A DNA stretch of 64,000 bases from Ostreococcus lucimarinus. Taxonomy: Eukaryota. The stretch is taken from the NCBI GenBank assembly GCA_000092065.1, contig CP000584.1, one strand, 5' to 3'. Of the stretch, positions 1 to 64,000 are shown in pieces. Below the pieces are notes generated by a model. The model worked only from the letters and a program-made list of their open reading frames with translations, was not told where the DNA came from and did no database searches. Both the position numbers and the translations under genes were made by a program. How positions within the stretch are numbered: position 1 is the first letter of the stretch; every line of letters begins with the position of its first letter.

Positions 1-663
1 GCGCCTTCAGGATTGACAGAGGCGGCGCGTTACGACGTGCCGCACGTTCCGGGGGCGTTCGTCGTGACGAATCTTCTCACGAAAAGCGAATGCTCAGCAA
101 TCATAGCCGCCGGTCACGCGATTGGGCTTCGTACCGATCCCGGCGACGTCGACGGTGTCACGGGCGCGTCTCGTTTGCAATACTGCGAGTTCATGGTTTG
201 GCCGCAAAATATTCAAGGTCTGTGGCGACGAATCGCAGACTTAATGCCTCCCGGTGCTGTGGGTATTAACGCGCGCTGGAGGTTCTTCCGTTACGGTCCT
301 GGTACGATTTACCGCCGTCACGTGGATGGGTCCTGGCCCGAGGGCGCACTCAACGAGGAATGCGAATATGTCACCGACGTCTCCGATGGCAAAGTCCGCT
401 CGAGGTTGACTTTTCTGATTTATCTCACCGAAGGCTTCAACGGTGGATCGACGACGTTTTACACCGCTACGCCGAGCGAGCCTGGAGTCTTGAGCGCGCG
501 AGGTGTCGTGCCACAACTTGGCGCCGCGCTCTGCTTCCCGCACGGCGAAGCCGAGGAGTCGCCCGTGCACGAAGGCAGCGCCGTGACCGCGAGCTTGAAC
601 GGAGGCGAAACGTTCAAGTACGTCATTCGCACAGATGTGCTGTTCAATGTGTCGGATATCTAG
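1..663 (+). CDS. 2OG-Fe(II) oxygenase / prolyl 4-hydroxylase-like protein (5' partial, runs off window start)
   Basis: The frame of ORF 13..663 stays open back to nt 1, and the track 'M' at 13 is a TTG. The translation carries the HxD...H arrangement of P4Hc/2OG-Fe(II) dioxygenases (RRHVDG, LTFLIYLTEGFNGGSTTFY, PVHEG). Stop TAG at 661-663. Confidence 0.55.
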   Translation, partial: APSGLTEAARYDVPHVPGAFVVTNLLTKSECSAIIAAGHAIGLRTDPGDVDGVTGASRLQYCEFMVWPQNIQGLWRRIADLMPPGAVGINARWRFFRYGPGTIYRRHVDGSWPEGALNEECEYVTDVSDGKVRSRLTFLIYLTEGFNGGSTTFYTATPSEPGVLSARGVVPQLGAALCFPHGEAEESPVHEGSAVTASLNGGETFKYVIRTDVLFNVSDI

Positions 664-738
664 ACTAGCGGCTTCGCGATGAATTATAGTACAACAGAAG
701 AATTGAATTGAACACGAACTAAAGATATGGCGAACGGG

Positions 739-1611
739 CTAAGAGAGGTACACGACGCCGCACCCTTCATCCAACGCGAGATGGAAAGCTTTCACGGTAA
801 ACGCGCCCGCACGACGGTCGCACCCACTCACTTCGATCGCCACGGACGCGGGCGTCGGGTAGCCCAAGAATGTCGACGCGCTCGCCGCTCGAGCGTCTTC
901 CGCGGCGAACTCGGTTACTCCAGTCGCCTTAAACTCGCCGCGCCGATTCAACGCCGCCGGCCCGAGCGTCTTCGCAATCTTCCTCGCCACGGCGTCCACA
1001 TCGTTCGCGCACAACACGACGCGAACCACAGAAGAACTCCCGCTCGCCCACGGCTTCCCCGTCTTGACGAACTTTGCCTCGAGCGCGCACGCGCTCGAGG
1101 ACACTGCGCAACCGGCGTACGCGTCGCCGCGACAATTTTCACCATTCGCCGCGCTCAGCGCGCCTCGCCGAATCGCCGCGTTCCGCGCTCTCGCGGGATT
1201 CTCGTTTCCGATCACCACCCCGCGCAGCGTGACCTCGTCGCCGTCGTCGCCTCGCCTCGCCGCGTCGCCGCGCTGAAACTCCACGACGAACCCGTTCGCG
1301 TCGCGCACCGTCGCGCTCGCCTCGTCCTCGCGCTCCACCGCGAGCCCATCACCGCTCGCCGCGATCAACGCGCGCGCGCCATCGATCGGGCGCGCGCCCG
1401 TCGGGCACGTCACGACGACGCGCGACACGCGCGAGGTCGTCGCCGTCGCCGTCGCGTCGCCGCCGACGCGCGAGTTCGCGAGCGCGCCGCCGAGCGCGAC
1501 GCCGACGAGCGCCGCGCGCCGCGTCGACGGCGGCGTCGAAAACGCGCGCGCGTCGCGCGCGAGGACGCGGTCGAGGACGCGCGCCGCCGTCGTCGGCATT
1601 TGACGACGCAT
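739..1611 (-). CDS. hypothetical protein with Arg/Ala-rich transit-peptide-like N-terminus (about 290 aa); family not recognised
   Basis: This is the C-terminal 290 codons of minus ORF 739..2547, starting at MRRQMPTT. Composition is protein-like, whereas the overlapping plus frame 727..1620 is pure Arg-rich GC artefact. I recognised no domain. The ATG lies only about 10 nt from the proposed SART3 ATG, so one of the two starts may be wrong. Confidence 0.35.
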   Translation of the reverse strand: MRRQMPTTAARVLDRVLARDARAFSTPPSTRRAALVGVALGGALANSRVGGDATATATTSRVSRVVVTCPTGARPIDGARALIAASGDGLAVEREDEASATVRDANGFVVEFQRGDAARRGDDGDEVTLRGVVIGNENPARARNAAIRRGALSAANGENCRGDAYAGCAVSSSACALEAKFVKTGKPWASGSSSVVRVVLCANDVDAVARKIAKTLGPAALNRRGEFKATGVTEFAAEDARAASASTFLGYPTPASVAIEVSGCDRRAGAFTVKAFHLALDEGCGVVYLS

Positions 1612-1620
1612 CGGCTTCGG

Positions 1621-3990
1621 ATGGATGTCGACGACGCGCGCGACGGCGGCGACGAGGACCGTTCCGACGACGACGATGACGCGCGCGAGGACGCGATCGA
1701 CGCGAGCGAAGGCTCGAGCGAGGACGACGAGGACGAGGACGACGACGAGGACGACGACGAGGACGACGATGATGTAGAATTGGATGATGCGCAATTGGAC
1801 ACGATAATGACGCTCGAACAAGAGCTCGAGAGCGACTCCTGGCGCGATTACGCGAAAGCGGGGAGATTGATTGATTTGTTGCGCGCGGCGAACCTGCGCG
1901 AGCGGTGCAGAACGGCGAGGGAACGATATAACGAAGCGTTCGCGATGGACGAGGCGCGCTGGTCGGCGTGGATTCAAGACGAATTGGCGAATAAGACGAC
2001 GGGGACGAAACGCGAACGGCACACGCGATGCGATGAGTTGTTCGCGAGGGCGATCGAAGAGTGTGGACGGACGAGCGTGCGGTTGCACATGGGAAGGTCG
2101 AGGAACGCGATGGAGCTGGAGGCGGATGAGAGCGACCGACGCGCGCTTTACGAGACGGCGACGGCGGGACCGGGGATGAACTTTAACGATGGGCATTTGA
2201 TTTGGCAGGCGTATCGAGCGTTTGAACTGTCGTGGGCGGCGTCGGAAACGCAGAAAGTGCGGGTGAAGGCGCTGTATTTGCGACAGTTGAAGATTCCACA
2301 AGCGCAGTCTCAGGCGACGCTCGAGGCGGCAAAGACGTGGGCCGCCGACGCGGGTCTTCATAACGCAGACGCCGCGTTCCACGAAGCGTACGCGGTTGGT
2401 AATGCTGCAAAAGTACTGCGCGAGCCTTACGAGGCGCGTCTGCTCGCCGTGACGAGTTCGCATGAAGGCGACGCGAAGCTGCTTCGAGCGTACGCAACCT
2501 ACATTGATTTTGAAATGGCGAGCGGATCTCCGGACAGAGTCGTTCACTTGTACGAACGCGCGCTTTCGTCGCTGCCGTATGTCGCAGAGCTCTGGCGAGA
2601 CTACGTGTTGTACGTGTGGTCGATATCGTTCAAATCAGCAGAAGCAGCTTCGCGCACTTTGATGCTTCGCGCCGTTCGCATGTGCCCGTCTAGCGTTCTG
2701 TGGAAGTCGGTGCTCGAGCTGGAGTCGTCGTACGACTTGTACACGCATGCGCTGAGAACGAAGTTCAGAGATCCGAACGACTACGGTGCGGTTCTTACAA
2801 AAGTTCTCACACAGTGCGTACGTTTGGACGATTGGGCAAAAGCGTCCGGGTGCGTGACTTTTGGTTTCGAGCAGATGGCCAAGGATTATTCGCCCAACAT
2901 CATGGCGGCGGCGGCGATCCATGTCTTGAAAGAACTAGTAGACTACGCGTTGATGAAAGATCACAAGACGACGGTCGCGTCATTCATAGACGCTGTTTTT
3001 GCGCAACTCGCGGAGCGGGCACCGTTCAAGACCGCCGCTGAATTTGTCATCCTTCGAACTGATACGTCGCGCCTTATAAAGAAGACGCAAAAGGAAGTAC
3101 TAGACCTGTACGATGTAGCGTTACAGCGAGGAACCGTGGAACCCGTCGGCCTGTCGAAGAAGACGGTAGATGAAGAGACCCGTCGATTGGCTGGAACGGC
3201 TATGCTACTGAAAGCAAAGGCGCGATATCTGTCGACATTTGCACCAAAAAAGTACGACGATTTCAACGAAAAGACCAACGCTATGGCCGCTGTGCGGCGG
3301 TACGAGTTAAAACTCGCGTGTGAGCGATTGGCTGCGAACGCGGCGGCGAAAGAGCGCATGAAAAGCGGTGGAAGCCGCCGCGAACGCGCCGCCGCGCGTC
3401 GCGCCGGAGCCGAACCCATTCCACGCAAACGAACTCGCGAAATTCCAGAGGGAGGCGACAAGACTGATATGAATCTTGCCGGAATGGATCATGACGCTCG
3501 TGTCAAGACGCTTTTCCCAACAAGAGACACGCAAACAGCCTTTGTCAAAAATTTGTCCTGGGACGTTACGGACGCCGAGCTCATGGAGTTCTTCACCGGC
3601 GCGGTGAGCTGTCGAATCGTCAAGGACAAAGCCACTGGTCGTTCGCGAGGAATCGCGTACGTTGACTTTGGAGAAGAAGCTGCTCTGAACGCTGCAATCA
3701 TGCGATCCGGTGAGGCGCTCAAGGGAAGACTGGTTGATATCGCGAAGAGTCGGCCTCCCGGTGACGACGGACCCGATGGTCGCGGTGGACGTGGCGGTGG
3801 ACGTGGCAGTCGTGGCGGTGGTCGTGGTGGCGGGCGCGCCGCACCGTCTGTGGCTTCTGGACGTGGTCGCGGAGGCTTGGGCCTTATGCCTCGCGCGATA
3901 ACGGTGACGCGTACGGACAACGGCGAAGGCGCACAAGCAAAAACTAACGCAGACTTCAGGGCAATGTTTGTGAAGGGATCATCGCAGTAG
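1621..3990 (+). CDS. SART3/Prp24-like RNA-binding protein (acidic N-terminus, HAT repeats, one RRM, C-terminal RGG box)
   Basis: In-frame ATG at 1621 (MDVDDARDGG) inside track ORF 727..3990. Poly-Asp/Glu stretch first. Then HAT-repeat signatures (LWRDYVLY, LYERAL, AYATYIDFE). Then an RRM (AFVKNLSWDVTDAELMEFF...GIAYVDFGEEAA). Then GRGGRGGGRGSRGGGRGGGR. I know the HAT+RRM combination only from SART3/Prp24. Here there is one RRM rather than two. Confidence 0.6.
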   Translation: MDVDDARDGGDEDRSDDDDDAREDAIDASEGSSEDDEDEDDDEDDDEDDDDVELDDAQLDTIMTLEQELESDSWRDYAKAGRLIDLLRAANLRERCRTARERYNEAFAMDEARWSAWIQDELANKTTGTKRERHTRCDELFARAIEECGRTSVRLHMGRSRNAMELEADESDRRALYETATAGPGMNFNDGHLIWQAYRAFELSWAASETQKVRVKALYLRQLKIPQAQSQATLEAAKTWAADAGLHNADAAFHEAYAVGNAAKVLREPYEARLLAVTSSHEGDAKLLRAYATYIDFEMASGSPDRVVHLYERALSSLPYVAELWRDYVLYVWSISFKSAEAASRTLMLRAVRMCPSSVLWKSVLELESSYDLYTHALRTKFRDPNDYGAVLTKVLTQCVRLDDWAKASGCVTFGFEQMAKDYSPNIMAAAAIHVLKELVDYALMKDHKTTVASFIDAVFAQLAERAPFKTAAEFVILRTDTSRLIKKTQKEVLDLYDVALQRGTVEPVGLSKKTVDEETRRLAGTAMLLKAKARYLSTFAPKKYDDFNEKTNAMAAVRRYELKLACERLAANAAAKERMKSGGSRRERAAARRAGAEPIPRKRTREIPEGGDKTDMNLAGMDHDARVKTLFPTRDTQTAFVKNLSWDVTDAELMEFFTGAVSCRIVKDKATGRSRGIAYVDFGEEAALNAAIMRSGEALKGRLVDIAKSRPPGDDGPDGRGGRGGGRGSRGGGRGGGRAAPSVASGRGRGGLGLMPRAITVTRTDNGEGAQAKTNADFRAMFVKGSSQ

Positions 3991-4257
3991 AGACGCTCGT
4001 AGTAGTGATGAAAAAAACGTTGTTGTATAACAAGATGAACCCGGATCGATGTTCACCATGCAGCCCCCGTCTTTCGAACAGTCTTGCATGAGAGCCTAGC
4101 CCTTGACCGAGGTGAGGCACTTACCGTTGGCAGACTTATAAAGTTGAACAAAGCTAACATCCACTGTGACCTGCTGTAATGTTACAAGCGTACAAGTATA
4201 ACGAGCTGAGTCGGATGGACTTTCAATAAGTAAAAATCGTGTTGGTACATGTATGGC

Positions 4258-4307
4258 GCGCGCGCTGGCTATACTAAAAGCAGCGCGCGCTGGCTATACT
4301 AAAAGCA
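4258..4307. repeat. perfect 25-bp tandem duplication (gcgcgcgctggctatactaaaagca x2)
   Basis: Read directly. Two identical adjacent copies at 4258-4282 and 4283-4307, in the convergent 3' spacer between the SART3-like gene (stop 3990) and PRODH (stop 4326). Confidence 0.85.
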
Positions 4308-4325
4308 AGCCCAGCACACATCGTG

Positions 4326-5195
4326 TCAAGACCAGTGCATTCGCTCAAGCAGCCGGCGATACAGGTACGGCGAGAGCTCGCTGAATCTACCAAAAGGCAC
4401 GTATTTTAGCACGTTTGCCTCCTGCTCCAAAAGCCGGTTCGTGGTTTCGTCGTCCATGCCGAGGAGCTGCGCGTAAAGCACGCGTCCTTTATTTTTATGC
4501 TCCAGCGCTTGATCAATGTTCGCGACGTTTCTAGTGGCCACGAGCGTCGTCACGTGGTCGTTGCCGCTTTGCAGGGCAATTTCCAAGCCGCGTTCGTAAG
4601 ACTTGTCCACCAACGCCTTATTCGGTAACAGCGCTCCTGTCTCTCGATCGAGTCGAAGGTACGCGCCGCGTACGAGCTTGGCACCGATCGTGAATCCGAG
4701 ATCCCTCGATCGCTCGATGTCTTCGCGCAACTCGTCCACGGCGTCGGCGCGGTACATTTGGTATGTCTTGAACACAGTCGGATACTCGCCCCCGTCGTTT
4801 TGCGAGGTGTTATATTCGCGCATCAAATCAAACGCTGTCCGAGAGTAAGCCGCATGTAATGCGTTCTCCTCCGCGTCGATACACACCGAAGTCTTCAACT
4901 GAGCCGCCCGCCTGGCGATGTTCCTCGCGTGTCTCTCCGCCGTGGCGTGGTTCTCCTCGCTCCCGAGCGCGCTGAGCTTCAGCGCGTGCATCGCGGAGGG
5001 AAACTCATTCATCCTTTCCGCGATCACGTGCGCCACGTGCGCCGATTCACGCGTCGGACGATGCTCTCGCGCGAAGTCGAGAATGGTGCCCACTCCAAGA
5101 CCTCGCAACCCCTCCACCAACGGTCTCAACTCGTGCGTCAGCGCCGCGAACCGCAGCGTCGGCCGCAACGCGCCGACGTTCCGCAAGAACGCCAT
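4326..5195 (-). CDS. PRODH: proline dehydrogenase, short bacterial-type monofunctional form (about 289 aa)
   Basis: Minus ORF 4326..5201. The track start is GTG; the first ATG is 5195..5193 (MAFLRNVG). End-to-end colinearity with about 300-aa monofunctional ProDH: GTILDFARE, LKLSALG, VCIDAEEN, YQMYR, KLVRGAY, LGMDD, YVPFGRFSELSPYLYRRLLER. A missing upstream exon cannot be excluded. Confidence 0.65.
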   Translation of the reverse strand: MAFLRNVGALRPTLRFAALTHELRPLVEGLRGLGVGTILDFAREHRPTRESAHVAHVIAERMNEFPSAMHALKLSALGSEENHATAERHARNIARRAAQLKTSVCIDAEENALHAAYSRTAFDLMREYNTSQNDGGEYPTVFKTYQMYRADAVDELREDIERSRDLGFTIGAKLVRGAYLRLDRETGALLPNKALVDKSYERGLEIALQSGNDHVTTLVATRNVANIDQALEHKNKGRVLYAQLLGMDDETTNRLLEQEANVLKYVPFGRFSELSPYLYRRLLERMHWS

Positions 5196-5631
5196 CACCA
5201 CCGCTCACGCGCGCGCGCGCGCCCTCAAATCGCGCGCACGCGCGCCGCGCTCGACCAAAACGCGTCGTTCGCAAAACGCGTCGTTTCGCAATTCCAACAG
5301 TCGCGCGCGTTCGAGCCCACCGGCGCGCGCGCGTCGCTCTCTCTCTCGCGCGCTCTCGCCGACGCTCGCGCGCGTTCGTTCGCGCGTTCGTTCGTTCGCG
5401 CGCGCGATCCGTTCGCGCCGCGCTCGATCGCCGTCGCGCGTCGGTGTGCCGCCGCGTCCCGCGTCGACGCGTTTTGGCCGCGCGACGGTTCGCGACGCGT
5501 TTTGGTTCGTGAGACCTAAACCGTCACACGGACCGCGCACGATTTTTTCGCGACCGTTCGGCGTCGTCGTCAGTCGGCGACGCCGGCGTCGCGCGCGCGG
5601 CGGGCGACGCGCGCGCGACGACGCGACGCGG

Positions 5632-8568
5632 ATGGCGACGCCGCCGTGCGCGTCGTGTCGACTCGTGGAGATGGGCGGACTCGTGGACGCGACGCGACCG
5701 CCGAACGCGAACGCGATGATTTCGGATGACGACGCGGACGACGCGCGGTCGACGCGCGGGACGGCGGCGAGCGCGAGCGCGAGGGCGCGGGCGACGGCGG
5801 CGATCGATGACGACGGGCGCGAGGAGGGCGCGCGCGCGGTGAAGGCGTCGAGGGGACGGCGCGGGTGGTGGTGGACGTCGAGACGGTTCGGGACGGATAT
5901 CGCGGGCGGCGGCGAGCCGAGCGCGAGCGCGGTGGTGGACATCGTGCCTAGAGACGACGGGGGGGAGACGCGGTCGCGGATCGCGCGAGAGATCGAGACG
6001 TCGCTGACGCAGTACGTGGAAGACGCGCGAACGATGGAGATGGGGTGGGAGAAGAAGTCGCGGAGGAGGACGACGACGTCGAAAACGGTGCGGGAGCTGT
6101 GCGCCGAGGCGAGCGCGAGGACGAAACGGGTGCGAGCGACGACGATTAGAGGCGCGAAAGTGACACACATGGTGTTGAATGCGTACGCGAGGCGCGCGTT
6201 CCGTTTGGGTGCGGCCGTGGTGGTGGAGTTGACGAAGGAGGATTCAAGACGGAACGCTACGGAGGCGGCGACGAGGGGGGCGTCGTTGGCGAGAAACGCT
6301 CTTCGCGGAGTACACGTGCAGTTTCCACCTCTCGTGGGGGTGACCGTAGAAGCCCACCATGTGATTTCTGTGCTCTCGCGCATCGCGCGCGTGGTGGGTA
6401 GACCTTTTGGTGTTCTCAAGCCCAAACGACGTCGCTCGTTCGCGCGTCGAACGCCTGCGCAAGCCGACGTCGAAATCATCGGAGACGCGGATGTGGAAAT
6501 CGCGTCAGCGTCAGAGACTCCGATTCGCATGCAAGAGTTGATGCACCTTTTCGACGGCGCGAACGGCATTCGGCCAGACGAGTTCACGGAGCTTTTGTCG
6601 CCTCAGTCGATCGCGACGAATGTCGACGGCGAAGATGTGTTGCGCGTCTTTGCACCCGATTCAACGCTTCTGACGCCACAGACGGTGGACATATCGCCCG
6701 TCGCCGCGATAGACTTCTCACACGAGATGTCGTACATCAGTGACGGCGGCGGTAGGAATGATAATGTCTCACCGCAGCCGCAAAGCCGTAGCAAATCTGC
6801 GCACGACATCGCGATGTCTCCAGATCCGGAGGCAAAAGCGTTCGTTCGACGCATCGAGGACGATTTAGAACGCCTCGCGAGCGATTCTGAGGAAGGCGCG
6901 AGTTTGAGAATACTCAGCGTGGACGATGTGCGGTTCGGTTCTCGAGTGCTGCGCGAGTGGTTTCTCGCGTGTCGCAACAACGCTTGGGCAATGAACGACG
7001 TGGATAATCGAGCGCGAGAAATGACAGAAAGCCTTGCGCACGCGGTGCTTTCGCCGAAAGTAAAACTCGCTAGACGCGTTTTTGCGCTCGATAGTGAATC
7101 TGACGAGTTCGAAGAGCTCTTGGAGGAAGCTCTCACGCAGTCGTTCGCCGATTTATCCGACGAAATTGGCGAACAGCCGCCCGAGTTCGCGGCGTCTGTT
7201 GCCGCAGCAGGCAGCGAAGATGTCGCCGTGGCGTCCGAGTTGAAACCGAATGATGTCATTCAGAACGAATCTAATATATTGGACGACGCAGACGTCACGG
7301 GTGTCGCATTAGATCAAGAGCCAGTCGTAATTACGAAAGACATCGTCGAGGTGTATGAAGCGCCCGCCGTAGAAGTTGTCGTCGCGGACGAGCGATACGC
7401 CGATCAGATCCGTCGGCTCAGCGAAGAAGTGGAACGCATGAAGACTGAACAGGCTTCGATGGTGAAGATGACCGAACAACGAGACGCGGAGTTGCGGCAA
7501 TCGCTTGAACTTGAACGCGCCCAGCTGCTGGTTGAGGCGAAGAAGATTGATCCGCCGACACAGTCGTTGCAAGTACAAGAACTAGCTCAGCTAAAGGAAG
7601 AGTTAGAGCGTGTCAAGGCCGAGCAGATAGCACTGAAGGATAGATCCGAGCGCAGAGAGCGCGAGCTGAAAAAGACTTTCGCTATCGAGCGCGCCAAGTT
7701 GGAGGGAAGTCTAAGGGAGTCTTTCGCGGCGGAGCGAATAGAGCTCGAAGAAGAGTTAGCCAAGTCCATTTCTTTAGAACGAGGTGGGTTAGAGGAACAA
7801 GTGCACAAAGGTGATGAGTACCTTGATAGTGAGATCCAGCGTTTACACGAAGATCTGAATCAGATGAGGTCCGACCAGGAAAAAGTACTCATGATTGCCG
7901 CTGCACGCGAAAGTGAGCCAAGCAACGTGACAACGCCCGGTTCTCCTCTCTTTGCGCTCGACGCCGAGGCCGATGTTTCTATGGAATGGGATTTATATCA
8001 GCTTAAAGAAGAGCTCGACCGCGTCAAAACTGAGCAGTTGACAGCGTTGACGCTGACAGAAAGTCGTGAGGACGAGTTGAGAAAGTCACTCGCGTTGGAT
8101 AAGAAATCGGTTGAGGATGCCATACGACGCGAGGTGCTGCGCGCCACTGGTCAAATTGAGATGCAAAGTGTGAATGCTAGTCACCACTTTGAGCACAAGG
8201 CTACGCACCTCACACGATTGCTCAACGATGCCGAAACGCTCATGAAGTCGACCGAGGATAGGCTCAAGCTTCGTGAGCGCGAGTTGTTGAGTAATGCGGA
8301 AGGAATGATGACTCAAGCCGAAAATCGTCTCAGGCGCCGAGAGCAAGAGCTGCTAGCGCTCGCATCAACACCTCCAAGCGTGTCGCCGTTCAGAGCAGTC
8401 GACCCTTCGACACCTGCTGCGAACGCAACGGTCAGCGTCTCAGCGCTGGAACGAGCTCGCGCACGGCGACGTTTGCTTCACGAAGTCACCGACACTTTCA
8501 GCTTGAACGAAATAGTCACTCAGGCGCGCCAGTTGGCTTCCGACCTCGAGTATAGGCTCCAACGATGA
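5632..8568 (+). CDS. hypothetical coiled-coil protein (about 978 aa); N-terminal region then long heptad-rich C-terminal half
   Basis: In-frame ATG at 5632 (MATPPCASC) within track ORF 4918..8568. The first 238 codons of that ORF are GC-repeat artefact across the PRODH divergent promoter. The C-terminal half is E/K/L/Q/R-rich heptad sequence (RLSEEVERMKTEQ..., LKEELERVKAEQ...). I recognised no catalytic domain. Confidence 0.45.
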   Translation: MATPPCASCRLVEMGGLVDATRPPNANAMISDDDADDARSTRGTAASASARARATAAIDDDGREEGARAVKASRGRRGWWWTSRRFGTDIAGGGEPSASAVVDIVPRDDGGETRSRIAREIETSLTQYVEDARTMEMGWEKKSRRRTTTSKTVRELCAEASARTKRVRATTIRGAKVTHMVLNAYARRAFRLGAAVVVELTKEDSRRNATEAATRGASLARNALRGVHVQFPPLVGVTVEAHHVISVLSRIARVVGRPFGVLKPKRRRSFARRTPAQADVEIIGDADVEIASASETPIRMQELMHLFDGANGIRPDEFTELLSPQSIATNVDGEDVLRVFAPDSTLLTPQTVDISPVAAIDFSHEMSYISDGGGRNDNVSPQPQSRSKSAHDIAMSPDPEAKAFVRRIEDDLERLASDSEEGASLRILSVDDVRFGSRVLREWFLACRNNAWAMNDVDNRAREMTESLAHAVLSPKVKLARRVFALDSESDEFEELLEEALTQSFADLSDEIGEQPPEFAASVAAAGSEDVAVASELKPNDVIQNESNILDDADVTGVALDQEPVVITKDIVEVYEAPAVEVVVADERYADQIRRLSEEVERMKTEQASMVKMTEQRDAELRQSLELERAQLLVEAKKIDPPTQSLQVQELAQLKEELERVKAEQIALKDRSERRERELKKTFAIERAKLEGSLRESFAAERIELEEELAKSISLERGGLEEQVHKGDEYLDSEIQRLHEDLNQMRSDQEKVLMIAAARESEPSNVTTPGSPLFALDAEADVSMEWDLYQLKEELDRVKTEQLTALTLTESREDELRKSLALDKKSVEDAIRREVLRATGQIEMQSVNASHHFEHKATHLTRLLNDAETLMKSTEDRLKLRERELLSNAEGMMTQAENRLRRREQELLALASTPPSVSPFRAVDPSTPAANATVSVSALERARARRRLLHEVTDTFSLNEIVTQARQLASDLEYRLQR

Positions 8569-8625
8569 GCATCAAGTAGTATTCATTAAATCAATCTTTG
8601 CTACCGCTACGTTTAACCAATCGAC

Positions 8626-10704
8626 TTAAGTCGACGGGCAAAGTGCTTCTACCAAATCGCCGATTCGCACAGAGTATTCAGTCTCCTTTTCTTGTTCGTC
8701 AGCGGCTTCGTCACGGAACTTTTGTTCGATTATGAAATCTTTCCATTTCGTGCCGCGGTAACCAGCCCGCTTCATGAAAGCGGCCTTAGTTATTGTCTCG
8801 CCTTCGGGCATGCGAATACTGGACTCGCCCTTTTCATTCATGAAAAACTCGCCCAACAACTCTTTGCATTTCACCGCGAAGTTGATCGAAGCGGGTCGCT
8901 TGATCGTAATTTTTACCTTTGCCGTGCCTTTCTTTGATTCGCCTTTGACTGCGGCGACTTGAATTGTGTCTTCAGCGGGTTCTGTGGTCTGTTTCGCCGC
9001 ACTCGCCACAACATCCTTTCCTGGCGTGCTCTGTTTGGACGAGTCGCCGCCGGACGACTGGGCGGCAACATTTATGCTAGAGAGTATGCGACTCAACCCA
9101 CCTGGCGCTCGAATGACTTTTTCCAACACCTTGTCGTTCGCGGTCGTCATGTCGCGCGGCGTCAACGCTTTACTACTCGTCGCAGTCACGCGTTCAGCCG
9201 TCTTCTGCGACGAACTCGAAGAGCTACTGCTTGACGAACTCGAAGAGCTACTACTCGACGATGAGTCCGATGAGTCGCTGCTGCTAGAAGAGCTAGAAGA
9301 GTTACTACTCGACGATGAGCTACCGCTCGAACGAGACTTAATCGCTCCTGTGTTCGATTCCACGTTTTTTGGTTGCGTCGCTTCGTCTGCTTTCGCGCTG
9401 TCCTTCTCGTTGTTGGCATCCTTTTCGGGGAGTGAAGTTAGATCAGCCTTGCCGCTCAGCGACGCTTCGTCGTCCTCTTTCGCGCTCGCCGCTGTTCCGT
9501 CTTCGGCATCTTGCCACATCGGCATTTCACCATCGTACCCGAGTTCGCCCAGTATCGCTTGCGTAAGCATTCTTTCGACGACGCCAAACCTTTGAGATGA
9601 GTGTCTTGGAATTTGTTTCGTAAATCCGTCAACCAGGCAAGTCGGCACGCGTTTATGTTGTGCGTAACCGGATCGGTACAGGCGGGCGATAAGAAGCGCG
9701 ACCGCGAGAAAGTCGCCGACTTCCCTATTTACGGCAGGGGTCATTTTTGCAATCTTTTCGCCCAGTTCATTGAAAATCAGGGTGCCGGTTTCGTACTGCA
9801 CGATGGCGATTTGCTGCGTCACGGCATTCGTCGTTCTCACCAGAGTGTCGAAGGTATCCATATTCAAACGTTCCAGTGCGTTTATGAAAGCTTTACTTAC
9901 GAGCAACGTCTTTACGAAGACGCTATACTGCACACCAGGATTTTTATCGAGCAATGCCTTGACTTCGTCGTACGTCGTTGACGTACTACGCTTGACCGAG
10001 GCCGCTCCCGGCGCCGGAGCTATTTCTTCCACCATCTCCCAAGGACTAGCCTCTGGAACTTCTTCCACGCGCTTGCGTTTCGCCGGTTGCGTCTCAGTTT
10101 TGTCAGCACTCGCGTCTCTATCCCGTTTGTCTCCGGCTTTAGTGTCTTTCGTTGTAACCTTTTCGACGTCCTGGCGTAGCGCAGGCGTCTCACGCTTCGC
10201 GAAAGCCTTCGGCGTCTCTACCGGCGCCAATGCCACGGGCATCGGTGTCGTCGCAAACGCCGTCGTATTCAAGTTCATCGGCGTACCCGCGCTCGCAAGC
10301 GGTGAGATCGCAGGACTAAACGGCGAGTTCACCAACAGCACGCTCACGTTTACCTTTCTGTTTCTCTCCTCCAAAGCCTCCGGCGTGCACATCGCGCGAT
10401 ACGCCGCGATCCCTTCATCCACCCCGCGCTCGGGTTCCACTTGCGCAAACAACGAATCGAACGCATCGTATTTCATCGATTCATCGTCCAAGTCGATCCA
10501 CTTCTTCACGCCGCTAAAGATTCTCAGCGCGTGCAAGTCGCCGACGACGGCTGAGCCGAACCTCGCGCCGTACTTCTCATCGTGCTTGCGTCGAATAGCT
10601 TCCCTCGCCGCTTTCACCCCTGCCTTGACGTCGATGCTCACCGTGAACGACGTCCCGACGCACGTCTCCACGTCGACGCGTCGCACGTCGCTCTCGCGCG
10701 GCAT
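8626..10704 (-). CDS. hypothetical protein with N-terminal Ubl/PB1-like segment and long poly-Ser tract
   Basis: Minus ORF 8626..10749. The track start is TTG; the first ATG is 10704..10702 (MPRESDVRRVDV). There is a poly-Ser run ([21 protein letters not shown]...). The globular middle section (YDEVKALLDKNPGVQYSVFVKTLL...) and the C-terminal section (AKVKITIKRPASINFAVKCKELLGEFF...) match no family I recognise. Confidence 0.45.
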   Translation of the reverse strand: MPRESDVRRVDVETCVGTSFTVSIDVKAGVKAAREAIRRKHDEKYGARFGSAVVGDLHALRIFSGVKKWIDLDDESMKYDAFDSLFAQVEPERGVDEGIAAYRAMCTPEALEERNRKVNVSVLLVNSPFSPAISPLASAGTPMNLNTTAFATTPMPVALAPVETPKAFAKRETPALRQDVEKVTTKDTKAGDKRDRDASADKTETQPAKRKRVEEVPEASPWEMVEEIAPAPGAASVKRSTSTTYDEVKALLDKNPGVQYSVFVKTLLVSKAFINALERLNMDTFDTLVRTTNAVTQQIAIVQYETGTLIFNELGEKIAKMTPAVNREVGDFLAVALLIARLYRSGYAQHKRVPTCLVDGFTKQIPRHSSQRFGVVERMLTQAILGELGYDGEMPMWQDAEDGTAASAKEDDEASLSGKADLTSLPEKDANNEKDSAKADEATQPKNVESNTGAIKSRSSGSSSSSSNSSSSSSSSDSSDSSSSSSSSSSSSSSSSSSSQKTAERVTATSSKALTPRDMTTANDKVLEKVIRAPGGLSRILSSINVAAQSSGGDSSKQSTPGKDVVASAAKQTTEPAEDTIQVAAVKGESKKGTAKVKITIKRPASINFAVKCKELLGEFFMNEKGESSIRMPEGETITKAAFMKRAGYRGTKWKDFIIEQKFRDEAADEQEKETEYSVRIGDLVEALCPST

Positions 10705-10977
10705 CTTCGCGTGCCGATGCCGCCGCCGCCGACCCGTGTCGAGATTCAACCGCGCGGCGCGGCGCGACGCGCGCCGTGCGCCGCTTCGCGACCGCGTCCC
10801 GTGGCGTCGCGCACGTTTATCGTTCTGCGCACCGTCGCGTGGAGCCCGTCGCGCGCGTCGCGAACTGTCATCGCGTTCGCGTCGCGGCGGGCGCCCGCCG
10901 CGCGCGGACGCCTCGAGCGCGCGTCCGCGACGTCCAACGCGCTAAACGGCATCTATTGCACTCGCTAACGGGCTAAG

Positions 10978-11589
10978 CTATTCGGGCGTTTTCGGGGGAT
11001 ACAACGACGGTAAAAGCAGAATCGGGATGAAGGCGGAGACGATGAAGTAAGGCGCGGCGCGAAGGGCGACTCGCGGCGCCCACGAGCGCCAGTCGCCGCG
11101 CAAGCGCAGCGGACGTTTGATTTCAGCGTGACTCGCCCCGCGCTCGCACGCGATCGCGTCGTCGGCGCACACGGCGTCGATGAACGCGCGTTCGTCTTCG
11201 TGCGCGCGCGCCTCGAACGCCGCGCGCACGACCTCGACGTGTTTCCTCGCGAGGCGTCGGCACGCGAGCGACGCATCCGCGTCGACGACGCCGCGCGGGC
11301 CCGCGGGCACGCTCGACTCCGCGTAATGCGCCTCTCCGAACACCGAATACAATTTATCGTACTTGCGCAAGTTTTCTCCCGCGCACGCCCGCGCGAGGGC
11401 GTCGTCCGCGTTCGTCGCGCGCGTCCGCGCGAAGAACGCGACGTCGCGCGCCACCAAGGCGCACGCCGCGCACGAGACGGACGACGCTTTCGCGCTCGGC
11501 CGCGCGTCGTCCACGGGCGCGAACGCGTGGATGGCGACGCCGATCGCGCACGCGAACCACGCGACGGCGAGCGCGAGGCGCGGAAACAT
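10978..11589 (-). CDS. secreted/membrane saposin-like (Canopy/DUF3456-like) cysteine-rich protein with signal peptide and C-terminal TM
   Basis: ATG at 11589..11587 (MFPRLALAVAWFACAIGVAIHA = signal peptide). Six Cys spaced CxxC...C...C...Cx6C as in saposin-fold/Canopy proteins. Hydrophobic tail PYFIVSAFIPILLLPSLY. Upstream ORF residues are Arg-rich artefact. Confidence 0.4.
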   Translation of the reverse strand: MFPRLALAVAWFACAIGVAIHAFAPVDDARPSAKASSVSCAACALVARDVAFFARTRATNADDALARACAGENLRKYDKLYSVFGEAHYAESSVPAGPRGVVDADASLACRRLARKHVEVVRAAFEARAHEDERAFIDAVCADDAIACERGASHAEIKRPLRLRGDWRSWAPRVALRAAPYFIVSAFIPILLLPSLYPPKTPE

Positions 11590-11742
11590 CGCGCGCGCGT
11601 CTGAGGGCGCGCGGCGGCGGGAGGACGGTTGGCGCGCGAGAGCCTCGAGGACGTCTTCGGGAGACGGCGCGCGGGACGGCGCTGCGCGCGCGTCGTGCGC
11701 GACTATCACAAACCCTAAACCCAAACTATTGTATTCTGAATG

Positions 11743-12648
11743 CTACGACGACGACGACACGCCGAGGGCGCGACACACCTTGAGCGGCGCGTTGACGAAA
11801 TTCCTACCCGTCGTCGCGTTCAACACGATGGTGTACACCATGTGGAGAATCAGTGTGTAGCTGAACGAGTTGACGAGGATGAAAAATAACGCCGTGGCCC
11901 ACACCCAGCCGATCGTCGGCGCGAACGTCGCCCCCACGTTCGCCGCGAATTGATCGAGCAGAGAGTACATCTGCGTGACGAGCAACTTCATCACGTTTTC
12001 GCGATACAGGAGCGACGAAATCGAGAGCGAGGCTAAAATCCCGAACGTTCGCGTCAGCGCGCTCGCTGGCACGGTGACCCACCAGCTCGAACCCGACGAC
12101 CAGAGCGAACTCAGCACGTACGCCAAGACGCCGTGCAGAAAGAAATAATTCAACGCTCGCAGCGGCCCGCTGATCATCAACAACAACAGCGAGGCGACGA
12201 CGAGTGTTCGCATCGCCGCCGCGCGCCCCGACCTCGCGCACGCGATCACCACGGGCAGTGGAAATAACGCTCCGAAATACGCATCAAAGCGAAACAGTGA
12301 AGATATGTGGAACGCCAACCCAGTCATCGCCGCGAGCATCGCGGCTTCGACGAGCACGCGCGGCGGCAAGCCCGGCGCCGCCGCGCTCGCGCCGTCTCCG
12401 ACCGCCCTCGTCGCGTTCGTCCCGCTTCCTCGCGCGCGCACCGCGCGCGCGCGCGCCTTCTCGCACAGCGTCGCGCGCGCCCTCGTCGCGTCGCGTCCTC
12501 GCGCGCGCGTCTCCACGCGCGCGCGCGTCTCCGCGCGCGCGCGCGGCGACGCGTGCGCGCGCACCGCGCCGCGCGTCGACCGCACCGCGCGTCCCGAGGT
12601 CGACGCCGACGTCGAGACGACCGTCCCGCAGCGCGCGAGCGCCTCCAT
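11743..12648 (-). CDS. organelle-targeted polytopic membrane protein (DUF2232/YybS-like)
   Basis: ATG at 12648..12646 (MEALARCG). An Arg/Ala/Thr-rich presequence of about 95 aa is followed by several hydrophobic helices (LVEAAMLAAMTGLAFHISSLF..., TLVVASLLLLMISGPL..., IGWVWATALFFILVNSFSYTLILHMVYTIVL). Confidence 0.5.
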   Translation of the reverse strand: MEALARCGTVVSTSASTSGRAVRSTRGAVRAHASPRARAETRARVETRARGRDATRARATLCEKARARAVRARGSGTNATRAVGDGASAAAPGLPPRVLVEAAMLAAMTGLAFHISSLFRFDAYFGALFPLPVVIACARSGRAAAMRTLVVASLLLLMISGPLRALNYFFLHGVLAYVLSSLWSSGSSWWVTVPASALTRTFGILASLSISSLLYRENVMKLLVTQMYSLLDQFAANVGATFAPTIGWVWATALFFILVNSFSYTLILHMVYTIVLNATTGRNFVNAPLKVCRALGVSSSS

Positions 12649-12801
12649 CGCGCGCGTCGTCGTCTGCGCGCGCGCGAGGACGCGCGCGACGACGCCGCGA
12701 CGCGCGTGATCCGTGTTTATAGCGAGTCTCGATACTTGGACATCGCCGACGGCGCGCCTCGGTCCGTCTCTTTGCGACGCGTCAGTCGATTAATAGCACA
12801 G

Positions 12802-13713
12802 ATGAGGTGCGGGCGCGAGCGAAATGTCGTGGGAATATTTACGCGTCGTCGTCGTCGCGCGCGTGCGGCGTGAAGCGTCGCGCGCGTCGTGCGGAGGGGC
12901 GACGATGCGCCGCGCGCGCGAAACCCTACTCGATCGCTCGAGACCGACGAAGCCGACGTCGCGCGCGCGATGCGACGACCCGCGGCCGCGCGCGCGGCGC
13001 TCGATCGATGCGCGCGATGATTGTTCACCGACTGACGACGAATGCACGCTCGTTCACGCGCGCGCAGCAAGCTCAACACCGATACCCTCAAGGAAGGCGT
13101 CACGTTCCTCTTGGAAAAGTCCAAGGAGAAGCCGCGCAAGTTCGTGGAGACGATTGAACTTCAAATTGGTTTGAAGAACTATGATCCGCAAAAGGACAAG
13201 CGTTTCAACGGCACCGTCTCGTTGCCGGTGATTCCGCGCCCGAAGCTCAAGATGTGCATCTTGGGCGACGCCAAGCACTGCGAAGAGGCGACCGGGAACG
13301 GCATCGACTCGATGGACGTCGAGGCGTTGAAGAAGCTCAACAAGAACAAGAAGCTCATCAAGAAGCTCGCGAAGAAGTACCAACACTTCTTGGCGTCGGA
13401 GTCTGTGATTAAGCAAATTCCTCGTCTCCTTGGTCCGGGTTTGAACAAGGCCGGTAAGTTCCCGACGCTCGCCACTCACAACGAGCCGCTCGAGAACAAG
13501 ATCAACGACGTCAAGTCCCAAGTCAAGTTCCAGCTTAAGAAGGTTCTTTGCTTGGCTGTCGCCGTCGGTCACGTCGAAATGACGGAGAAGGAGTTGTTTA
13601 TCAACATCCAAATGTCCGTCAACTTCTTGGTCTCTTTGTTGAAGAAGAACTGGCAAAACGTCAAGTCTTTGTACATCAAGACCACGATGGGCCCGCCCTT
13701 CCGCTTGTTCTAA
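12802..13713 (+). CDS. RPL10A: 60S ribosomal protein L10a (uL1); spliced join(12802..12806,13068..13713)
   Basis: Exon 2 is track ORF 13042..13713 from codon [11 protein letters not shown]. It is near-identical to eukaryotic L10a ([70 protein letters not shown]). The first exon is the 5 nt ATGAG at 12802-12806, followed by donor GTGCGG. Branch GACTGAC at 13030-13036. Acceptor CAG at 13065-13067. Spliced product is [10 protein letters not shown]..., 216 aa, the expected length. Confidence 0.8.
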
Positions 13714-13743
13714 GCGACCACTTCCGATGAAGCATCATCCCTG

Positions 13744-13767
13744 AAGTCGCGCGTTTACGCGCGACTT
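13744..13767 (+). other. perfect 10-bp stem / 4-nt loop hairpin in the RPL10A 3' UTR (aagtcgcgcg-ttta-cgcgcgactt)
   Basis: Read directly. Inverted repeat begins 31 nt after the RPL10A stop (13711-13713). Ten Watson-Crick pairs with a TTTA loop. Confidence 0.5.
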
Positions 13768-14018
13768 TAGCGTACACCAAGTCACCGCAGCCACACTTGA
13801 GCCCCACTGGGACCATGCCCAGTGAAACGGCGTAGCTACGGGAGTCGTTGGTAGCTGCTTAACCGCAGCGACGCTTGCTTTGTCTGTTTTAATCAAACTT
13901 CGTCTGGCAACTTGCCAGTCGTTGTGACGACGCGAAGAGACTAAAATACTACATAAACAACGTTGTTATGAAACACCAATCTCGTAATGACACACTCTAC
14001 TTACTACGCTAGACGAAG

Positions 14019-15122
14019 CTAAAATCCTGGGATGCCCAATTCGTGCGCGAAGCCGCCCTTGATGGCGGCGGCGACGACGACGAGCACGCCCGAGTTCCAC
14101 ATCGAGTGAATTAACATCGGGGTGAGTAAATTGCGAGTTCGCGCATAGCTAAAGCCTAAAACCATCCCCAAGACGACGAGTTCGACGAAATCTCGCGGCG
14201 CGAAGTGCGCGAGCCCGAACAAAACGCTGCTAAAGAGCACTGCGCCGGGCGTCGGCAACCACTTCGTGAGCGACGCGAGGATGAAGCCTCGAAAGACGAC
14301 CTCTTCGAGCAACGGCGCCAACACGCTCGTCACCGTCAACACAGCGAGAAGAGTGCCGTTGTTATCGCTTGAAATCAATGGCAGCACGCCATCAATCGTG
14401 CCCACTTGCTCAGACGCCTTCTCGATCGCTTGTTGACCCCCCTGCGCCTTCTCCGCCACGTCGAGCACAAATCCCGTCGCCGCGAGCGCTAAAAACGTCG
14501 TCCCATATCCGATCAATCCGTACTTGGCCCATCCCCGCTCGCGTTCGAACGGATCGCTAAAATCAAACTTAAACCAGTCCTTGGACTCATCTTTTACCAC
14601 ATCCATGTGCGGGGACACGAGCGCGTACACCAAGCTCAAACTCACCACCGTCTCCGCGCACTGCACCGCGAGCAAGTACTCGGCTTGCGCGTTCGCGTCC
14701 ATCTTCGCCGGATCCACCCCCAACTGCGCCATCGCGAGCGGAAACGCGATCGCCGCGACACCGATGAACGACACACCCCACGCCACGATCCCGAGCGCCA
14801 CCGTTCCGCCGCCCCACGGCACGTCCCAGCGTTCGCGATAGTCGTCGAGCGTCGACGTCGCCTTTCCCGCGCCTCGCGTCGACGACACCACCCGCGCGCG
14901 CGCGCGCGCCGCCTCGAGCGACGACCGCGACGGCGCGGCGTCGACCGCGACGACCGCGCGCTCCGTCTTCGTCTCCGCGCGTTCATCCTCGTCATCGCGC
15001 GCGCGCAGCACCACGACGCATCGACGCAACGTCGTCGTCGCTTTATCCACCGCTCGCGCGCGACGCGTCGCGCGCGCGCGCGGCGCGACGCGCGCGACGC
15101 CGACGCGCGCGACGTTCGTCAT
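14019..15122 (-). CDS. CPBP-family (CAAX prenyl protease-like, Abi/PF02517) intramembrane metalloprotease with plastid-type transit peptide
   Basis: Minus ORF 14019..15146. The track start is GTG; the ATG is 15122..15120 (MTNVARVGV). Motifs EEVVFRGFILASL, FSSVLFGLAHF and HSMWNSGVLVV match the EExxxR / FxxxH / HxxxN signature. Ser/Thr/Arg-rich presequence. Confidence 0.7.
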   Translation of the reverse strand: MTNVARVGVARVAPRARATRRARAVDKATTTLRRCVVVLRARDDEDERAETKTERAVVAVDAAPSRSSLEAARARARVVSSTRGAGKATSTLDDYRERWDVPWGGGTVALGIVAWGVSFIGVAAIAFPLAMAQLGVDPAKMDANAQAEYLLAVQCAETVVSLSLVYALVSPHMDVVKDESKDWFKFDFSDPFERERGWAKYGLIGYGTTFLALAATGFVLDVAEKAQGGQQAIEKASEQVGTIDGVLPLISSDNNGTLLAVLTVTSVLAPLLEEVVFRGFILASLTKWLPTPGAVLFSSVLFGLAHFAPRDFVELVVLGMVLGFSYARTRNLLTPMLIHSMWNSGVLVVVAAAIKGGFAHELGIPGF

Positions 15123-15187
15123 CGTCGACGCTCGCACGAGCGACATCGTCGTCCACGCGCCGTCGTCGGCGCGGAGTGTCGCGGCAG

Positions 15188-15649
15188 ATGACGACGCACG
15201 TCATCATGCGTTGCGCCCCGTCATCGCTCGCGCGCGTCGCCTCGAACGCCGCGGCGTCGTCGAGCGATGGACGCGCGCGCGCGCGTCGCGCGTCGCGCGT
15301 CGCGCACCGCCTCGCCCCCGCGCGCGCGCTGGACGGCGTCGACCCGTACGAGACGACGCAGCTCGTGAGCGTCGCCGGCACCGTCGCCGCGCTCGGCCTC
15401 ACCGCGCTCGCGCTCGGCGCCAAGGGCGAGCCCAAACCGTGCGCCGCGTGTTCCACGACCGGCGGCGAGCCGTGCGCGTTCTGCGACGCGTCGGGGCGCC
15501 GGTCGACGCCGGTGAAGATCACGCAGCGGGACAGAAACGACGACGGCGTCCTCGGGCTGACGCGTAGGAATCCGTACGAGTGCACGGCGTGCAAGGGAGC
15601 GGGGATGATTCTGTGTCGCGCGTGTAGAGGGTCGGGATACGTCGATTGA
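15188..15649 (+). CDS. DnaJ-like zinc-finger protein (BSD2/LQY1/PSA2-like) with presequence and one TM segment
   Basis: ATG at 15188 (track start 15176 is GTG). Four CxxC units, two of them the canonical CxxCxGxG (CTACKGAG, CRACRGSG). Preceding hydrophobic segment LVSVAGTVAALGLTALALGA. Size (about 150 aa) and organisation are like small plastid DnaJ-type zinc-finger proteins. Confidence 0.5.
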   Translation: MTTHVIMRCAPSSLARVASNAAASSSDGRARARRASRVAHRLAPARALDGVDPYETTQLVSVAGTVAALGLTALALGAKGEPKPCAACSTTGGEPCAFCDASGRRSTPVKITQRDRNDDGVLGLTRRNPYECTACKGAGMILCRACRGSGYVD

Positions 15650-15761
15650 GCGCGCTTAGCGACCGTAGGAACGCCGCGCGCGGCGTCATTGTTATTCAAC
15701 GCGTTCGTCCGCGACTGATTATTCTCCGCGAGCGCCCGAGCGCGACACATCGAGTCGCGTC

Positions 15762-17183
15762 ATGCGCTGGGTGGCGTGCAGAGCCGCGTCGGGCGACGCC
15801 CCGCCGAGTCCTCGGTTCGGGCACACCGCCACCGCGTGCGCGGGCGGGCGTTACGTCGTCGTTTTCGGCGGTCTCGATCGCGCCTCTGCGAGCGCGACCA
15901 AGGGCGCGCTGAACGACGTCGTCGTTCTGGACGTCGCGCAGGACGCGTGGTTCAGGCCGCGCGCGGCGAACGTCGACGCACCGCCGCCGCGCGCGTTTCA
16001 CTGCGCGTGCGCGACCGGCGATGGGCGATGCGTCGTCGTGACGTGCGGGCGGGACGGACGCGCGCAGCACGGCGACGCGTGGCGGTTGGACTGCGAGACG
16101 TGGACGTGGACGCGGTTGACGCGCGCGGAGACGACGCCGAGGGATTTCGCGAGCGTGGCGGCGGTCATGGGTGAGGATTCCATAGTCATGTTCGGCGGAT
16201 TCGATGGTAAAGGATGGATCGGGGAGGCGGAGACGCTGACGAGGGCGAGCGAGAGCGACGCCTCGTGGACGCCGACGGAGGCGAAGCCGGCGCGGTTGGA
16301 GGCGATCGAGGCGGTGACGTCGCACATCGCGGGTGGGAGTGGGCGAGCGACGCCGGAGCCGAGGAGTGGGAGCGCGATGGTGGCTCACGGGCCGAATTTG
16401 TTGATCTACGGCGGGCAAGGGGCGAACGGGAGCGCGTTCAACGATACGTGGTGCCTGAGGCGCGAGAGCGACGGAGGCTGGCGATGGGTTCGGCTCGTCT
16501 TGCGCGGATCGCCGCCTACGTCGAGGGCGGGTCATGGGATGTCGATGATATCCGCGGGCGGAATCGCGGCGCCGAATGTCGTCGTTACGGGAGGCGTCGG
16601 CGACGACGGATGGCTCGTCAAGGAGAGAACTTATTTTGACGACGCGTATTTTTTAGATGGAGACAACGCCAAATGGCAAAAGCTAACGTTTAGTGGCGAA
16701 GGCAACGGGCCGAGCTCACGCGCGTACCACACGCTGACGCAGGTGAGCCTGCACAAGTGCTTGTGCTTTGGTGGATTCAACGGCGCAAACGCGTGCAACG
16801 ACGCGTGGTGGCTCGTCGCGGACGATATGGAATACGCCGACATCACTGCCGAGGCCAGAGCGTCGCCTCGAGCGCTCGTCGATGCACTTCGCGCGAAAAT
16901 CGATGAGAATCGATGCCACGCGAAGATCGACGTCTTTGACGGCAATGACGCGGCGTTCCGCCACCATATCGCGTCTTGCGATGCAGACGACGTGCGCTTG
17001 GGCGACGTCCCCAAATTGATGTGCGAGTACGTCGCCGCCACGGCGAACTTAGGTTTACCCGACGAGCATCGTCGGGAGGACGGACAGGGTAGGTTTCGTC
17101 ACTGTGATCCACAGACAATGAAGCTGCGCGACGTCAGTGACGCGCTCACGGAATTACAAGGCGCTTACGTCGCCAACGCGTAG
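15762..17183 (+). CDS. Kelch-repeat beta-propeller protein
   Basis: ATG at 15762. Repeated Kelch signatures (PSPRFGHTATACAGGRYVVVFGG, PRAFHCACATGDGRCVVVTCGRDG, DSIVMFGGFDGKGW, LLIYGGQGANGSAFNDTWCL, HKCLCFGGFNGANACNDAWWL). Confidence 0.6.
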   Translation: MRWVACRAASGDAPPSPRFGHTATACAGGRYVVVFGGLDRASASATKGALNDVVVLDVAQDAWFRPRAANVDAPPPRAFHCACATGDGRCVVVTCGRDGRAQHGDAWRLDCETWTWTRLTRAETTPRDFASVAAVMGEDSIVMFGGFDGKGWIGEAETLTRASESDASWTPTEAKPARLEAIEAVTSHIAGGSGRATPEPRSGSAMVAHGPNLLIYGGQGANGSAFNDTWCLRRESDGGWRWVRLVLRGSPPTSRAGHGMSMISAGGIAAPNVVVTGGVGDDGWLVKERTYFDDAYFLDGDNAKWQKLTFSGEGNGPSSRAYHTLTQVSLHKCLCFGGFNGANACNDAWWLVADDMEYADITAEARASPRALVDALRAKIDENRCHAKIDVFDGNDAAFRHHIASCDADDVRLGDVPKLMCEYVAATANLGLPDEHRREDGQGRFRHCDPQTMKLRDVSDALTELQGAYVANA

Positions 17184-17292
17184 CGATCCGATCTCGGTGT
17201 AAGACGACGTCGACATGTGACTATATGAGGGCCAACGAGGTTGCAACGGCACACCCGTGCGCTCGTTAAACGCGTTCAATCAACGAAAACGC

Positions 17293-19719
17293 ATGGACGT
17301 CTACATCAATAACTGGGGGCTCGCTCGCGACGCTGACGCCGTCGAGGATGTCGAGCGCACCTCAAGCGTCACAGAAGACGAGCGCGCCTCCCACGAGCGC
17401 GAGCCAATCCCCCGTGCGTTTACCGCGCGAACGAACACGCTCCTCACCGTCGATAGCGATGCGTTCGACGAGCGTGATCATCGCGGGCAACGATATTGCG
17501 CGTGGAAAACCGTGCGCGTGCTGCCGAATAAGGAAAACTTTCTCGAACAGCAATCCATGCGCGATTTATTGGCGCTCGGAGGCGCGACGGATGCGATCGT
17601 GCGCGAAGACGGATCGTCAAACGCGCCGAGCAAATCGATTGATTTCTTGGTGATGATGAATTTGGAGTGCGGGTTTCGACCAGTGGACGTCGTGCGTGCG
17701 ATGTTAGACGAGGCGGCTCGGCGAGGACGACTGATGGACGAAAACATCGCCGCTGTATTGGCGCCGGTGGATAGCGAAGACGCGGGGCGCGCGTTTCGTC
17801 AAGCCTTTTACACAAAACATGATGGCGTGAAGTCAGTCGTCGTACCCTACGAGTCTCGAACGATCTCAAGACGTACTGTGCTAGTGGCACGATTGGGACG
17901 CGCCATGGTGGACTTTGATGAATCGTATGATTCCGTCGAGGATTCCATCGACGATGGCGCGCCGAGCTTCATCATAATCGTGTTTGCGAGCGAGGGCGAG
18001 ACACCGACAAAAAACGTGTACGCGACATCACATACATTAGCTTCATTGATGGGAAGCGCGTTCGTCAAACGTGCACTCGATTGCGACGACGAGACAGAGT
18101 TTCGGCGCGCCGTCCTCGATTATGTGCGCGATAGCATCACCCCGACGGTCGCGTTTGATTGCGACCTTTCGAAGATTCGTCTCCCGTCTCGAATGACCCC
18201 TGGGCAAGGGATTATATCTGACATCAAAAGACGATGGCCTTCGTACGCCGCGGATTGGCTCGACGCATTTCGTGATAAATCGACTATGGTAAGATGCGCT
18301 AGTACGACGATCTGGATCGCAACGACAACCTTCATCCCGGCGCTTGCTCTTGGGCTTTCGATGCAATCCCAGAGCTCGCGGAGGATGACTCACGTTGACT
18401 TTCTACTTTCTGAGGCGTTGTCAAACGTTGCTTGGACCTTAATAGGCGGGCAAAGTTTGTTGATTTTGCGCGTCACGGGACCAACGAAGACGTTTCTAAC
18501 GATTTTGACGTATTGGGCAGACGCGCTACCCGTGGACTTTGTCAGATTTTCTAGTCTCGTCAACATCTACGCGGGTATCATGGTGATGCTGTTCGCTACG
18601 TTCAATGGCGCCGAGCTCGCGTTGGCGATAAATCGGTTTACGTCGGAAAACTTGGCCCTCTTCATTTCGGTGACGTTTGTGTTTGCGGGCTTCGACGCGA
18701 TGGCGACGATGAAAGCAAAGATTGGCGACGACGACGCCAAGTTCCTCAAATATTTCATCCTCCACCTCGGGACGGTTATATTGGCGTTCAAAATTTTAGA
18801 ATTCAGAAAATCGGCGAGCGTTCGCAAGACGGTGCGACTGATCGTCGCCGACTTTGCTCCACTCATGGCTGTCACCGCAATTACGGGGCTCTCTTACGCC
18901 TTTCCAAACGTTGCAGTGGATCGCGTGAACGCGGCGGCGGAGCACTTGCCACGTTGGCCTACCGCGGTAGATTTAGCTTTGAGCGCGCAGCACTGCGCGC
19001 TTGCCCTTGTACCCGCGTTGATGTTTGCCGTGCAGATCATTCTGGAAACGAATATTTGCGCCATGCTCGTCGCGAGACCGGAGAATAAGCTTCGTAAAGG
19101 CACGGCGTTCAACTGGGACATGTTCCTTATCGGTGGTTTCACGGTTGCGACCGCGTGTTTCGGACTGCCTCCTAGTGTCCCGGCTCTGCCACACTCGCAC
19201 CTACACGCGAAGCTGCTCGGTAACTCAGTCGAGAGCAAGCGACACGGGATCATTCGCTCTCGCGTGCACGGCGCAACGGAAACGCGAGTGACGAACTTTG
19301 CCGCACACGTTATCACGTTCATAGTCGTCGTGTGTTTTCGCTCAACGTTCGGACACATACCAATCGCTTCGCTTTCTGGTTTTCTCGTGTATATGGGCTT
19401 GGCGAGCCTCGGCTCGAATCAACTTGTCCGTCGACTGCCCGGCGGGTTTGGAAGCATTGTTCCCACAAAGTTTCTACGACGCGTGCCCAAACGCATCATT
19501 TACGCGTACACTGCAGTTCAGTTACTCGTCTTCGGTGCCATCTTCGCTTGTCGGATGTCAGCTTCGCGCGCTCCCGCCTTCGCGGCGACGTATCCCGCGA
19601 TTTTAGCCTTGAGCGTGCCGTTTTCGTTCATCGCGCTCCCGAGGATGCTGGGATCGTATTTTGCGCACGTGTTAACGACGTCAGCGGAAGAAGAGAATAT
19701 CGTTGGATTGTTTTATTGA
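17293..19719 (+). CDS. SLC4-family anion exchanger / bicarbonate(borate) transporter
   Basis: ATG at 17293 (track start 17257 is GTG). Cytoplasmic N-terminal domain followed by a polytopic membrane domain with HCO3-transporter-family features (LPVDFVRFSSLVNIYAGIMVMLFATFNGAE, FISVTFVFAGFDA, NWDMFLIGGFTVATACFGLPPSVPALPHSHLH, SLSGFLVYMGLASL). Confidence 0.6.
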   Translation: MDVYINNWGLARDADAVEDVERTSSVTEDERASHEREPIPRAFTARTNTLLTVDSDAFDERDHRGQRYCAWKTVRVLPNKENFLEQQSMRDLLALGGATDAIVREDGSSNAPSKSIDFLVMMNLECGFRPVDVVRAMLDEAARRGRLMDENIAAVLAPVDSEDAGRAFRQAFYTKHDGVKSVVVPYESRTISRRTVLVARLGRAMVDFDESYDSVEDSIDDGAPSFIIIVFASEGETPTKNVYATSHTLASLMGSAFVKRALDCDDETEFRRAVLDYVRDSITPTVAFDCDLSKIRLPSRMTPGQGIISDIKRRWPSYAADWLDAFRDKSTMVRCASTTIWIATTTFIPALALGLSMQSQSSRRMTHVDFLLSEALSNVAWTLIGGQSLLILRVTGPTKTFLTILTYWADALPVDFVRFSSLVNIYAGIMVMLFATFNGAELALAINRFTSENLALFISVTFVFAGFDAMATMKAKIGDDDAKFLKYFILHLGTVILAFKILEFRKSASVRKTVRLIVADFAPLMAVTAITGLSYAFPNVAVDRVNAAAEHLPRWPTAVDLALSAQHCALALVPALMFAVQIILETNICAMLVARPENKLRKGTAFNWDMFLIGGFTVATACFGLPPSVPALPHSHLHAKLLGNSVESKRHGIIRSRVHGATETRVTNFAAHVITFIVVVCFRSTFGHIPIASLSGFLVYMGLASLGSNQLVRRLPGGFGSIVPTKFLRRVPKRIIYAYTAVQLLVFGAIFACRMSASRAPAFAATYPAILALSVPFSFIALPRMLGSYFAHVLTTSAEEENIVGLFY

Positions 19720-20325
19720 TCATGTAATGCTACCACTCGCTAGTACTTCACCTGCACCTGCGTTGAAAGTACGCGTCAGTACGAGTTCAATCGAATCCCC
19801 GCACAAAAAAAATGGCGTCGACGGATGATTTTCGTTTGCTGCAGACAAATGCCTCTTTTATCGATCATGTGCTGTCGAAACAGCGCTTGCAGTCGCGAAG
19901 ACCGCGAGGTCGCAAGCTGTCAGATTCGTCATCTAATATTTTCGTCATCATCGCAAACATCATCCGTCCGTACGCGTTCAAAACAAAAACAAATGTCGCT
20001 TCGCCGCCGCAAAGACGTCGTCGTGACGACCCCGCCTCGCGCGTCGTCGAAGAATATCAATGTCCCTACTCACCCAAGGTGCGCAATCAGGTGAAGAATA
20101 TTGACACTCTGACACTGTGAGAGGTTTCGCGATCGCGTCCGTCGCGGGCAGAAAATCTTCTCGTCGGCGTGCGTTCAGAATCGATACCGTTCTTCAATGA
20201 CGCGCTCAGAAGCAGAACTGGCGTGTTTGCAGGTATTTATCATCGCGACGCAGCGTCGACGTCCCGCGCGCGTCGCGTCCCGCGCGCGCCTTCGTTCGCA
20301 TCGCGTCGCGTCGCATCACCCGCAC

Positions 20326-20360
20326 GCACCGCACCGCACCGCACCGCACCGCACCGCACC
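20326..20360. repeat. (GCACC)7 pentanucleotide microsatellite
   Basis: Read directly (gcaccgcaccgcacc...). Lies in the GC-rich region upstream of, or within the presequence-coding part of, lipoyl synthase. Confidence 0.8.
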
Positions 20361-20609
20361 CCGCGCGCGCCGTCGTCGCGTCGCGCGTCGCCTCGCCGGC
20401 GGCGGCATCGTCGACCGCGCGTTCGCGCCCTCGACGCCGCCGCGCGCGCGCGCGCGCGACGCGCGCACCGATTCACCGCGCGCGCGTCGCGCGTCGCGCG
20501 TCGCGTCGTCGCGCGCGCTCGAATCGGCGCGTCGTCGCGCGCGCGCGCGCGCGTCGGCGTCTGACGTCAAACCCTCGCGCGCGACGACGCGGCGCGCGCG
20601 ACGGCGGCG

Positions 20610-21815
20610 ATGCGCGCGCGCGAATCGCCGCCGACGACGACGGCGACGGCGCGTCTCGCGCGACGACGCGACGCGCGCGCGCGGAGACGCGCGCGCGCGA
20701 CGACGCGGGCGTCGAACGATGACGAGACGGAGCGCGCGCGGTTGGAGCGAGGCGACGCGTTCGGCGAGCTCGTCGCGCTCGCGGCGTCGAACGGGGTCGT
20801 CGTCGAGCGCAGAGTGGACGCGCGGACGGTCGCGGCGGCGATGTGCGGACCGACGGCGACGACGGTGGCGAACGCGGGGACGGGCGGGGAAACCATCAAG
20901 GGGCTGCCGCCCGGGTTGAAGAAACCGCCGTGGTTGCGACAGCGCGCGCCGAGCGGCGAACGGTTTGATTATCTCAGTGAATCGCTCACGGGGTTGAAAT
21001 TGAACACGGTGTGCGAGGAGGCGATGTGTCCGAACGTCGGGGAGTGCTGGAATGGGGACACGGGGACGGCGACGGTGATGTTGCTCGGGGATACGTGCAC
21101 GCGCGGGTGCCGATTTTGCGCGGTGAACACGTCGCAGACGCCGCCGCCGCCGGATGAGAATGAGCCGGAGAACACCGCGCACGCGATCGCGGAGTGGGGT
21201 GTGGGGTATATCGTGCTCACGAGCGTCGATAGGGATGATATTCCGGACGGAGGGAGCGAACACTTTGCGCGCACGGTTCGCACGTTGAAGACGATTAAGA
21301 GTTCGGTGCTCGTCGAGGCGCTGACGCCGGATTTCCAAGGTGATATGAACGCGGTGGCACACTTAGCGCGATCGGGATTGGACGTTTTCGCGCACAATGT
21401 AGAGACGGTGGAGCGATTGCAGAAGCGCGTCCGCGATCCGCGCGCGAATTACGAACAATCGCTCGCGGTTTTGCGTCACGCCAAGGCGTCCAAGGAAGGC
21501 TTGGTGACGAAGACGTCCATCATGCTCGGTTTGGGTGAAGAAGACGAGGAGATCAAGCAGTGTATGCGCGCGTGCAAAGAGGCTGGCGTTGATATTTTCA
21601 CTCTGGGACAGTACCTCCAACCGACGCCGCAGCACCTGCCCGTGAAGGAGTTTGTGACGCCGGAAAAGTTTGACTTTTGGAAGGCGTACGGGGAAGAGGT
21701 GATCGGTTTTAGATACGTCGCCTCGGGCCCGCTCGTGCGAAGCTCGTACAAGGCGGGCGAATTTTTCATAGAGAGCATGCTTCGCAAAGACGCTCTCGAT
21801 CGCGGCGAAACGTAA
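20610..21815 (+). CDS. LIAS: lipoyl synthase (radical-SAM LipA/LIAS) with N-terminal organellar presequence
   Basis: ATG at 20610. Both cysteine clusters are present ([13 protein letters not shown] and [10 protein letters not shown]). Further conserved blocks: [80 protein letters not shown]. Confidence 0.85.
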
Positions 21816-21865
21816 GCTCGAATAGGCGTTGTATTTCATTAAATTCATTTCGATACGCGCCGCGT

Positions 21866-22405
21866 TTAGTCGCTCTCCGAATCCTCGTCCGAGTCGCTCG
21901 AGTCCGAATCCTCATCACCACCACCGCCCGCCTTCTTCCCCGCCCCCGGCGCGTATCGATCGACCCCTCCGTCCGCCTCCAGTCTCGCCAAGCGCTGCTG
22001 CTCCCGTCGCTCGCGCACCAATCGCAACTTTTCCATCTCCGCCGCGAGTTCCTTTTTACTCTTTTGCGCCAAAATCTCATCCGCCGACGGTTCCTCGGGT
22101 TTCGGCTTTTCCCGCGGCGCCGTCATCGCTCGCAGATCCGCGTCATCGTCGTCGTCATCGCTCTCGTCCTCGTCCGAGCTGTTCGGCGGCAGCGATCCGG
22201 GCGCGGGTCGACGCGGCGCCTCGTCCTCCTCGCTCGTCTCGTCCTCGTCGTCGTCGTCGTCGCTCTCGTCGCTCTCGTCGCCGTCCGTCGCGTCCTCGCC
22301 GCGCTTGATGCGACGCCACTCCCTCTCCTTCGCCTCGCGCTCCTCTTGGCTCTGGCGATTGCCGCGTCCGCGTCCGCCGCGGCTCGGTTTATATCCGCGT
22401 CCCAT
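21866..22405 (-). CDS. PDAP1/PP28-like acidic phosphoprotein (casein-kinase substrate family), about 179 aa
   Basis: ATG at 22405..22403 (MGRGYKPSRGGRGRG) within minus ORF 21866..22942; the upstream ORF portion is artefact. Basic N-terminus, poly-acidic/Ser blocks, and a charged helical segment (KKELAAEMEKLRLVRERREQQRLARL) follow the organisation of 28-kDa heat- and acid-stable phosphoprotein. Confidence 0.45.
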   Translation of the reverse strand: MGRGYKPSRGGRGRGNRQSQEEREAKEREWRRIKRGEDATDGDESDESDDDDDEDETSEEDEAPRRPAPGSLPPNSSDEDESDDDDDDADLRAMTAPREKPKPEEPSADEILAQKSKKELAAEMEKLRLVRERREQQRLARLEADGGVDRYAPGAGKKAGGGGDEDSDSSDSDEDSESD

Positions 22406-22583
22406 TCGCGACGACGGTCGAGCGCGCGCGATTGTGGCGCCGCACACGCGCGCGCGGCGCGCGGCGCGGTCGCGCGTCGGCGCCGGCGCGTCGACGCGAA
22501 CGCGCGCGATGGCGTCGCCGACGCGGGCGACGCGCGCGACCGCGACGCGCGCGCGAGGGGCGACGCCGACGGCGCCGACGCCG

Positions 22584-24404
22584 ATGCGCGTCGTCGCGAT
22601 CGTCGTCGTCGCGACCGCGCGAGGCGCGATGGCGGCGAAAGCGCCGGTGGCGTACCCGCGGGCGCTGCGCGGATCGTTCAGGGGCGAGTGGTGGCTGGAC
22701 GGCGCGAGCGCGAGCGCGGCGACGACGCTCACGCGGGACGGTTGGCGACGGGGGACGTGCGCGCTGACGCTGCGGACGACGTTCGACGCCGATGCGCGCG
22801 TGCACGGCGTCGTCGCGGACGCGACGTTTCGCGAGAGCGAGTACATAGGAAAGGGAGACGCGCACGTGCCGCTGGAGGGGGTGTACGCGGAGACGACGGG
22901 GGGGCTGTACGCGCACGGCGCGGCGAAGACGACGAAGGACATGTTGAGCGCGAGAAACGCCAGCGATCGGGGGACGTGGCGGGAGATGAGCGCGTACAGA
23001 GCGAGCGTGCGGGCGGTGGCGAATGATATTTTAGAGGGAATGGTGGGAGGCTCAGAAACGGCGGAGGGACGGAACCCCGCGCTCGGGGCGCGGGATTCGT
23101 ACCGTCGCGATTCGGGAGTGGCGCGCGCGGGGAAAAGCGCGAGGGCGATGTTCGTCGGTGCGCACGACGCGGGGGTGTACCCGATGGTGTGTCAGTTTAA
23201 GTTACACGCGTACGTCACGCCGGGGTCGTATTCGCTAGCGGATACAACGCAAAAGAGAGACGCGACAGCGTTCGACGACGTCGACGTATTGGAGGCGCAG
23301 GTGGAAGACATGCGACCACTCGAGTTCGCGGACATGGCCGAGAAGACGTCCCTCGTTGGGAAATTCGTCAGCGAAAACTGTGGGTTGACCGTGCACGTCG
23401 CGTTAGAAAGTCAAAAGCTCGAGCATTGGTACAGGCAAGCTCGATTGTACTCGTACGCCATGATCGCCGCGGCGTTGGCACAAGGATACGTCTTGGGGAA
23501 ACAGATCGAGGTCGGAAGCACGCAGGCGGCGATGATGCGAATGTCGCTCGCTTCGATCGGCATGCGTTCGGTGGTTGACTCGTACCTTTGCCTCGCCCAT
23601 CTCACGGGTGGCATCCTCGTGGACGATTTATTCATGCCGCTGGCGCTCGTGGCGCTGTGCTACTTCGTGCTGTTTAGTATACTCGAGATGCGCCTGCTCA
23701 TCGCCGCGTGGCGCGCGCGCACGCCCGATATTACCAACTGGATAGAACTTCGAGTGAACCTCGGTGCGGTGTACTCGAGATTTTACGCCGGATTCATCTC
23801 GGGTCTCTTTGCGATGTATTGGCTCTCCGATCGATTCATCATCTTCTTGTTGCTCGCGAACTCGTATTGGGTTCCTCAAATCGTACGCAACGCCTACCAC
23901 AACCACCGACAAGCGTTGAAGCCTTGGTACGTTGTGACGACGTCGTTCATGCGTTTATCGGCGCCGCTGTACGTGCTCGGGTGTCCGTCCAACTTTCTGA
24001 AGATACGTCCGAACTACTTTCACTGCGCGGTGATGGTCGCGTGGACGACGGCGCAGACGGCGATGTTGCTCGCGCAGTATTACATCAATCCTAGATACGG
24101 ATTCCCCATCGGCATTTTCCCCGAAGTGTACGACTATCATAGGAAAGTATCCGAAGAAGTCCTCGCGCAGTGCGGCGTCGTCGATGAAGACGAAGACGAC
24201 GAGGCGCGCGAACGAGACGTCGAAATGGGCGACGTCGCCGCCGGTCCCGACTGCGTGATTTGCATGAATCCAGTCAAGTTCCGCGCCGTGCACGATCGCA
24301 TGGTGACACCGTGTAACCATTTTTTCCACACAAAGTGCTTGATGCGGTGGATGGACATCAAGCAGGAGTGTCCGACGTGCCGCGGCGCGTTGCCGCCGAT
24401 GTAA
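22584..24404 (+). CDS. TUL1/FLY1-type transmembrane RING-H2 E3 ubiquitin ligase (signal peptide, luminal domain, multi-TM, C-terminal RING)
   Basis: ATG at 22584 (MRVVAIVVVATARGAMAAKA = signal peptide) inside track ORF 22305..24404. A large luminal domain is followed by about 7 hydrophobic helices. C-terminal RING-H2: CVICMNPVKF...CNHFFHTKCLMRWMDIKQECPTCR. Confidence 0.65.
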   Translation: MRVVAIVVVATARGAMAAKAPVAYPRALRGSFRGEWWLDGASASAATTLTRDGWRRGTCALTLRTTFDADARVHGVVADATFRESEYIGKGDAHVPLEGVYAETTGGLYAHGAAKTTKDMLSARNASDRGTWREMSAYRASVRAVANDILEGMVGGSETAEGRNPALGARDSYRRDSGVARAGKSARAMFVGAHDAGVYPMVCQFKLHAYVTPGSYSLADTTQKRDATAFDDVDVLEAQVEDMRPLEFADMAEKTSLVGKFVSENCGLTVHVALESQKLEHWYRQARLYSYAMIAAALAQGYVLGKQIEVGSTQAAMMRMSLASIGMRSVVDSYLCLAHLTGGILVDDLFMPLALVALCYFVLFSILEMRLLIAAWRARTPDITNWIELRVNLGAVYSRFYAGFISGLFAMYWLSDRFIIFLLLANSYWVPQIVRNAYHNHRQALKPWYVVTTSFMRLSAPLYVLGCPSNFLKIRPNYFHCAVMVAWTTAQTAMLLAQYYINPRYGFPIGIFPEVYDYHRKVSEEVLAQCGVVDEDEDDEARERDVEMGDVAAGPDCVICMNPVKFRAVHDRMVTPCNHFFHTKCLMRWMDIKQECPTCRGALPPM

Positions 24405-25153
24405 AGGCGCGTCCGACGTCGTTCGCCCTTGTAATCCTAGCCTCTAGTCCTTAGCGAACCACCGCACAGCGACGCGCGCGCGCGACGCACCCGCGTCGCC
24501 GAAACCAACGCGACCGATGACGTCGTTCATCGGCGCCGTCGCGCTCTTCGCGCTCGGCTGCGCCATAGCCGCCGCGCTGCCCCGTCCTCTCGAGGAGGAC
24601 AAACGAACGTGGTCGAGAAAAAGCAAACGTCCCAAGAGTCCGAGTCGCGTCGGCCGCCGCCGCTGAGCGCGCGCCGGTCGAACGGTTCGACGACGCGCGC
24701 GCGAACGCCACCCCGCGCGCGAATCGCGCGCGCGTTCGAACGCGCACCGGAACGACGTCTCGCGTCTTCGCGCCCGCGCGTCACGCGCCGCCGCCGCCGC
24801 CGTCCGCGCCCTCGTCCTCCTCCGCGCACTCGTACGCGCACCCCTCGCGCCCGCGCGGGCGCGACTCCGCGTCCGCCCCGTTCGCGTCCACGACCGGCGT
24901 CCACTTGCGAAACGTCGTCTTCGTCTTCTCCGTCTGTCCCTCGCGCGTCTCGCCCTCGACCCACCTGTCGTCGCCCGATCGTCGCCGTCAGTCCTCGCGT
25001 CGCGCCGTCGCGCGCGCGTCGCGTCGCGCACCTCATCTCCCACGCCTTGACGCGTCCCTCGCGCGCGGCGACGACGTCGCGCGCGTTCCGCGCCTCGAGT
25101 CGCGAGCCGCGCGTGCTCATCTGTGCCGACGCCGCGTCGCGGCACTCGGCGGC

Positions 25154-25428
25154 ATGCGCGCGACGTCGTCGGCGCGCGCGTCGACGTCGACGTCGACGCG
25201 CGCGCGGGCGCGGGCGCGCGCGCCGCGCGGGCGCGCGCGCCGCGCGAGCGTCGCGAGGGACGACGCGTGCGGACGCGAACCGTTGCCGTGGCGCGACGGC
25301 GGCGACGAGACGCGCGACGGCGTGCGACTGGGGCACGCGTCGGCGTTCATCGGGTGGGAGGTGTACCTGGACGATGATCCGGAGACGCTCGTCGGGGTCG
25401 TGGCGGACGTGGCGGCGATGTCGGCGGC

Positions 25429-25466
<38 letters not shown>

Positions 25467-26944
25467 GCGGACGCGAAGACGAAGGCGAGGAAGCGATCGC
25501 GGGCGGACGCGACGCGAAGACGATGACGACGATGACGAAAACGATCGATGGAGATGATTTGAGCGAGGACGAACGGGTGTTTTTGTCGCGGTTGAACGTG
25601 TCGTTGTCCATCGAGGAGGCGTTTGATTCGGACGACGCGTTTGATTCGGACGACGCGTTTTTGCTCCTCGTCGAGGGATTGCACGCGACGTCGCTCGGTG
25701 AGCGACCGCTTCATTACGTTCCGTTCGTGCCGACGATGTTTCCTCGATGGATTCCGAACGCGCAGGCGTTGTTTCTCGATCCGCCCGCGGGGTTGCTGGA
25801 TCTGGCGTTGCGCGAAGTGCAACTCAACGAACTTCGCAACGATTTGTTGCCTTTTTGTCGTACGCTCGGTGCGGATGTGTATGGGATGCCCCAGCGTCTT
25901 TCGTTGATCAAACAAGACCAAAGGCAGCTCGTGAAGCGCGTCGAGGCGCTCGGAGATTGGCGCGAAGTCGCGTTGGAATTGGATTTGAAACCAGACGCCG
26001 CGCCGTGGTATTATTGGGACAACATAGATAATTTAGAAGATGCGTTGTTGAAGCTCGTGGACGCGTTTTGGTTCGAAGAAACGGACGGTGACGACGTGTT
26101 TTGGTATAACGACATCAGCGGTGCGCTGAGAGTGACACCCCCGACCGATGGCGACGGAGGCGGTTTAGACGTGCCGGTGATGCCGACCATGGGCAACTTG
26201 ATGGAGGCGAGACGCTGGGATTTGCACCACGCCGTCGTACTTCACGGAGGATACCGCGCGGTGGCGAAAGAGCTCGGATGGACACACGCGCGACGAATTG
26301 AAAACAGGCACTTGCTTTCCTTCGATGCGCTACGCGAGGAGATTCTTGAGCTCGTCGAAGACGAGTCGCTCGTCGAACTCGGCGTTCGTCCCGGACAGCT
26401 TCCGTGCGCGTCGCAACTCGAAGAGGTTGATCGAGAGGATTTGGTGAAATTCATCAAGATCCACGGCGGATTTTCCGCCGTTGCAAGGCGTTTAAAGCTC
26501 GAGCCTAGCAAAAGTGCTCGAGTGAAGTATCCCACGGTGACCGCTGCGGCGAAGGCGTTAAGAGCATTCGCCGTTGAGCACGACATCACGACGACGATGA
26601 GTCCTCGCTTGACTAAACGAGTCGTCGTCTTCGTGCCTTCCGATACCGAGCTCCGCGAGCACGGACGAAACGATTTGCGGTACGCCCTGCGACAATATTC
26701 CCCACACGTCATAGCCGAGGTTGGTAAGATGAGCTTGCGACAGTCGCGAATGTCGTACGTCGAGGCGAGAGCAGAGCTGCGAAAATGGAAGTTTGAAGTC
26801 GGCAAGCGCTCGGTATTCTTGAATTGGTGCAAAGCTGGGAACAAGCCGTGGAATATGCCAGCAGTTCCTCAAACTTACTACGCTAAAAGTGGCGATTGGG
26901 TGTCGTGGGAAGACTTCATGGGCCGCGGCGAATCGGAACGTTGA
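25154..26944 (+). CDS. hypothetical organelle-targeted protein with acidic tract and two to three Myb/SANT-like HGG[YF]xAVAxxLG repeats
   Basis: ATG at 25154 (MRATSSARAST..., Ser/Thr/Arg presequence) within track ORF 24905..26944. Acidic tract DEDEDEDEDEDDGGREDEGEE, with AFDSDD tandemly repeated at DNA level. Repeats: WDLHHAVVLHGGYRAVAKELGW and EDLVKFIKIHGGFSAVARRLKL. Trp-rich C-terminus: KPWNMPAVPQTYYAKSGDWVSWEDFMG. Confidence 0.4.
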
Positions 26945-27063
26945 TGAAAGTAAGAGAAATGTTACACTCTCTAGCCGCGGTAGCCGCGTGTACAAACAAA
27001 CTCAAATTCATAGTAGGTAATACGTTCAACACAGCGCCACAGCGCCTTTAGATGGCGCGACGA

Positions 27064-27960
27064 TTAGAGCTCGTCCTTCGGGGCTTCGGCGGCGCGTTGG
27101 ACGGAGCGCAAGAGGCCAATCTTCGGGGAGACGGCCGCGACGACTTCGTCCTTCTTCGTCTTACCCGCTTCGTATTGCGATTGGAGATCCTTCAAGAGCG
27201 CCTCCAAATCGTCACCGGCTTGCTTCATTTCCGCATCCAACGCGTCGATTTCAGCCGCGAGCGCATCCGGAGTCAACGCTTGCTTTTCCTTGATCAACTT
27301 GGTTTGCTCTTCGTTGCACAAGTCGATGTTTTCGGCGCCGCACGACGGGCCGAGGTTCTCGCTCGCCCACGTTTGGAGCGCCTCAAAGTCGCGGCCGCCT
27401 TGGTACGCGTCACCAGTCGCCGACGTGGCACCGGTGAAGTACTTGAGCGTCGGGTAACCTTGCACGCCGTACTTTTGGCAGAGGGATTCCTGCTTGGTGC
27501 AGTCGACGTCGCCGATGACGACGCCTTCGTTATCGGCGAAAGCCTCACCAAGTTGCTTCCACGCCGGCGCAAGCGCCTTGCAGTGACCACACCTGCGATA
27601 TCTCGAAACATCATCACCCGTCAGTCACCTAGAGTCACTCTCACGCCGCATCAACCGCGCATCGCGTCGCGACCGCCTCGATCGCGACAAGATGCGAGAT
27701 CGCGAGATCGAGATTGGTGTTGGTGGGCAATCGTCCGACGCAGCGACGAATCCGCCCCCCGTCGCGCGTTCGCCGCGCGCGGCGCGAAGCGAGCGATGTA
27801 TCGTCACCTACCAGGGAGCGTAGAACTTGATGAAAGCGCCTTTTCCGCCACCGACTTGGGAATCAAAGTTTTCGGTAGTGAGATCCATGGCGATCGCGTT
27901 CGCGCGACCCGCGAGCGCGAACGCGGCGACGGCGGCGAGGGAGAGCTTGACAGACGGCAT
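27064..27960 (-). CDS. ER thioredoxin/PDI-like protein (signal peptide, CGHC active site, C-terminal KDEL); spliced complement(join(27064..27592,27812..27960))
   Basis: Exon 1: ATG 27960..27958, MPSVKLSLAAVAAFALAGRANA...GAFIKFYAPW, ending in TG. Donor GTAGGT at 27811-27806. Branch GACTGAC at 27626-27620. Acceptor CAG ending 27593. Exon 2 opens G TGT GGT CAC TGC AAG, completing W-CGHCK, and runs to ...APKDEL-stop at 27064. The 219-nt intron is phase 2. Total 225 aa. Confidence 0.75.
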
Positions 27961-28210
27961 CGTGTGTTTCGTTCTTGTAGATTTGAGCGTGCGCGTGCGT
28001 CGACGAGATCGGCGCGTGCGTGAGTGACGCGCGTGCCAACGCGAGCGTGACGACATCGTGTCGACACGACGACTCGTATGGGGTTCAGTCTCGCGAGTCG
28101 CGTCGTCGCGTTCGCGAAACGCTCGAGCGAAGCGTTACGACCTACGAACGCATCGAGCGTTACAGTGAGAGCTATATGGAATCGTTCTACGTGCTAGGGC
28201 GTTCGTGACG

Positions 28211-28741
28211 TCACTTTCGCGCGCCGGCGCCTTTTTTCTTCGCGCCCTTCGCGCCCGGCGGCGGCTTCGGTTTCGGATTCGCAGTCGCCGTCGGCTTTGG
28301 TTTCGCCGGCGCCGGCGCCGGCGCCGGTTCTTTCGCCGCGGATGTCGACGTCGATTCTTCAACGGGTGTCTTCGCCTTCGCCGTCGGTTTCTTCGCCTTC
28401 GCCGTCGGTTTCTTCTTCTTCTTCTTCGTCTCCGCGCTCAACCCGTCGAGGTACGCGAGCTGAATCGTTTGATAACTCTTTGAGAACTTACTCGCCTTCT
28501 CCGGTTTCACGAACGTGCTCACCTTGCGCTTCCCATCGCTCGCGCGCACGAGCACGCCGTATTCGCTTCCCGGCGCGCGTATCTCCTCCAGCGTCGGATC
28601 CGGTCGCTTCGTGCCTTTCGGTCGAGGTTTGTTCGTCGGCTTGGTGATCTTCATCACGCACGACACCGACCCTTTCGCGCGCGTGCGCTCGTACAGTTTG
28701 GTGAGTTCGGTGAGAAACGCATCGTTTTCCAACAGCACCAT
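28211..28741 (-). CDS. SRP14: signal recognition particle 14 kDa protein
   Basis: Last 176 codons of minus ORF 28211..29452. MVLLENDAFLTELTKLYERTRAKGSVSCVMKI... then a Lys/Ala/Pro-rich tail. Colinear with metazoan SRP14 (MVLLESEQFLTELTRLF...GSVYITLKK...LLRATDGKKKIST). The upstream 237 codons of the ORF are antisense artefact of the TPR gene. Confidence 0.8.
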   Translation of the reverse strand: MVLLENDAFLTELTKLYERTRAKGSVSCVMKITKPTNKPRPKGTKRPDPTLEEIRAPGSEYGVLVRASDGKRKVSTFVKPEKASKFSKSYQTIQLAYLDGLSAETKKKKKKPTAKAKKPTAKAKTPVEESTSTSAAKEPAPAPAPAKPKPTATANPKPKPPPGAKGAKKKGAGARK

Positions 28742-28897
28742 GGTCCTCGGTCCGTCGCGCGCGCGCGCTCGGGATCGATCGGTCGGTCGATCGATCGAAT
28801 CCGCGCCTCGGAGTGACGTTCGATTTCGAATCGCGCGTCGAATCTCGTCCGCACTCGACGACGCGCGACCGCTTCGCGCGCGGTCGTCCACCGCTCG
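28742..28897. promoter_or_regulatory. inferred bidirectional promoter between SRP14 (-) and TPR (+), containing two CGATCGATCG palindromic copies
   Basis: 156-bp spacer between two divergent ATGs. Contains ggatcgatcggtcggtcgatcgatcgaatc and a near-palindrome cgatttcgaatcg. Promoter function is inference only. Confidence 0.3.
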
Positions 28898-31800
28898 ATG
28901 CCGGACGCCGACGCCGGCGACGCCGCGCGTCCGGGCACGCCCGACACCGAGTATCCGTCGAAGAAAGTCGATGAAGCGCGCATGAAGGCGGACGCGCTCG
29001 AGCGCGAACATCTCGCGGTGACGATGCAGCGCAGGCACGACGCGCTGCGGGAAGAGCTCAAGAGCGCGCGGGAAGCGCTGGAGAAAACGACGCAAGAGAA
29101 CGCGCGCGTCGTTCGGGACGCGGAAGCGGCGCGAGAGGCGCTGGAAGCGGCGAAAAAGAGCGAACGCGCGCGACGAGAGGAGTGCGAACGCGCGACGCGG
29201 GAACGCGACGAAGCGCGAAACGCGAAACGGGAGTTGCTCGACGCGAATGATCGCAAGGATCGAGAGCGAGAGTCGATGAAGGCGTCGATGGATGGGTACG
29301 TGCGTGCGCTGGAGGCGGCGACGGAGGGGAAGAACAAGGCTGAGGCGGCGGCGCGCAAGGCGACGGCGGACTCGAGCGGGGCGACGGCGGCGACGGCAAA
29401 GCTCGAGAGCGAGGTGCGCGCGTTGAAGGAACATAACGCGTGGTTGACGCAAGAGCTAGAGGCTAAGTCACAGGCTATTCTGACGTCGACCAAGACGTCC
29501 TCAGCGGAGACGTTGCGGTTAGCGCAAGAATTGGAGAGGGAACGAAACGTCTCCGACGCTCGACGAAAAGAGTCGACCGCTTTGAAGGAACAGAATGCGG
29601 AGGCGGAAGCTAAGCTTTCTACGATTGAAGCCGAGCTTAGGCAATTGCGTGCCGATATGGCACGCGCAGAGGCGAATTTCGAGAAGGAACTCATCACTGC
29701 GCAACGCATCTCGGAAGTGTCCAAGGAACTCGTGACGGAGCGCGACGGGCGCATCAAAGAACTCGAAGCGTCTTTGAGCTCCACCGAGGCACTTCTCGAC
29801 GCAAAAAAGGTTGAGTTCGATGTTGCTCTTGCCGAGGCAAAGCACGCGCAGGCACGCGCCGAAACGGACATGGACAATATGAAGAAGCAAGCGAGCGAAT
29901 CCGTCGTCTCCGCGCGCGAATCGCGGCGCTCGCCCCACGCCGAACAGCTTATGCACCTGTCACCCGCCGCGGGGTCTGTCGCACTTCAACGCGATGGCCT
30001 GTCGGCGACGGATTTGTACACCAAGTACGTCGAGGCGGAAGATGCACTGCGCGTCGAGCGCACCGAGCGCGCCATCTTGCAAGAGCACTTGGACGCGATT
30101 ATGTTTGATCTCGAGAAGAAGGCTCCGCTCCTCACCGAGCAGCAAGAGGAGTACCAGCGTGCGTTGAAATCGCATCAAGTGCTGCAATCGAAGCTACAGG
30201 AGTCTGAAAACGCGCGCTACGCGATTCAGGTTGAACTCAACGCGGCGAACATGAACAAGCGAGATCACGAGCGCTTGCTCAATGGTTTTAAAGCGCAAAG
30301 CGCCGATTTGGCGCGACAAGTCGCGCTCTTGCTGAATGAAGTGAATGAGCTCAAGGGGTGCCCGCCGGTGCCCATTCCTGCCGCCGGCAATCGCGGTGGA
30401 GACGCACAGGCGGTGATTACGTCCAGGCTGGTTGATTTTACAGACATTCAATCTTTACAAGCGAAGAATCAAGAGATGCTCTTCGTCATTCGCGAGTTGT
30501 CCGAGGCGCAAGAAGCCAAATCTACTGATGCGCGCGAGGAATACGAGCAAAAACTGCGCGAACTCAAAGAACAGACGAGTCGTCAGTTGGAGGAGCTGTC
30601 GAGCAAGCGCGTGCAACAAGAAAACATGGTTCAAGCTATCGTGCGTCAACGCGACATGTACAAGACCATGTACGCCGCCGCGACGGGCGGCGGCAACGGC
30701 GACGGCGCCGACGCAAACGATCTCGACAGTCGAAACTCTGAACTCGTCGCCATTGGTAGCGGTAGTGGCGTCGCTATGATGGAAACGAACAACGAGCTCG
30801 TCGCGCTGAACAAGGAACTATCGCACGATTTGGAAAAGCTCAAGCGCGAGAGCGCGGATCGCATCAAGGAGTTGCAGCAGCAAGTGGATAACCATCGAGA
30901 AGCCGCCGCCACAGCGCGAGGGGAGGCCAACGCTGCGAAGGCATCGGCTGAATTCGAACGACAACGATACGAGCGACTGAGCGAACAGTTCAGTGCGTCG
31001 CGGCGTGAAGTTGAGACGTTGACGGAGAGAAGTTCGGCGTTATCTCGTGAGAATGCTTCAAACGCCTCGACGTTGCGCACGCAAGCCGCGAGCTTGGACG
31101 CTTCGGAAGAACGCGCGCGCAACGCACAGACGCTGGTATCCAAGCTTGAAAGCGAAAATGCTTTACTCATCATCGAGCAAACGCGTTTGACCGATATCGT
31201 GAACGCAGCGGAAGAAATCAAGACCAAGCTGGAAGCATCACGCGATTCGGCACTCGCACTTTCAACGACTCGGGAGGAAGAACATCAGCGAGAGTACGCT
31301 CGGCTGACGGACGAAGTCGCTCGGTTGCAACAAGATTACTCGCGCGTGCGATCGGAGCTCGATATCGAACGCGGACGCGCTCGACAGCAGTTAGCGGCGC
31401 ACGCGGCGGCGAGTTCTGACTTTGCACAGCGCGCCAAGGCGGACGTGGACGCCAGCGCAACGCTGAAAGAGCAAACTGCGGAGGCAGAGAAGCGGGCAGA
31501 TATCGCTGAAGCGAAACTCGAGATGATGCAAGCCACGCTCGAAAAGACTGAGGATAAACTGCGACTGGCATCTCGCATGACGGGAACGAGCGAGGCCAAC
31601 GTGCTTGGTTCGGGCGCCGCCGGCGCCCTCACCGCGGCGCGAGAGCAAGAGTTACTTCAAGCCGCGCTGAAAGCGGGCGAAGCTGCCGATGAAGCCAAGG
31701 CTGCAGCAGAAGCTGAAAAGTTACACACGGCACAGTTTAAGAATCTTGCGCAGCAAAGTGACGCCGCACTCAAGGATATGACGAAGGCTTTCGAGAAACA

Positions 31801-34282
31801 CAAGGCGCAGAGCGCAAAGGAGGCGAGCGCACTCAAGTCAGAGTGCGCCAAGCTCAAGGCGCAAGTGGCTGATGCGGCGAAAGCGGTTGACGCCAAGCTC
31901 GCCAAGTCCGTCAAGGAAGCTGAAGATAAGGTTGCGCAATACTCAAAGTTAGAGTCCGAGATGAAAAGCGTTCGCGCCGAACTCGAACGCGCCAAGGGCG
32001 AGACCAAGGCGGCGGAGGAACGTGCGGCGAAGGCTGTGAAGGATGTCGAAGACAATCACACAAAGTGGAGAGACGCGCAAAGTCTATACGAAAACGAAGT
32101 TGCAGCTCGAAAGGCTGACGCGGAGAAGATTTCGGCCGCGGAAAGTGCGAAGGCTTCGATTGAGAAGGCTTTAGATGTAGCGAAAGATGCGGCAGCGAAG
32201 GCGGAGCGCGAGCTCGCCGCGTCGCAGGCCAAGGTGACTGCCGAGAAGAACGCACTGGAGGCAGCGAAACGCGATGCCGAATCCAAGTTATCAGACGCTA
32301 GCGAACAGAACAAACGCTTGCATGACATGCTCGAAAAATCGAAGACTGATTCGGCAGGCGATGCCGCGGCGGGCGAAGGCGAGGTGTTGCGCTATTTGCG
32401 CCAAGAGCGCGACGCCGCTCTTGCGCAGGTCACTACGCTCACAACTGAACGTAACAAGTGGCAGCGCGACGCTGAAGTAGCCATGCAAGAAGCCGCGAGC
32501 GCGAAGGAGCGCGTGAAGTCGAGCGAAGCTAGCGCCATGGGAGAAGAGAAGCACAAATCGCTCATGAAGAAAGTGGAGCAACTCAATGCGATAGAGCAAT
32601 CAAACAGCGCGCTTCGAGCAGAGATTGACGCGGCCAAAGCTGATATTGCGGCGGCGAAGTCGCGCGAGAGCGAACTTGGAGCAACTCATGAAGCTACCAA
32701 GACCGAACTCGCCGAAGCAAAGGCTGCAGTCGCGGCACATGATACTGAGATGGAAACGGTACGTAAGGAAGCCAAGCACTGGGAACAACGCGCGTCGCTC
32801 CTCGTCGGCAAATATGGCGACGTCGAAACCGATGAGCAAGGACAAAGCAAATCGCAGATGGAAGAGGCGCTCGCCGAAGCGCAGGCGGAGCTCAAGGCTG
32901 AAAGCGCTCGCGCGGAGAAGGCTAAGTCGCAGTTGGCTATAAGCATGAAGCACATTCGCGTGTACAATCCAGACAAGATCGCCCTTCCCGAGTGGCAGAA
33001 GAAGCAAAAGGAGCAAAGCGAGCGCCTCGCCGAGCTCGAAGCGGCGACAAAGGCTGCGATTTCGCAGAAAAAAGACGAGTCTGATGTTGTCGCACAGCTT
33101 GCTACTGCGAAGAAAGAACTCGATGCGGCGAATGAAAAGGTGAAATCGGCAACGGAAAAGGCGGAGCGCGCCGAGAAGGCTTTGGGCGAGACGACGGCTG
33201 AAGTCGAAAAATTGCGCGAAAACATTAAGAAGCTCGAAGAAGAAGTCGCGAAGACCGTTTCAGCTCCAACCGAACCCGTGTCCAAACAAGAAGAAGCCGA
33301 AGACGCTGAAGAAGGGGAAACTGCTGCCGCACCACCCACGCCCACGTCGGATCGATTCAAGGTCATGGCTCAGAAGATGCAGGCGGAGGCGATGGAAGCC
33401 GCGAAGAAACTTCGAGAGACGGAAGATATGCTCAAGGTGAAAGAGCAGGAACTCGCTGCCGCGCTTAATGATCGAACAGTCGCGTCGGAGAAATGCGCGT
33501 CTCTTCAGAAAGAACTCGATGGTGCGCGTGAAAAACTCAAGCTCGCCGACCAGCTGCGCTCTGCGCTCGAGGCGAAACTTGCGGGCGTGAAGACTCAACA
33601 GAGCGCGCCGCTGACGCAAGCCACCACACCACTCGCCGAGTTGGCGTCAAAAGCGAAGGATTTTGTCCCAACTACAAAGCCACCGGCGGCTCCGGTGCCG
33701 TTCGCGGTCAAAACCGAGGCGAAGAAGGCGCCCGACGACGCCGCGGAGGAGAAGCAAAGACTTCAAGCGCAAATGGACGCGCTCCGCAAAGAGCTCGACG
33801 AAAAGAAAGCCGCCGCCTCTTTGGGCACGAAACGTAAAGTCGACGATGTAGATGTCGCGCAAACAGATGAAGCGCCGACGAAGACGCGCAAAACTGACGC
33901 CGATAGTACTCCCGCGCCCGTCGCCGAAGCACCGGTCGCCGAGACGCCAGTCGTCGAAGTCGAGGCCGCCGCCGCCGCCGATGACGATGACGGGGACGAC
34001 GACGACGATAATGACGGCGACGACGACGCCGAAGAAGGCGAACTCGAAGACGTCGATGATTTCGTCGAGCAGCTGCTCGTCGACGATCCATCCACCGCCG
34101 AAGCCGACGACTCGCCCGCGGGCAAATCAAAATCCGCGCGCGACGCCCCCGGCGCCGACCGTCGCTCGCGCGGTCGAGCCTCGGGCGGTCGCACTCCCGG
34201 CGGCCGCCGACCGCAGAGCAACCGCCAGCGCAATCGCAGCGCCGGTCGAGGCGGGCGAGGCGGGCGAGGGAAGAAGAATTAG
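28898..34282 (+). CDS. TPR: nuclear pore basket protein TPR / Mlp1 / NUA (1794 aa coiled-coil)
   Basis: ATG at 28898. Continuous heptad-rich sequence. Two blocks are near-identical to the TPR/MLP1/2 domain of human TPR: [58 protein letters not shown] (vs LTELYNAYVETQDQL...[28 protein letters not shown]) and [21 protein letters not shown] (vs [20 protein letters not shown]). Acidic [16 protein letters not shown] tract and C-terminal RGG/NLS-like tail as in TPR. Confidence 0.85.
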   Translation: [1794 protein letters not shown]

Positions 34283-34433
34283 ACGAATCGATCCGTTCGC
34301 CGCTTGTAAAACAAACCATTCGCGAATCGCATCGCGACATCCGAAATCACATCGGCGCGCCGGCCCAACGGCATCGACATTCATCGACGCGCGTCGACCG
34401 CGCGCGACGCCGCGGCGCACGTCGACAGGGACG

Positions 34434-37400
34434 ATGTCGGACGAAGTGAAAGAAAACGTACCGACGCGCGCGACGCGCGCGGCGACGCACGCCACGCCGG
34501 CGACGGTGACGCGCGCGAAACGTGGCGGGGGAACGACGAATGTCGGTTCGTCTCTAAACGACGGAGCGAACGCCGTCGACGCGAGCGACGACGCGACCGA
34601 GGCGCTGGCGGCGACGCGCGCGCGGGGCGTCCTCGTGGACGCGTCGAACGGCGGCGAGCTCGGCGGGGACGCGCCGACGGAGGCGATCGCGCCGGGACAC
34701 AAGATGGGCGCGAACGGCGCGGGGGCGGCGAACGGCGTCGCGGGGATATCGAGAGATTTGAAGTCGATGCGCGCGCGCTTGGATGCGGCGAGGAAAGAAA
34801 GCGTGAAAACAGAAGATGCCGCGGTAGCGAGCGCGGCTCCGGTGGTGAGCGCGGCGCCGGTAGTGATGAGTGCGGGGCCGACGGTGAGCGCGGCGGTCGG
34901 CGCCCAGGCTAAACCGACGTCGAGCGGAGTGTCGAGCCTGTATCGCGAGTATTACGAGAACGAAGACTTCATCGAGAAGTGTGAACGAGCGATTAACTTT
35001 AGACCGAAGGCTCGTCAGCACGATTACAAGAATCGCATCGAGGAGTTGACGGCGGCTGTGAAGGCGTCGAAGGATTGCCTGCGACACGTGTTTCAGAATG
35101 GGACAAACTTCTCGAAGGAGTTGGATCGCTATGAGTCGAACGAGCGACAATCTTACGAGGCTTTATCCGCTCAAGTGGACGCTTTGAAGACGTGCGCATC
35201 GACGGCAGAGGCGGAAGCGAAAACGCTTCGAGCGCAGGTGAAGACATTGAAGAGCGAGGCGAACGAAAAGGAAGCCGAGCTGATGAACGAGCGCGAGCGC
35301 GCCGAAGGGACGCTGATGGAAGAGATGAGCGCGGCTAAGGTGGCGTTGGCGTCGCTCGAGAAAGATTTGGAAAAGAAATCTAGGGAACTCGAGAATGCTG
35401 CGAGCAAGTACGCCAAGCTTGAGTCTTCGTACACCGAATCTTCGACTCGCGAAAGCGTCGCCAAGGAGGCGAATAGTAAACTCGAACGAGACGTCAAGCA
35501 GCTCAAGGCTGAAGCTGAGCAAGCCGAGCTCACCTTCGCGGCGGAGCGTCGCGCGCTTGAAGGACAACTTCGCAAGCAGACGAGTGAGCTCGAAGCTGAG
35601 CGAGCGCGGGCGACGGCAGCGCGCGCTCAACTCGAAGACAGCCTTCGCGAGGCAAACTCAGAGTGTGAGTCGTTGCGCGTGCAGGTAAATATGGCTGAAG
35701 AGGCGGCCGCACGCGAAGCCGAACAGTTTGGAAGCTCCGCCGAAGAGTTGCAATCGAAGTTGAACTCGGTTGAGGCGGAACTGAACGAGTTGCGAGCAAA
35801 GGCGTCGGCGGACGAAATCAGCGCTAAGGACACCATCACACAGTTGAGATCAGAAGCGAAGGAAACCAAAAAGGCTTTGACCAAGCAAGAAAATATGCTC
35901 GCGAAGAGAAACGCAAAGATTGAAAAACTTGAAAGTGATATCGCGGCTCTGAATGGTGAAAACTCGAGCACTAGCGCACAAGTTGAAGATTTGGAAGCCA
36001 AGCTCGCTGAAATGAAATCTTCGTACTCGGAGCTCAAGGCCGAGTTCGCGGCGACGAGCGCTGAACTCAAGGCACGCAACGAAGACCTTCTTTCGTTGAA
36101 GGATGAACACAAGTCTACGAGTGAAAGCCTAACTCAAATCAAGGCTTCGCTCGAGAGCGAAAAGGCTACCAAGGCTTCTGAGCTGAAGCGTGCGGAGAAG
36201 GATGTCAAGCGAGCCGAGTCTGATTTGGCGGATGCCAAGGCGCAGTCAAAGAGTCTCATCGAGCAACAAACTCTCATGATGGGCGAGTTGAAGCAAGTGC
36301 GCGAAGAACTGGCGAGTATGGAAGCTGATAGGCGTGATCAACTCGCGAACGGATCAGCGACTTTGCAAGAAGTGCAGAAGCAAGCGCGTCTTGATTTACA
36401 GCAGGCAGAAGATCGTCACCGAGAAGCCGTTGCGGAAGAACGACGTCGCGCAGAAGCCGCTACCATGGCTGCTCAAGAAAAAGCAGAAAAGGAGATTCAA
36501 TCTACTCGTGAAAAGGCCGAAGAGCGCGTCAATACGGCGAATGGAAAGCTTGCCGCGGCTGAGGAGCGCGCGGCTGAGTTTGAGAAGAGTTTGAAGAAGG
36601 CGGAGAAGGAATTGGAAAAAACCACCGCTGCATCGTCTGCAGATGTGGCCGAACTCCAAAAGCAACTCGCCGACGCAAACGATTCTCTCGAAGCACTTCA
36701 AAAAGAACTCGACGATGAGATTCAAGGCGCGGCTGAGGAATTGGCTGCGGTTCAGAAGACGGCGGAGGACAAGGCTGCACGTCTCGCTGAGAAGCATAAG
36801 CGAGCGCAACTAGAACTTGAAGCTAAATTAGCGGAGCAAGTCTCAGGTGCACAGTCGACCGCAGAAGAGCGCATAAAAGAAATCACTGCCAACCTCGCGG
36901 CTGAACAAGATCGGCTGCAAAAGGCTGAAGCTAAGATCGAGAAGCTCTCTGCGGAGAAGGAAACGCAAGTCGAAAAGGCGAATGCAAAGTTGGTCAAGGA
37001 AACTGAAGCCGTCACCGAACTTCAAGCGCAACTCAAGAGCGTCACTAAAGAACAAAAATCCCTGACGAGCGAGAAGGATGCTTTGATGAGCGAGAAGGCT
37101 ACTCTGACGAAGCAGCTCGCCGAGCTCGAAAAGGCGCAAAAGTCGCTCGCTGAGGAATCGGAAACCTCTGCCGCAAAGCACGAAAAGAAGATGAATAAAC
37201 TCGAAACGCGTTTGAAGGCCATGGAAGCCGAGCGTGATGTGCTTGTTGGCGAGCGAGATGCGCTTGAAGTCAAGCTCAGCGAAATCGAGCAAGCCAAGGG
37301 AGACGTTGAAGCCCGCGTGCAAGACGCTTTGAAGGAGAAGGAATCTATCGCTCAGCAACTTGCCGACCTCGAGAAGGCGAAGCACGATATGGAGGCCGCG

Positions 37401-39044
37401 AACGAAGCTAGCATGGCTGATATTGTAGCGGCACAAGAGCGCTTGAAGGCGAGCGAGGAGGCTGTCATGGGCCACGAAGCTCGAATCGCTGGTGTTGTGG
37501 CGCAACTCGAGAGCGAGCAAAAGGAAGTTGAGCGCCTTCAGAAAGAGCTCAAGGATAACTCGACGGTTCACAAAACCACTATCGAATCGCTCATGGCCGC
37601 GCAAAAGGCGCTCGAGCGCGAACGCACCGAACTCAAGTCTGAACTTAACGCACTCAAGGAGGCTGAATCTATGCGCAAGGACACGGAGGGCAACGAGCAG
37701 AATAAGGCTCTCGAAGCGCGATTGGTTGAGCAAACACGTGAAGTCGACGCTGCGAGACGTCTGGTGCAAGAATCCGAGCAATTGCAGCGACAGCTCGACG
37801 AACGGCAATCGCGTATAAACGAGCTTGAAGAGCAAGCCCTCGAAGCCGAATCAATGCGACGTGCGTTGCACAACCAGATTCAAGAGCTGCGTGGCAACGT
37901 GCGCGTGTTCTGCCGAGTGCGCCCGACGGAGAACGAAGCGGCAGTTAAGTGTGCCCCTGACGGGAGCTCATTGAATTTGAAACGCGTCGAGGGCAAAGAA
38001 GATGCCGCGTTCGAGTTTGATCGCGTGTTTGATCCGAGCGCCAAGCAAGAAGAAATTTTCGAGGAAGTTTCGCAACTGGTGCAGTCTGCGCTCGACGGTT
38101 ACAAAGTATGCTTATTCTCCTACGGGCAAACCGGCTCGGGTAAGACGCATACCATGCTCGGTGACGGTAACGGTGACATGCGGGGTATAATCCCTCGCTC
38201 GGTCGCTAAAATTGTCGAGGCGTCGCAGAAGAATGCGCACAAGGGTTGGTCCTACACCATGCACGCTTCGTACGTCGAAATTTATAACGAACAAGTGCGC
38301 GATTTGCTCAAGCCAGGAAGTTCGCACAGCGACAAACACTCCATCGTTCACAAGAATGGCGTGACGGAGGTGAGCGGCGTCCAACGCGAGGTCATTGACT
38401 CTGTTGAGTCTGCGGCGGCTTTGGTTCGACGTGCTTCCGCAGCTCGCGTGGTCGAAGCGACGAACATGAACGCACAGTCTTCGCGTTCGCACACCATATT
38501 CATGTTGTACATCGTCGGCGAACACGCCTCAAGTGGAAGTGAACTCACGGGCTGCCTCAACTTGGTGGATTTGGCTGGCTCGGAACGCGTTGGTCGATCA
38601 GGCGCCGAGGGCGCGCGCTTGAAGGAGGCCTGCGCCATCAACAAGTCTCTTTCGTCGCTTGGTGATGTCTTTTCTGCGTTAGCCGCGAAACAAGCGCACG
38701 TGCCGTATCGCAACTCCAAGCTCACTTATCTGTTGCAGCCGTGTCTCGGCGGTGACGGTAAAACGCTGATGTTTGTTAACATCAATCCAGAAAACACGAG
38801 CACCGAAGAGACGATGTGCTCGTTGAAGTTTGCCTCGCAAGTGAACGCCGTTCAGCTCGGCGACGGCAAGGGCGCGCAGCGCCGTATCACGACCAAATTG
38901 AGTTCCAAGGTAGAAAAGAAGGGTGACAAGGAAAAGTCCAAGAGCGACAAGAGCGAACGCAAGTCGAAGGACAAAGCAACCAGCGTCATTGGCGAACGCA
39001 AGCGCAAGGCGACTTCCTCCACCGACGAGCCTCGAAAAAAGTAA
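34434..39044 (+). CDS. kinesin-14 (C-terminal motor, KIFC/KAR3/ATK type) with about 1100-aa N-terminal coiled-coil stalk
   Basis: ATG at 34434 (MSDEVKENVP) within track ORF 33852..39044; the first 194 ORF codons are Arg/Pro-rich artefact. Neck plus motor at the C-terminus: LRGNVRVFCRVRP, P-loop GQTGSGKTHTM, switch I NAQSSRSH, switch II LVDLAGSERV, then HVPYRNSKLTYLLQ. Lys-rich tail. Confidence 0.85.
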   Translation: MSDEVKENVPTRATRAATHATPATVTRAKRGGGTTNVGSSLNDGANAVDASDDATEALAATRARGVLVDASNGGELGGDAPTEAIAPGHKMGANGAGAANGVAGISRDLKSMRARLDAARKESVKTEDAAVASAAPVVSAAPVVMSAGPTVSAAVGAQAKPTSSGVSSLYREYYENEDFIEKCERAINFRPKARQHDYKNRIEELTAAVKASKDCLRHVFQNGTNFSKELDRYESNERQSYEALSAQVDALKTCASTAEAEAKTLRAQVKTLKSEANEKEAELMNERERAEGTLMEEMSAAKVALASLEKDLEKKSRELENAASKYAKLESSYTESSTRESVAKEANSKLERDVKQLKAEAEQAELTFAAERRALEGQLRKQTSELEAERARATAARAQLEDSLREANSECESLRVQVNMAEEAAAREAEQFGSSAEELQSKLNSVEAELNELRAKASADEISAKDTITQLRSEAKETKKALTKQENMLAKRNAKIEKLESDIAALNGENSSTSAQVEDLEAKLAEMKSSYSELKAEFAATSAELKARNEDLLSLKDEHKSTSESLTQIKASLESEKATKASELKRAEKDVKRAESDLADAKAQSKSLIEQQTLMMGELKQVREELASMEADRRDQLANGSATLQEVQKQARLDLQQAEDRHREAVAEERRRAEAATMAAQEKAEKEIQSTREKAEERVNTANGKLAAAEERAAEFEKSLKKAEKELEKTTAASSADVAELQKQLADANDSLEALQKELDDEIQGAAEELAAVQKTAEDKAARLAEKHKRAQLELEAKLAEQVSGAQSTAEERIKEITANLAAEQDRLQKAEAKIEKLSAEKETQVEKANAKLVKETEAVTELQAQLKSVTKEQKSLTSEKDALMSEKATLTKQLAELEKAQKSLAEESETSAAKHEKKMNKLETRLKAMEAERDVLVGERDALEVKLSEIEQAKGDVEARVQDALKEKESIAQQLADLEKAKHDMEAANEASMADIVAAQERLKASEEAVMGHEARIAGVVAQLESEQKEVERLQKELKDNSTVHKTTIESLMAAQKALERERTELKSELNALKEAESMRKDTEGNEQNKALEARLVEQTREVDAARRLVQESEQLQRQLDERQSRINELEEQALEAESMRRALHNQIQELRGNVRVFCRVRPTENEAAVKCAPDGSSLNLKRVEGKEDAAFEFDRVFDPSAKQEEIFEEVSQLVQSALDGYKVCLFSYGQTGSGKTHTMLGDGNGDMRGIIPRSVAKIVEASQKNAHKGWSYTMHASYVEIYNEQVRDLLKPGSSHSDKHSIVHKNGVTEVSGVQREVIDSVESAAALVRRASAARVVEATNMNAQSSRSHTIFMLYIVGEHASSGSELTGCLNLVDLAGSERVGRSGAEGARLKEACAINKSLSSLGDVFSALAAKQAHVPYRNSKLTYLLQPCLGGDGKTLMFVNINPENTSTEETMCSLKFASQVNAVQLGDGKGAQRRITTKLSSKVEKKGDKEKSKSDKSERKSKDKATSVIGERKRKATSSTDEPRKK

Positions 39045-39130
39045 ATGTACAGCCTTTACAATCCTAAACGATAGCGCGCCGACGTCTACACGTGGCGCCT
39101 TTGAAATGAAATACAGCAAAAAAATATCCA

Positions 39131-39982
39131 TTAAACACTCGTCACGGCTTCGTTCGCCGCTTCCACGCGCGATGTCATCGTTCCAAGCGCCGCAAACGCA
39201 TCGATACCGTCGCGTTCGACGAATTCGGCGACTCGCGCCGCGAGCGTCGCGACGTCGCCGTCGGCGAACGCGCCCACCGCTCGCGCCAACGTCTCGGGCT
39301 CGAGCAACAACAAACTCGGTGTCTGCGTCGCCACGAACCCAACATCCACCGCCGCGAACAGAAACTTCATCCGCACCAACCGTCGGACGATTTCCTCCGT
39401 CGGGTACTCCAACAGCTCGGGCGCGCGATGCAACAACATCGGCGAGTCCACGAACGGCGCCACTCGATCCAGATTCAACACCGCCCGCTCCAACCGCTCT
39501 GGATTCCTATACGCGCTGTTTCGGGCGCTCTTCGTCATCACCGTCCGACACGCCTTCGACCCCCCCCACAGGTTCCAAAACCGAACCTTCAAATCCTCCT
39601 CGCGCGTCGACGTCCCCTTCATCGTCCCCGCCACCAGCCACTTCCCATCCATTCGTCCATCTCTCGCGCTCGCCGATCCCGCGTCTTTCCTCACCGTTCG
39701 CATCAGCGCGTCGCTCGCGCTCTCCACCGCCTTCGTCGCGCGCGCGCGCGCCGTCGCGCGCGTCGTCGTCGACGCCTCGAGCGCGAACGCCTCGCGCGGC
39801 GACCGCATGAGCTCGGTCACCGACACGTTCGCCGCCTCCGCGCGGTCGACCGCGCGCACGATGCGCGCGAACGCCTCGCGCGGCGAGCGCGCGAGTTCGG
39901 GCACGTCCGCGAGCGCGCGGTCGACGATCGCGGCGTCGCGCAGCGGCGACAGCAGGCGCCGCACGACGTGCTCGGCCGCCAT
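39131..39982 (-). CDS. mTERF-like organellar protein (tentative)
   Basis: ATG at 39982..39980 (MAAEHVVRRLL). Repeated about 30-aa helical units with the mTERF-like pattern (VPELARSPREAFARIVRAV / VTELMRSPREAFAL; LLHRAPELLEYPTEEIVRRLVRMKFLFAAVDVGFVATQTPSLLLLEPETLARAV). Assignment is by motif only. Confidence 0.35.
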   Translation of the reverse strand: MAAEHVVRRLLSPLRDAAIVDRALADVPELARSPREAFARIVRAVDRAEAANVSVTELMRSPREAFALEASTTTRATARARATKAVESASDALMRTVRKDAGSASARDGRMDGKWLVAGTMKGTSTREEDLKVRFWNLWGGSKACRTVMTKSARNSAYRNPERLERAVLNLDRVAPFVDSPMLLHRAPELLEYPTEEIVRRLVRMKFLFAAVDVGFVATQTPSLLLLEPETLARAVGAFADGDVATLAARVAEFVERDGIDAFAALGTMTSRVEAANEAVTSV

Positions 39983-40437
39983 GCCGGCGCGGCGATGTGC
40001 GGCGCGCGCGACGGCAGAACGACGCGCGCGAGCGCATGCGCGCGAGCGAGCGCGCACGACGCGCGAGGTCGCTGTACAGGCAGTTGTTCAGGGCGAGCGC
40101 GAGGCTGCCGACGGTGCGCGATCGCGCGAGAGACGCGGATAAAGTGACGCGCGACGGGACGTTGACGCACGGCGGCGAGGACGCGAGGACGCGAGGACGC
40201 GAGGACGCGACGACGCGGGACTGACGCGCGACGCGGACGCGCAGGACAATCGCACGGCGTACGTGCGCGCGAAAGCGCGAGCGGAGTACGAGAAGCACGC
40301 GAGCGCGGAGGGGGAGACGCTGGAGGAGGCGCTGCGGTTGGCGGCGGCGCAGGTGGACAACGTCGAGGCGTCGGCGGCGCATTTGACGAAGGTTTTCTCG
40401 GACGAGCGCGTGCACGCGCGGGTTTGAGACGAACGTG

Positions 40438-41004
40438 ATGGCGACCGACGCGAGCGAGACGATGGTGGAGGACGCGGTGGGCGCAGAGGATGGGTTCGAG
40501 GAGTTACACGTGTTTGATTTCGATGGGACGCTCGTGGACACGCCGACGCCGAAGGAAGGGATGAGATCGTACGAGATCGCCACGGGTCGAGAGTGGCCGT
40601 TTCAGGGATGGTGGGGACGTGCGGAGTCGTTGGAACCGCCGTTGACGATGGCGTCGGGGCCGGCGTTGGATGAGTACAGGGAGAGCGCGGCGAACGCGAC
40701 GGTGGCGCGCGTCATGATGACGGGTCGCCGCGGCAAACTCAGGCAATCCGTGGAGGCGGTGATGCGGTCGTTCGACATCAACTGTCACGAACACATTTTT
40801 AACTGCACGGGACACGACACGTTGTCGTACAAGCAAAATGAACTGAGGCGGTTGGTGAAAAAGTACAAGCCGAAGCGAGTGCGAATTTGGGAAGACCGCA
40901 TATCGCACGCGCGAGAGTTTCAAGACATGGACGTCGAGTTTCGCTCTACGCACGGCGTGGAGTCTTGGCGCGTGACGCTCGTCGAGCCGAGCAACGATTT
41001 CTAA
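40438..41004 (+). CDS. HAD-superfamily hydrolase, HAD_SAK-type (domain found in 'Swiss-army-knife' RNA-repair proteins; DUF2608-like), stand-alone
   Basis: ATG at 40438 (track start 40435 is GTG). HAD motif I VFDFDGTLVDTPTP. Tryptophan-rich block WPFQGWWG. Conserved distal Asp (MDVEF). 188 aa with no fused ligase or kinase domain. Confidence 0.45.
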   Translation: MATDASETMVEDAVGAEDGFEELHVFDFDGTLVDTPTPKEGMRSYEIATGREWPFQGWWGRAESLEPPLTMASGPALDEYRESAANATVARVMMTGRRGKLRQSVEAVMRSFDINCHEHIFNCTGHDTLSYKQNELRRLVKKYKPKRVRIWEDRISHAREFQDMDVEFRSTHGVESWRVTLVEPSNDF

Positions 41005-41048
41005 CTATTAGCTTGTCATCCTACACAGTCTGTATTCTAATTCACGAT

Positions 41049-42320
41049 TCACTCGAGCAGTCGCAACATGGCTTCGTCCACCCAAGGTTCTCTGAACGCG
41101 TCGGATGCGCGCGACGCGTGTCTCAGTTCCACTTCGTCAGCCGAACCCTGCGTCACATCCTCGGCCTTGTACACCCCTTTAGCTTGGTTTAAGACGCAAG
41201 AGTTGATGAAGTCGATGGGACTTTCAGCGAAGCGCAAAAGAAAGTCACGACGCTCCAAATGACTGTCTATGAAATCGAACGCGAGACGAATGTGTTGCTC
41301 GCACGCGTCCACGTCCTTCGCCACTCGATAATCGTGCTCATACGGCGGCGCCAGACCCCAGGGCCCAGAGTCGGGCTCTTCGGCCTCGATATCGTAGCAA
41401 TCAGGCTTTGACGGTGATATTCCGGAGGTTTTGATGTTGTACTTGATTTCCAGGGGCTCGAGCGCGGTGAGAAACTTTTCGCACGCGACGTCGCACACGC
41501 GCTGAAACTTGACCGTTTCTGGAGACTTCGGCAGCGACACGCCCGCGTCCTCGAACACGATCCGCATGGGCTCATCCACTCGCACCTCGCTCACGTCGTC
41601 CTCGTTCACCAACTCATTCGCCGAAAAGTACGTCCACAACTCTGAAATCACCCTTCGCCTCGACGCGTACCGAGTCGCGATCAATTCCGCCAAATCCTTC
41701 CCCACCCTAAACCTCTCGCGCATCCCATTCACTTCCAACCGAATCGTCGCCTCAACCGCGCCTCGTTTCGTGAACCCACGCATCTCGAACCCATCCACGC
41801 GTCCGCTCGCCCGTCCCGTCCCGAGCGCGTCCGAAGCCTCTCCCTCCCGCGTCCACGTCCTCGTCCTCGCCTCCTCCGCGTCTCCATCCACCTCGATCGT
41901 CATCCGTCGCACGTAACTCGTGAATCTCCCCTCCATCTCATCGTGCGTCCACGCGCCGTCGCTCGCCCCTCCTCGATCGACGTCTTCTCGTCGCTCGTCG
42001 ACCCGTCGTCCCGCCACGCGCAGCGCGTACGTCCCGTCGCCCCCGTGCGCGTGAAACACGTACACTCGCACCGTCGCCGTCCGTCGTTCGCGCCCGCCCG
42101 GCCGTCGCGCCGCGTTCGCATCGCGCGCGCGTCCTCGCCATCGCGCGCACGCGACGTCGAGCTCGCGCTCGACGTCGCGAAGCGTTCGAAACGCGACGGA
42201 TTCGTCGATGTCCGTCCTGACGCGCGCGTTCGCGCGTCGCGCGTCGTCGAGCGCGAGTTTCTTCTTCTTGCGCTGCCGCGCGACGCGCGCGGTGGCGTCC
42301 AGCGGCGGGCGCCCGCTCAT
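41049..42320 (-). CDS. SWI/SNF complex subunit BAF60/SWP73 (SMARCD family) with SWIB/MDM2 domain
   Basis: ATG at 42320..42318 (MSGRPPLDATARVARQRKKKK) within minus ORF 41049..43601; the upstream ORF part is antisense of RBBP5. Colinear with BAF60: RVYVFHAHGG...YALRVAGRRVD (cf. RIFISNTFNP...WELRVEGRLLED). SWIB block AELIATRYASRRRVISELWTYFSANELVNEDDVSEVRVDEPMRIVF. C-terminal FAESPIDFINSCVLNQAKG. Confidence 0.8.
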   Translation of the reverse strand: MSGRPPLDATARVARQRKKKKLALDDARRANARVRTDIDESVAFRTLRDVERELDVACARWRGRARDANAARRPGGRERRTATVRVYVFHAHGGDGTYALRVAGRRVDERREDVDRGGASDGAWTHDEMEGRFTSYVRRMTIEVDGDAEEARTRTWTREGEASDALGTGRASGRVDGFEMRGFTKRGAVEATIRLEVNGMRERFRVGKDLAELIATRYASRRRVISELWTYFSANELVNEDDVSEVRVDEPMRIVFEDAGVSLPKSPETVKFQRVCDVACEKFLTALEPLEIKYNIKTSGISPSKPDCYDIEAEEPDSGPWGLAPPYEHDYRVAKDVDACEQHIRLAFDFIDSHLERRDFLLRFAESPIDFINSCVLNQAKGVYKAEDVTQGSADEVELRHASRASDAFREPWVDEAMLRLLE

Positions 42321-42604
42321 GCGCGAGGGCGCGCGTCGCGTCGGCGCGTGACGCGCGCGACGTCGCGCGCGAATGCGCCAATGCGCGCGCGCCGACGACA
42401 TTCGTCGACGCGCGACGACGCGCGCGGGCGACGCGCGCGCGCGATGTTTCGCGCGTTCGAACGTGCGTCGGCGACCGCGGGCGCGACGCGCGAGACGCGG
42501 GCGCGACGCGCGAGAACCGCAGCGAGACGCGCGCGAAGGCGCGAGACGCGCGACGCGCGCGACGACTGACGACGACACGATTCGCAGCGCCGAACGCGCG
42601 CAGG

Positions 42605-43939
42605 ATGTGGGAGGTGGTCGAGGACCGGTTGGCGCGCGAGCGCACGACGTGCTGCGCGTGGAATCGACGCGGGACGATGCTGGCGTGCGGGACGTCGAAC
42701 GGGACGATCGTGATTTGGTGCTGGGACACGAGAGCGACGACGCGCGAGTTTCGACGCGACGAAGACGACGGCGAGCGGGCGGCGGTGCTGAGCGTGCACT
42801 GGAGCCTGGACGGGAGGAAGATCGCGGCGGCGAAATCGGATGGGGTGGTGGAGGTGTGGGACGCGCTGGAGGAGGACGTGATCGCGGTGATGTCGAACGT
42901 GGGGCTGTGTTCGAGCGTGAGCTTCGCGGCGTCGAACGCGAGCGGAACGACGGTGATCGTGAGTCCGAGCGTGGGGCGGGCGCCGTACGTGCGCGGGACG
43001 AGCGCGCGAGGGCAGAAAGAGGCCGAACTGCCGTCGTCGCACGATGTGGCGGTGACGGGTTTGGCGGTGTCGAGTAAAAAGGGGAGGTACGTCTTCGTCG
43101 GCGACGCGCGGGGAACGGTGTCCGTCGTCGACGCGTCGGGGGAGCTGCGACTAGCGCAGTCGATTTCGATCCCAGACGCGACGTTGGTGAAGAGATTAGA
43201 ACTGTGTAGAAATGGCAAACACTTGCTCGCGGTGACGAATGGGCAGAAAATATGTGGTTTCGACGTCGACGAAGCCGCGAGCGACGGCGAAGACGTGCTG
43301 ACGAGGATGGTGGAGTACGAGAGCCCGTCCGCCAGCCGATTGCAGTGGAGCGCGGCGGCGTATCCATGGAACGGCGAGTACGTTTACGGTATGTGCAGTG
43401 GCGCCGCGCACGAAATGCACGTGTGGGATCGCGCGTCTGGAGAGTTGAAGTGCGTGCTCGAAGGTCCGGCCGAGGCGAAGGGCGTGGTTCAACTCGCGGC
43501 GCATCCGATTCGAGACGTCGGCATCGCGCTCGGAAGCAACGGCAATATTTACGTTTGGGCGCGCAAGCATAAAGAGGACTGGAGCGCGTTTGATCCCACA
43601 TTCACGACTTTGGTCGATAACAAGGAGTACGTGGAGAAGGAAGACGAATTCGACGCCAAGCCGCCCGTCGAGAAGCAGCCACCGCGCGCGCTCGAGGCGC
43701 TCGATCCGGCGCGGCTGCCTGATTTGTTAAAGCCGACCGTGAATGATTACTACACGGACGACACGGACGATGATGTCTTGCACGCACTTCCGATTCGAAT
43801 CAAACCCAACCCGGAAGTGGCGAAACTCATGGAGGAGCGCAAGGCGAAATGGGCCAAGAAGGCGGCGAGAAAGGAACGCGAGGAGCGCGAGAAGACAGAG
43901 GCGGCGAAAAAGGCGAAGGAAACTGGCGGAGAAAACTGA
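42605..43939 (+). CDS. RBBP5: COMPASS/Set1-complex WD40 subunit RBBP5 / Swd1
   Basis: ATG at 42605. WD repeats from CCAWNRRGTMLACGTSNGTIVIWCW. The C-terminal block NIYVWARKHKEDWSAFDPTFTTLVDNKEYVEKEDEFD matches RBBP5 [35 protein letters not shown]. Lys/Glu-rich tail. Confidence 0.85.
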   Translation: MWEVVEDRLARERTTCCAWNRRGTMLACGTSNGTIVIWCWDTRATTREFRRDEDDGERAAVLSVHWSLDGRKIAAAKSDGVVEVWDALEEDVIAVMSNVGLCSSVSFAASNASGTTVIVSPSVGRAPYVRGTSARGQKEAELPSSHDVAVTGLAVSSKKGRYVFVGDARGTVSVVDASGELRLAQSISIPDATLVKRLELCRNGKHLLAVTNGQKICGFDVDEAASDGEDVLTRMVEYESPSASRLQWSAAAYPWNGEYVYGMCSGAAHEMHVWDRASGELKCVLEGPAEAKGVVQLAAHPIRDVGIALGSNGNIYVWARKHKEDWSAFDPTFTTLVDNKEYVEKEDEFDAKPPVEKQPPRALEALDPARLPDLLKPTVNDYYTDDTDDDVLHALPIRIKPNPEVAKLMEERKAKWAKKAARKEREEREKTEAAKKAKETGGEN

Positions 43940-43990
43940 GTAGAATAGTCTAATATCACACTAAAATCGTCTAGGAAAAAACCAGCAAAA

Positions 43991-45310
43991 TCACTTTGAG
44001 CGTTCCACCGCGCGTTTGGCGAGCTCTTTGAGCGCACGTCTGCAGTGCATCGCGTACTTGGACTCTGACGCGGGAAGACGGTCAATCGCAGCGATGGCCA
44101 AGTCGCAGTGCTCACGCGCGAGTTCTTGAGTTCGCGCGATGCCCTGGCTGCTCTTTACGAGCTCGTGCGCGCGCTGGACGTCGCCAGAGTGCTTGAACCT
44201 TCGCTCGACAAGGTCTGAGAGTTCAGGGAATTCCTGCACGGCGAAGAGCACCGGCGCCGTAGCGATGCCTTCTTTCAAGTCGCCAAGCGTCGGTTTTCCG
44301 AGAAGAGACTCAGATCCGATGAAGTCGAGAACATCGTCTTGGAACTGAAACGCCAATCCGAGGTTTTTCCCATAATCGTACGCCAGTTGCGCGCTTTCTT
44401 CCCCGTGCCCGCCGAGCAAGGCGATGGCTTTTGAACTATTAGCGATGAGACTCGCCGTCTTATAGTACGTCTTCTTCACGTAGTGATCCATGGACGACAA
44501 ACTTTCCGGTTTTGCCGTCATTTGCATCACCTCTCCCGCGACGAGATGCTCGAGAACTCGAGACAAGAGCTCGATGACTTCTGTATTACGCAACGACGCC
44601 AGCGTCACCGACGCCCTCGCGAGTAAGAAATCGCCCGCCAAAATCGCCAGCTTGTTGCCCACCTCCAAATTCAACGCCCGCAGTCCCCGACGCGTGGCGG
44701 CGTTATCGAGCACGTCATCGTGCAACAGACTCGCGACGTGGATCATCTCCGCAATTTCCGCCAGGCGTTGTTGTCGTCGCCGCACGTCCGCCGGCGCCTG
44801 GTGCGCGGGCGCGTGATCCGTTTCTCTCCACCCTCCCTGCGCCGCGCTCGTCATCACCCCGTTCGTCATCGCGCTCGCCATGAGCATCAAAACCGTCGGT
44901 CGCACGCGTTTCCCCTCCGCACCGAGCTTGAAAAAATACTCGCTCGCCGTCGACAACGCGGGTATATCGCTCGTCACCGCCCTTCGCATCCGTTCCCCGA
45001 TCGCCCTCAGCTCATCGTCCACGATCTTGAACGGATTTATCGGCACCGCGTCATCGTACGCGAGCTCTTCCCTCGGCACCGCGTGCGCGCTCGCGAACCC
45101 GACGCTCGGTCTCGCTCGCGCGTCGCCCGCCGCCCTCGCGTTCGCCGCGCCCTCCCCTTCGCCTCGCGTTCGCGCGCGCCAATCGCCGCGCGTGCCGCTC
45201 GCGATCGCTCGGGTCCCTCGATCGAGTCCTCGCGCGCGTTCGGCGACGTCCAGAGCGCGCGCGCGCGCCCGCTCGGCGACGCGCGACGCGATTCGAGCGA
45301 ACGAAGGCAT
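43991..45310 (-). CDS. long-chain trans-polyprenyl diphosphate synthase (solanesyl/decaprenyl-PP synthase, COQ1/SPS type) with organellar presequence
   Basis: ATG at 45310..45308. Both Asp-rich motifs are present (LLHDDVLDNAATRRG and FQFQDDVLDF), plus GDFLLARA and KTASLIANS. There is an insertion between the first helices, as in mitochondrial Coq1/PDSS1-type enzymes. Confidence 0.8.
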   Translation of the reverse strand: MPSFARIASRVAERARARALDVAERARGLDRGTRAIASGTRGDWRARTRGEGEGAANARAAGDARARPSVGFASAHAVPREELAYDDAVPINPFKIVDDELRAIGERMRRAVTSDIPALSTASEYFFKLGAEGKRVRPTVLMLMASAMTNGVMTSAAQGGWRETDHAPAHQAPADVRRRQQRLAEIAEMIHVASLLHDDVLDNAATRRGLRALNLEVGNKLAILAGDFLLARASVTLASLRNTEVIELLSRVLEHLVAGEVMQMTAKPESLSSMDHYVKKTYYKTASLIANSSKAIALLGGHGEESAQLAYDYGKNLGLAFQFQDDVLDFIGSESLLGKPTLGDLKEGIATAPVLFAVQEFPELSDLVERRFKHSGDVQRAHELVKSSQGIARTQELAREHCDLAIAAIDRLPASESKYAMHCRRALKELAKRAVERSK

Positions 45311-45539
45311 GCCTCGTCGACGCGACGCTTATCCGGTCGCGCGGCGTCGCGCGCGCGCTTCGAGGCGACGGCGACGACGCGCGCGCGCGCGTCGCGCGTG
45401 TGCGCGTCCGTGCGGCGCGCGGGCGCGTCGCGGGCGAGTTGTGACGCCGATCGCGACGCCGATGGGACGATGAGGGGCTGACGCGAGGCGAACGCGCGCG
45501 CGAAGGCGCGAAGGCGACGAAGGCGAAGCGGCGGCGTGT

Positions 45540-46430
45540 CTATTCACGACGAACGAGCACGAAATCTAAAAACCTGCGCGGAACGTCGGCTTTGAACCTG
45601 TAGCCGCGACCGACGAGCACGCCCGGCGCGAGCGGGCGGATGTAATCGACCAAGGCGTCGAACGGGTAGAGCGCGAGGCGAGGCGCGGGCCAGGAGACGC
45701 CGCCGGCGCGGGACGCGAGAGGCCGCCGCGTCGCCAACACCGGGACGTCGCGGTAATCCAAAGATAAATCAGCGCGCTCGCCGGTGCCGGGAATCGTCAC
45801 GGAGTCGTCGGTGAAGTCGTTGGAGGCGAAATACAGAGGAAGCAAGGCGTCGAGCGGGCCTTTTTTAATCGGCGCTCGACCGAGAAATCGTCGCGAAGCC
45901 GCGCTTCGCATCGGATCGTCGTCCTCGTCCACGTAAAACGCCTTGGCGAAGCGATTGAGGAACTTGGTCGGGAGTTTCGCGACGCGTCCTTCGAACACGC
46001 GCACGCCGTCACCGCGCGCATTCGCGTCGTCGTCGCCTAAAATCTCATTCGCCGCGTGAAAATCCTTCGTCGAGCCCGCGCTCGCGGCGCGCTCCGCGCG
46101 CGTCAACGCGTACCCCTCACCCGCGATCGTCCACGCGTTCTCGATCCCCGTCGACGACAGCGCGTCCATAAAAATCATCTTCTGCGCCGTCGTCATTCCC
46201 GCGAGCTCCTCGCGGACGTACGACGACGCGCGCGTCGCGCTCGCGCTCAGCGCCGCGACGTCGTAGCAATTCACCACCGCCGCCAATCGCTCGGCGCGTT
46301 CGCGCCCGTCCTCGTCCTCGTCCTCGTCATCGTCCTCGTCATCGCGTTCGCGCGACGTCGACGCGTCCGTCGCGCGCCGCGCGTGCCGCGCGCGCGCGCC
46401 GCGCGCCGCGCGCGCGCATCGCGTCGACAT
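45540..46430 (-). CDS. hypothetical protein (acidic DE tract, conserved-looking C-terminal domain ...[23 protein letters not shown]); family not recognised
   Basis: ATG at about 46430 ([11 protein letters not shown]) within minus ORF 45540..47174; the upstream ORF portion is Arg/Ser-rich artefact across the SecA promoter. The globular C-terminal 200 aa has balanced composition ([23 protein letters not shown]...[26 protein letters not shown]). I recognised no domain. Confidence 0.35.
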
Positions 46431-46716
46431 CGCGCGCGCGCGCGACCGCGCATCGCCGCGTCCGTCGCGCGCGTCCGGCGCGCGCGACGCGACGCGCGCG
46501 TCCACGGAAAACATCGCACCGCGACGCGTCGCGCGCGATCGCGCGCGTCGCGTCGCGCGCGCGCGCGCGTGTGATGCGCGCGTCGCGTACTGTTTACCCA
46601 TACGCGCCCCGTCGACGTGGCATCGCGCGCGCCCTCTTATCCGCACACGCGCGCGCGCCGACGACCGCGCGCACGCCGACGACGGCGCGACACGACCGCG
46701 CGCGACGCACTCGACG

Positions 46717-49683
46717 ATGTCGCGCGCGCTCGGCGCGACCGCGCGCGCGATGCGCGGCGAACGCGCGCGCATCGGCGCCGACGTCGAAGGACTGCGCCGC
46801 CGCGGCGGACGGGACGCGACGCGCGGCGCGCGACGCGCGGCGCGCGGGACGCCGACGCGCGCGATGTTCGCGGGATTCGAAAAGATGCTCAAGGGTGACC
46901 CGTCGGAGAAGACGAAGAAGCGGTACCAGGCGCGCGTGGACGCGGTGAACGCGCTCGGGGCGAGGACGAAGGCGCTGAGCGACGACGAGCTGCGGGCGAA
47001 GACGGAGGAATTCCGCGAGCGATTGCGACGAGGCGAGAGCGAGGACGATTTACTCGTCGAGGCGTTCGCGGTGGTTCGAGAGGCGGCGGATCGCGTGCTC
47101 GGGCTGCGGCCGTTCGACGTGCAACTCATCGGGGGGATGATTTTGCACGAAGGGCAAATCGCGGAGATGCGCACGGGGGAGGGGAAGACGCTGGTGTCGG
47201 CGTTGCCGGCGTATTTGAACGCGCTGAGCGGGAAGGGCGTGCACGTGGTGACGGTGAACGATTACTTGGCGAGAAGAGACGCGGAGTGGATCGGGCAGAT
47301 TCATAAGTTTCTCGGGATGACGTGCGGGTTGATCCAGGCGGGCATGGCGGAGGAGGAGCGACGAGTCGGGTACGGAAGTGACGTGACGTACGTCACAAAT
47401 TCCGAGCTCGGGTTCGATTACCTGCGCGACAACTTGGCGCAAAACACCGGGGAGCTGGTGCAGCGCGATTTCAACTTTTGTATCATCGATGAGGTTGATT
47501 CCATTCTCATCGACGAGGCGCGAACGCCGCTCATCATCTCCGGCGTGGCGGATAAGCCGAGCGAACGCTACATTCAAGCCGCAAAGATTGCAGACGCCTT
47601 CGAGAAAGACTACCACTACAAAGTCGACGAAAAGCAAAAGAGCGTGTTGTTGAGCGAAGAAGGTTACGAAGCGGCGGAAGACTTGTTGCAAGTGACGGAT
47701 TTGTACGATCCGCGCACGCAGTGGGCGTTGTACATCATCAACGCCATCAAGGCTAAGGAACTCCAAAAACGCGACGTCAACTACATTGTTCGTGGCCAAG
47801 AAATTATCATCGTCGATGAGTTCTCTGGCCGTACTATGCAGGGACGTCGATGGTCCGATGGTTTACACCAAGCCGTCGAAGCCAAGGAAGGGGTGACGAT
47901 TCAAAACGAAACAGTCACCATCGCCTCGGTGACGTACCAAGCCTTCTTCAAGTCCTACCCCAAGCTCGGTGGTATGACCGGTACCGCCGAAACGGAGATC
48001 ACCGAGTTCAGTAACATTTACGAGCTCGAAGTCGCGGTCGTGCCGACAAACCGACCGGTCTCGCGGGAGGATTCCACCGACGTCGTCTTCCGCTCGGAAA
48101 CCGGCAAGTGGAACGCCGTGCGCAAGGAAATCTCGCGCATGCACAAAAAGGGACGGCCCGTGCTCGTCGGTACCACTTCGGTCGAGCGTTCGGAGCAAAT
48201 CGCAGAACTTCTCGACGAAGACGGCATTCCGTACGAGTTGCTCAACGCCAAGCCGGAGAACGTCGAGCGGGAGTCTGAAATTGTCGCTCAGTCGGGCCGC
48301 AAAGGGGCGGTGACCATCGCCACCAACATGGCTGGTCGCGGTACGGATATTCTTTTGGGCGGTAACGCCGAATTCATGGCGCGTCTTCGCGTTCGTGAGT
48401 CGCTCATGCAGCGCGTCGTCATGCCCGAGGACGGCGAAATCGCTTTCGAAAAGAAAGGGAACCTCGCCAAGTCGGGCGGGAACAAGTGGGCCGTCAAGGA
48501 AGGCTTGTATCCGTGCGAGCTCTCCGCGGAAACCGCGAAGATGCTCGGCGAAGCCGTCGACACTGCGTGCTCGGTGTGGGGCGATCGATCTCTCGAGGCT
48601 CTCGATGCTGAGGAACGCTTGTCCTTCGCGTGCGAAAAGGGTCCGTCCGAAGACGAAGCCATTCTCGCGCTACGCAAGGTGTTCAACGCGATTGAAGCCG
48701 AATACAAGGTGTACACGAGCGCTGAAAAGAAGGAAGTCCTCGGGCTCGGTGGCCTGCACGTGGTCGGCACTGAGAGACACGAGTCGCGTCGCGTTGATAA
48801 CCAGCTCCGAGGTCGCTCAGGCCGTCAAGGGGATCCGGGAAGCACGCGATATTTCTTGTCACTGGAGGATAACCTCTTCCGCATCTTCGGCGGCGATCGC
48901 ATTCAAGCGTTGATGAGCGCTTTCCGAGTTGAGGACATGCCTATCGAGTCCGGCATGCTCACGAACTCCTTGGATGAAGCCCAAAAGAAGGTTGAACGTT
49001 ACTTTTACGATATTCGTAAGCAGCTGTTCGACTACGACGCCGTTTTGAACTCGCAGCGTGAAAAGGTTTACTTCGAACGCCGCCGAGCGCTCACCGCGAG
49101 CAGAGAGCAACTCCAAGAACAAATGCTTGAATACGCCGAGCTTACCATCGATGACATCGTGAACGCTAATATCGATACGTCGGAGCCTGTGTCCGAGTGG
49201 CCGCTTGAAGGACTCGTCGGCAAGTTGCGACAATACTGCTACTACTTCGGCGAAATCGATGAGAGCGACATTCGCCCCATCGCGGAGAAGGGTGGCGTCA
49301 ACGCATTGCGCAATTTCCTCGTCAAGAAGGGTCAGGATGCATACATGACCAAATGCGGCGAAGTTGAGGCTACCGAAGCGGGGCTGATGATGGAAGCGGA
49401 GCGCTTCTTCATTTTGTCGCAAACCGACAATTTGTGGAAGCAACACTTGCAGGCTATCAAGTTTGTGCAACAAGCTGTCGGCTTGCGCGGTTACGCTCAA
49501 AAGGATCCTCTCATCGAATACAAGCTTGAAGGCTTCAACCTCTACACAGAGATGATGGCGCAAATCAGACGCAACGTCATCTACTCTGTGTACATGTTCC
49601 AACCGCAGCGTTTAGAACAAAAGGAAGAGGCAGAACTCGTCGGTGCGGGAGGCGATCAGAAGCCGAACTCGCGCAAAAAGTGA
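46717..49683 (+). CDS. SECA: preprotein translocase SecA (plastid-type, nuclear-encoded, with transit peptide)
   Basis: ATG at 46717. Colinear with bacterial/plastid SecA throughout: [163 protein letters not shown]. The mature protein begins about 50 aa after the ATG, near [10 protein letters not shown]. Confidence 0.9.
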
Positions 49684-49748
49684 GCGCCAACGAAAACCCG
49701 AATGAATGAATTGTAGTGCTACGAACGAAATAACTAAAATACAAGCTG

Positions 49749-51650
49749 CTAATCAGTCTTGCGCATCACCGTCGAGTCGTCGCTGGCGAGCAAAATCTTG
49801 AGTTTGCGACTAATTTCTACGATTGCCTCGCGGCGCTTTTCTACAATCGGCGCGTTGGGATTTTCGTCCCTCTTCTTCTCTTCGTCGTCGTCACACGCAC
49901 TGCCGTGCGCGTGCTCATCACGGGCGCGGGCCATGGTCGTGATAACGTCGACGACGTTTGCGTTGAGTGACTTGAGTGATGTCGTCACGTGTCCCTCATG
50001 TTTGAAAAGTTGTCGGCCACTCGCCTTTGCCGCTCGCTCGCTCGCTCGGGTTAGCAATAACCCGTCTCTTAACGCGTGCACGCTAGCTTCGTCGTCGAGT
50101 GTCGACGCAAATCTATCGAGACATTTCGCAAGATGTGACTCGGCATCTGGATCCCGCAACGCAATCTTCCACATTGCCCCGTGCATCGCGAACGTCCCGT
50201 CAAACGAGAACTCGGCGCCAGCCAAAGCCGTGCGCACACCTGAGACGCGACTGACGAACTCGTACACTCCATCGCACGCGAGCGTCGATAGCAGCAATGC
50301 TCGTCGAACGGTTTCAGCAAGCGGCGATCGATGTAAAGCGATGAAGATGTTCACTAGTGCTCGTAAACATCCAGTGCGCAGCAATCTTTCGCCCACATCC
50401 TTCACGACGACGGCGTTCGCATTTGTGGTGTAAAACGCGAGCAATAATGCGCTCAAACCGACTGTGTCCTGCCAATCTGGATCTTCCTTGCGTGCATCCA
50501 TGACGCGCAGACTGTGCTCTAAAGTCTTCGTTACGACTGGGATTGCTCGGTGCACGTGTGCCCAAAGTTTACTTCTTGCCGAGGAAGCGCTGTTCTCCCC
50601 TTCGCCAAGTGCCTGTACACCCATCGTCTCTGCGCCGAGGCGCAAGCACAAATACGCCAACAGCTCCAACGCAATTCGGTGATCTTCAGTCTGCTCGTCC
50701 ATCGCGTCGCTCTGTGCGAACTTGAGCGCATCAAGCGCGCGCGTCAAGCCCGCTTCGACGCCCAACTTGCCGCCCGCCGCGATGGCCCATCGCTCGCGCA
50801 GCGCGCGCAAGGGAATCGTTCGTAGCGCGCGCCTTTCGACGTCGCACGACGCGCACATCGCCTCGAATAAGTCCATCAATCCCGATGCGACGTCGAGGCG
50901 TTCCCAATCGGAATTCACTCCCACATTCGTCGACGTAGCGCCGACGCGCGCCGGCAGCAACTCGCTCATCAGACCGCGCAACTTGGCGTTCACGACCTCT
51001 CGTTTCGACATTTTCGCGTAACGCGCGTCATCTTTAACGGGCGAAAACCACGAGACGGTAGATTCCACCGGCTCCCACGCGTCGTCGTCGTCATCGCCAT
51101 CTTCCCGAGGTTCCGAGACGATCGGCGCGTTCGCCGTCGCGCCGTTCGCGCCGTTCGCGAGCGTCTCGCGCGGCGCCTCCGCCTCCGTCTCCGCCTCCGC
51201 CTCGTGCTCCTCCGGCGCGTACGCCCGGAGCGCCTCGAACGCATCGTCATCGCTCATGCGCATCACCGCGCGCGGCACCTCGACGTACACCACCGCCCGC
51301 AAGTTCCGAAACGCGTCGCCGCGCGCGTCGTCGCCGTCCTCCCCATCGTCCCTCGCGTCGCTCGCGCCGCCTCCCTCTCGCGCGTTCCGCGCCAGCGCCC
51401 GCGTCAGCGCGAACGGCGTTCGCGCGAGCCCGCCGTCCGCGCGCGCGGCGTCGCGCATCGCCGCCGCGAGCGCGCGCACTTCGTCGTCGCTCACCAGCGG
51501 ATAATCGAATCCCAACTTTTCGTGCGCCTCCCTCGCGAGCGCCGCGCGGCTCGCGCCGTCGCGCGCGTTCGAGGCGTTCGGGCGCGCGTTCGCCGTCCTC
51601 ACCGCGTCCTCGAGCGCGCGCGCGATCGACGACGCCGTCGCGGCGTCCAT
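49749..51650 (-). CDS. hypothetical helical-repeat (ARM/HEAT-like) protein; family not recognised
   Basis: ATG at 51650..51648 (MDAATASSIARALED), the first ATG compatible with ISY1 exon 1 at 51732; the track ORF top is 51746. About 633 aa, Ala/Leu-rich helical segments, acidic insert. I saw no catalytic motifs. Confidence 0.4.
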   Translation of the reverse strand: MDAATASSIARALEDAVRTANARPNASNARDGASRAALAREAHEKLGFDYPLVSDDEVRALAAAMRDAARADGGLARTPFALTRALARNAREGGGASDARDDGEDGDDARGDAFRNLRAVVYVEVPRAVMRMSDDDAFEALRAYAPEEHEAEAETEAEAPRETLANGANGATANAPIVSEPREDGDDDDDAWEPVESTVSWFSPVKDDARYAKMSKREVVNAKLRGLMSELLPARVGATSTNVGVNSDWERLDVASGLMDLFEAMCASCDVERRALRTIPLRALRERWAIAAGGKLGVEAGLTRALDALKFAQSDAMDEQTEDHRIALELLAYLCLRLGAETMGVQALGEGENSASSARSKLWAHVHRAIPVVTKTLEHSLRVMDARKEDPDWQDTVGLSALLLAFYTTNANAVVVKDVGERLLRTGCLRALVNIFIALHRSPLAETVRRALLLSTLACDGVYEFVSRVSGVRTALAGAEFSFDGTFAMHGAMWKIALRDPDAESHLAKCLDRFASTLDDEASVHALRDGLLLTRASERAAKASGRQLFKHEGHVTTSLKSLNANVVDVITTMARARDEHAHGSACDDDEEKKRDENPNAPIVEKRREAIVEISRKLKILLASDDSTVMRKTD

Positions 51651-51731
51651 CGCGCGCGCGAGTGCCGCCGCCGCACACGACGACGCCGCGACCGCACCGC
51701 GCGCGCGACCGGCGACGCGCGCGACGACGCC

Positions 51732-52684
51732 ATGGCGCGGAATCAAGAGAAGGCGAATGTGCGTCGATCGGCGGGCGCGCGCGGCGGGCGCGACGCGCGC
51801 GCGAGCGCGCGCGCGACGCGCGCGACTTAGGTTGAAGGCGCGAACGAACGAACGAACGACTGACGACGACGACGACGACGACGACGCGCGCGCAGGGGAT
51901 GTTTAACAAGTGGACGAGCGGGAAACAAGACGCGCTGCGCGGATCGGTGTCGCGCTCGCGGCCGTTTCACACGCACGCGGCGAAAGACCTGAACGAGGCG
52001 GATCGGTGGCGGAGCGACGTGCTGCGCGACGTCGGAAGAAAAGTGATGGAGATTCAGAACGCTGGTTTAGGGGAACATAAGATTCGAGACTTGAACGATG
52101 AGATAAATCAGTTGTTGAAGGAGAAGTGGCAGTGGGAGATGCGAATCATCGAGCTCGGGGGGCCGAATTACATCGCGTCGGCGCCGAAGGTGGAGGACGC
52201 CGACGGCGGCGCGGTGCAACCGCCGGGGACGGCGGGCGATAGGAAGGCGTACAAATACTTCGGTGCGGCGAAGAATTTACCGGGAGTGAAGGAATTGTTC
52301 GAGGCGCCCGTGACGAAGGCGGTGCGTCGAACGCGACACCAGATGAACCTACACATCGATAGCGGATATTACGGCTTCCGGGACGAGGAGGACGGCGTGT
52401 TGCTCAAAGACGAAGCTGAAGCCGAGCAGCAGCTGCAAGCGGCGGCGATCGAGCAGTACGAGACGGAACAAAAACTACGTGAGCTCGAAGGCGGCGGTGG
52501 TACGCGCAAAAAGGCGAGCACCGTCGCGGACGCGGGCCGACAATTCGTCGCGCACGTGCCGCTCGTGGACGAGGCCGATATCGAGCGAGAAGTGCTGAAC
52601 CGCAAAAAGCAGGAACTGTTGGCCAAGTACGTCAGCGAGGATCTTCAGGCGCAGGAGGCGAGCGCAAAGACGATGCTGCATTGA
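51732..52684 (+). CDS. ISY1: pre-mRNA-splicing factor ISY1; spliced join(51732..51758,51896..52684)
   Basis: Exon 2 is track ORF 51899..52684. It carries strong ISY1 identity (VMEIQNAGLGEHKIRDLNDEINQLLKEKWQWEMRIIELGGPNY, KYFGAAKNLPGVKELFE, QFVAHVPLVDEADIEREVLNRKKQELLAKYVSEDLQAQ). The universally conserved N-terminus MARNxEKAN is encoded separately by ATGGCGCGGAATCAAGAGAAGGCGAAT at 51732-51758. Donor GTGCGT. Branch GACTGAC at 51858-51864. Acceptor CAG at 51893-51895. 137-nt phase-0 intron. Confidence 0.75.
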
Positions 52685-52881
52685 GTCCCAACCGCGATTA
52701 GCCACGCAGTGGGTCTCCTTTCCTAGTAACAACCGTGTAAATTTGAAACGCGCGTCGCGCTGACAGAAACACTCCGTCGGACCGCGCGCGCCTGAGTGCG
52801 CGACGCATCGCCGGCGCGACGTGCGCGTCGCATCGCGCGCGCGCGAACCGACGCGTGCGCCCTCGCGTCGGCCGCGCAGCG

Positions 52882-53952
52882 ATGCCCCGCCCGCCCGGGC
52901 GCCCGCGCAAAGCGACGCACGACGTCGACCTCGCGCGCGATTGTTGGGAGTTCATCTTTCGACGTTTTCTCGACAGCGCCGACCCGGACGTCGCGGTGCC
53001 GTCGCCGCCCGAATGCGAACCGCCGAATGCGAACCGGCTCGTCGAAGTCCTCGGAGGATTCCTAGACGACGATGAGGATGAGCGTTTCTGGCGAAACAGG
53101 CACCAGCACGAAGAGCGGGTGCGTTTCTGGCACAACAGGCGCCAGCACCGCAAGACGACCGCGAAACGCGTGGACTTTGTTCGAACGCAAGCGCGCACGC
53201 TGCTCGCGCTGCCATCGGTGAGCAAGACGTTTAAGGAGGTGTGCGATGAAGGTGGATTGTTTGCGGATATGTGCGATACTTTGTGGGCGCGGGTGAAGCG
53301 ATTGGACGACAGCTTGGAGAATGGGGACAAACAAGCGCCGCCTACGATGACTTCGGCGCAGAAGTTGCGATTGTTTGAGGGCACGGGGTGCCAAAGCTGC
53401 GACAATCATCCGCTCATAAGCTTCAAGTGGGTGTTCTGGGGGTTCGGAGCGCGGCTGTGCCAGAGGTGCATGCGAGTGCGCATGGTGACTGAAGAGGTCC
53501 TACAGAGGGACCCGGATACGCTGCCGGAACACTACCGAGGTTTGCCATTCTCCAGCGATAGATACAGCGCATATGGAAACCCAGCTCCTGGTCGCAAGCT
53601 ATACTGGCGCGCGGACGTGGATGAGCGAAAGTCTGTCACACGCGAGCGTCAAAAACGCCAGCGTGAAGCCGAGGAAAACGAAAAAAAATTGTTAGAGAAG
53701 CGAAAGCGAAAGCAATTCCGCGAGGAAAAGCTTTCTCAGCGCGATGGTGTACGAGAGCAACGGAAGAAGGATATCATTCACATGATGACGACGACTTTCG
53801 ACGTGACTGAGGCGCAACTAGAAACGAGCGTATCGTATCGCAAGCACATCGCGATGGCGCGCCCGTTGACTGCGAGATTTCATCGCACGCACATGAGACA
53901 GATTTTAGATGAGCTTCCCGAGGAATGCCGAAGAAGACGACGCAAGAACTGA
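52882..53952 (+). CDS. hypothetical protein with AT-hook-like PRPPGRPRK N-terminus, possible F-box-like segment and Cys cluster
   Basis: ATG at 52882 (track start 52855 is GTG). MPRPPGRPRKATHDVDLARDCWEFIFRRFL. Later cluster GCQSCDNHPLISFKWVFWGFGARLCQRCM. Lys/Arg/Glu-rich tail. I recognised no family. Confidence 0.35.
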   Translation: MPRPPGRPRKATHDVDLARDCWEFIFRRFLDSADPDVAVPSPPECEPPNANRLVEVLGGFLDDDEDERFWRNRHQHEERVRFWHNRRQHRKTTAKRVDFVRTQARTLLALPSVSKTFKEVCDEGGLFADMCDTLWARVKRLDDSLENGDKQAPPTMTSAQKLRLFEGTGCQSCDNHPLISFKWVFWGFGARLCQRCMRVRMVTEEVLQRDPDTLPEHYRGLPFSSDRYSAYGNPAPGRKLYWRADVDERKSVTRERQKRQREAEENEKKLLEKRKRKQFREEKLSQRDGVREQRKKDIIHMMTTTFDVTEAQLETSVSYRKHIAMARPLTARFHRTHMRQILDELPEECRRRRRKN

Positions 53953-53982
53953 AAAGGAATCGCAAATGTAACAAATCAAATT

Positions 53983-55233
53983 CTACGCCAGACCAGCCAA
54001 ACAATCAATGAGTAACGTGTAGCCCTCCGGAACGTCTTCGCCGTGATGCACCGCGCTTGCAATAACAGCTAATTCGTTGATATCGATGTGCTTCGCCAAG
54101 AACAAGAGTAAGTGGAAATCGCGCAATCGTTCTCCGTACGGTTTGTCTTTGCGCAATGCGTCCTTTAAATCGTCGACGGTTTGCACGGGATGCAAACGGT
54201 TCTCGACGGGAAACGTAGTTGAAATCGCGCCTTCGTGGTCCAAGATCGGCACGGTGACGAGAAACATGTCGTTATCAACTGCATTCACGTCGTTGATGCT
54301 CGGACCGTCACGCACGATGACCTCGTTCGTGAGCTTGGATACTCCCTTCAACTCGTCTCCATCCTCGTCGACGCCGCACTCACCGGTGAACCAACCACGC
54401 TCCTGAACCTTCATCGCCGCATCACTCAGCTGAAATGCCTCGAAAGACACCTGCCAGTTGTCGTCTTCGTCTTCGAACGTGCTCACCACGGCGGTGACAA
54501 ACTCCTTGCCGAACTTTGACTGCAACCGCGCGACGCGCGACACCTCTCTCGCGCTCAGCGTAAAGTCGCGTTCATCCTTCGGCGTACTGATTATGCACCC
54601 CACACGGATCATTCCCAACGCACCCGCGAGCGCGTCCGCCTTTTCATCCTCGAGCGTGTCTTCCAACACCTCCACATCTTCCTCTGTGCCCTCTTGCTCT
54701 GGCTCGTAAATCGCGTCCACCCGAGTCTTCCCGTCGTCGTCTCGCGCGCCGTACAACCATCCGAACCTCACCTGTTTAAATCCCAACGTATAATTCACGT
54801 AGCTCTGAAACACATTCGCCGCGTTCGCATCGAACGACACGCTCACGCAGTGCGGCGCCTCTTGCCTTTCGATCCGTACTTGCGCCGCGATCATGTCGTC
54901 GACGGTCATCTTTCGTCCCGTGAGTCCTCTCGCCGCGTCCCGCACCGCCGCCGTCGTCTTCGTCGGCTCTCTTTCGCACCCATACATCAAGTGTACCACC
55001 GCCCCGTTCGTGTCGATTCCGCACGACGCGATCTTCGCCCTTCCGTTCGCCATATCTTTGAATTCTTCCGGTGTTTTGCTCGTCAGCACATCGAGCGACG
55101 TCGAGAGAATCTGCTCGTCTTTCGGCACTTTCAGCTCGGTTTCGAGGATTTCTTTGAGTTTCGCGACGGTGATGTCGGAGGAAGGGACCGTGATGCGTTC
55201 GGTACCGTCGCGCGTGCGCACGCGGACGATCAT
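53983..55233 (-). CDS. NPL4: NPL4 (Cdc48/p97 cofactor), compact form lacking the NPL4 zinc-finger region
   Basis: ATG at 55233..55231. N-terminal Ubl (MIVRVRTRDGTERITVPSSDITVAKLKEILE). MPN-like core colinear with NPL4: FGWLYGAR (cf. FGYLYGRY), VDAIYEPEQEGTEE, KFGKEFVTAVVSTFEDEDDNWQVSFEAFQLSDAAMKV (cf. KFVTAVATGGPDNQVHFEGYQVSNQCMALV), DFHLLLFLAKH (cf. DFHLLLFLVTN). The zf-NPL4 Cys-rich segment between Ubl and MPN is absent and the ORF is continuous. Confidence 0.75.
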   Translation of the reverse strand: MIVRVRTRDGTERITVPSSDITVAKLKEILETELKVPKDEQILSTSLDVLTSKTPEEFKDMANGRAKIASCGIDTNGAVVHLMYGCEREPTKTTAAVRDAARGLTGRKMTVDDMIAAQVRIERQEAPHCVSVSFDANAANVFQSYVNYTLGFKQVRFGWLYGARDDDGKTRVDAIYEPEQEGTEEDVEVLEDTLEDEKADALAGALGMIRVGCIISTPKDERDFTLSAREVSRVARLQSKFGKEFVTAVVSTFEDEDDNWQVSFEAFQLSDAAMKVQERGWFTGECGVDEDGDELKGVSKLTNEVIVRDGPSINDVNAVDNDMFLVTVPILDHEGAISTTFPVENRLHPVQTVDDLKDALRKDKPYGERLRDFHLLLFLAKHIDINELAVIASAVHHGEDVPEGYTLLIDCLAGLA

Positions 55234-55338
55234 GGCGCGCGCGCGAGGGCGATGATGCGTCGATGTGTGGCGTTGGCAGCGCTTTCGGTTGGTTGGCCGC
55301 GCGCGAGCGAAGCGTTGATTTTTAAAGTAGACGTCGGA

Positions 55339-55878
55339 TTACTTGACGAGATCGGTCCAGTCGTCGGTGCCGCGCAAATCGTCGACGTACTTGTCGACGT
55401 CCTTGATCCCTTTGTGAATCGCAGTGGCGGTGTGAATGGCTTCGTACGGGTCGCGCGGCGCGGGATCGAGCAAGGCCAGCGTGCATCGCCAGTGGGGAAA
55501 CTTTTCGAGCCAACGCGGGATGTTGAATTTCGCGAGCGTATCGCGATCGTCGATGGACACGTCCTGACCGACGTGCTCGCGACCGATGACGTTATCGAAC
55601 CAACGCAAGCAGAGCTCGTGCGCGGGAACGCCAGCCTTGGCCGCGAGCTTCCGCTTGACGTCCGCGGCGGTGTCCGCGCCGTCCGCGTCGACTTCGATCT
55701 CGTGCGTCTCCATCAAGTGCGCCAAGCTCGGCACGTTCGCGCTCGCGTGCGTGATTCGCAACCCAAGCGTGATCGTTCGTCGTTCGTTCGCCGTCACCGG
55801 CGCATCCGTCGTCGCCGTCGTCGTCGTCGACGCGTCTCGGTCGACATCGGCGTCGTCGGTTTTTTCCTCCGCAGTCAT
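55339..55878 (-). CDS. ubiquitin-like-domain protein (Thr/Asp-rich N-terminus, Ubl, C-terminal W/H-containing domain)
   Basis: ATG at 55878..55876. Ubl-like segment ITLGLRITHASANVPSLAHLMETHEIEVDADGADTAADVKRKLAAKAGVPAHELCLRWF...GQDVSIDDRDTLAKFNI. C-terminal region WLEKFPHWRCTLALLDP...DDWTDLVK not assigned. Confidence 0.4.
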   Translation of the reverse strand: MTAEEKTDDADVDRDASTTTTATTDAPVTANERRTITLGLRITHASANVPSLAHLMETHEIEVDADGADTAADVKRKLAAKAGVPAHELCLRWFDNVIGREHVGQDVSIDDRDTLAKFNIPRWLEKFPHWRCTLALLDPAPRDPYEAIHTATAIHKGIKDVDKYVDDLRGTDDWTDLVK

Positions 55879-56258
55879 CGTTCGCGCGAGTCCTCGCGTC
55901 TCTATCGCTCGCGCGCGTCCGCGCGTCGCCGCGATGCGTCGTATTTATTTCTTCCGCGCGCGCGATCGAGTCGCCGGCGCCGCGCGAGCCGTCGTCGCGC
56001 GGTCGCGCGCGTCGCGGTGTGTCGTCTCCGCAAGCGTTTTTTTTTACGTTTTCCACGCGGAGACGACGCGGTCGGTCTCGACCGACGCTCGACCGCACTG
56101 ACGCGCGCACCGACGCGCACTCGCGACGAACGCGCGACGGACGATCGCCGGCGGCGCGAAAACGCGACTCGCGCGTCGTTTACGCGCGCGCGCGCGGACG
56201 GGCGACGCGCGCGGGCGACGCGCGCGCGCATCCACGTGGCGGATTCGGAACCTTCGGA

Positions 56259-57635
56259 ATGAATCCATTCCACGAAGACGCGTCGACGTTCGCGAGCGCG
56301 AGCTCGACCGCGAGCGTGGGCGCGAGTGATAACAGAGTGGACGTGCACGCGCTCGCGCACGATCTCGCGCGGGACGCGAACGTCGAGGATGGTCGGGTTT
56401 GGGGTCCACGCGGGGAACGGGACGACGGCGGACGGTTCGACGGCGGCGCGGAAGGAGGCGCGTCGTCGTACGATGATCGCGCCCAACACGAAAACGTTGA
56501 AGAACGGGACGTCGGTGATGCGCGCGCGCGTAAGCCGCGGGAGGTGAGCGCGGATGAGCGGATTAATGCGACGGCGACGGCGGTGATCAAGGCGGGGTCG
56601 AGCGGGCACTCGGTCGAAGCGTTCAACGGAAGCTCGGACGATATGGCGTTTAGCGATCGGCTCGCGGTGGCGACGGCGAAGATATCCACGCTAGCGGCGC
56701 AGCTGAAGGAGAAGACGGCGGCGGCGCGAGATACGCGCGCGAAGGAGAAGGCTCTAGGTGGTAAGGAGTTGTTGCGTCGGTTGCAAGAGACGGCGTCGAG
56801 TCAGAGCGCGCAGCGCGCGCCGGGTCTCGTTTCGTTGCAGTCCATGCGCAGAGGAGAAGGCGCGGCGGCACCAACTGTGGACGAAAGCGGAAAGGTCGTG
56901 AAGGGGATCGGGTACAAATTGAGCGCGGCGACGCGCCGCACGTCTCAGCGGTTGTTGCAAAGTTTCGGCACCGCGGAGAAGATGCGAGACGACGAGTTCA
57001 AGACTTTGTGGAACAGCGTGCAACAGCAGGAGTCCATCTTGAAGGAAATCGCGCAAGTGAGCACCGCGTATAAACATGCACAACGCGCGGTGTTCGATAT
57101 GAGCAAGCGACTGGCCACACTTATCCGGAATTTGGTCGAAACCGGGGACAAGAATAACGTTTGGGACGGCGCGCCGACGGTGGCGAGAGAAGCCGCGTTG
57201 CGAGAGGCGTGCAAGATGGTGGATGTCGCCGACGCTCTCGTCGCGCGATGCACGCCTCTCACCGAGGAAGTGTTCGATTGGAACATTGTCGAACCCGCGG
57301 CGCACCGCTCGAAAGAGCTCCCGGCGTACAAGGCGTGCGTAGCGAAACGCGCGGCTTACATGCAAGACATGGACGCCTTCGACCGCCAGCTCGGCGCGTT
57401 ACAGAAGCGCTCGCCCAAGAACGCCGACGAATACGCCGTCAAAGAAGAACAAGCGCGCCGCGCCAAAGAGCGCTTCCAGGATTTCAGCTCGAAGCTCGTC
57501 GAAGAGCTTCAAATCGTCGACGGCACGCGATACGAGATGGCGTACTCGATCGCCCGCGGGTTCGCCAACGTCCAATGCTTCAATCTCGAGCGCCAACTCG
57601 ACGTCGCTCGAACGCTCCGCGGTGGTGGTCAGTAG
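56259..57635 (+). CDS. hypothetical protein with C-terminal BAR-domain-like coiled-coil region
   Basis: ATG at 56259 (MNPFHEDAS) within track ORF 56019..57635. The C-terminal about 250 aa are helical with BAR-like periodicity (...FQDFSSKLVEELQIVDGTRYEMAYSIARGFANVQCFNLERQL). Assignment is tentative. Confidence 0.35.
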   Translation: MNPFHEDASTFASASSTASVGASDNRVDVHALAHDLARDANVEDGRVWGPRGERDDGGRFDGGAEGGASSYDDRAQHENVEERDVGDARARKPREVSADERINATATAVIKAGSSGHSVEAFNGSSDDMAFSDRLAVATAKISTLAAQLKEKTAAARDTRAKEKALGGKELLRRLQETASSQSAQRAPGLVSLQSMRRGEGAAAPTVDESGKVVKGIGYKLSAATRRTSQRLLQSFGTAEKMRDDEFKTLWNSVQQQESILKEIAQVSTAYKHAQRAVFDMSKRLATLIRNLVETGDKNNVWDGAPTVAREAALREACKMVDVADALVARCTPLTEEVFDWNIVEPAAHRSKELPAYKACVAKRAAYMQDMDAFDRQLGALQKRSPKNADEYAVKEEQARRAKERFQDFSSKLVEELQIVDGTRYEMAYSIARGFANVQCFNLERQLDVARTLRGGGQ

Positions 57636-57704
57636 CAACAACTCGATGCGACTCTAGCGCGCGTGTATAAGCTCCCACTTCAATCAATTACAAACATCGT
57701 CGCC

Positions 57705-58073
57705 TCACTCCGTCGCGTCCGATCCCGCGCCTTTCCGCTTCAGCCCAAACTTTTCCACCAGCTCGAACGCCTTATTCAGCACCTCCGTCTCCGCCGCGTT
57801 GAGTTCGTGAATCTCATCCACGACCTTATTCATCGCTCGATCGCGCGCGCGAGGGTCCAGCACGTCGTCCTCGTCGCTCGGGAACCCAGCCTCGGCGAAC
57901 TCGAGCATCGCCGCGCTCGGCTCTGCCCCCGCCTCGTTCGCCGCGTCGGCGCCGTCCGCGTCGCTCGCGCGACGCGTGATGGCGACGCGCGCGCGCGCGC
58001 GTTCGACGCGCTTCGTCGCGCGCGCGTGCGGACGCGCGATGGGGGCGAGCGGGGCGAGCGCGCGGGCGAACAT
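57705..58073 (-). CDS. small organelle-targeted protein (122 aa) with ribosomal L7/L12 N-terminal-domain-like helix; function unknown
   Basis: ATG at 58073..58071. Arg/Ala presequence, then MNKVVDEIHELNAAETEVLNKAFELVEKFGL, which resembles the L7/L12 dimerisation helix. No L12 C-terminal domain follows. Confidence 0.3.
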   Translation of the reverse strand: MFARALAPLAPIARPHARATKRVERARARVAITRRASDADGADAANEAGAEPSAAMLEFAEAGFPSDEDDVLDPRARDRAMNKVVDEIHELNAAETEVLNKAFELVEKFGLKRKGAGSDATE

Positions 58074-58189
58074 CGCGTGTCGAAGTGACGAGTGACGTCG
58101 GTCCGTCGGTGGGTCGAGAAGTCAAATTCTAAGTGCTATGCGTCGTGACGTGTCTTCGTATCGCGTCGCGCGTCGGTGAGGCGCATCGC

Positions 58190-58872
58190 TCATCGCAGGC
58201 ACGATGAGAATCGGTGCTGGCCCACGTACCCGCCCTGCATCGCGCGCCGGACGTTCATCGCGAAATTCTGAGGCGTGCGCGCCAAATCCTCCGCCGCCTC
58301 CTTGTTCAGAGGATCGTCCGGATTCGGCTCGCTGAACAGCAGAGACAACCCGAAGATGACGCTCGAGATCGACAACACCGGTTTCCAATCCTCTCTCAAA
58401 ATGTTCAAGCACACGTTCCCGTCCAAGTCAATGTTCGGGTGATACACCTTGCGCTCGCATCGCACCTTCGGCGGTTCGTGCGGATACATCGTCGGCACCG
58501 CGAACGAAAACTCAAACGTCCCACCGCGATAGTACCCCTCATCGGGTTTAATCGCGATGACAAAGTTCAACAAATCATCCTTCCCATTCGGGAACGCTAT
58601 CGACATCGTCCGCGGAAGCGCGAGCTCCGATATGTCTGCGTTCGTTTCGTTCGCGCGCGCGCGTCAGTCGTCTCGCCGTCGTCCCGCGTCCTCGCGCTTC
58701 CCCCGTTCGCGTCGCCGTCTCGCGCACCTTTCGCCACGCGAACCTCCCCGCTGCTCTGTCTCGACGTCGTGCCTCCGTTCGCCTCGCGTTCGGCCGCCTC
58801 CTTCTCTTGTTTCGCCTGTCGTCGTCGTCGCGCGCGCGTCGCGTCAGTCCTTCGTCGCATCCTTCGTCGCAT
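58190..58872 (-). CDS. UBC12: NEDD8-conjugating enzyme UBC12 (UBE2M/RCE1 type); spliced complement(join(58190..58635,58728..58872))
   Basis: Exon 2 contains track ORF 58190..58606. It is near-identical to UBE2M: [63 protein letters not shown]. The frame stays open upstream, giving [10 protein letters not shown] (cf. DINELNLPKT), back to acceptor CAG ending 58636. Branch GACTGAC at 58669-58663. Exon 1 (track ORF 58597..58872, [48 protein letters not shown]+G) encodes the Lys/Glu-rich UBC12-specific N-terminal extension (cf. [21 protein letters not shown]...LRIQKD) and ends before donor GTGCGC at 58727. 92-nt phase-1 intron. 196 aa. Confidence 0.8.
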
Positions 58873-58883
58873 CCTTCGTCGCG
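58849..58883. repeat. 12-bp tandem repeat (ccttcgtcgcat x2 plus partial third copy) spanning the UBC12 start codon
   Basis: Read directly. On the coding (minus) strand this reads ATGCGACGAAGG ATGCGACGAAGG, duplicating the initiator ATG and giving MRRR-MRRR. A third degenerate copy lies 5' of it. Confidence 0.8.
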
Positions 58884-59060
58884 CGCGTCGCCGCGCGGTC
58901 GTTCGTCGCGCGCGTCGGCGTCGCGGTCGCGCGTCGCGCGTCGTCGTCCTCGCGTCGCGCGCGCACCTTGACGGAGAACAGCTTGATCATCGCGCCCTCG
59001 TCGCGGCGTCGTGTGTCGCGCGCGACGATTCGGCGCGTCGTCGCGGATGGATAGAGCGCG

Positions 59061-60515
59061 ATGCGACGGCGCGACACACGACGACGCGCGATGGCGATGG
59101 CGATGACGCGCGCGATGATGACGACGGCGACGACGGCGACGACGAAAGCGACGGCGCGGGACGCGCGACGCGAGACGCGCGCGCGACGCGCGATCGCGAC
59201 GAGGGCGAGCAACAACGAAAACCGCTACGGCGCGTGCTGGCCGGGACGCGCGGAGGTGCCGGCGAACGTCGCGGCGCTCGGGAACGGAAACGTGAAGAAG
59301 ATATCGCTGCTCGGAAGCACGGGGTCGATCGGGACGCAGACGCTGGACATTTGCGAGGAACATCCGGATAAGTTTGAGGTCGTGGCGCTGAGCGCGGGGC
59401 GAAACGTGACGCTGGTGGCGGAGCAGTGCGCGAAGTTCTCGCCGAAGTTGGTGAGCGTGCAGAACGGAGAGGACGTGGCGAAACTGAGGGATGCGTTGCA
59501 AAAACTCGGATGCGCGATGCCGGAGATTATGTATGGGGAGGATGGGATGGTTGAGGTGGCGAGACACGCCGACTGCGATTCGGTGGTGACGGGCATCGTC
59601 GGATGCGCGGGATTGCCGCCGACGGTGGCGGCGATCGAGGCGGGAAAGAATATTTGCTTGGCGAATAAGGAGACCCTCATCGCCGGTGGCCCCGCGATCG
59701 TGCCGTTGGCGGTGAAGCATGGGGTGAAAATTTTGCCCGCGGATTCCGAGCACAGCGCCTTGTTCCAGTGCATTCAAGGCATGCCGGAGGGCGCGCTGAG
59801 ACGCATCATTCTCACCGCCTCTGGCGGCGCTTTCCGCGATATGGACCTCGCCACCATGCGTGAACTCGCGGTGTCCGATCCCGCGGCGTTGCACAAGAAG
59901 GCGACGACGCACCCGAACTGGGACATGGGCGCGAAGATTACGTGCGACAGCGCGACGCTCATGAACAAGGCGCTCGAAGTCATCGAGGCGCACTACCTCT
60001 ACGGCACCTCTTACGACAACATTGACGTGATCGTGCACCCGCAATCGATCGTGCACTCCATGGTTGAGACCTCGGATAGCTCCGTTTTGGCGCAATTGGG
60101 CTGGCCTGACATGCGTTTGCCTATTCTTTACACCATGTCTTGGCCCAACCGCGTCGAGTGCTCCGAAGTCACGTGGCCGCGACTCGACTTTGTCAAGATG
60201 GGCGACCTCACCTTCCGCGCGCCCGATTTCGAAAAGTACCCGTCTCTCACCATGGGCTACGCCGCCGGTCGCGCCGGTGGCACCATGACGGGCGTTTTCT
60301 CCGCCGCCAACGAGCAAGCGGTCGCCATGTTCTTGGACAAAAAGATGGGCTACTTCGACATTTACAAAGTCATCGAGTTGGCCATGGAGGCGCACAAGAA
60401 CGAGCTCGTGCTCGATCCGTCCCTGGACGACATCGTGCACTACGATTTGTGGGCGCGCGATCACGTCAAGCAAACCGTGGAATCTGGCGTTTTGACCGGC
60501 GCCCTGCCTCGTTAA
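59061..60515 (+). CDS. DXR: 1-deoxy-D-xylulose 5-phosphate reductoisomerase (MEP pathway) with plastid transit peptide
   Basis: ATG at 59061. Conserved DXR blocks: [99 protein letters not shown]. Thr/Ala/Arg-rich presequence of about 75 aa. Confidence 0.9.
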
Positions 60516-60620
60516 ACTACACATTCGATTCGTTTCGTCTCGCGCGCTCGTTCGCCGACGTTGCTAATACTCACTCCAACAACGAGTCACGCGCTTCACT
60601 CGCGCACGCGCGCACGCCTG

Positions 60621-61589
60621 ATGATCGTCGCGGCGCGCGCCACCGCGCGCGTTCAGTGCGCCGCACCGCGCGCCCGCCGCCATCGTTCGCGCCGTCACCG
60701 CGTCGCTCGGGCGTCGTCCGGCGTGAACGATGACGACGCGTCTGACGCAGCCATGTACGAAGAACTCGAGAAGATTAACGCCGCGAACAACAGTAAGAGC
60801 GCGAGTGACTGGATCGGGGCGTGGTCGAAGGCGATCACCGACCCCCCGAGCGAGGCAGAGGTGGAGAAGATGCGAGCTGCGGCGATGGCGGCCGAGGAAG
60901 AGCGCTTGGCGGAGGCGAGGAGCTATCGGTACGTCTTCGCGCACGATCTGCTGAGCGGATCGGGGGACTCGTTCGCGGGTAAATATCTCAAGGATGCGCT
61001 AGGAATGATTGATATCGAGCTGGAGACGCCAGACTTGGTGTGTGGGAACGCGGAGTACACGGTGTCGAGCGCGTTGGAAAAGTTGACGGCGGCGCTGAAC
61101 GGCGGGGAAGGGCGGAAGGAGCGACCGGTTCGGTTGATTGGGTCGAGCACGGGGGCATTGGTGGCGGCGCTGTACGCGGAAAGGAACCGAGACAGGGTTG
61201 ACAAAGTGTTTCTTCTCGCGCCGACGTGGGGGCTGGCGAACATTTTGACAAACTTTGAGAAGAGTTACGGCGTCAAGTTCAGCAAGGCGTTCGTCGACGA
61301 CGCGAGCACGTTACCCGAGTATCCGACGGTGACTTGCCCGGCGTATATCGTGCATGGACACGATGACGACGTTTCGCCGTTGGACAACTCCGCGCGTTGG
61401 ATGCAGATGGCGTCGCAGTGGATGCGACAGGAAGGTGATTCCGACGAAAACGTCGCCGAGAGACGACTTCTCGAGGTGAGCGGCTTAGGGCACGGCGTTG
61501 AGACCGCGCTTCCAATGTCGATGGGGCGGTTCACAGAGTTTTTTAAAATTCCAAGAGTTGACTTGTACTTGCGTGAAAGAGAGCCTTGA
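60621..61589 (+). CDS. alpha/beta-hydrolase fold esterase (YqiA/UPF0227-like) with presequence; C-terminus as annotated runs into an AT-rich tandem repeat
   Basis: ATG at 60621 (track start 60561 is TTG). Nucleophile elbow GSSTGA (LIGSSTGALVAALYA). Acid-bearing loop IVHGHDDDVSPLD. Distal His in SGLGHG. The last about 17 codons (TEFFKIPRVDLYLREREP) are encoded by 38 %-GC sequence inside repeat copy 1 with atypical codon usage, so the true C-terminus is uncertain. Confidence 0.5.
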   Translation: MIVAARATARVQCAAPRARRHRSRRHRVARASSGVNDDDASDAAMYEELEKINAANNSKSASDWIGAWSKAITDPPSEAEVEKMRAAAMAAEEERLAEARSYRYVFAHDLLSGSGDSFAGKYLKDALGMIDIELETPDLVCGNAEYTVSSALEKLTAALNGGEGRKERPVRLIGSSTGALVAALYAERNRDRVDKVFLLAPTWGLANILTNFEKSYGVKFSKAFVDDASTLPEYPTVTCPAYIVHGHDDDVSPLDNSARWMQMASQWMRQEGDSDENVAERRLLEVSGLGHGVETALPMSMGRFTEFFKIPRVDLYLREREP

Positions 61590-61645
61590 CAGAGTTTTTT
61601 AAAATTCCAAGAGTTGACTTGTACTTGCGTGAAAGAGAGCCTTGA
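61534..61645. repeat. perfect 56-bp tandem duplication, AT-rich (about 38 % GC), each copy ending in TGA
   Basis: Read directly. Copy 1 at 61534-61589 and copy 2 at 61590-61645 are identical (cagagttttttaaaattccaagagttgacttgtacttgcgtgaaagagagccttga). The TGA ending copy 1 is the annotated stop of the upstream hydrolase gene. Confidence 0.9.
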
Positions 61646-61806
61646 AGGAAGATGCATCGCCGACGTTGACTTTCCAAATTTAGAGCCATCAAACCAAACT
61701 AGGAGTGGCGCATAGCACGGCGCATAGCAAGCTTCGTGCGACGCGCGCAATGGGATCTGGGGACGGCGCGTTAGCTTGAAGATACACCATCGCGCGCCAC
61801 TACGCT

Positions 61807-62679
61807 ATGGCGTCCAGCACCGACGTCGAGCGGTTGCTCGCGCAGACACAGAGGGAGAGGAATGTTCGCGCCACGCTCAAGATGCAAATCAAGCAGCACG
61901 CTCAAAAGGAACGCGATTTCGCGGAGTGGGAAGAACGTCTCGTCGACAAGCAGCAGCGAATCGAGGATAACATCGTAAACTGTGATGATATGCTGCGCCA
62001 GGCGGATGCGAAACGCGAGCACGCAGAGGACAACGTCAAACGGGACGCGGAGTCCCAGCGAAGTAGCATGCGCGACATCGCCAGGCTGCGCGCACAACTT
62101 GAAGACATCCGCGCAAAGTGTGCACACGTTTCAGATGAAATTCAGGCGAGCTCGAAATACTTTGAGTTTTTAAGCCGCTCGAGTCAAATCGTGCTTGCGC
62201 GCAATTCGTCCAAGGCTGAAGACGTTTACGAACTCGTGGAAGAGATCCTCGATCGTCACCGGACCCTCGTGATGGCGAATCATCAATTACAAGATCAGTT
62301 CAAAGTGACCGCACGGTCGCACGACGACTTGACCGACGCGCATAACAAGTACGTGGACGATTCGCGCGAAAACATTTTGGCGTTGAACACGCGCCTCGGC
62401 GGCATGAAACGCTTGCTCGAGTCTAACATGCGAAGCACTAGCGCGAGCATGACGACGATGACACACTTCGCCAAAAAGTGTGCGCTTAAGCACTCGTCCG
62501 TGAGCTTGGTGAAGATGGCGACTGAGAACATATTCGTCAAGTGCACGTCGCGCTCGCACGTCGCCCGCTGCGCCACAGGACGCGAGCACGCGAGCGACAC
62601 TAGCGTGCGACTGAGCATCATACGACACTTCCTCTGCGACATGCGTGCTATCGCCCGCGAGACGACCTGTGATAGATAA
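61807..62679 (+). CDS. CCDC42/CFAP73-like (DUF4200) cilia/flagella-associated coiled-coil protein
   Basis: ATG at 61807. Blocks EEILDRHRTLVMANHQL (cf. CCDC42 EVIARYKTLVSMRHDL) and SLVKMATENIFVKC (cf. GTIKMATLNLFQIV), with the same spacing. Gene sits in a locally lower-GC block. Confidence 0.55.
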   Translation: MASSTDVERLLAQTQRERNVRATLKMQIKQHAQKERDFAEWEERLVDKQQRIEDNIVNCDDMLRQADAKREHAEDNVKRDAESQRSSMRDIARLRAQLEDIRAKCAHVSDEIQASSKYFEFLSRSSQIVLARNSSKAEDVYELVEEILDRHRTLVMANHQLQDQFKVTARSHDDLTDAHNKYVDDSRENILALNTRLGGMKRLLESNMRSTSASMTTMTHFAKKCALKHSSVSLVKMATENIFVKCTSRSHVARCATGREHASDTSVRLSIIRHFLCDMRAIARETTCDR

Positions 62680-62715
62680 TAGACTCTCTTCTTTAAAACA
62701 CTACAGCTGCGTCCA

Positions 62716-63231
62716 TCATCTGAACCGCTTCGCCTTCCGCCGTTCGCTCCGCTCGCGTCGACGCTTCTCCTCCTTCGTCTCCTCCCGCTCCTCGTTCTCC
62801 TCCGCCCGAGGCGCGAACACGTATGGCAGCACGAATTTCGTCACTATCATGTACCCCGCGACCAAAGGCACGATCAGCGTCACCAACCAAAACCGATCCG
62901 AATACGTCGACGTCGCCATCGCGAACGCGCCGACGTAGATCAAATCCTGATAATACTCCGTCAACCCCCCGCTCAGCGACTCCCCTCCATCGAGCACTTC
63001 GCCGTTCTCCCCGAACGTCGGCTTCGCGTACGCGCGCAGCGAGCCCAGCGACGCTCGACACGCGAGCGCGGTGACGGCGAACACGCACAGGTGAAACAAT
63101 CGCACGCTTTTCCAGCGAAACACGACGCGCACGACGACGTGCAGCGCCATCGCGCCGTTCAGGACATCGCTCAGAAACTTCAACTTCGCGCGGTTCTCCT
63201 CCAACCGCTTCTTCGCGCCGGATTTCGCCAT
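62716..63231 (-). CDS. TMEM208: TMEM208 / SND2 (DUF788) ER membrane protein
   Basis: ATG at 63231..63229 (MAKSGAKKRLEENRAKLKF, cf. human [25 protein letters not shown]), the last 171 codons of minus ORF 62716..63834. Three hydrophobic helices and a basic tail (EEKRRRERSERRKAKRFR) as in TMEM208. Confidence 0.7.
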   Translation of the reverse strand: MAKSGAKKRLEENRAKLKFLSDVLNGAMALHVVVRVVFRWKSVRLFHLCVFAVTALACRASLGSLRAYAKPTFGENGEVLDGGESLSGGLTEYYQDLIYVGAFAMATSTYSDRFWLVTLIVPLVAGYMIVTKFVLPYVFAPRAEENEEREETKEEKRRRERSERRKAKRFR

Positions 63232-63333
63232 GTCGCGCCCGCGCGGGTCGTCGCGGATTAATGCGGATTGATTCAATCGTCGCGCGTTACAACGCGCGGC
63301 GCTCGACGCCGACGCCGGCGACGCGAGCGAACG

Positions 63334-64000
63334 ATGCTCGAGACGGCGACGCGCGCGCGCGCGCCGAGCGCGCCGGCGCGCGATCCGCGCGCCGCGCGCG
63401 CGCGACGCGCGACGGCGAGGACGACGCCGCGTCAGCAACGGTGCGCGGTGACGTCGGCGCGCGCGCGCGTCGTCCGCGCGGTGCTCGCGGACGATAAAAC
63501 GCACGCGAACGCGCCGGCGTCGTCGGTGATCGTCGGCGGTGGACCCACGGGGCTGGCGTGCGCGATCGCGCTCGCGCGGCGGGGCTGGGGGAACATCGAG
63601 GTGTGGGAACGCCTCGCGAAGCCGCCGTCGAGCGATTCTTCGGTCTGGGGGGATGCCTCGCGATCGTATAACGTCGGATTGAGCGGCCGAGGGCAAGCCG
63701 TGCTGAAGGATCTCGGGGTCTTCGATGCGGTGATCGATAAGTGCGCGGTGGTGAAGGGACGCATGGACTGGGGACCGAACGGCGAGCCGAAGGAGCGCTT
63801 GGCGAATAAGACGTACGATACGCAAGTGATTCAAAGGGACAGGCTGGTTTCGGTGCTCGTGGAAGAGATCGAGAAGAAATATGCGGGGAAGATTTCGGTA
63901 TCTTACGACGTCGCGTGCGTCGATTGTGAGTTTGGTGCGGACGGAGTCACGCTCGAACGCGGAGCGTGCGGCGAAAACTGCGATCTCGCCGCCGCGCGCG
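63334..64000 (+). CDS. FAD-dependent monooxygenase, kynurenine 3-monooxygenase-like (3' partial, runs off window end)
   Basis: Not in the ORF track because it has no stop inside the window. ATG at 63334 (MLETATRARA...) opens a stop-free frame to 64000. After an Arg/Ala presequence comes the Rossmann FAD motif VIVGGGPTGLACAIALARRG. KMO-like blocks follow: RSYNVGLSGRGQAVLKDLG, VKGRMDW, VIQRDRLVSVLVEEIEKKY, FGADG. Confidence 0.55.
   Translation, partial: MLETATRARAPSAPARDPRAARARRATARTTPRQQRCAVTSARARVVRAVLADDKTHANAPASSVIVGGGPTGLACAIALARRGWGNIEVWERLAKPPSSDSSVWGDASRSYNVGLSGRGQAVLKDLGVFDAVIDKCAVVKGRMDWGPNGEPKERLANKTYDTQVIQRDRLVSVLVEEIEKKYAGKISVSYDVACVDCEFGADGVTLERGACGENCDLAAAR

Follow-up and report, generated by a model that had tools for sequence, protein, structure and literature searches.

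Where does the gene for ribosomal protein L10a (uL1) begin in Ostreococcus lucimarinus? In the stretch of 64,000 nucleotides analysed here (the window), the open reading frame that carries the body of this protein runs from 13042 to 13713 on the plus strand and encodes 223 amino acids, starting with MHARSRAR. A preliminary description of the locus proposed a different beginning, in which a first coding exon of five nucleotides, ATGAG, is separated from the rest of the gene by a 261-nt GT-AG intron. The data now available come from transcript-derived contigs, protein comparison and related genomes, and they make it close to certain that the locus as a whole is best explained as the gene for cytosolic large-subunit uL1 (L10a) with a 5-nt coding exon and a 261-nt intron.

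Gene layout, protein identity and transcript evidence

Direct reading places ATGAG at 12802-12806, GTGCGG at 12807-12812, GACTGAC at 13030-13036 (within the extended motif GACTGACG, 13030-13037) and the acceptor CAG, which forms the 3' end of the RPL10A intron, at 13065-13067. All coordinates given for these signals in the preliminary description were thereby confirmed; the 31 nt quoted there for GACTGAC is the distance measured from the end of the motif, and the branch A itself (13035) lies 32 nt from the 3' splice site. Joining 12806 to 13068 produces a 651-nt coding sequence for a 216-aa uL1/L10a protein that starts with MSKL and ends with FRLF. The gene has this one intron only, and its features are as follows:

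12649-12774 (no strand assigned): divergent intergenic region and putative promoter, between the ATG of the DUF2232-like gene (12648, minus strand) and the first cDNA-supported base of RPL10A
12775-12801 (plus strand): 5' UTR, minimum supported extent, from blastn of contigs L001-L004 against the window
12802-12806 (plus strand): coding part of exon 1, ATGAG, the initiator codon and first two bases of the Ser2 codon, from the sequence, the four cDNA contigs and conservation
12807-13067 (plus strand): spliceosomal GT-AG intron, 261 nt, phase 2 in codon 2, missing from cDNA contigs L001-L004
12807-12813, 13030-13037 and 13065-13067 (plus strand): donor GTGCGGG, branch motif GACTGACG with branch A at 13035, and acceptor CAG
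13042-13067 (plus strand): spurious N-terminal extension of the naive 223-aa ORF, MHARSRAR plus the AG of a Ser codon, from the ORF list; not conserved
13068-13713 (plus strand): coding part of exon 2, from the third Ser2 base to the stop codon TAA, from translation, Pfam and identity to XP_001417269.1
13714-13992 (plus strand): 3' UTR of about 279 nt with the poly(A) site at about 13991-13992, to which L001-L003 are collinear (13991/13992)

The G+C content is 70% in the intron and 52% in exon 2, compared with 61% in the whole window. The naive ORF is in frame with the protein because the AG of the acceptor duplicates the exon-1 AG of the Ser codon (AG/C; here and below, a slash marks a splice junction).

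The spliced product is identical over all 216 residues to XP_001417269.1 (ABO95562.1; UniRef100_A4RW63, UniProt A4RW63), which is named 'Ribosomal protein L10a, component of cytosolic 80S ribosome and 60S large subunit' and comes from Ostreococcus lucimarinus CCE9901. This residue-for-residue identity bears out the canonical 216-aa L10a start that had been predicted from splicing. Pfam Ribosomal_L1 (PF00687) matches residues 21-211 at profile positions 3-198 of 198, with E=2.1e-50 and 171.5 bits against a cutoff of 32.2. The product also has the MSKL N-terminus and the length of about 216-217 aa that characterize eukaryotic L10a; the same start is found at 216 aa in homologues P0024-P0032, P0094, P0103, P0121 and P0126, and at 216-217 aa in homologues from transcriptomes and annotated genomes. 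Since an MSKLN start at 216 aa is possible solely by splicing ATGAG to 13068, the reference annotation holds the model in substance, the two having the same product in a comparison made by protein and not by deposited exon coordinates. At the DNA level, an environmental Ostreococcus contig of 932 kb (L008) matches 5.46 kb of the window at 99.78% identity, and this match and the identical L10a protein suggest that the source is O. lucimarinus CCE9901 or a nearly identical strain. The neighbouring ORFs of the window also have exact counterparts in the protein collection, none of them under a CCE9901 accession.

Four short cDNA-derived contigs of 944-1049 nt (L001-L004) also encode exactly these 216 residues without interruption; three of them stem from JGI samples 3300026403, 3300028106 and 3300026495, and the fourth from the Logan assembly of run ERR5050154. 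The JGI contigs are taken as cDNA from their own features, namely the absent intron and the poly(A) on L002 and L003, rather than from sample metadata. In blastn searches, each of the four aligns to the window in two blocks, 127xx-12806 and 13066/68-1399x, at 99.7-99.9% identity, and the two-base overlap between blocks (13066 versus 13068) is the repeated AG. Across the junction they read CACAGATGAG/CAAGCTCAAC or, in longer form, ...TTAATAGCACAGATGAG/CAAGCTCAACACC. Junction evidence across 12806/13068, proposed at the outset as the way to check the model, is thus present in four cDNA-derived contigs, which join the five-nucleotide first coding exon to exon 2 exactly as described; none of the four begins unspliced at 13042 or brings in another exon upstream.

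The same contigs delimit the transcript. Collinearity with the genome begins at 12775, 12778, 12785 and 12788, the last of these in L004, which carries Illumina adapters on both flanks and whose insert directly abuts the adapter. This gives a 5' UTR of 14-27 nt at minimum and a complete first exon of only about 20-35 nt, with the transcription start located only to within about 15 nt. At the other end, L002 and L003 reach 13992 and continue into AAAA that is absent from the genome, which indicates poly(A) tails. The 5' ends of L001 (1-93), L002 (1-83) and L003 (1-43) do not match the window; these extra ends are mutually unrelated, join the RPL10A leader at 12775, 12785 and 12778, respectively, and are probably assembly chimeras.

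Two other readings of the 5' end have to be weighed against these data. The uninterrupted ORF 13042-13713 could mean that RPL10A is intron-less and is translated from the ATG at 13042 into a 223-aa protein, which is the form that prokaryote-style callers report: the window's own 223-aa sequence is found on 3 Logan/ENA contigs, P0004, the 223-aa form of a near-identical environmental strain, is found on 518 contigs, and the representative of the 90% identity cluster is likewise a 223-aa sequence. However, 12807-13067 is missing from the four cDNA contigs, all of which begin upstream of 12789, and the transcriptome-derived and annotated homologues have the shorter MSKL form. Furthermore, the extension is not conserved. 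Reading into the intron yields MYARSRAR, VR, VTPSCAR, LWRVR, MDSIAFRSR, LRRN, MCSLQSH and MPFPH in orthologues, an in-frame ATG is absent in P0011 (VR..), P0019 (VTPSCAR..) and P0020 (LWRVR..), and the ORF of the P0005 lineage cannot extend to the SKL codons. Because these extensions all differ and several have no ATG, a conserved unspliced start is excluded, in agreement with the initial impression that the N-terminus of the ORF is unlike conserved L10a. An intron-less RPL10A is scarcely credible on this evidence.

The acceptor at 13067 could also be real but served by a main donor or a first exon elsewhere, for instance by GTGCG at 12553, 12863 or 12889 or by an upstream non-coding exon. Other GTGCG sites do occur within 515 nt upstream of the acceptor, and L001-L003 do carry 43-93 nt of 5' sequence from outside the window. 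Yet the donors at 12553, 12863 and 12889 are used by none of the cDNA contigs (0/4), all of which read ...CACAGATGAG/CAAGC; no in-frame ATG precedes these sites, and 12553 lies inside the divergent gene. The extra 5' ends differ from each other and diverge at different positions (12775, 12778, 12785), which fits chimeras rather than a shared exon, and in L004 only adapter lies beyond the first matching base. The chance that the main donor or first exon lies elsewhere is in our view negligible.

As such, the 223-aa ORF is an artefact of prokaryote-style gene calling that is common in metagenome protein catalogues. The preliminary description had expected most gene finders to miss so short an exon; prokaryote-style metagenome callers indeed missed it, whereas the eukaryotic reference annotation found it. 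In the P0003/P0004 cluster, metagenome catalogues hold mostly wrong L10a forms, either of 223 to 241 aa with an intron-translated N-terminus or truncated to 200-204 aa, and the correct 216-aa form is limited to eukaryotic annotation and transcript-derived contigs. The start-codon-proximal intron of RPL10A and its product are already known, being annotated, transcript-supported and part of a well-described pattern, and the locus is mainly a quality-control case for mis-called N-termini of picoeukaryote ribosomal proteins in metagenome catalogues. Wherever prokaryotic callers are run on picoeukaryote contigs, the same error is to be expected for ribosomal protein genes.

Splice signals in the window and in related algae

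EST-confirmed introns of O. lucimarinus outside chromosome 2 have an unusual 5' splice-site consensus, GTGCGTG, and contain ACTGAC in 87% and the extended GACTGACG in 66.5% of cases (Irimia & Roy 2008, PMC2483917). Compared with this class, the RPL10A donor GTGCGGG matches at 6/7 positions, with the sole mismatch at +6, and the branch motif is an exact GACTGACG with its A 32 nt from the 3' splice site. All predicted introns of the species have a median length of 111 nt and a mean of 168 nt (SD 274); at 261 nt, the RPL10A intron is above the genome-wide median and mean and inside the wide spread. In every tested feature, it is an ordinary U2-type GT-AG intron of the non-chromosome-2 class. Within the window, ATGAGGTGCG is expected 0.05 times and found twice, while GACTGACG has 11 copies over the two strands where base composition predicts about 2.7. 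The combination of donor, branch and acceptor at RPL10A is more than chance.

Related signals occur elsewhere in the window. The second exact ATGAGGTGCG is at 25036-25027 (minus strand), where 25036-24965 (minus strand) reads gggagATGAG/GTGCGCGA...GACTGACG...gacgACAG/GTGGGTC, a full set of donor, branch and acceptor that would delimit some 67 nt of intron within GC-rich sequence; it was rejected as a gene start, as no obvious conserved ORF follows the motif. An ATG/GTGCGCGT at 33519-33528 was likewise rejected as a start-codon intron, as it lies inside a long open reading frame. Another 5'-proximal intron candidate with signals like those of RPL10A is found at 51732-51910 (plus strand), in the gene for an Isy1-like splicing factor (Pfam Isy1, E=8.5e-41): from its ATG at 51732, an apparent 27-nt first coding exon, ATGGCGCGGAATCAAGAGAAGGCGAAT, precedes a candidate 137-nt intron at 51759-51895, predicted from GTGCGTCG, GACTGACG and GCAG. 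Several copies of GACTGACG combined with GTGCG donors further delimit intron-like intervals, among them 40114-40244 (plus strand), 42463-42587 (plus strand, just upstream of WD40-repeat coding sequence), 58966-58816 (minus strand) and 58727-58636 (minus strand), and the motif could act as a quick intron locator in the O. lucimarinus genome. Donor-like sites can also be spurious: at about 20325-20367 (minus strand), tandem GTGCG pentamers, at least 8 copies at 5-nt spacing, create many of them, upstream of a TACTGACG...GCAG signal at about 19758-19780.

The layout of the intron is shared by the relatives of O. lucimarinus. Orthologous loci with enough upstream sequence represent six Mamiellales-like lineages, namely three Ostreococcus-like, two GC-rich Micromonas-like and one AT-richer Bathycoccus-like, these labels being inferred from composition and identity. 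ATGAG/GT is conserved in L008, L010, L018, L012, L015, L013 and L014, and in 6/6 lineages exactly one ATGAGGT lies within 900 nt upstream of the acceptor, an outcome with a chance of about 0.05 per locus by our own rough estimate. The donors of these orthologues are GTGCG[GCAT] or GTACGT, summarised as ATGAG/GT[GA]CG, a CTGAC branch motif precedes the 3' splice site by 29-46 nt, the acceptors read CAG/YAAGCTC, and the introns measure 223-376 nt. The comparison with RPL10A genes of Ostreococcus and Micromonas that had been suggested thereby yields the layout ATGAG/GT...AG/YAAGCT in all six Mamiellales-like lineages.

Flanking elements and possible function of the intron

The ORF on the other side of the 5' intergenic region, 11743-12648 (minus strand), matches Pfam DUF2232 (E=1.8e-12), in keeping with the earlier description of a divergent DUF2232-like gene adjoining RPL10A; the gap from ATG to ATG is 153 nt, and 12649-12774 would serve as a short divergent promoter region. 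All Ostreococcus-like loci that were fetched have the same gene order, with a DUF2232-like gene (minus), L10a (plus) and an Rce1-like CAAX protease (minus). A motif at 12768-12781 (plus strand), CTCTTTGCGACGCG, begins in the intergenic region and extends into the 5' leader. In the form CTCTT[T/C]GCGACGCG it is conserved in three Ostreococcus lineages (the window aligned with L010 and L018), which the remaining intergenic sequence and the intron are not. Its position overlaps the 5' ends of the cDNA contigs (12775-12788); within the RPL10A promoter, it may act as an initiator or as a TOP-like element. At the 3' end, a convergent gene for an Rce1-like CAAX protease (14019-15146, minus strand) has its stop codon at 14019, only some 26 nt beyond the RPL10A poly(A) site at about 13992, and overlap between the two 3' UTRs is almost certain.

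Together, these features describe how the gene is expressed. Transcription begins some 14-27 nt, or a little more, before the ATG at 12802, and the resulting cap-proximal first exon of about 20-35 nt supplies the five coding bases ATGAG. Its 5' splice site, being so close to the cap, would be recognised with the help of the cap-binding complex. The U2-type 261-nt intron is then removed, in an apparently constitutive manner, via the donor GTGCGGG, the branch GACTGACG and the CAG acceptor, and exon 2 (13068-13992) supplies the remainder of the 216-aa frame and the 3' UTR of about 279 nt, with polyadenylation at about 13992. Intron retention would leave the ATG at 12802 at the head of a 23-codon ORF that ends at 12873 according to the ORF list, which would make the transcript non-productive; the contigs examined include none that retains the intron.

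The interior of the intron was also considered as a host for a snoRNA or other non-coding RNA. Between 12600 and 14100, Rfam (E<=1) returned no structured RNA family at threshold, the only matches being two sub-threshold bacterial sRNAs on the opposite strand, whose 20.2 and 15.7 bits fall short of the gathering scores of 50 and 153. The fold of the pre-mRNA 5' region has an MFE z-score of 0.34, with 62/100 dinucleotide shuffles folding as well. A three-lineage Ostreococcus alignment shows conservation only of the splice signals and of a CTCTTYGCGACGCG motif upstream, while the intron interior is essentially unalignable between clades. Without an Rfam family or a conserved interior block, and with a z-score of 0.34, the RNA-hosting candidate was rejected; the shuffle-like folding and unalignable interior therefore give no evidence for a structured autoregulatory element either.

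Why, then, has the intron been kept? In bacteria and archaea, L1 binds its own mRNA and thereby controls its own synthesis, and in yeast several ribosomal proteins govern the splicing of the pre-mRNAs that encode them. With these precedents, the intron might be a regulatory device, either through autoregulation of splicing by uL1 that binds an rRNA-mimicking structure, or through regulated retention that exposes the 23-codon ORF to 12873 and leads to mRNA decay. Its position has been kept in a very intron-poor genome and is found across Mamiellales and angiosperms, and introns in O. lucimarinus occur preferentially in highly expressed genes (Lanier et al. 2008, PMC2367439), both of which would suit such a role. 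Against it, the 5' region folds no better than its shuffles (z=0.34; 62/100), nothing beyond the splice signals is conserved in the interior between Ostreococcus clades, Rfam detects no family at threshold, and the examined contigs contain no intron-retaining transcript. We therefore regard a regulatory intron as improbable.

A general benefit to the expression of a highly expressed gene would be the likeliest reason for the persistence of the RPL10A intron. This view draws on the over-representation of start-codon-proximal first introns in ribosomal protein genes (Nielsen & Wernersson 2006, PMC1626468, where Yoshihama et al. 2002 is quoted for human ribosomal protein genes) and on the enrichment of introns in highly expressed O. 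lucimarinus genes noted above (PMC2367439).

Comparison with start-codon introns in green plants and beyond

The position of the intron extends to land plants. In the NCBI-annotated genes of Alnus glutinosa (L022) and of both Chenopodium quinoa homeologues (L023/L024), the start reads ATGAG/GTATG...AG/TAAGCT, with position and phase as in Ostreococcus. The angiosperm introns differ in being longer (680 nt in Alnus, about 850 nt in Chenopodium) and AT-rich (34% G+C in Alnus), they have GTATG donors, and further introns follow downstream, whereas Ostreococcus RPL10A has its single intron. On the other hand, RPL10A of Coccomyxa subellipsoidea is without an intron at that position. Judged from these genomic sequences, the ATGAG/ position is widespread but patchy in green plants, and both common ancestry and repeated insertion at a MAG/GT proto-splice site are candidate readings of the shared position. 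A bolder proposal is that this is an ancient Viridiplantae intron, common to Mamiellales and angiosperms, that outlasted the massive loss of introns in Ostreococcus since high or regulated expression of uL1 depends on cap-adjacent splicing, through intron-mediated enhancement or feedback of uL1 on the splicing of its own transcript. We consider this unlikely; if true, it would offer a compact and testable system for asking why start-codon introns persist in ribosomal protein genes.

Pycnococcus provasolii differs in the exact placement. According to the NCBI annotation, its RPL10A (L019/L020) also has a single 5' intron at the start, with the rest of the L10a coding sequence uninterrupted. Specifically, however, the first coding exon consists of ATG only, the junctions read ATG/GTACGT...TAG/TCGAAG, the introns measure 537-551 nt, and the phase is 0, as opposed to phase 2 in Ostreococcus; Ser2 is encoded by TCG and not by AGY. 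The gene neighbourhood differs as well from the DUF2232, L10a and Rce1-like order of Ostreococcus-like loci: in Pycnococcus (L019/L020, 1-569 and 1001-2202), RPL10A lies divergently beside the gene for the stalk protein uL10/P0 (Pfam Ribosomal_L10, RL10P_insert).

These observations place RPL10A next to a known class. A literature text search returned no explicit statement on start-codon introns in Ostreococcus ribosomal protein genes, and the O. lucimarinus EST paper treats ribosomal protein introns in aggregate only (PMC2367439). Like the class described in PMC1626468, the RPL10A intron is the first intron at or beside the initiator ATG of a short, lysine-rich, conserved and highly expressed ribosomal protein gene, and its first exon is almost wholly 5' UTR. 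In the strict definition of that class, the intron is in phase 0 between codons 1 and 2; the Pycnococcus orthologue fits this definition, whereas the Ostreococcus intron falls outside it, being in phase 2 within codon 2, two bases further downstream. Taken together, RPL10A adds one more well-documented start-codon-proximal intron of a ribosomal protein gene, with textbook Ostreococcus splice signals and at a position that it shares with land plants.

Follow-up and report, generated by a model that had tools for sequence, protein, structure and literature searches.

An apparently duplicated N-terminus in a predicted NEDD8-conjugating enzyme of Ostreococcus lucimarinus reads as an intronic repeat downstream of a missed eight-codon exon

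We analyzed a 64-kb window of the O. lucimarinus genome (64,000 nt of contig CP000584.1), which carries a predicted UBC12 gene on its minus strand and a divergently oriented DXR ORF on its plus strand. The features of the UBC12 locus are listed below, with positions counted from the first base of the window.

58967..58990, minus strand: coding part of predicted exon 1, ATG ATC AAG CTG TTC TCC GTC AAG, encoding MIKLFSVK (residues 1-8).
58990-58988, minus strand: predicted initiator ATG, the first codon of this 24-nt micro-exon.
58816..58966, minus strand: predicted intron 1, 151 nt, phase 0, with donor GTGCGCG at 58966-58960 and acceptor ...GACGACAG, its AG at 58817-58816.
58847..58882, minus strand: 12-bp tandem array with units GCGACGAAGGAT, GCGACGAAGGAT and GCGACGAAGGAC, wholly inside intron 1.
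58842..58849, minus strand: exact match to the branch-site octamer, GACTGACG, in intron 1; the acceptor AG follows 24 nt further on.
58728..58815, minus strand: predicted exon 2, 88 nt, encoding the Lys/Glu-rich rest of the N-terminal extension (residues 9-37 and the first base of the Asp38 codon).
58636..58727, minus strand: predicted intron 2, 92 nt, phase 1, with donor GTGCGCG, branch site GACTGACG at 58669-58662 and acceptor GAACGCAG.
58190..58635, minus strand: predicted exon 3, from the rest of codon 38 to Arg185 and the stop TGA at 58192-58190; it encodes the UBC core.
58606-58190, minus strand: 138-aa ORF, the ATG-initiated part of UBC12 exon 3.
58411-58409, minus strand: codon of the catalytic Cys113 in exon 3, within a segment that aligns with the human active-site segment.
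58991..59060, no strand assigned: 70-bp spacer separating the UBC12 ATG (minus strand) from the divergent DXR ORF, whose first ATG is at 59061 (plus strand).

When the three exons (58990-58967, 58815-58728 and 58635-58190) were joined and translated on the minus strand, they gave an uninterrupted, in-frame product of 185 residues. Translation would begin at ATG 58990, with exon 1 contributing its eight codons; intron 1 would be removed through the species-typical donor, the branch-site octamer and the AG 24 nt further downstream. Exon 2 would then supply residues 9-37, intron 2 would be removed in the same manner, and exon 3 would complete the protein with the UBC core and Cys113. The first-pass annotation had placed the gene at 58190-58883, an extent that falls short of the first coding exon at 58967-58990. 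It was right to regard the 138-aa ORF as incomplete, this being only part of the last exon, but the ORF lacks 47 of the 185 residues rather than about 58. Similarly, its assignment of the NEDD8-E2-specific extension to a separate exon holds for the Lys/Glu-rich part on the upstream exon (58815-58728), but the extension as a whole is divided over two exons, one carrying residues 1-8 and the other residues 9-37 with the first base of codon 38. There is no ATG on the UBC12 strand from 59200 down to 58991, and the spacer presumably holds a shared promoter together with the 5' UTRs. That the spliced mRNA is the expressed form, that intron 1 is spliced and where transcription starts are all predictions from sequence and comparison.

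The identification of the gene as UBC12/UBE2M was borne out by comparison with proteins of known structure. The 185-aa product aligns over its full length with residues 1-183 of human UBE2M (4p5o_I, E 1.7e-66), and the first six residues, MIKLFS, are identical. With this product as the query, UBC12 chains matched best, with E values from 1.7e-66 to 9.4e-64, and yeast Ubc12 gave 3.3e-44; other E2 families were far weaker, at 3.3e-29 for UBE2F and 8.5e-29 or weaker for UBE2D/UBC4. The protein is thus closer to UBC12 than to the ubiquitin or SUMO E2s. Residues 34-169 match the Pfam UQ_con domain (E 1.2e-38), with the active-site Cys113 in an HPN...C motif. An extension of about 26 residues that begins Met-Ile-Lys-Leu-Phe ahead of the UBC core is found only with the three-exon model, and a model that starts with MRRR does not have it. 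Human UBE2M (UBC12; PDB 4P5O, 2NVU and 1Y8X) and the algal protein have in common MIKLFS, a Lys/Glu-rich linker, the UBC core and the active-site segment. The linker itself (residues 9-30 of the algal protein) has diverged and is 2 residues longer than its human counterpart, and charging of the algal enzyme with NEDD8/RUB is predicted. UBE2F, the second metazoan NEDD8 E2, also has an N-terminal extension, but its match to the query (2edi_A, E 3.3e-29) is much weaker than that of UBE2M and covers residues 21-166 only, which places the algal protein clearly with UBE2M. Arabidopsis RCE1 and other plant RUB1-conjugating enzymes are also close counterparts: land-plant and streptophyte homologues are 61-69% identical to the query across 97-100% of its length and start MIKLFSVK. 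RCE1 belongs to a different lineage from the algal UBC12 and is the genetically validated plant NEDD8 E2 (PMC3968751).

The best named database matches were 'ubiquitin-conjugating enzyme E2 M', 'NEDD8-conjugating enzyme Ubc12' and 'RUB1-conjugating enzyme'. The 90% cluster of the 138-aa ORF holds two named 185-aa proteins, XP_001417542.1 from O. lucimarinus CCE9901 and XP_022838801.1 from O. tauri, the latter with the same MIKLFSVK start as the O. lucimarinus protein. Our three-exon product is identical over 185 residues to XP_001417542.1 (= ABO95835.1, UniRef100_A4RW91), as judged from the protein sequence in the cluster listing. The correct gene model is therefore already in the public annotation, and the window derives from O. 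lucimarinus or a strain nearly identical to it. The public entry is named just 'predicted protein / UBC core domain-containing protein' and is not labelled as a NEDD8 E2, and its model may have been built from homology in turn, not from transcripts.

The splice signals of O. lucimarinus are reported to be unusually strict, with GTGCGTG at the 5' splice site and GACTGACG at the branch site (Irimia & Roy, PMC2483917). The donor of intron 1 agrees with this consensus at 6/7 positions, and intron 2 has the same GTGCGCG donor. Both introns contain an exact copy of the branch-site octamer (58849-58842 and 58669-58662), and the distance from octamer to AG is exactly 24 nt in each. Across the 64-kb window there are 11 copies of the octamer against 4.4 expected, a count reached in 0/100 shuffles. 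Thus, 58816-58966 has the donor, the branch site and the AG spacing of intron 2, and its removal restores the reading frame in phase 0. In agreement with this arrangement, transcript-derived homologues of other green algae read contiguously as MIKLFS(V/A)K(D/E)KQ.... The junction 58728/58635 in the earlier model proved correct, because one related locus (L003) has no intron there and reads contiguously ...VSK|DISE.... Nine further exact copies of the octamer lie at 5568, 12780, 13030, 24986, 27619, 40219, 42564, 50249 and 51858; these probably mark other introns and could be used to correct other entries of the ORF track.

We collected additional loci from several sources. The 138-aa ORF is present on contigs in 1285 blocks of a public assembly collection, from which ten same-species loci (L008-L017) were fetched. 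A degenerate pattern for the micro-exon and its donor recovered 15 more loci from JGI metagenomes, and three look-ups of closest homologues gave further loci. The micro-exon with a GTGCG donor is present in 27 metagenomic loci besides the window, representing at least nine lineages. It occurs in six distinct DNA versions, in which 5/5 variable sites are third codon positions and none changes an amino acid. All transcript-derived homologues from the green lineage (MMETSP and EukProt), together with the land-plant proteins, start MIKLFS or MINLFS. Intron 1 of the window is 55-62% identical to that of three other Ostreococcus lineages, the exons are 79-92% identical, and the length of the intron varies from 94 to 203 nt across lineages. 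Under a two-intron splice model, each lineage with the simple gene structure splices to a full-length UBC12. L018/L028 and L024 do not fit this model and evidently have more introns, so only exon 1 and its donor were used from these loci. The syntenic O. tauri-like locus (L002) has the same three exons, the phase-0 intron after codon 8, the divergent DXR neighbor and GACTGAC branch sites. Together, these results point to a single-copy gene for a NEDD8/RUB-conjugating enzyme (the UBC12/UBE2M/RCE1 orthologue) with three coding exons and its start at ATG 58990, a reading to which we assign a probability of about 95%.

The gene structure varied in other respects among the relatives. L003 has intron 1 and lacks intron 2, and the species of L022 is likewise without intron 2. 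Relatives of the P0007 type have an intronless UBC12, with ORFs that start MIKLFSAKDKQEKE. A phase-0 intron after codon 8 is common to many lineages, including those with long or AT-richer introns (L018 and L024).

The tandem array drew attention because the first-pass annotation had placed the initiator codon inside it. The repeat itself is real and a true product of slippage: TRF reported 58848-58882 with period 12, 2.9 copies, 100% matches and a score of 70. Looser GC-rich tandem repeats are abundant in the window (295 TRF rows), and the rest of intron 1 is also repetitive, with 27/28-nt arrays at 58875-58961. Perfect period-12 arrays of about three copies occur only twice in the 64 kb, the UBC12 array being one of the two, and the array is therefore no chance match. 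The third unit ends in GAC, which forms the first three bases of the branch-site octamer; the array thus expands the sequence that adjoins the branch site on its 5' side. It was also correctly noted that the array has two ATGs (58872-58870 and 58860-58858) at a distance of 12 nt, both of which share the reading frame of exon 2 and would yield MRRRMRRR.... However, the conserved MIKLFSVK start lies 118 nt further upstream, at ATG 58990, and the repeat is inside 58966-58816. Since the repeat is wholly within intron 1, the proposal that slippage had duplicated the critical N-terminus does not hold, nor would there be two MRRR starts between which a DCN1-like partner could discriminate.

We then compared the array across species and strains. 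It is confined to O. lucimarinus and absent from every other lineage sampled, and alignment shows it to be an insertion relative to the other Ostreococcus lineages. Intron 1 of the O. tauri-like locus, for example, is 114 nt long and has neither the 12-mer array nor an in-frame ATG. In-frame intronic ATGs are also absent from L021, L025 and L027, and those found in L020/L023 and L022 stand at other positions and encode unrelated peptides. The 13 same-species sequences are distinct haplotypes: SNPs separate them in exon 2 and intron 2, and the DXR-UBC12 spacer has indels of 9 and 15 nt. The anticipated variation in copy number across strains was not seen, as 13/13 of these sequences carry three units despite the indels nearby. 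In one same-species variant (L016), the first unit reads GCGACGAAGCAC and the first ATG is lost. Large differences in upstream length in L011 and L014 were traced to scaffold N-gaps and have no biological meaning. By these sequence comparisons, the array is fixed and species-specific, and its ATGs are conserved neither within nor between species.

We read the array as a replication-slippage expansion next to the 5' side of the intron-1 branch site, one that arose in the O. lucimarinus lineage and is present in all sampled haplotypes; it would be spliced out and contribute nothing to the protein. Stop codons are rare in such GC-rich sequence, which leaves the exon-2 frame open across the 50 full codons of intron 1, and the in-frame ATGs would then be accidental. 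Both ATGs have a purine at -3 and are not intrinsically bad start sites. From its sequence, the array looks like an ordinary, neutral-seeming intronic slippage repeat.

In human UBE2M, Met1, Ile2 and Leu4 occupy the groove of DCN1 (PMC5658359). An N-terminal peptide of about 26 residues docks on the NEDD8 E1 (PMC8028724), and N-terminal acetylation controls the interaction between UBC12 and DCN1 (Scott et al. 2011, cited in PMC3968751). An E2 of this family forms a thioester with NEDD8/RUB and neddylates cullins, and its N-terminal Met, acetylated by NatC, is the residue held by a DCN1-type co-E3. Met1, Ile2 and Leu4 are all intact in the spliced algal product, and an MRRR start would lack all three. 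Start choice had been expected to alter the residues shown to DCN1, but the residues that contact DCN1 are unchanged in the spliced product. By analogy, the algal N-terminus would work as that of human UBE2M does, with N-acetyl-Met1, Ile2 and Leu4 inserted into DCN1 and residues 1-26 placed onto the E1. No DCN1-like gene was detected within the 64-kb window (tblastn best E 1.3, with a probe validated against PDB DCN1), and a literature search on DCN1 or neddylation in Ostreococcus gave nothing relevant.

We considered whether the intronic ATGs could be used alongside the conserved start. A minor transcript from an internal transcription start site in intron 1 might accompany the main MIKLFSVK form and yield an MRRR-initiated UBC12 without the DCN1- and E1-docking residues, possibly a regulatory or dominant-negative isoform. 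The open 50 codons before exon 2 and the purines at -3 are permissive of this and are the only evidence in its favor. If intron 1 were retained, however, scanning ribosomes would start at the MIKLFS ATG 58990 and stop, in a different frame, at TGA 58846-58844 after 48 codons. This TGA is downstream of both MRRR ATGs, so reinitiation could not use them, and only an internal start site could give the MRRR form. Such a site would have to lie within about 95 nt, where nothing suggests one, and neither the ATGs nor the encoded peptide is conserved in other lineages. We therefore regard dual use as very improbable. Equally hard to credit is a non-neutral role for the 12-mer triplication, whether by tuning the efficiency of intron-1 splicing, and hence UBC12 dosage, or by allowing internal initiation of a minor MRRR isoform that is missing the DCN1/E1-docking residues and damps neddylation.

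Least probable of all, and in our view barely tenable, is the earlier model itself, in which transcription or translation starts inside intron 1 and the protein begins at ATG 58872 (MRRRMRRR) or ATG 58860 (MRRR) with an N-terminus duplicated by the repeat: each ATG shares the exon-2 frame and no stop intervenes, and prokaryote-style gene callers have produced such proteins from metagenomic contigs (P0141, MRRRTDATR...; P0001, MRGRMNRR...), but this model discards a perfectly conserved MIKLFSVK block and a consensus donor 118 nt upstream, gives an N-terminus without counterpart in any homologue and without the Met1-Ile2-Leu4 contacts to DCN1 (PMC5658359), relies on ATGs that sister lineages do not conserve and of which L016 has lost the first, overlooks that the repeat directly adjoins a consensus branch site, and conflicts with the curated public models of O. 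lucimarinus and O. tauri, which start MIKLFSVK. Moreover, the metagenomic calls in its favor also read through intron 2, which marks them as gene-caller artefacts. On the sequence evidence, the MRRR-MRRR N-terminus appears to be an artefact of the overlooked eight-codon exon 1, and ATG 58990 is the preferred start.

Comparable misannotations are found among database proteins of related picoalgae, several of them derived from metagenomes. P0040 (214 aa; sources including NCBI and JGI), named 'ubiquitin-conjugating enzyme E2 M', begins MDPTPLRAP...RRPEQ, a stretch encoded by intron 1 of its own locus. At L022:2094-2330, and also in L026 and L032, there is an intact MIKLFSVK micro-exon with a GTGCGCG donor 203 nt upstream of the acceptor. 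P0141, P0001 and P0002 (MCVRIQ-AKQ...) begin at intronic ATGs, and the first two of these read through intron 2. In all, P0001, P0002, P0003, P0005, P0013 and P0141 are gene-caller artefacts similar to P0040. An in-frame TAG interrupts exon 2 in L001 (GCC TAG CGC, L001:2918-2946), at a codon that is GAG in L020 and L023 of the same lineage; the TAG may be a nonsense variant of this one contig or else an error of assembly, and it accounts for the odd protein P0005, which comes from an intronic start.

Other features of the neighborhood were recorded. The same-species equivalents of the UBC12-DXR spacer (window 58991-59060; L008-L031) differ by a 15-nt indel, CCGCGACGCGCGACG, so that the measured stretch has 304 nt where the insert is absent and 319 nt where it is present; the 9-nt variant gives a stretch of 313 nt, and there are SNPs at -6 from the UBC12 ATG (G/A/C). 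The N-terminal region of the DXR ORF (window 59078-59207, plus strand) is transit-peptide-like and consists of overlapping 6-, 9-, 12- and 24-nt tandem repeats. In contigs of the same species, DXR has been called with lengths of 484, 474, 472 or 419 aa. Directly downstream of UBC12, a 122-aa ORF (57705-58073, minus strand) occupies the same syntenic position in 10/10 same-species loci (L008-L017), and L002 has a 158-aa call there; the 122-aa ORF has no Pfam match, and its N-terminus looks organelle-targeting. The long ORFs at 58214-59371 (plus strand, 385 aa) and 58575-60524 (minus strand, 649 aa), antisense to UBC12 and DXR, respectively, were rejected as genes and represent the usual stop-poor antisense frames of a window with 61% GC. 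Elsewhere, at 4258-4307, the window contains a perfect direct repeat of 25 bp x2, GCGCGCGCTGGCTATACTAAAAGCA, with an A/T-rich core that is unusual for this sequence.

The value of this analysis is mainly corrective, as the apparent duplication of the NEDD8 E2 N-terminus comes down to a missed eight-codon first exon in an ordinary gene that was already annotated. In the compact, GC-rich genomes of prasinophytes, stop-poor introns let in-frame intronic ATGs pass as starts. The strict GTGCG and GACTGACG signals, combined with conserved micro-exons like the one for MIKLFSVK, are the reliable guide to the true start.

Follow-up and report, generated by a model that had tools for sequence, protein, structure and literature searches.

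The window, by which we mean the whole stretch of 64,000 nucleotides that was analysed, holds a gene for an α/β-hydrolase, with a DXP reductoisomerase (DXR) gene upstream of it and a co-directional gene for a DUF4200 protein downstream, and the same gene order is found in every related contig. The hydrolase matches the Pfam family PF12146 (Hydrolase_4) just over threshold, with 30.8 bits against a cut-off of 27, and a profile of the hydrolase family gives weak matches to solved S33 and α/β-hydrolases (E from 1e-3). The motifs GSSTG, HGHDDD and GLGHG appear in the protein in the canonical order of nucleophile, acid and histidine, with the G-x-S-x-G elbow first, and from this order we infer their likely catalytic roles. 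All three are largely conserved among the full-length orthologues, one of which has GASTG and another GTSTG. An identical protein of 322 residues is on record for an Ostreococcus sp. (UniRef100_A0A7R9T290, an entry whose accession series probably derives from a transcriptome), and the exact 322-residue hydrolase is found on hundreds of marine metagenome contigs.

The start of the hydrolase gene is modelled differently in public records, giving proteins of 278, 288 or 322 residues; in the window, an alternative start at 60753 leads to the 278-residue form. The 44-residue N-terminal extension encoded by 60621-60752 is rich in Arg, Ala and Ser, and extensions of similar composition are found in the orthologues, which suggests that it is an organelle-targeting presequence. 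We also observed that the distant homologues P0010-P0012, which are 45-47% identical to the hydrolase over the whole alignment, are called at 177-194 residues and that their homology ends directly after VRLIG, just ahead of the nucleophilic Ser. The gene caller may have read through an intron, or else a frameshift, that their lineage has there.

The 3' end of the hydrolase gene consists of two identical 56-nt units that stand head to tail, contiguous and without a spacer, at 100% identity (Table 1). Searching the window with the 56-mer returned two matches with 0 mismatches, where 0 are expected from 100 shuffles, and Tandem Repeats Finder reports the segment 61533-61645 with a period of 56, 2.0 copies, 100% matches and a score of 226, which is the top score in the window. 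Because there is an A at 61533, at 61589 and at 61645, the register of the repeat is ambiguous by 1 nt. The four nucleotides that precede copy 1, copy 2 and the sequence after copy 2 are TTCA, TTGA and TTGA, respectively, and a repeat search (family D1) accordingly pairs 61530-61585 with 61586-61641 at 98% identity, with one C/G mismatch. At the junction of the two copies, GAGCCTTGA is followed directly by CAGAGTTTT.

Copy 1 contains 2 nt of a Thr codon, 17 codons (EFFKIPRVDLYLREREP) and the TGA of the hydrolase. The GC content of the unit is 37.5%, compared with 61.0% for the whole window and 62% for the hydrolase gene minus its tail. The first-pass annotation of this DNA had described two identical 56-bp copies of about 38% GC, the first of which supplies the last 17 or so codons and the stop codon of the hydrolase, and the measured composition, the absence of mismatches and the translation all agree with that description; the 65% GC that it gave for the genome is higher than what the window measures. 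It was also right that copy 2 follows directly and ends in TGA, but this second TGA is out of frame relative to the hydrolase ORF, as 56 is not divisible by 3. The span of 61476-61645 that it had marked mixes two separate things, both of which are present: the repeat and a GTGAGC hexamer further upstream, to which we return below.

Table 1. Features of the hydrolase locus, in window coordinates
Feature	Position	Strand	Evidence or remark
α/β-hydrolase CDS, 322 aa, with Arg-rich N-terminal putative presequence	60621..61589	+	Translation; Pfam Hydrolase_4
GTGAGC hexamer, within codons GAG GTG AGC (E V S) that open the EVSGLGHGVE motif	61476..61481	+	Motif and everything downstream collinear in orthologues
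TTCA at left edge of the duplicated segment; resembles the unit-ending TTGA (61586-61589, 61642-61645)	61530..61533	+	Exact microhomology is the final A only
Copy 1, ancestral: last 17 codons and TGA of the hydrolase	61534..61589	+	Sole copy in 31 conspecific contigs; peptide tail conserved in other Ostreococcus lineages
Copy 2, derived duplicate, non-coding: first 56 nt of the 3' UTR/intergenic spacer	61590..61645	+	Identical to copy 1; absent from 31/31 conspecific contigs
Last 30 nt of the unit; contig L035 (Logan k=31 contig, SRR1179203) starts exactly here	61616..61645	+	L035 opens with GACTTGTACTTGCGTGAAAGAGAGCCTTGA, then AGGAAG
Ancestral 161-nt spacer, from hydrolase stop to ATG of next gene; now 217 nt	61646..61806	+	Contig comparison
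TCCAAATTTAG, near-palindromic spacer motif, outside the duplication	61673..61683	.	Position conserved across Ostreococcus lineages; unique in window
DUF4200 protein gene, 290 aa, co-directional, downstream	61807..62679	+	Pfam PF13863, E = 2.5e-17

Searching with a DNA pattern and with the hydrolase, DUF4200 and DXR proteins, we gathered 33 conspecific loci on 31 distinct contigs, two of which are about 930 kb long. In the flanks, most of these contigs share 99.0-99.9% identity with the window, and L006 and L017 about 96-98%. Exactly one copy of the unit is present in each of the 31 distinct contigs, all of them from metagenomes; the gap in the alignment is a clean 56 nt, and the junction of copy 1 and copy 2 is absent from every one of them. 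Orthologous loci in other Ostreococcus lineages likewise have a single tail only. A 28-mer spanning the junction has no match in the JGI metagenome contigs, a search of low power given that only two contigs there carry the element. Since all 31 conspecific contigs are single-copy, copy 2 is the derived state, and on this comparison we regard the duplication as private to the sequenced strain or lineage and as a 1-copy/2-copy polymorphism, as had been anticipated when alleles of one and two copies were proposed. That the two copies have not diverged at all is consistent with a very recent event, which was also the initial reading of the repeat. We stress that a rare two-copy allele may exist in nature, as short-read metagenome assemblers follow the majority path.

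The spacer between the hydrolase stop and the start codon of the next gene is 161 nt long in most of the single-copy contigs; in the remainder, small unrelated indels bring it to 160-185 nt. The window also differs from the population elsewhere at this locus. At 61499 it has a T (GTT, a synonymous difference) where 8 of 8 aligned population contigs have C, and its DUF4200 protein is a rare variant that was matched by one of the 20 contigs gathered at that stage. Judged by these two differences, the window represents a distinct haplotype.

We weighed an assembly or finishing artefact, in which the strain would be single-copy and the reference would wrongly repeat 56 bp. Such an error would agree with the single copy in 31 of 31 conspecific contigs and with the missing junction 28-mer in the JGI metagenome contigs, only two of which carry the element. 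It is nevertheless very unlikely, on the evidence of a separate sequencing run assembled by a different method. An exact look-up of the DUF4200 variant of the window led to L035, a Logan contig of run SRR1179203, which agrees with the window at every one of 2,385 nt, while all other contigs differ at 2-18 sites; because of this identity, which the others do not share, SRR1179203 comes from the same strain or haplotype. Logan assemblies are built on a de Bruijn graph with k=31 in which each 31-mer occurs once (PMC12424806). A unit that is present twice therefore creates a branch at its end, and the contig that flanks it begins with the shared 30-mer. L035 fits this expectation: its start corresponds to 61616 in the window, exactly 30 nt (k-1) ahead of the end of the unit, and from there it continues into the right flank. 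The single-copy Logan contig L033, which served as the control, passes through the same region unbroken. The break in L035 supports the duplication indirectly, yet specifically. The left-hand contig of SRR1179203, sought via the upstream DXR protein, was not among the matches listed. Private differences such as the T at 61499, which set the window apart as a haplotype of its own, also argue against an artefact. Finally, Sanger or long reads exceed the 112 bp of the repeat, so that a false duplication is improbable. The reads of SRR1179203 may not be fully independent of the data of the reference strain. With the contig break at the predicted base and the junction itself read only in the window, we conclude that the duplication in this strain is probably genuine rather than an artefact of assembly.

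The low GC content of the unit has to be seen against the other gene ends of this genome. Over 29 ORFs in the window, GC averages 0.43-0.47 across the 50 nt that follow the stop codon, compared with about 0.60 elsewhere, and then recovers. With the hydrolase locus excluded, 59% of the 56-nt windows with a GC content of 37.5% or less have their centre no more than 60 nt away from a stop codon. Positions this close to a stop codon amount to 4.6% of the window. An AT-rich patch is a normal property of gene 3' ends here and not a foreign composition, and native low-GC patches at gene ends should not be taken for foreign DNA in this genome. At the hydrolase, the dip sets in some 50 nt ahead of the stop codon rather than at it, and the tail residues F, F, K, I, Y and L also favour A or T in their codons. 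Further examples of the dip after the stop codon lie at 8543-8636, 13917-14011, 43915-44008, 49685-49766, 53929-54021 and 62668-62725. The dip is strongest between convergent genes, and it probably marks the 3'-end formation zone of a compact genome.

This property of gene ends opens a reading in which the duplication is functional or under selection, with tandem 3'-end processing or termination signals, or an altered promoter spacing, changing how the hydrolase or the DUF4200 gene is expressed. The AT-rich gene-end patch would then be a 3'-end formation signal shifted about 50 nt into the hydrolase coding sequence, the conserved C-terminal codons would double as that signal, and the duplication would provide two tandem signals together with a longer spacer before the next promoter. 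We consider this very unlikely. The duplicated segment does lie in the signal zone, the AT-rich dip marking gene 3' ends throughout the window; the spacer is 35% longer, at 217 nt instead of 161 nt; and the 112 nt of the pair fold somewhat better than their shuffles, with a z-score of -2.14. However, a single unit folds no better than its shuffles (z = -0.95), and a better fold of the pair would be expected of any sequence that has self-complementary stretches and is duplicated; the corresponding z-scores for the 3' UTR and for the reverse strand are +1.36 and +0.18. The region 61300-61900 has 0 matches in Rfam on either strand at E up to 1, the synonymous sites of the tail are not unusually conserved, and the two-copy allele is found in no population contig. 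The suggestion in the first-pass annotation of a 3'-UTR structural element is likewise not supported by the fold and Rfam results. With the structured RNA elements of 3' UTRs that are collected as Rfam families, the repeat shares its position just past a stop codon; it differs from them in matching no family at E up to 1, in that the fold energy of the unit does not stand out from that of shuffles, and in that half of it is conserved coding sequence. If the functional reading were true, the duplication would be a natural experiment on the working of 3'-end signals in Ostreococcus.

Outside the duplication, the spacer contains the near-palindromic motif TCCAAATTTAG. A motif of this kind stands 25-65 nt past the hydrolase stop in every Ostreococcus lineage examined (the window, L019, L020, L024, L025 and L026), while the rest of the spacer has diverged. 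Its forms are TCCAAATTTAG, TTCCAAATTTAG, TCCAAATATAG and TCCAAATTTGGA, the last of which includes CCAAATTTGG, the CC(A/T)6GG pattern of a CArG box. From this positional conservation, the motif may be a locus-specific regulatory or 3'-end element. We rejected TCCAAATTTAG as a general 3'-end motif: in the window it occurs at this locus only, and at least two chance matches are obtained in 14 of 100 shuffles.

Composition was also the ground on which the first-pass annotation had proposed an inserted element or a footprint, and a foreign or mobile origin, in which a mobile element, a transposon footprint or a viral fragment brought the AT-rich C-terminus, can appeal both to the 37.5% GC of the unit in a window of 61% and to the tail itself, which has the lowest GC (0.37) and the lowest GC3 (0.33) of the 33 ORF ends examined in the window. 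The orthologues make such an origin highly improbable. In five other Ostreococcus lineages, with 64-90% protein identity, the orthologous proteins end at the same position in FFKIPRVDLFLREREP, FFHLPRVDLYLRDS, FFSLPRVDLNLREQDP or FFQLPRVDLYLRDREP, so that a conserved tail pattern, FF.[IL]PRVDL.LR..., runs through all of them. The DNA that encodes this tail has a GC content of 0.39, 0.42 and 0.46 in the nearer lineages (GC3 0.39-0.56), and of 0.52-0.56 in two farther ones. Compared with an orthologue of 85% identity, 7 of 54 nt of the tail differ, which is about the gene-wide rate, and conservation at its synonymous sites is not unusual. On this evidence the tail evolves as ordinary coding DNA, with no sign of special constraint or of foreign origin. 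Because five other Ostreococcus lineages keep the peptide tail, we take the 56-nt unit to be ancestral coding sequence and not an insert.

Searches for further copies lead to the same locus or to nothing. With up to 3 mismatches allowed, the 56-mer has no further copy in the window; a 35-nt core of the unit is found in two JGI metagenome contigs only, both of which represent this locus and are single-copy; a 24-nt core has no match in viral contigs; and blastn against phage records gives no match. We found no terminal inverted repeats or inverted-repeat arms flanking the unit, and there is nothing between the copies. The proposal of inserted DNA thus fails on the two comparisons that had been suggested along with it, the C-termini of orthologues, which share the tail and are AT-rich in the nearer lineages, and other copies of the 56-mer, of which there are none in the window, the JGI metagenome contigs or the viral contigs; low GC near stop codons is, besides, normal here. 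The conserved tail and the absence of dispersed copies from the window and the contigs searched refute a foreign or mobile origin for practical purposes. Like a transposon target-site duplication or excision footprint, the repeat is a direct repeat of host sequence. Target-site duplications, however, are typically 2-20 bp long and flank an element or its remnant, whereas here 56 bp are repeated with nothing in between, and neither terminal inverted repeats nor further copies turned up in the sequences searched.

The idea that the GTGAGC hexamer at 61476 is a true splice donor, with the C-terminus spliced in from elsewhere, has in its favour that the hexamer is present and fits a generic GT donor, but it is vanishingly improbable, given that its use would remove GLGHG with the likely catalytic His, the conserved helix and the tail, that all full-length orthologues are collinear through 61476, and that the same 322-residue protein is in UniProt for an Ostreococcus sp. 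The hexamer lies inside the conserved motif EVSGLGHGVE, which contains that His; the frame stays open past it, and the downstream pattern EVSGLGHGVETALPMSMGRF.EFF..PRVDL is conserved and collinear in all full-length orthologues. An intron at this position was rejected on the collinearity of the orthologues and the uninterrupted coding frame.

From these observations, we think it highly probable that the repeat is a recent 56-bp tandem duplication, private to a strain or lineage, of the native 3' end of the hydrolase gene, most likely produced by replication slippage or microhomology-mediated repair. The duplicated segment comprises the last 17 codons and the TGA. With the reading frame and its stop codon intact in copy 1, the protein is unchanged, and the sole effect of copy 2 is to extend the 3' UTR by 56 nt, taking the spacer from 161 to 217 nt. 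The change is probably neutral, neutrality being assumed here. Homology at the breakpoints is weak: 1 nt is exact (the A), and TTCA and TTGA match at 3 of 4 positions.

In all essential respects the repeat corresponds to a short tandem duplication of the slippage or microhomology-repair kind. The copies are identical and head to tail, with no spacer; their presence or absence is polymorphic, and relatives are single-copy; and they lie in an AT-rich, mostly non-coding gene-end zone together with other segregating indels. An exact microhomology of 1 nt leaves the precise pathway indistinguishable from sequence. There is some resemblance to a nascent minisatellite or VNTR, in that the unit is tens of bases long and is present in two tandem copies that could expand or contract; in contrast to such loci there are two copies only, and among the 31 population contigs there are no alleles of at least three copies and no array. 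The event is an ordinary small indel polymorphism, a kind of mutation that is well known. Events like it are frequent in the region, where indels of 4-56 nt also segregate within the same 6.4 kb, all of them intergenic.

Several other repeats and indels were observed in the window and its population counterparts. A perfect duplication of 2 x 25 nt (GCGCGCGCTGGCTATACTAAAAGCA) lies at 4258-4307, 19 nt past the stop codon of the minus-strand ORF 4326-5195, and matches the 56-nt event both in class and in the kind of place where it lies. Three contigs from different samples share a common complex insertion of 24 nt (L006 at about 3990-4040, L032 at about 400-450 and L037 at about 1330-1380, equivalent to 61660-61690 in the window), which lies 20 nt further downstream than the 56-nt event and duplicates a TTGACTTTCCAAATTTAGAGCCA segment that includes the conserved spacer motif. 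The 161-nt spacer holds in this insertion another duplication polymorphism, independent of the first. In L006, 56 nt of very GC-rich sequence, at 63346-63401 in the window, are missing; the sequence is unrelated to the duplicated unit, and the equal length is coincidental. Lastly, a perfect in-frame 18-nt repeat of 2.3 copies (GCGTTTGATTCGGACGAC) is found at 25619-25660 within the long plus-strand ORF 25154-26944, where it adjoins an acidic repeat region rich in GAC and GAG (25429-25550).

The biological weight of the duplication is small, the protein being unchanged and the event an ordinary small insertion polymorphism. It does offer a clean 1-copy/2-copy PCR marker that distinguishes this strain or haplotype from the wild Ostreococcus sampled in metagenomes, and, as a perfect short tandem duplication in an AT-rich 3' zone, it adds a data point on the indel spectrum of the Mamiellales.
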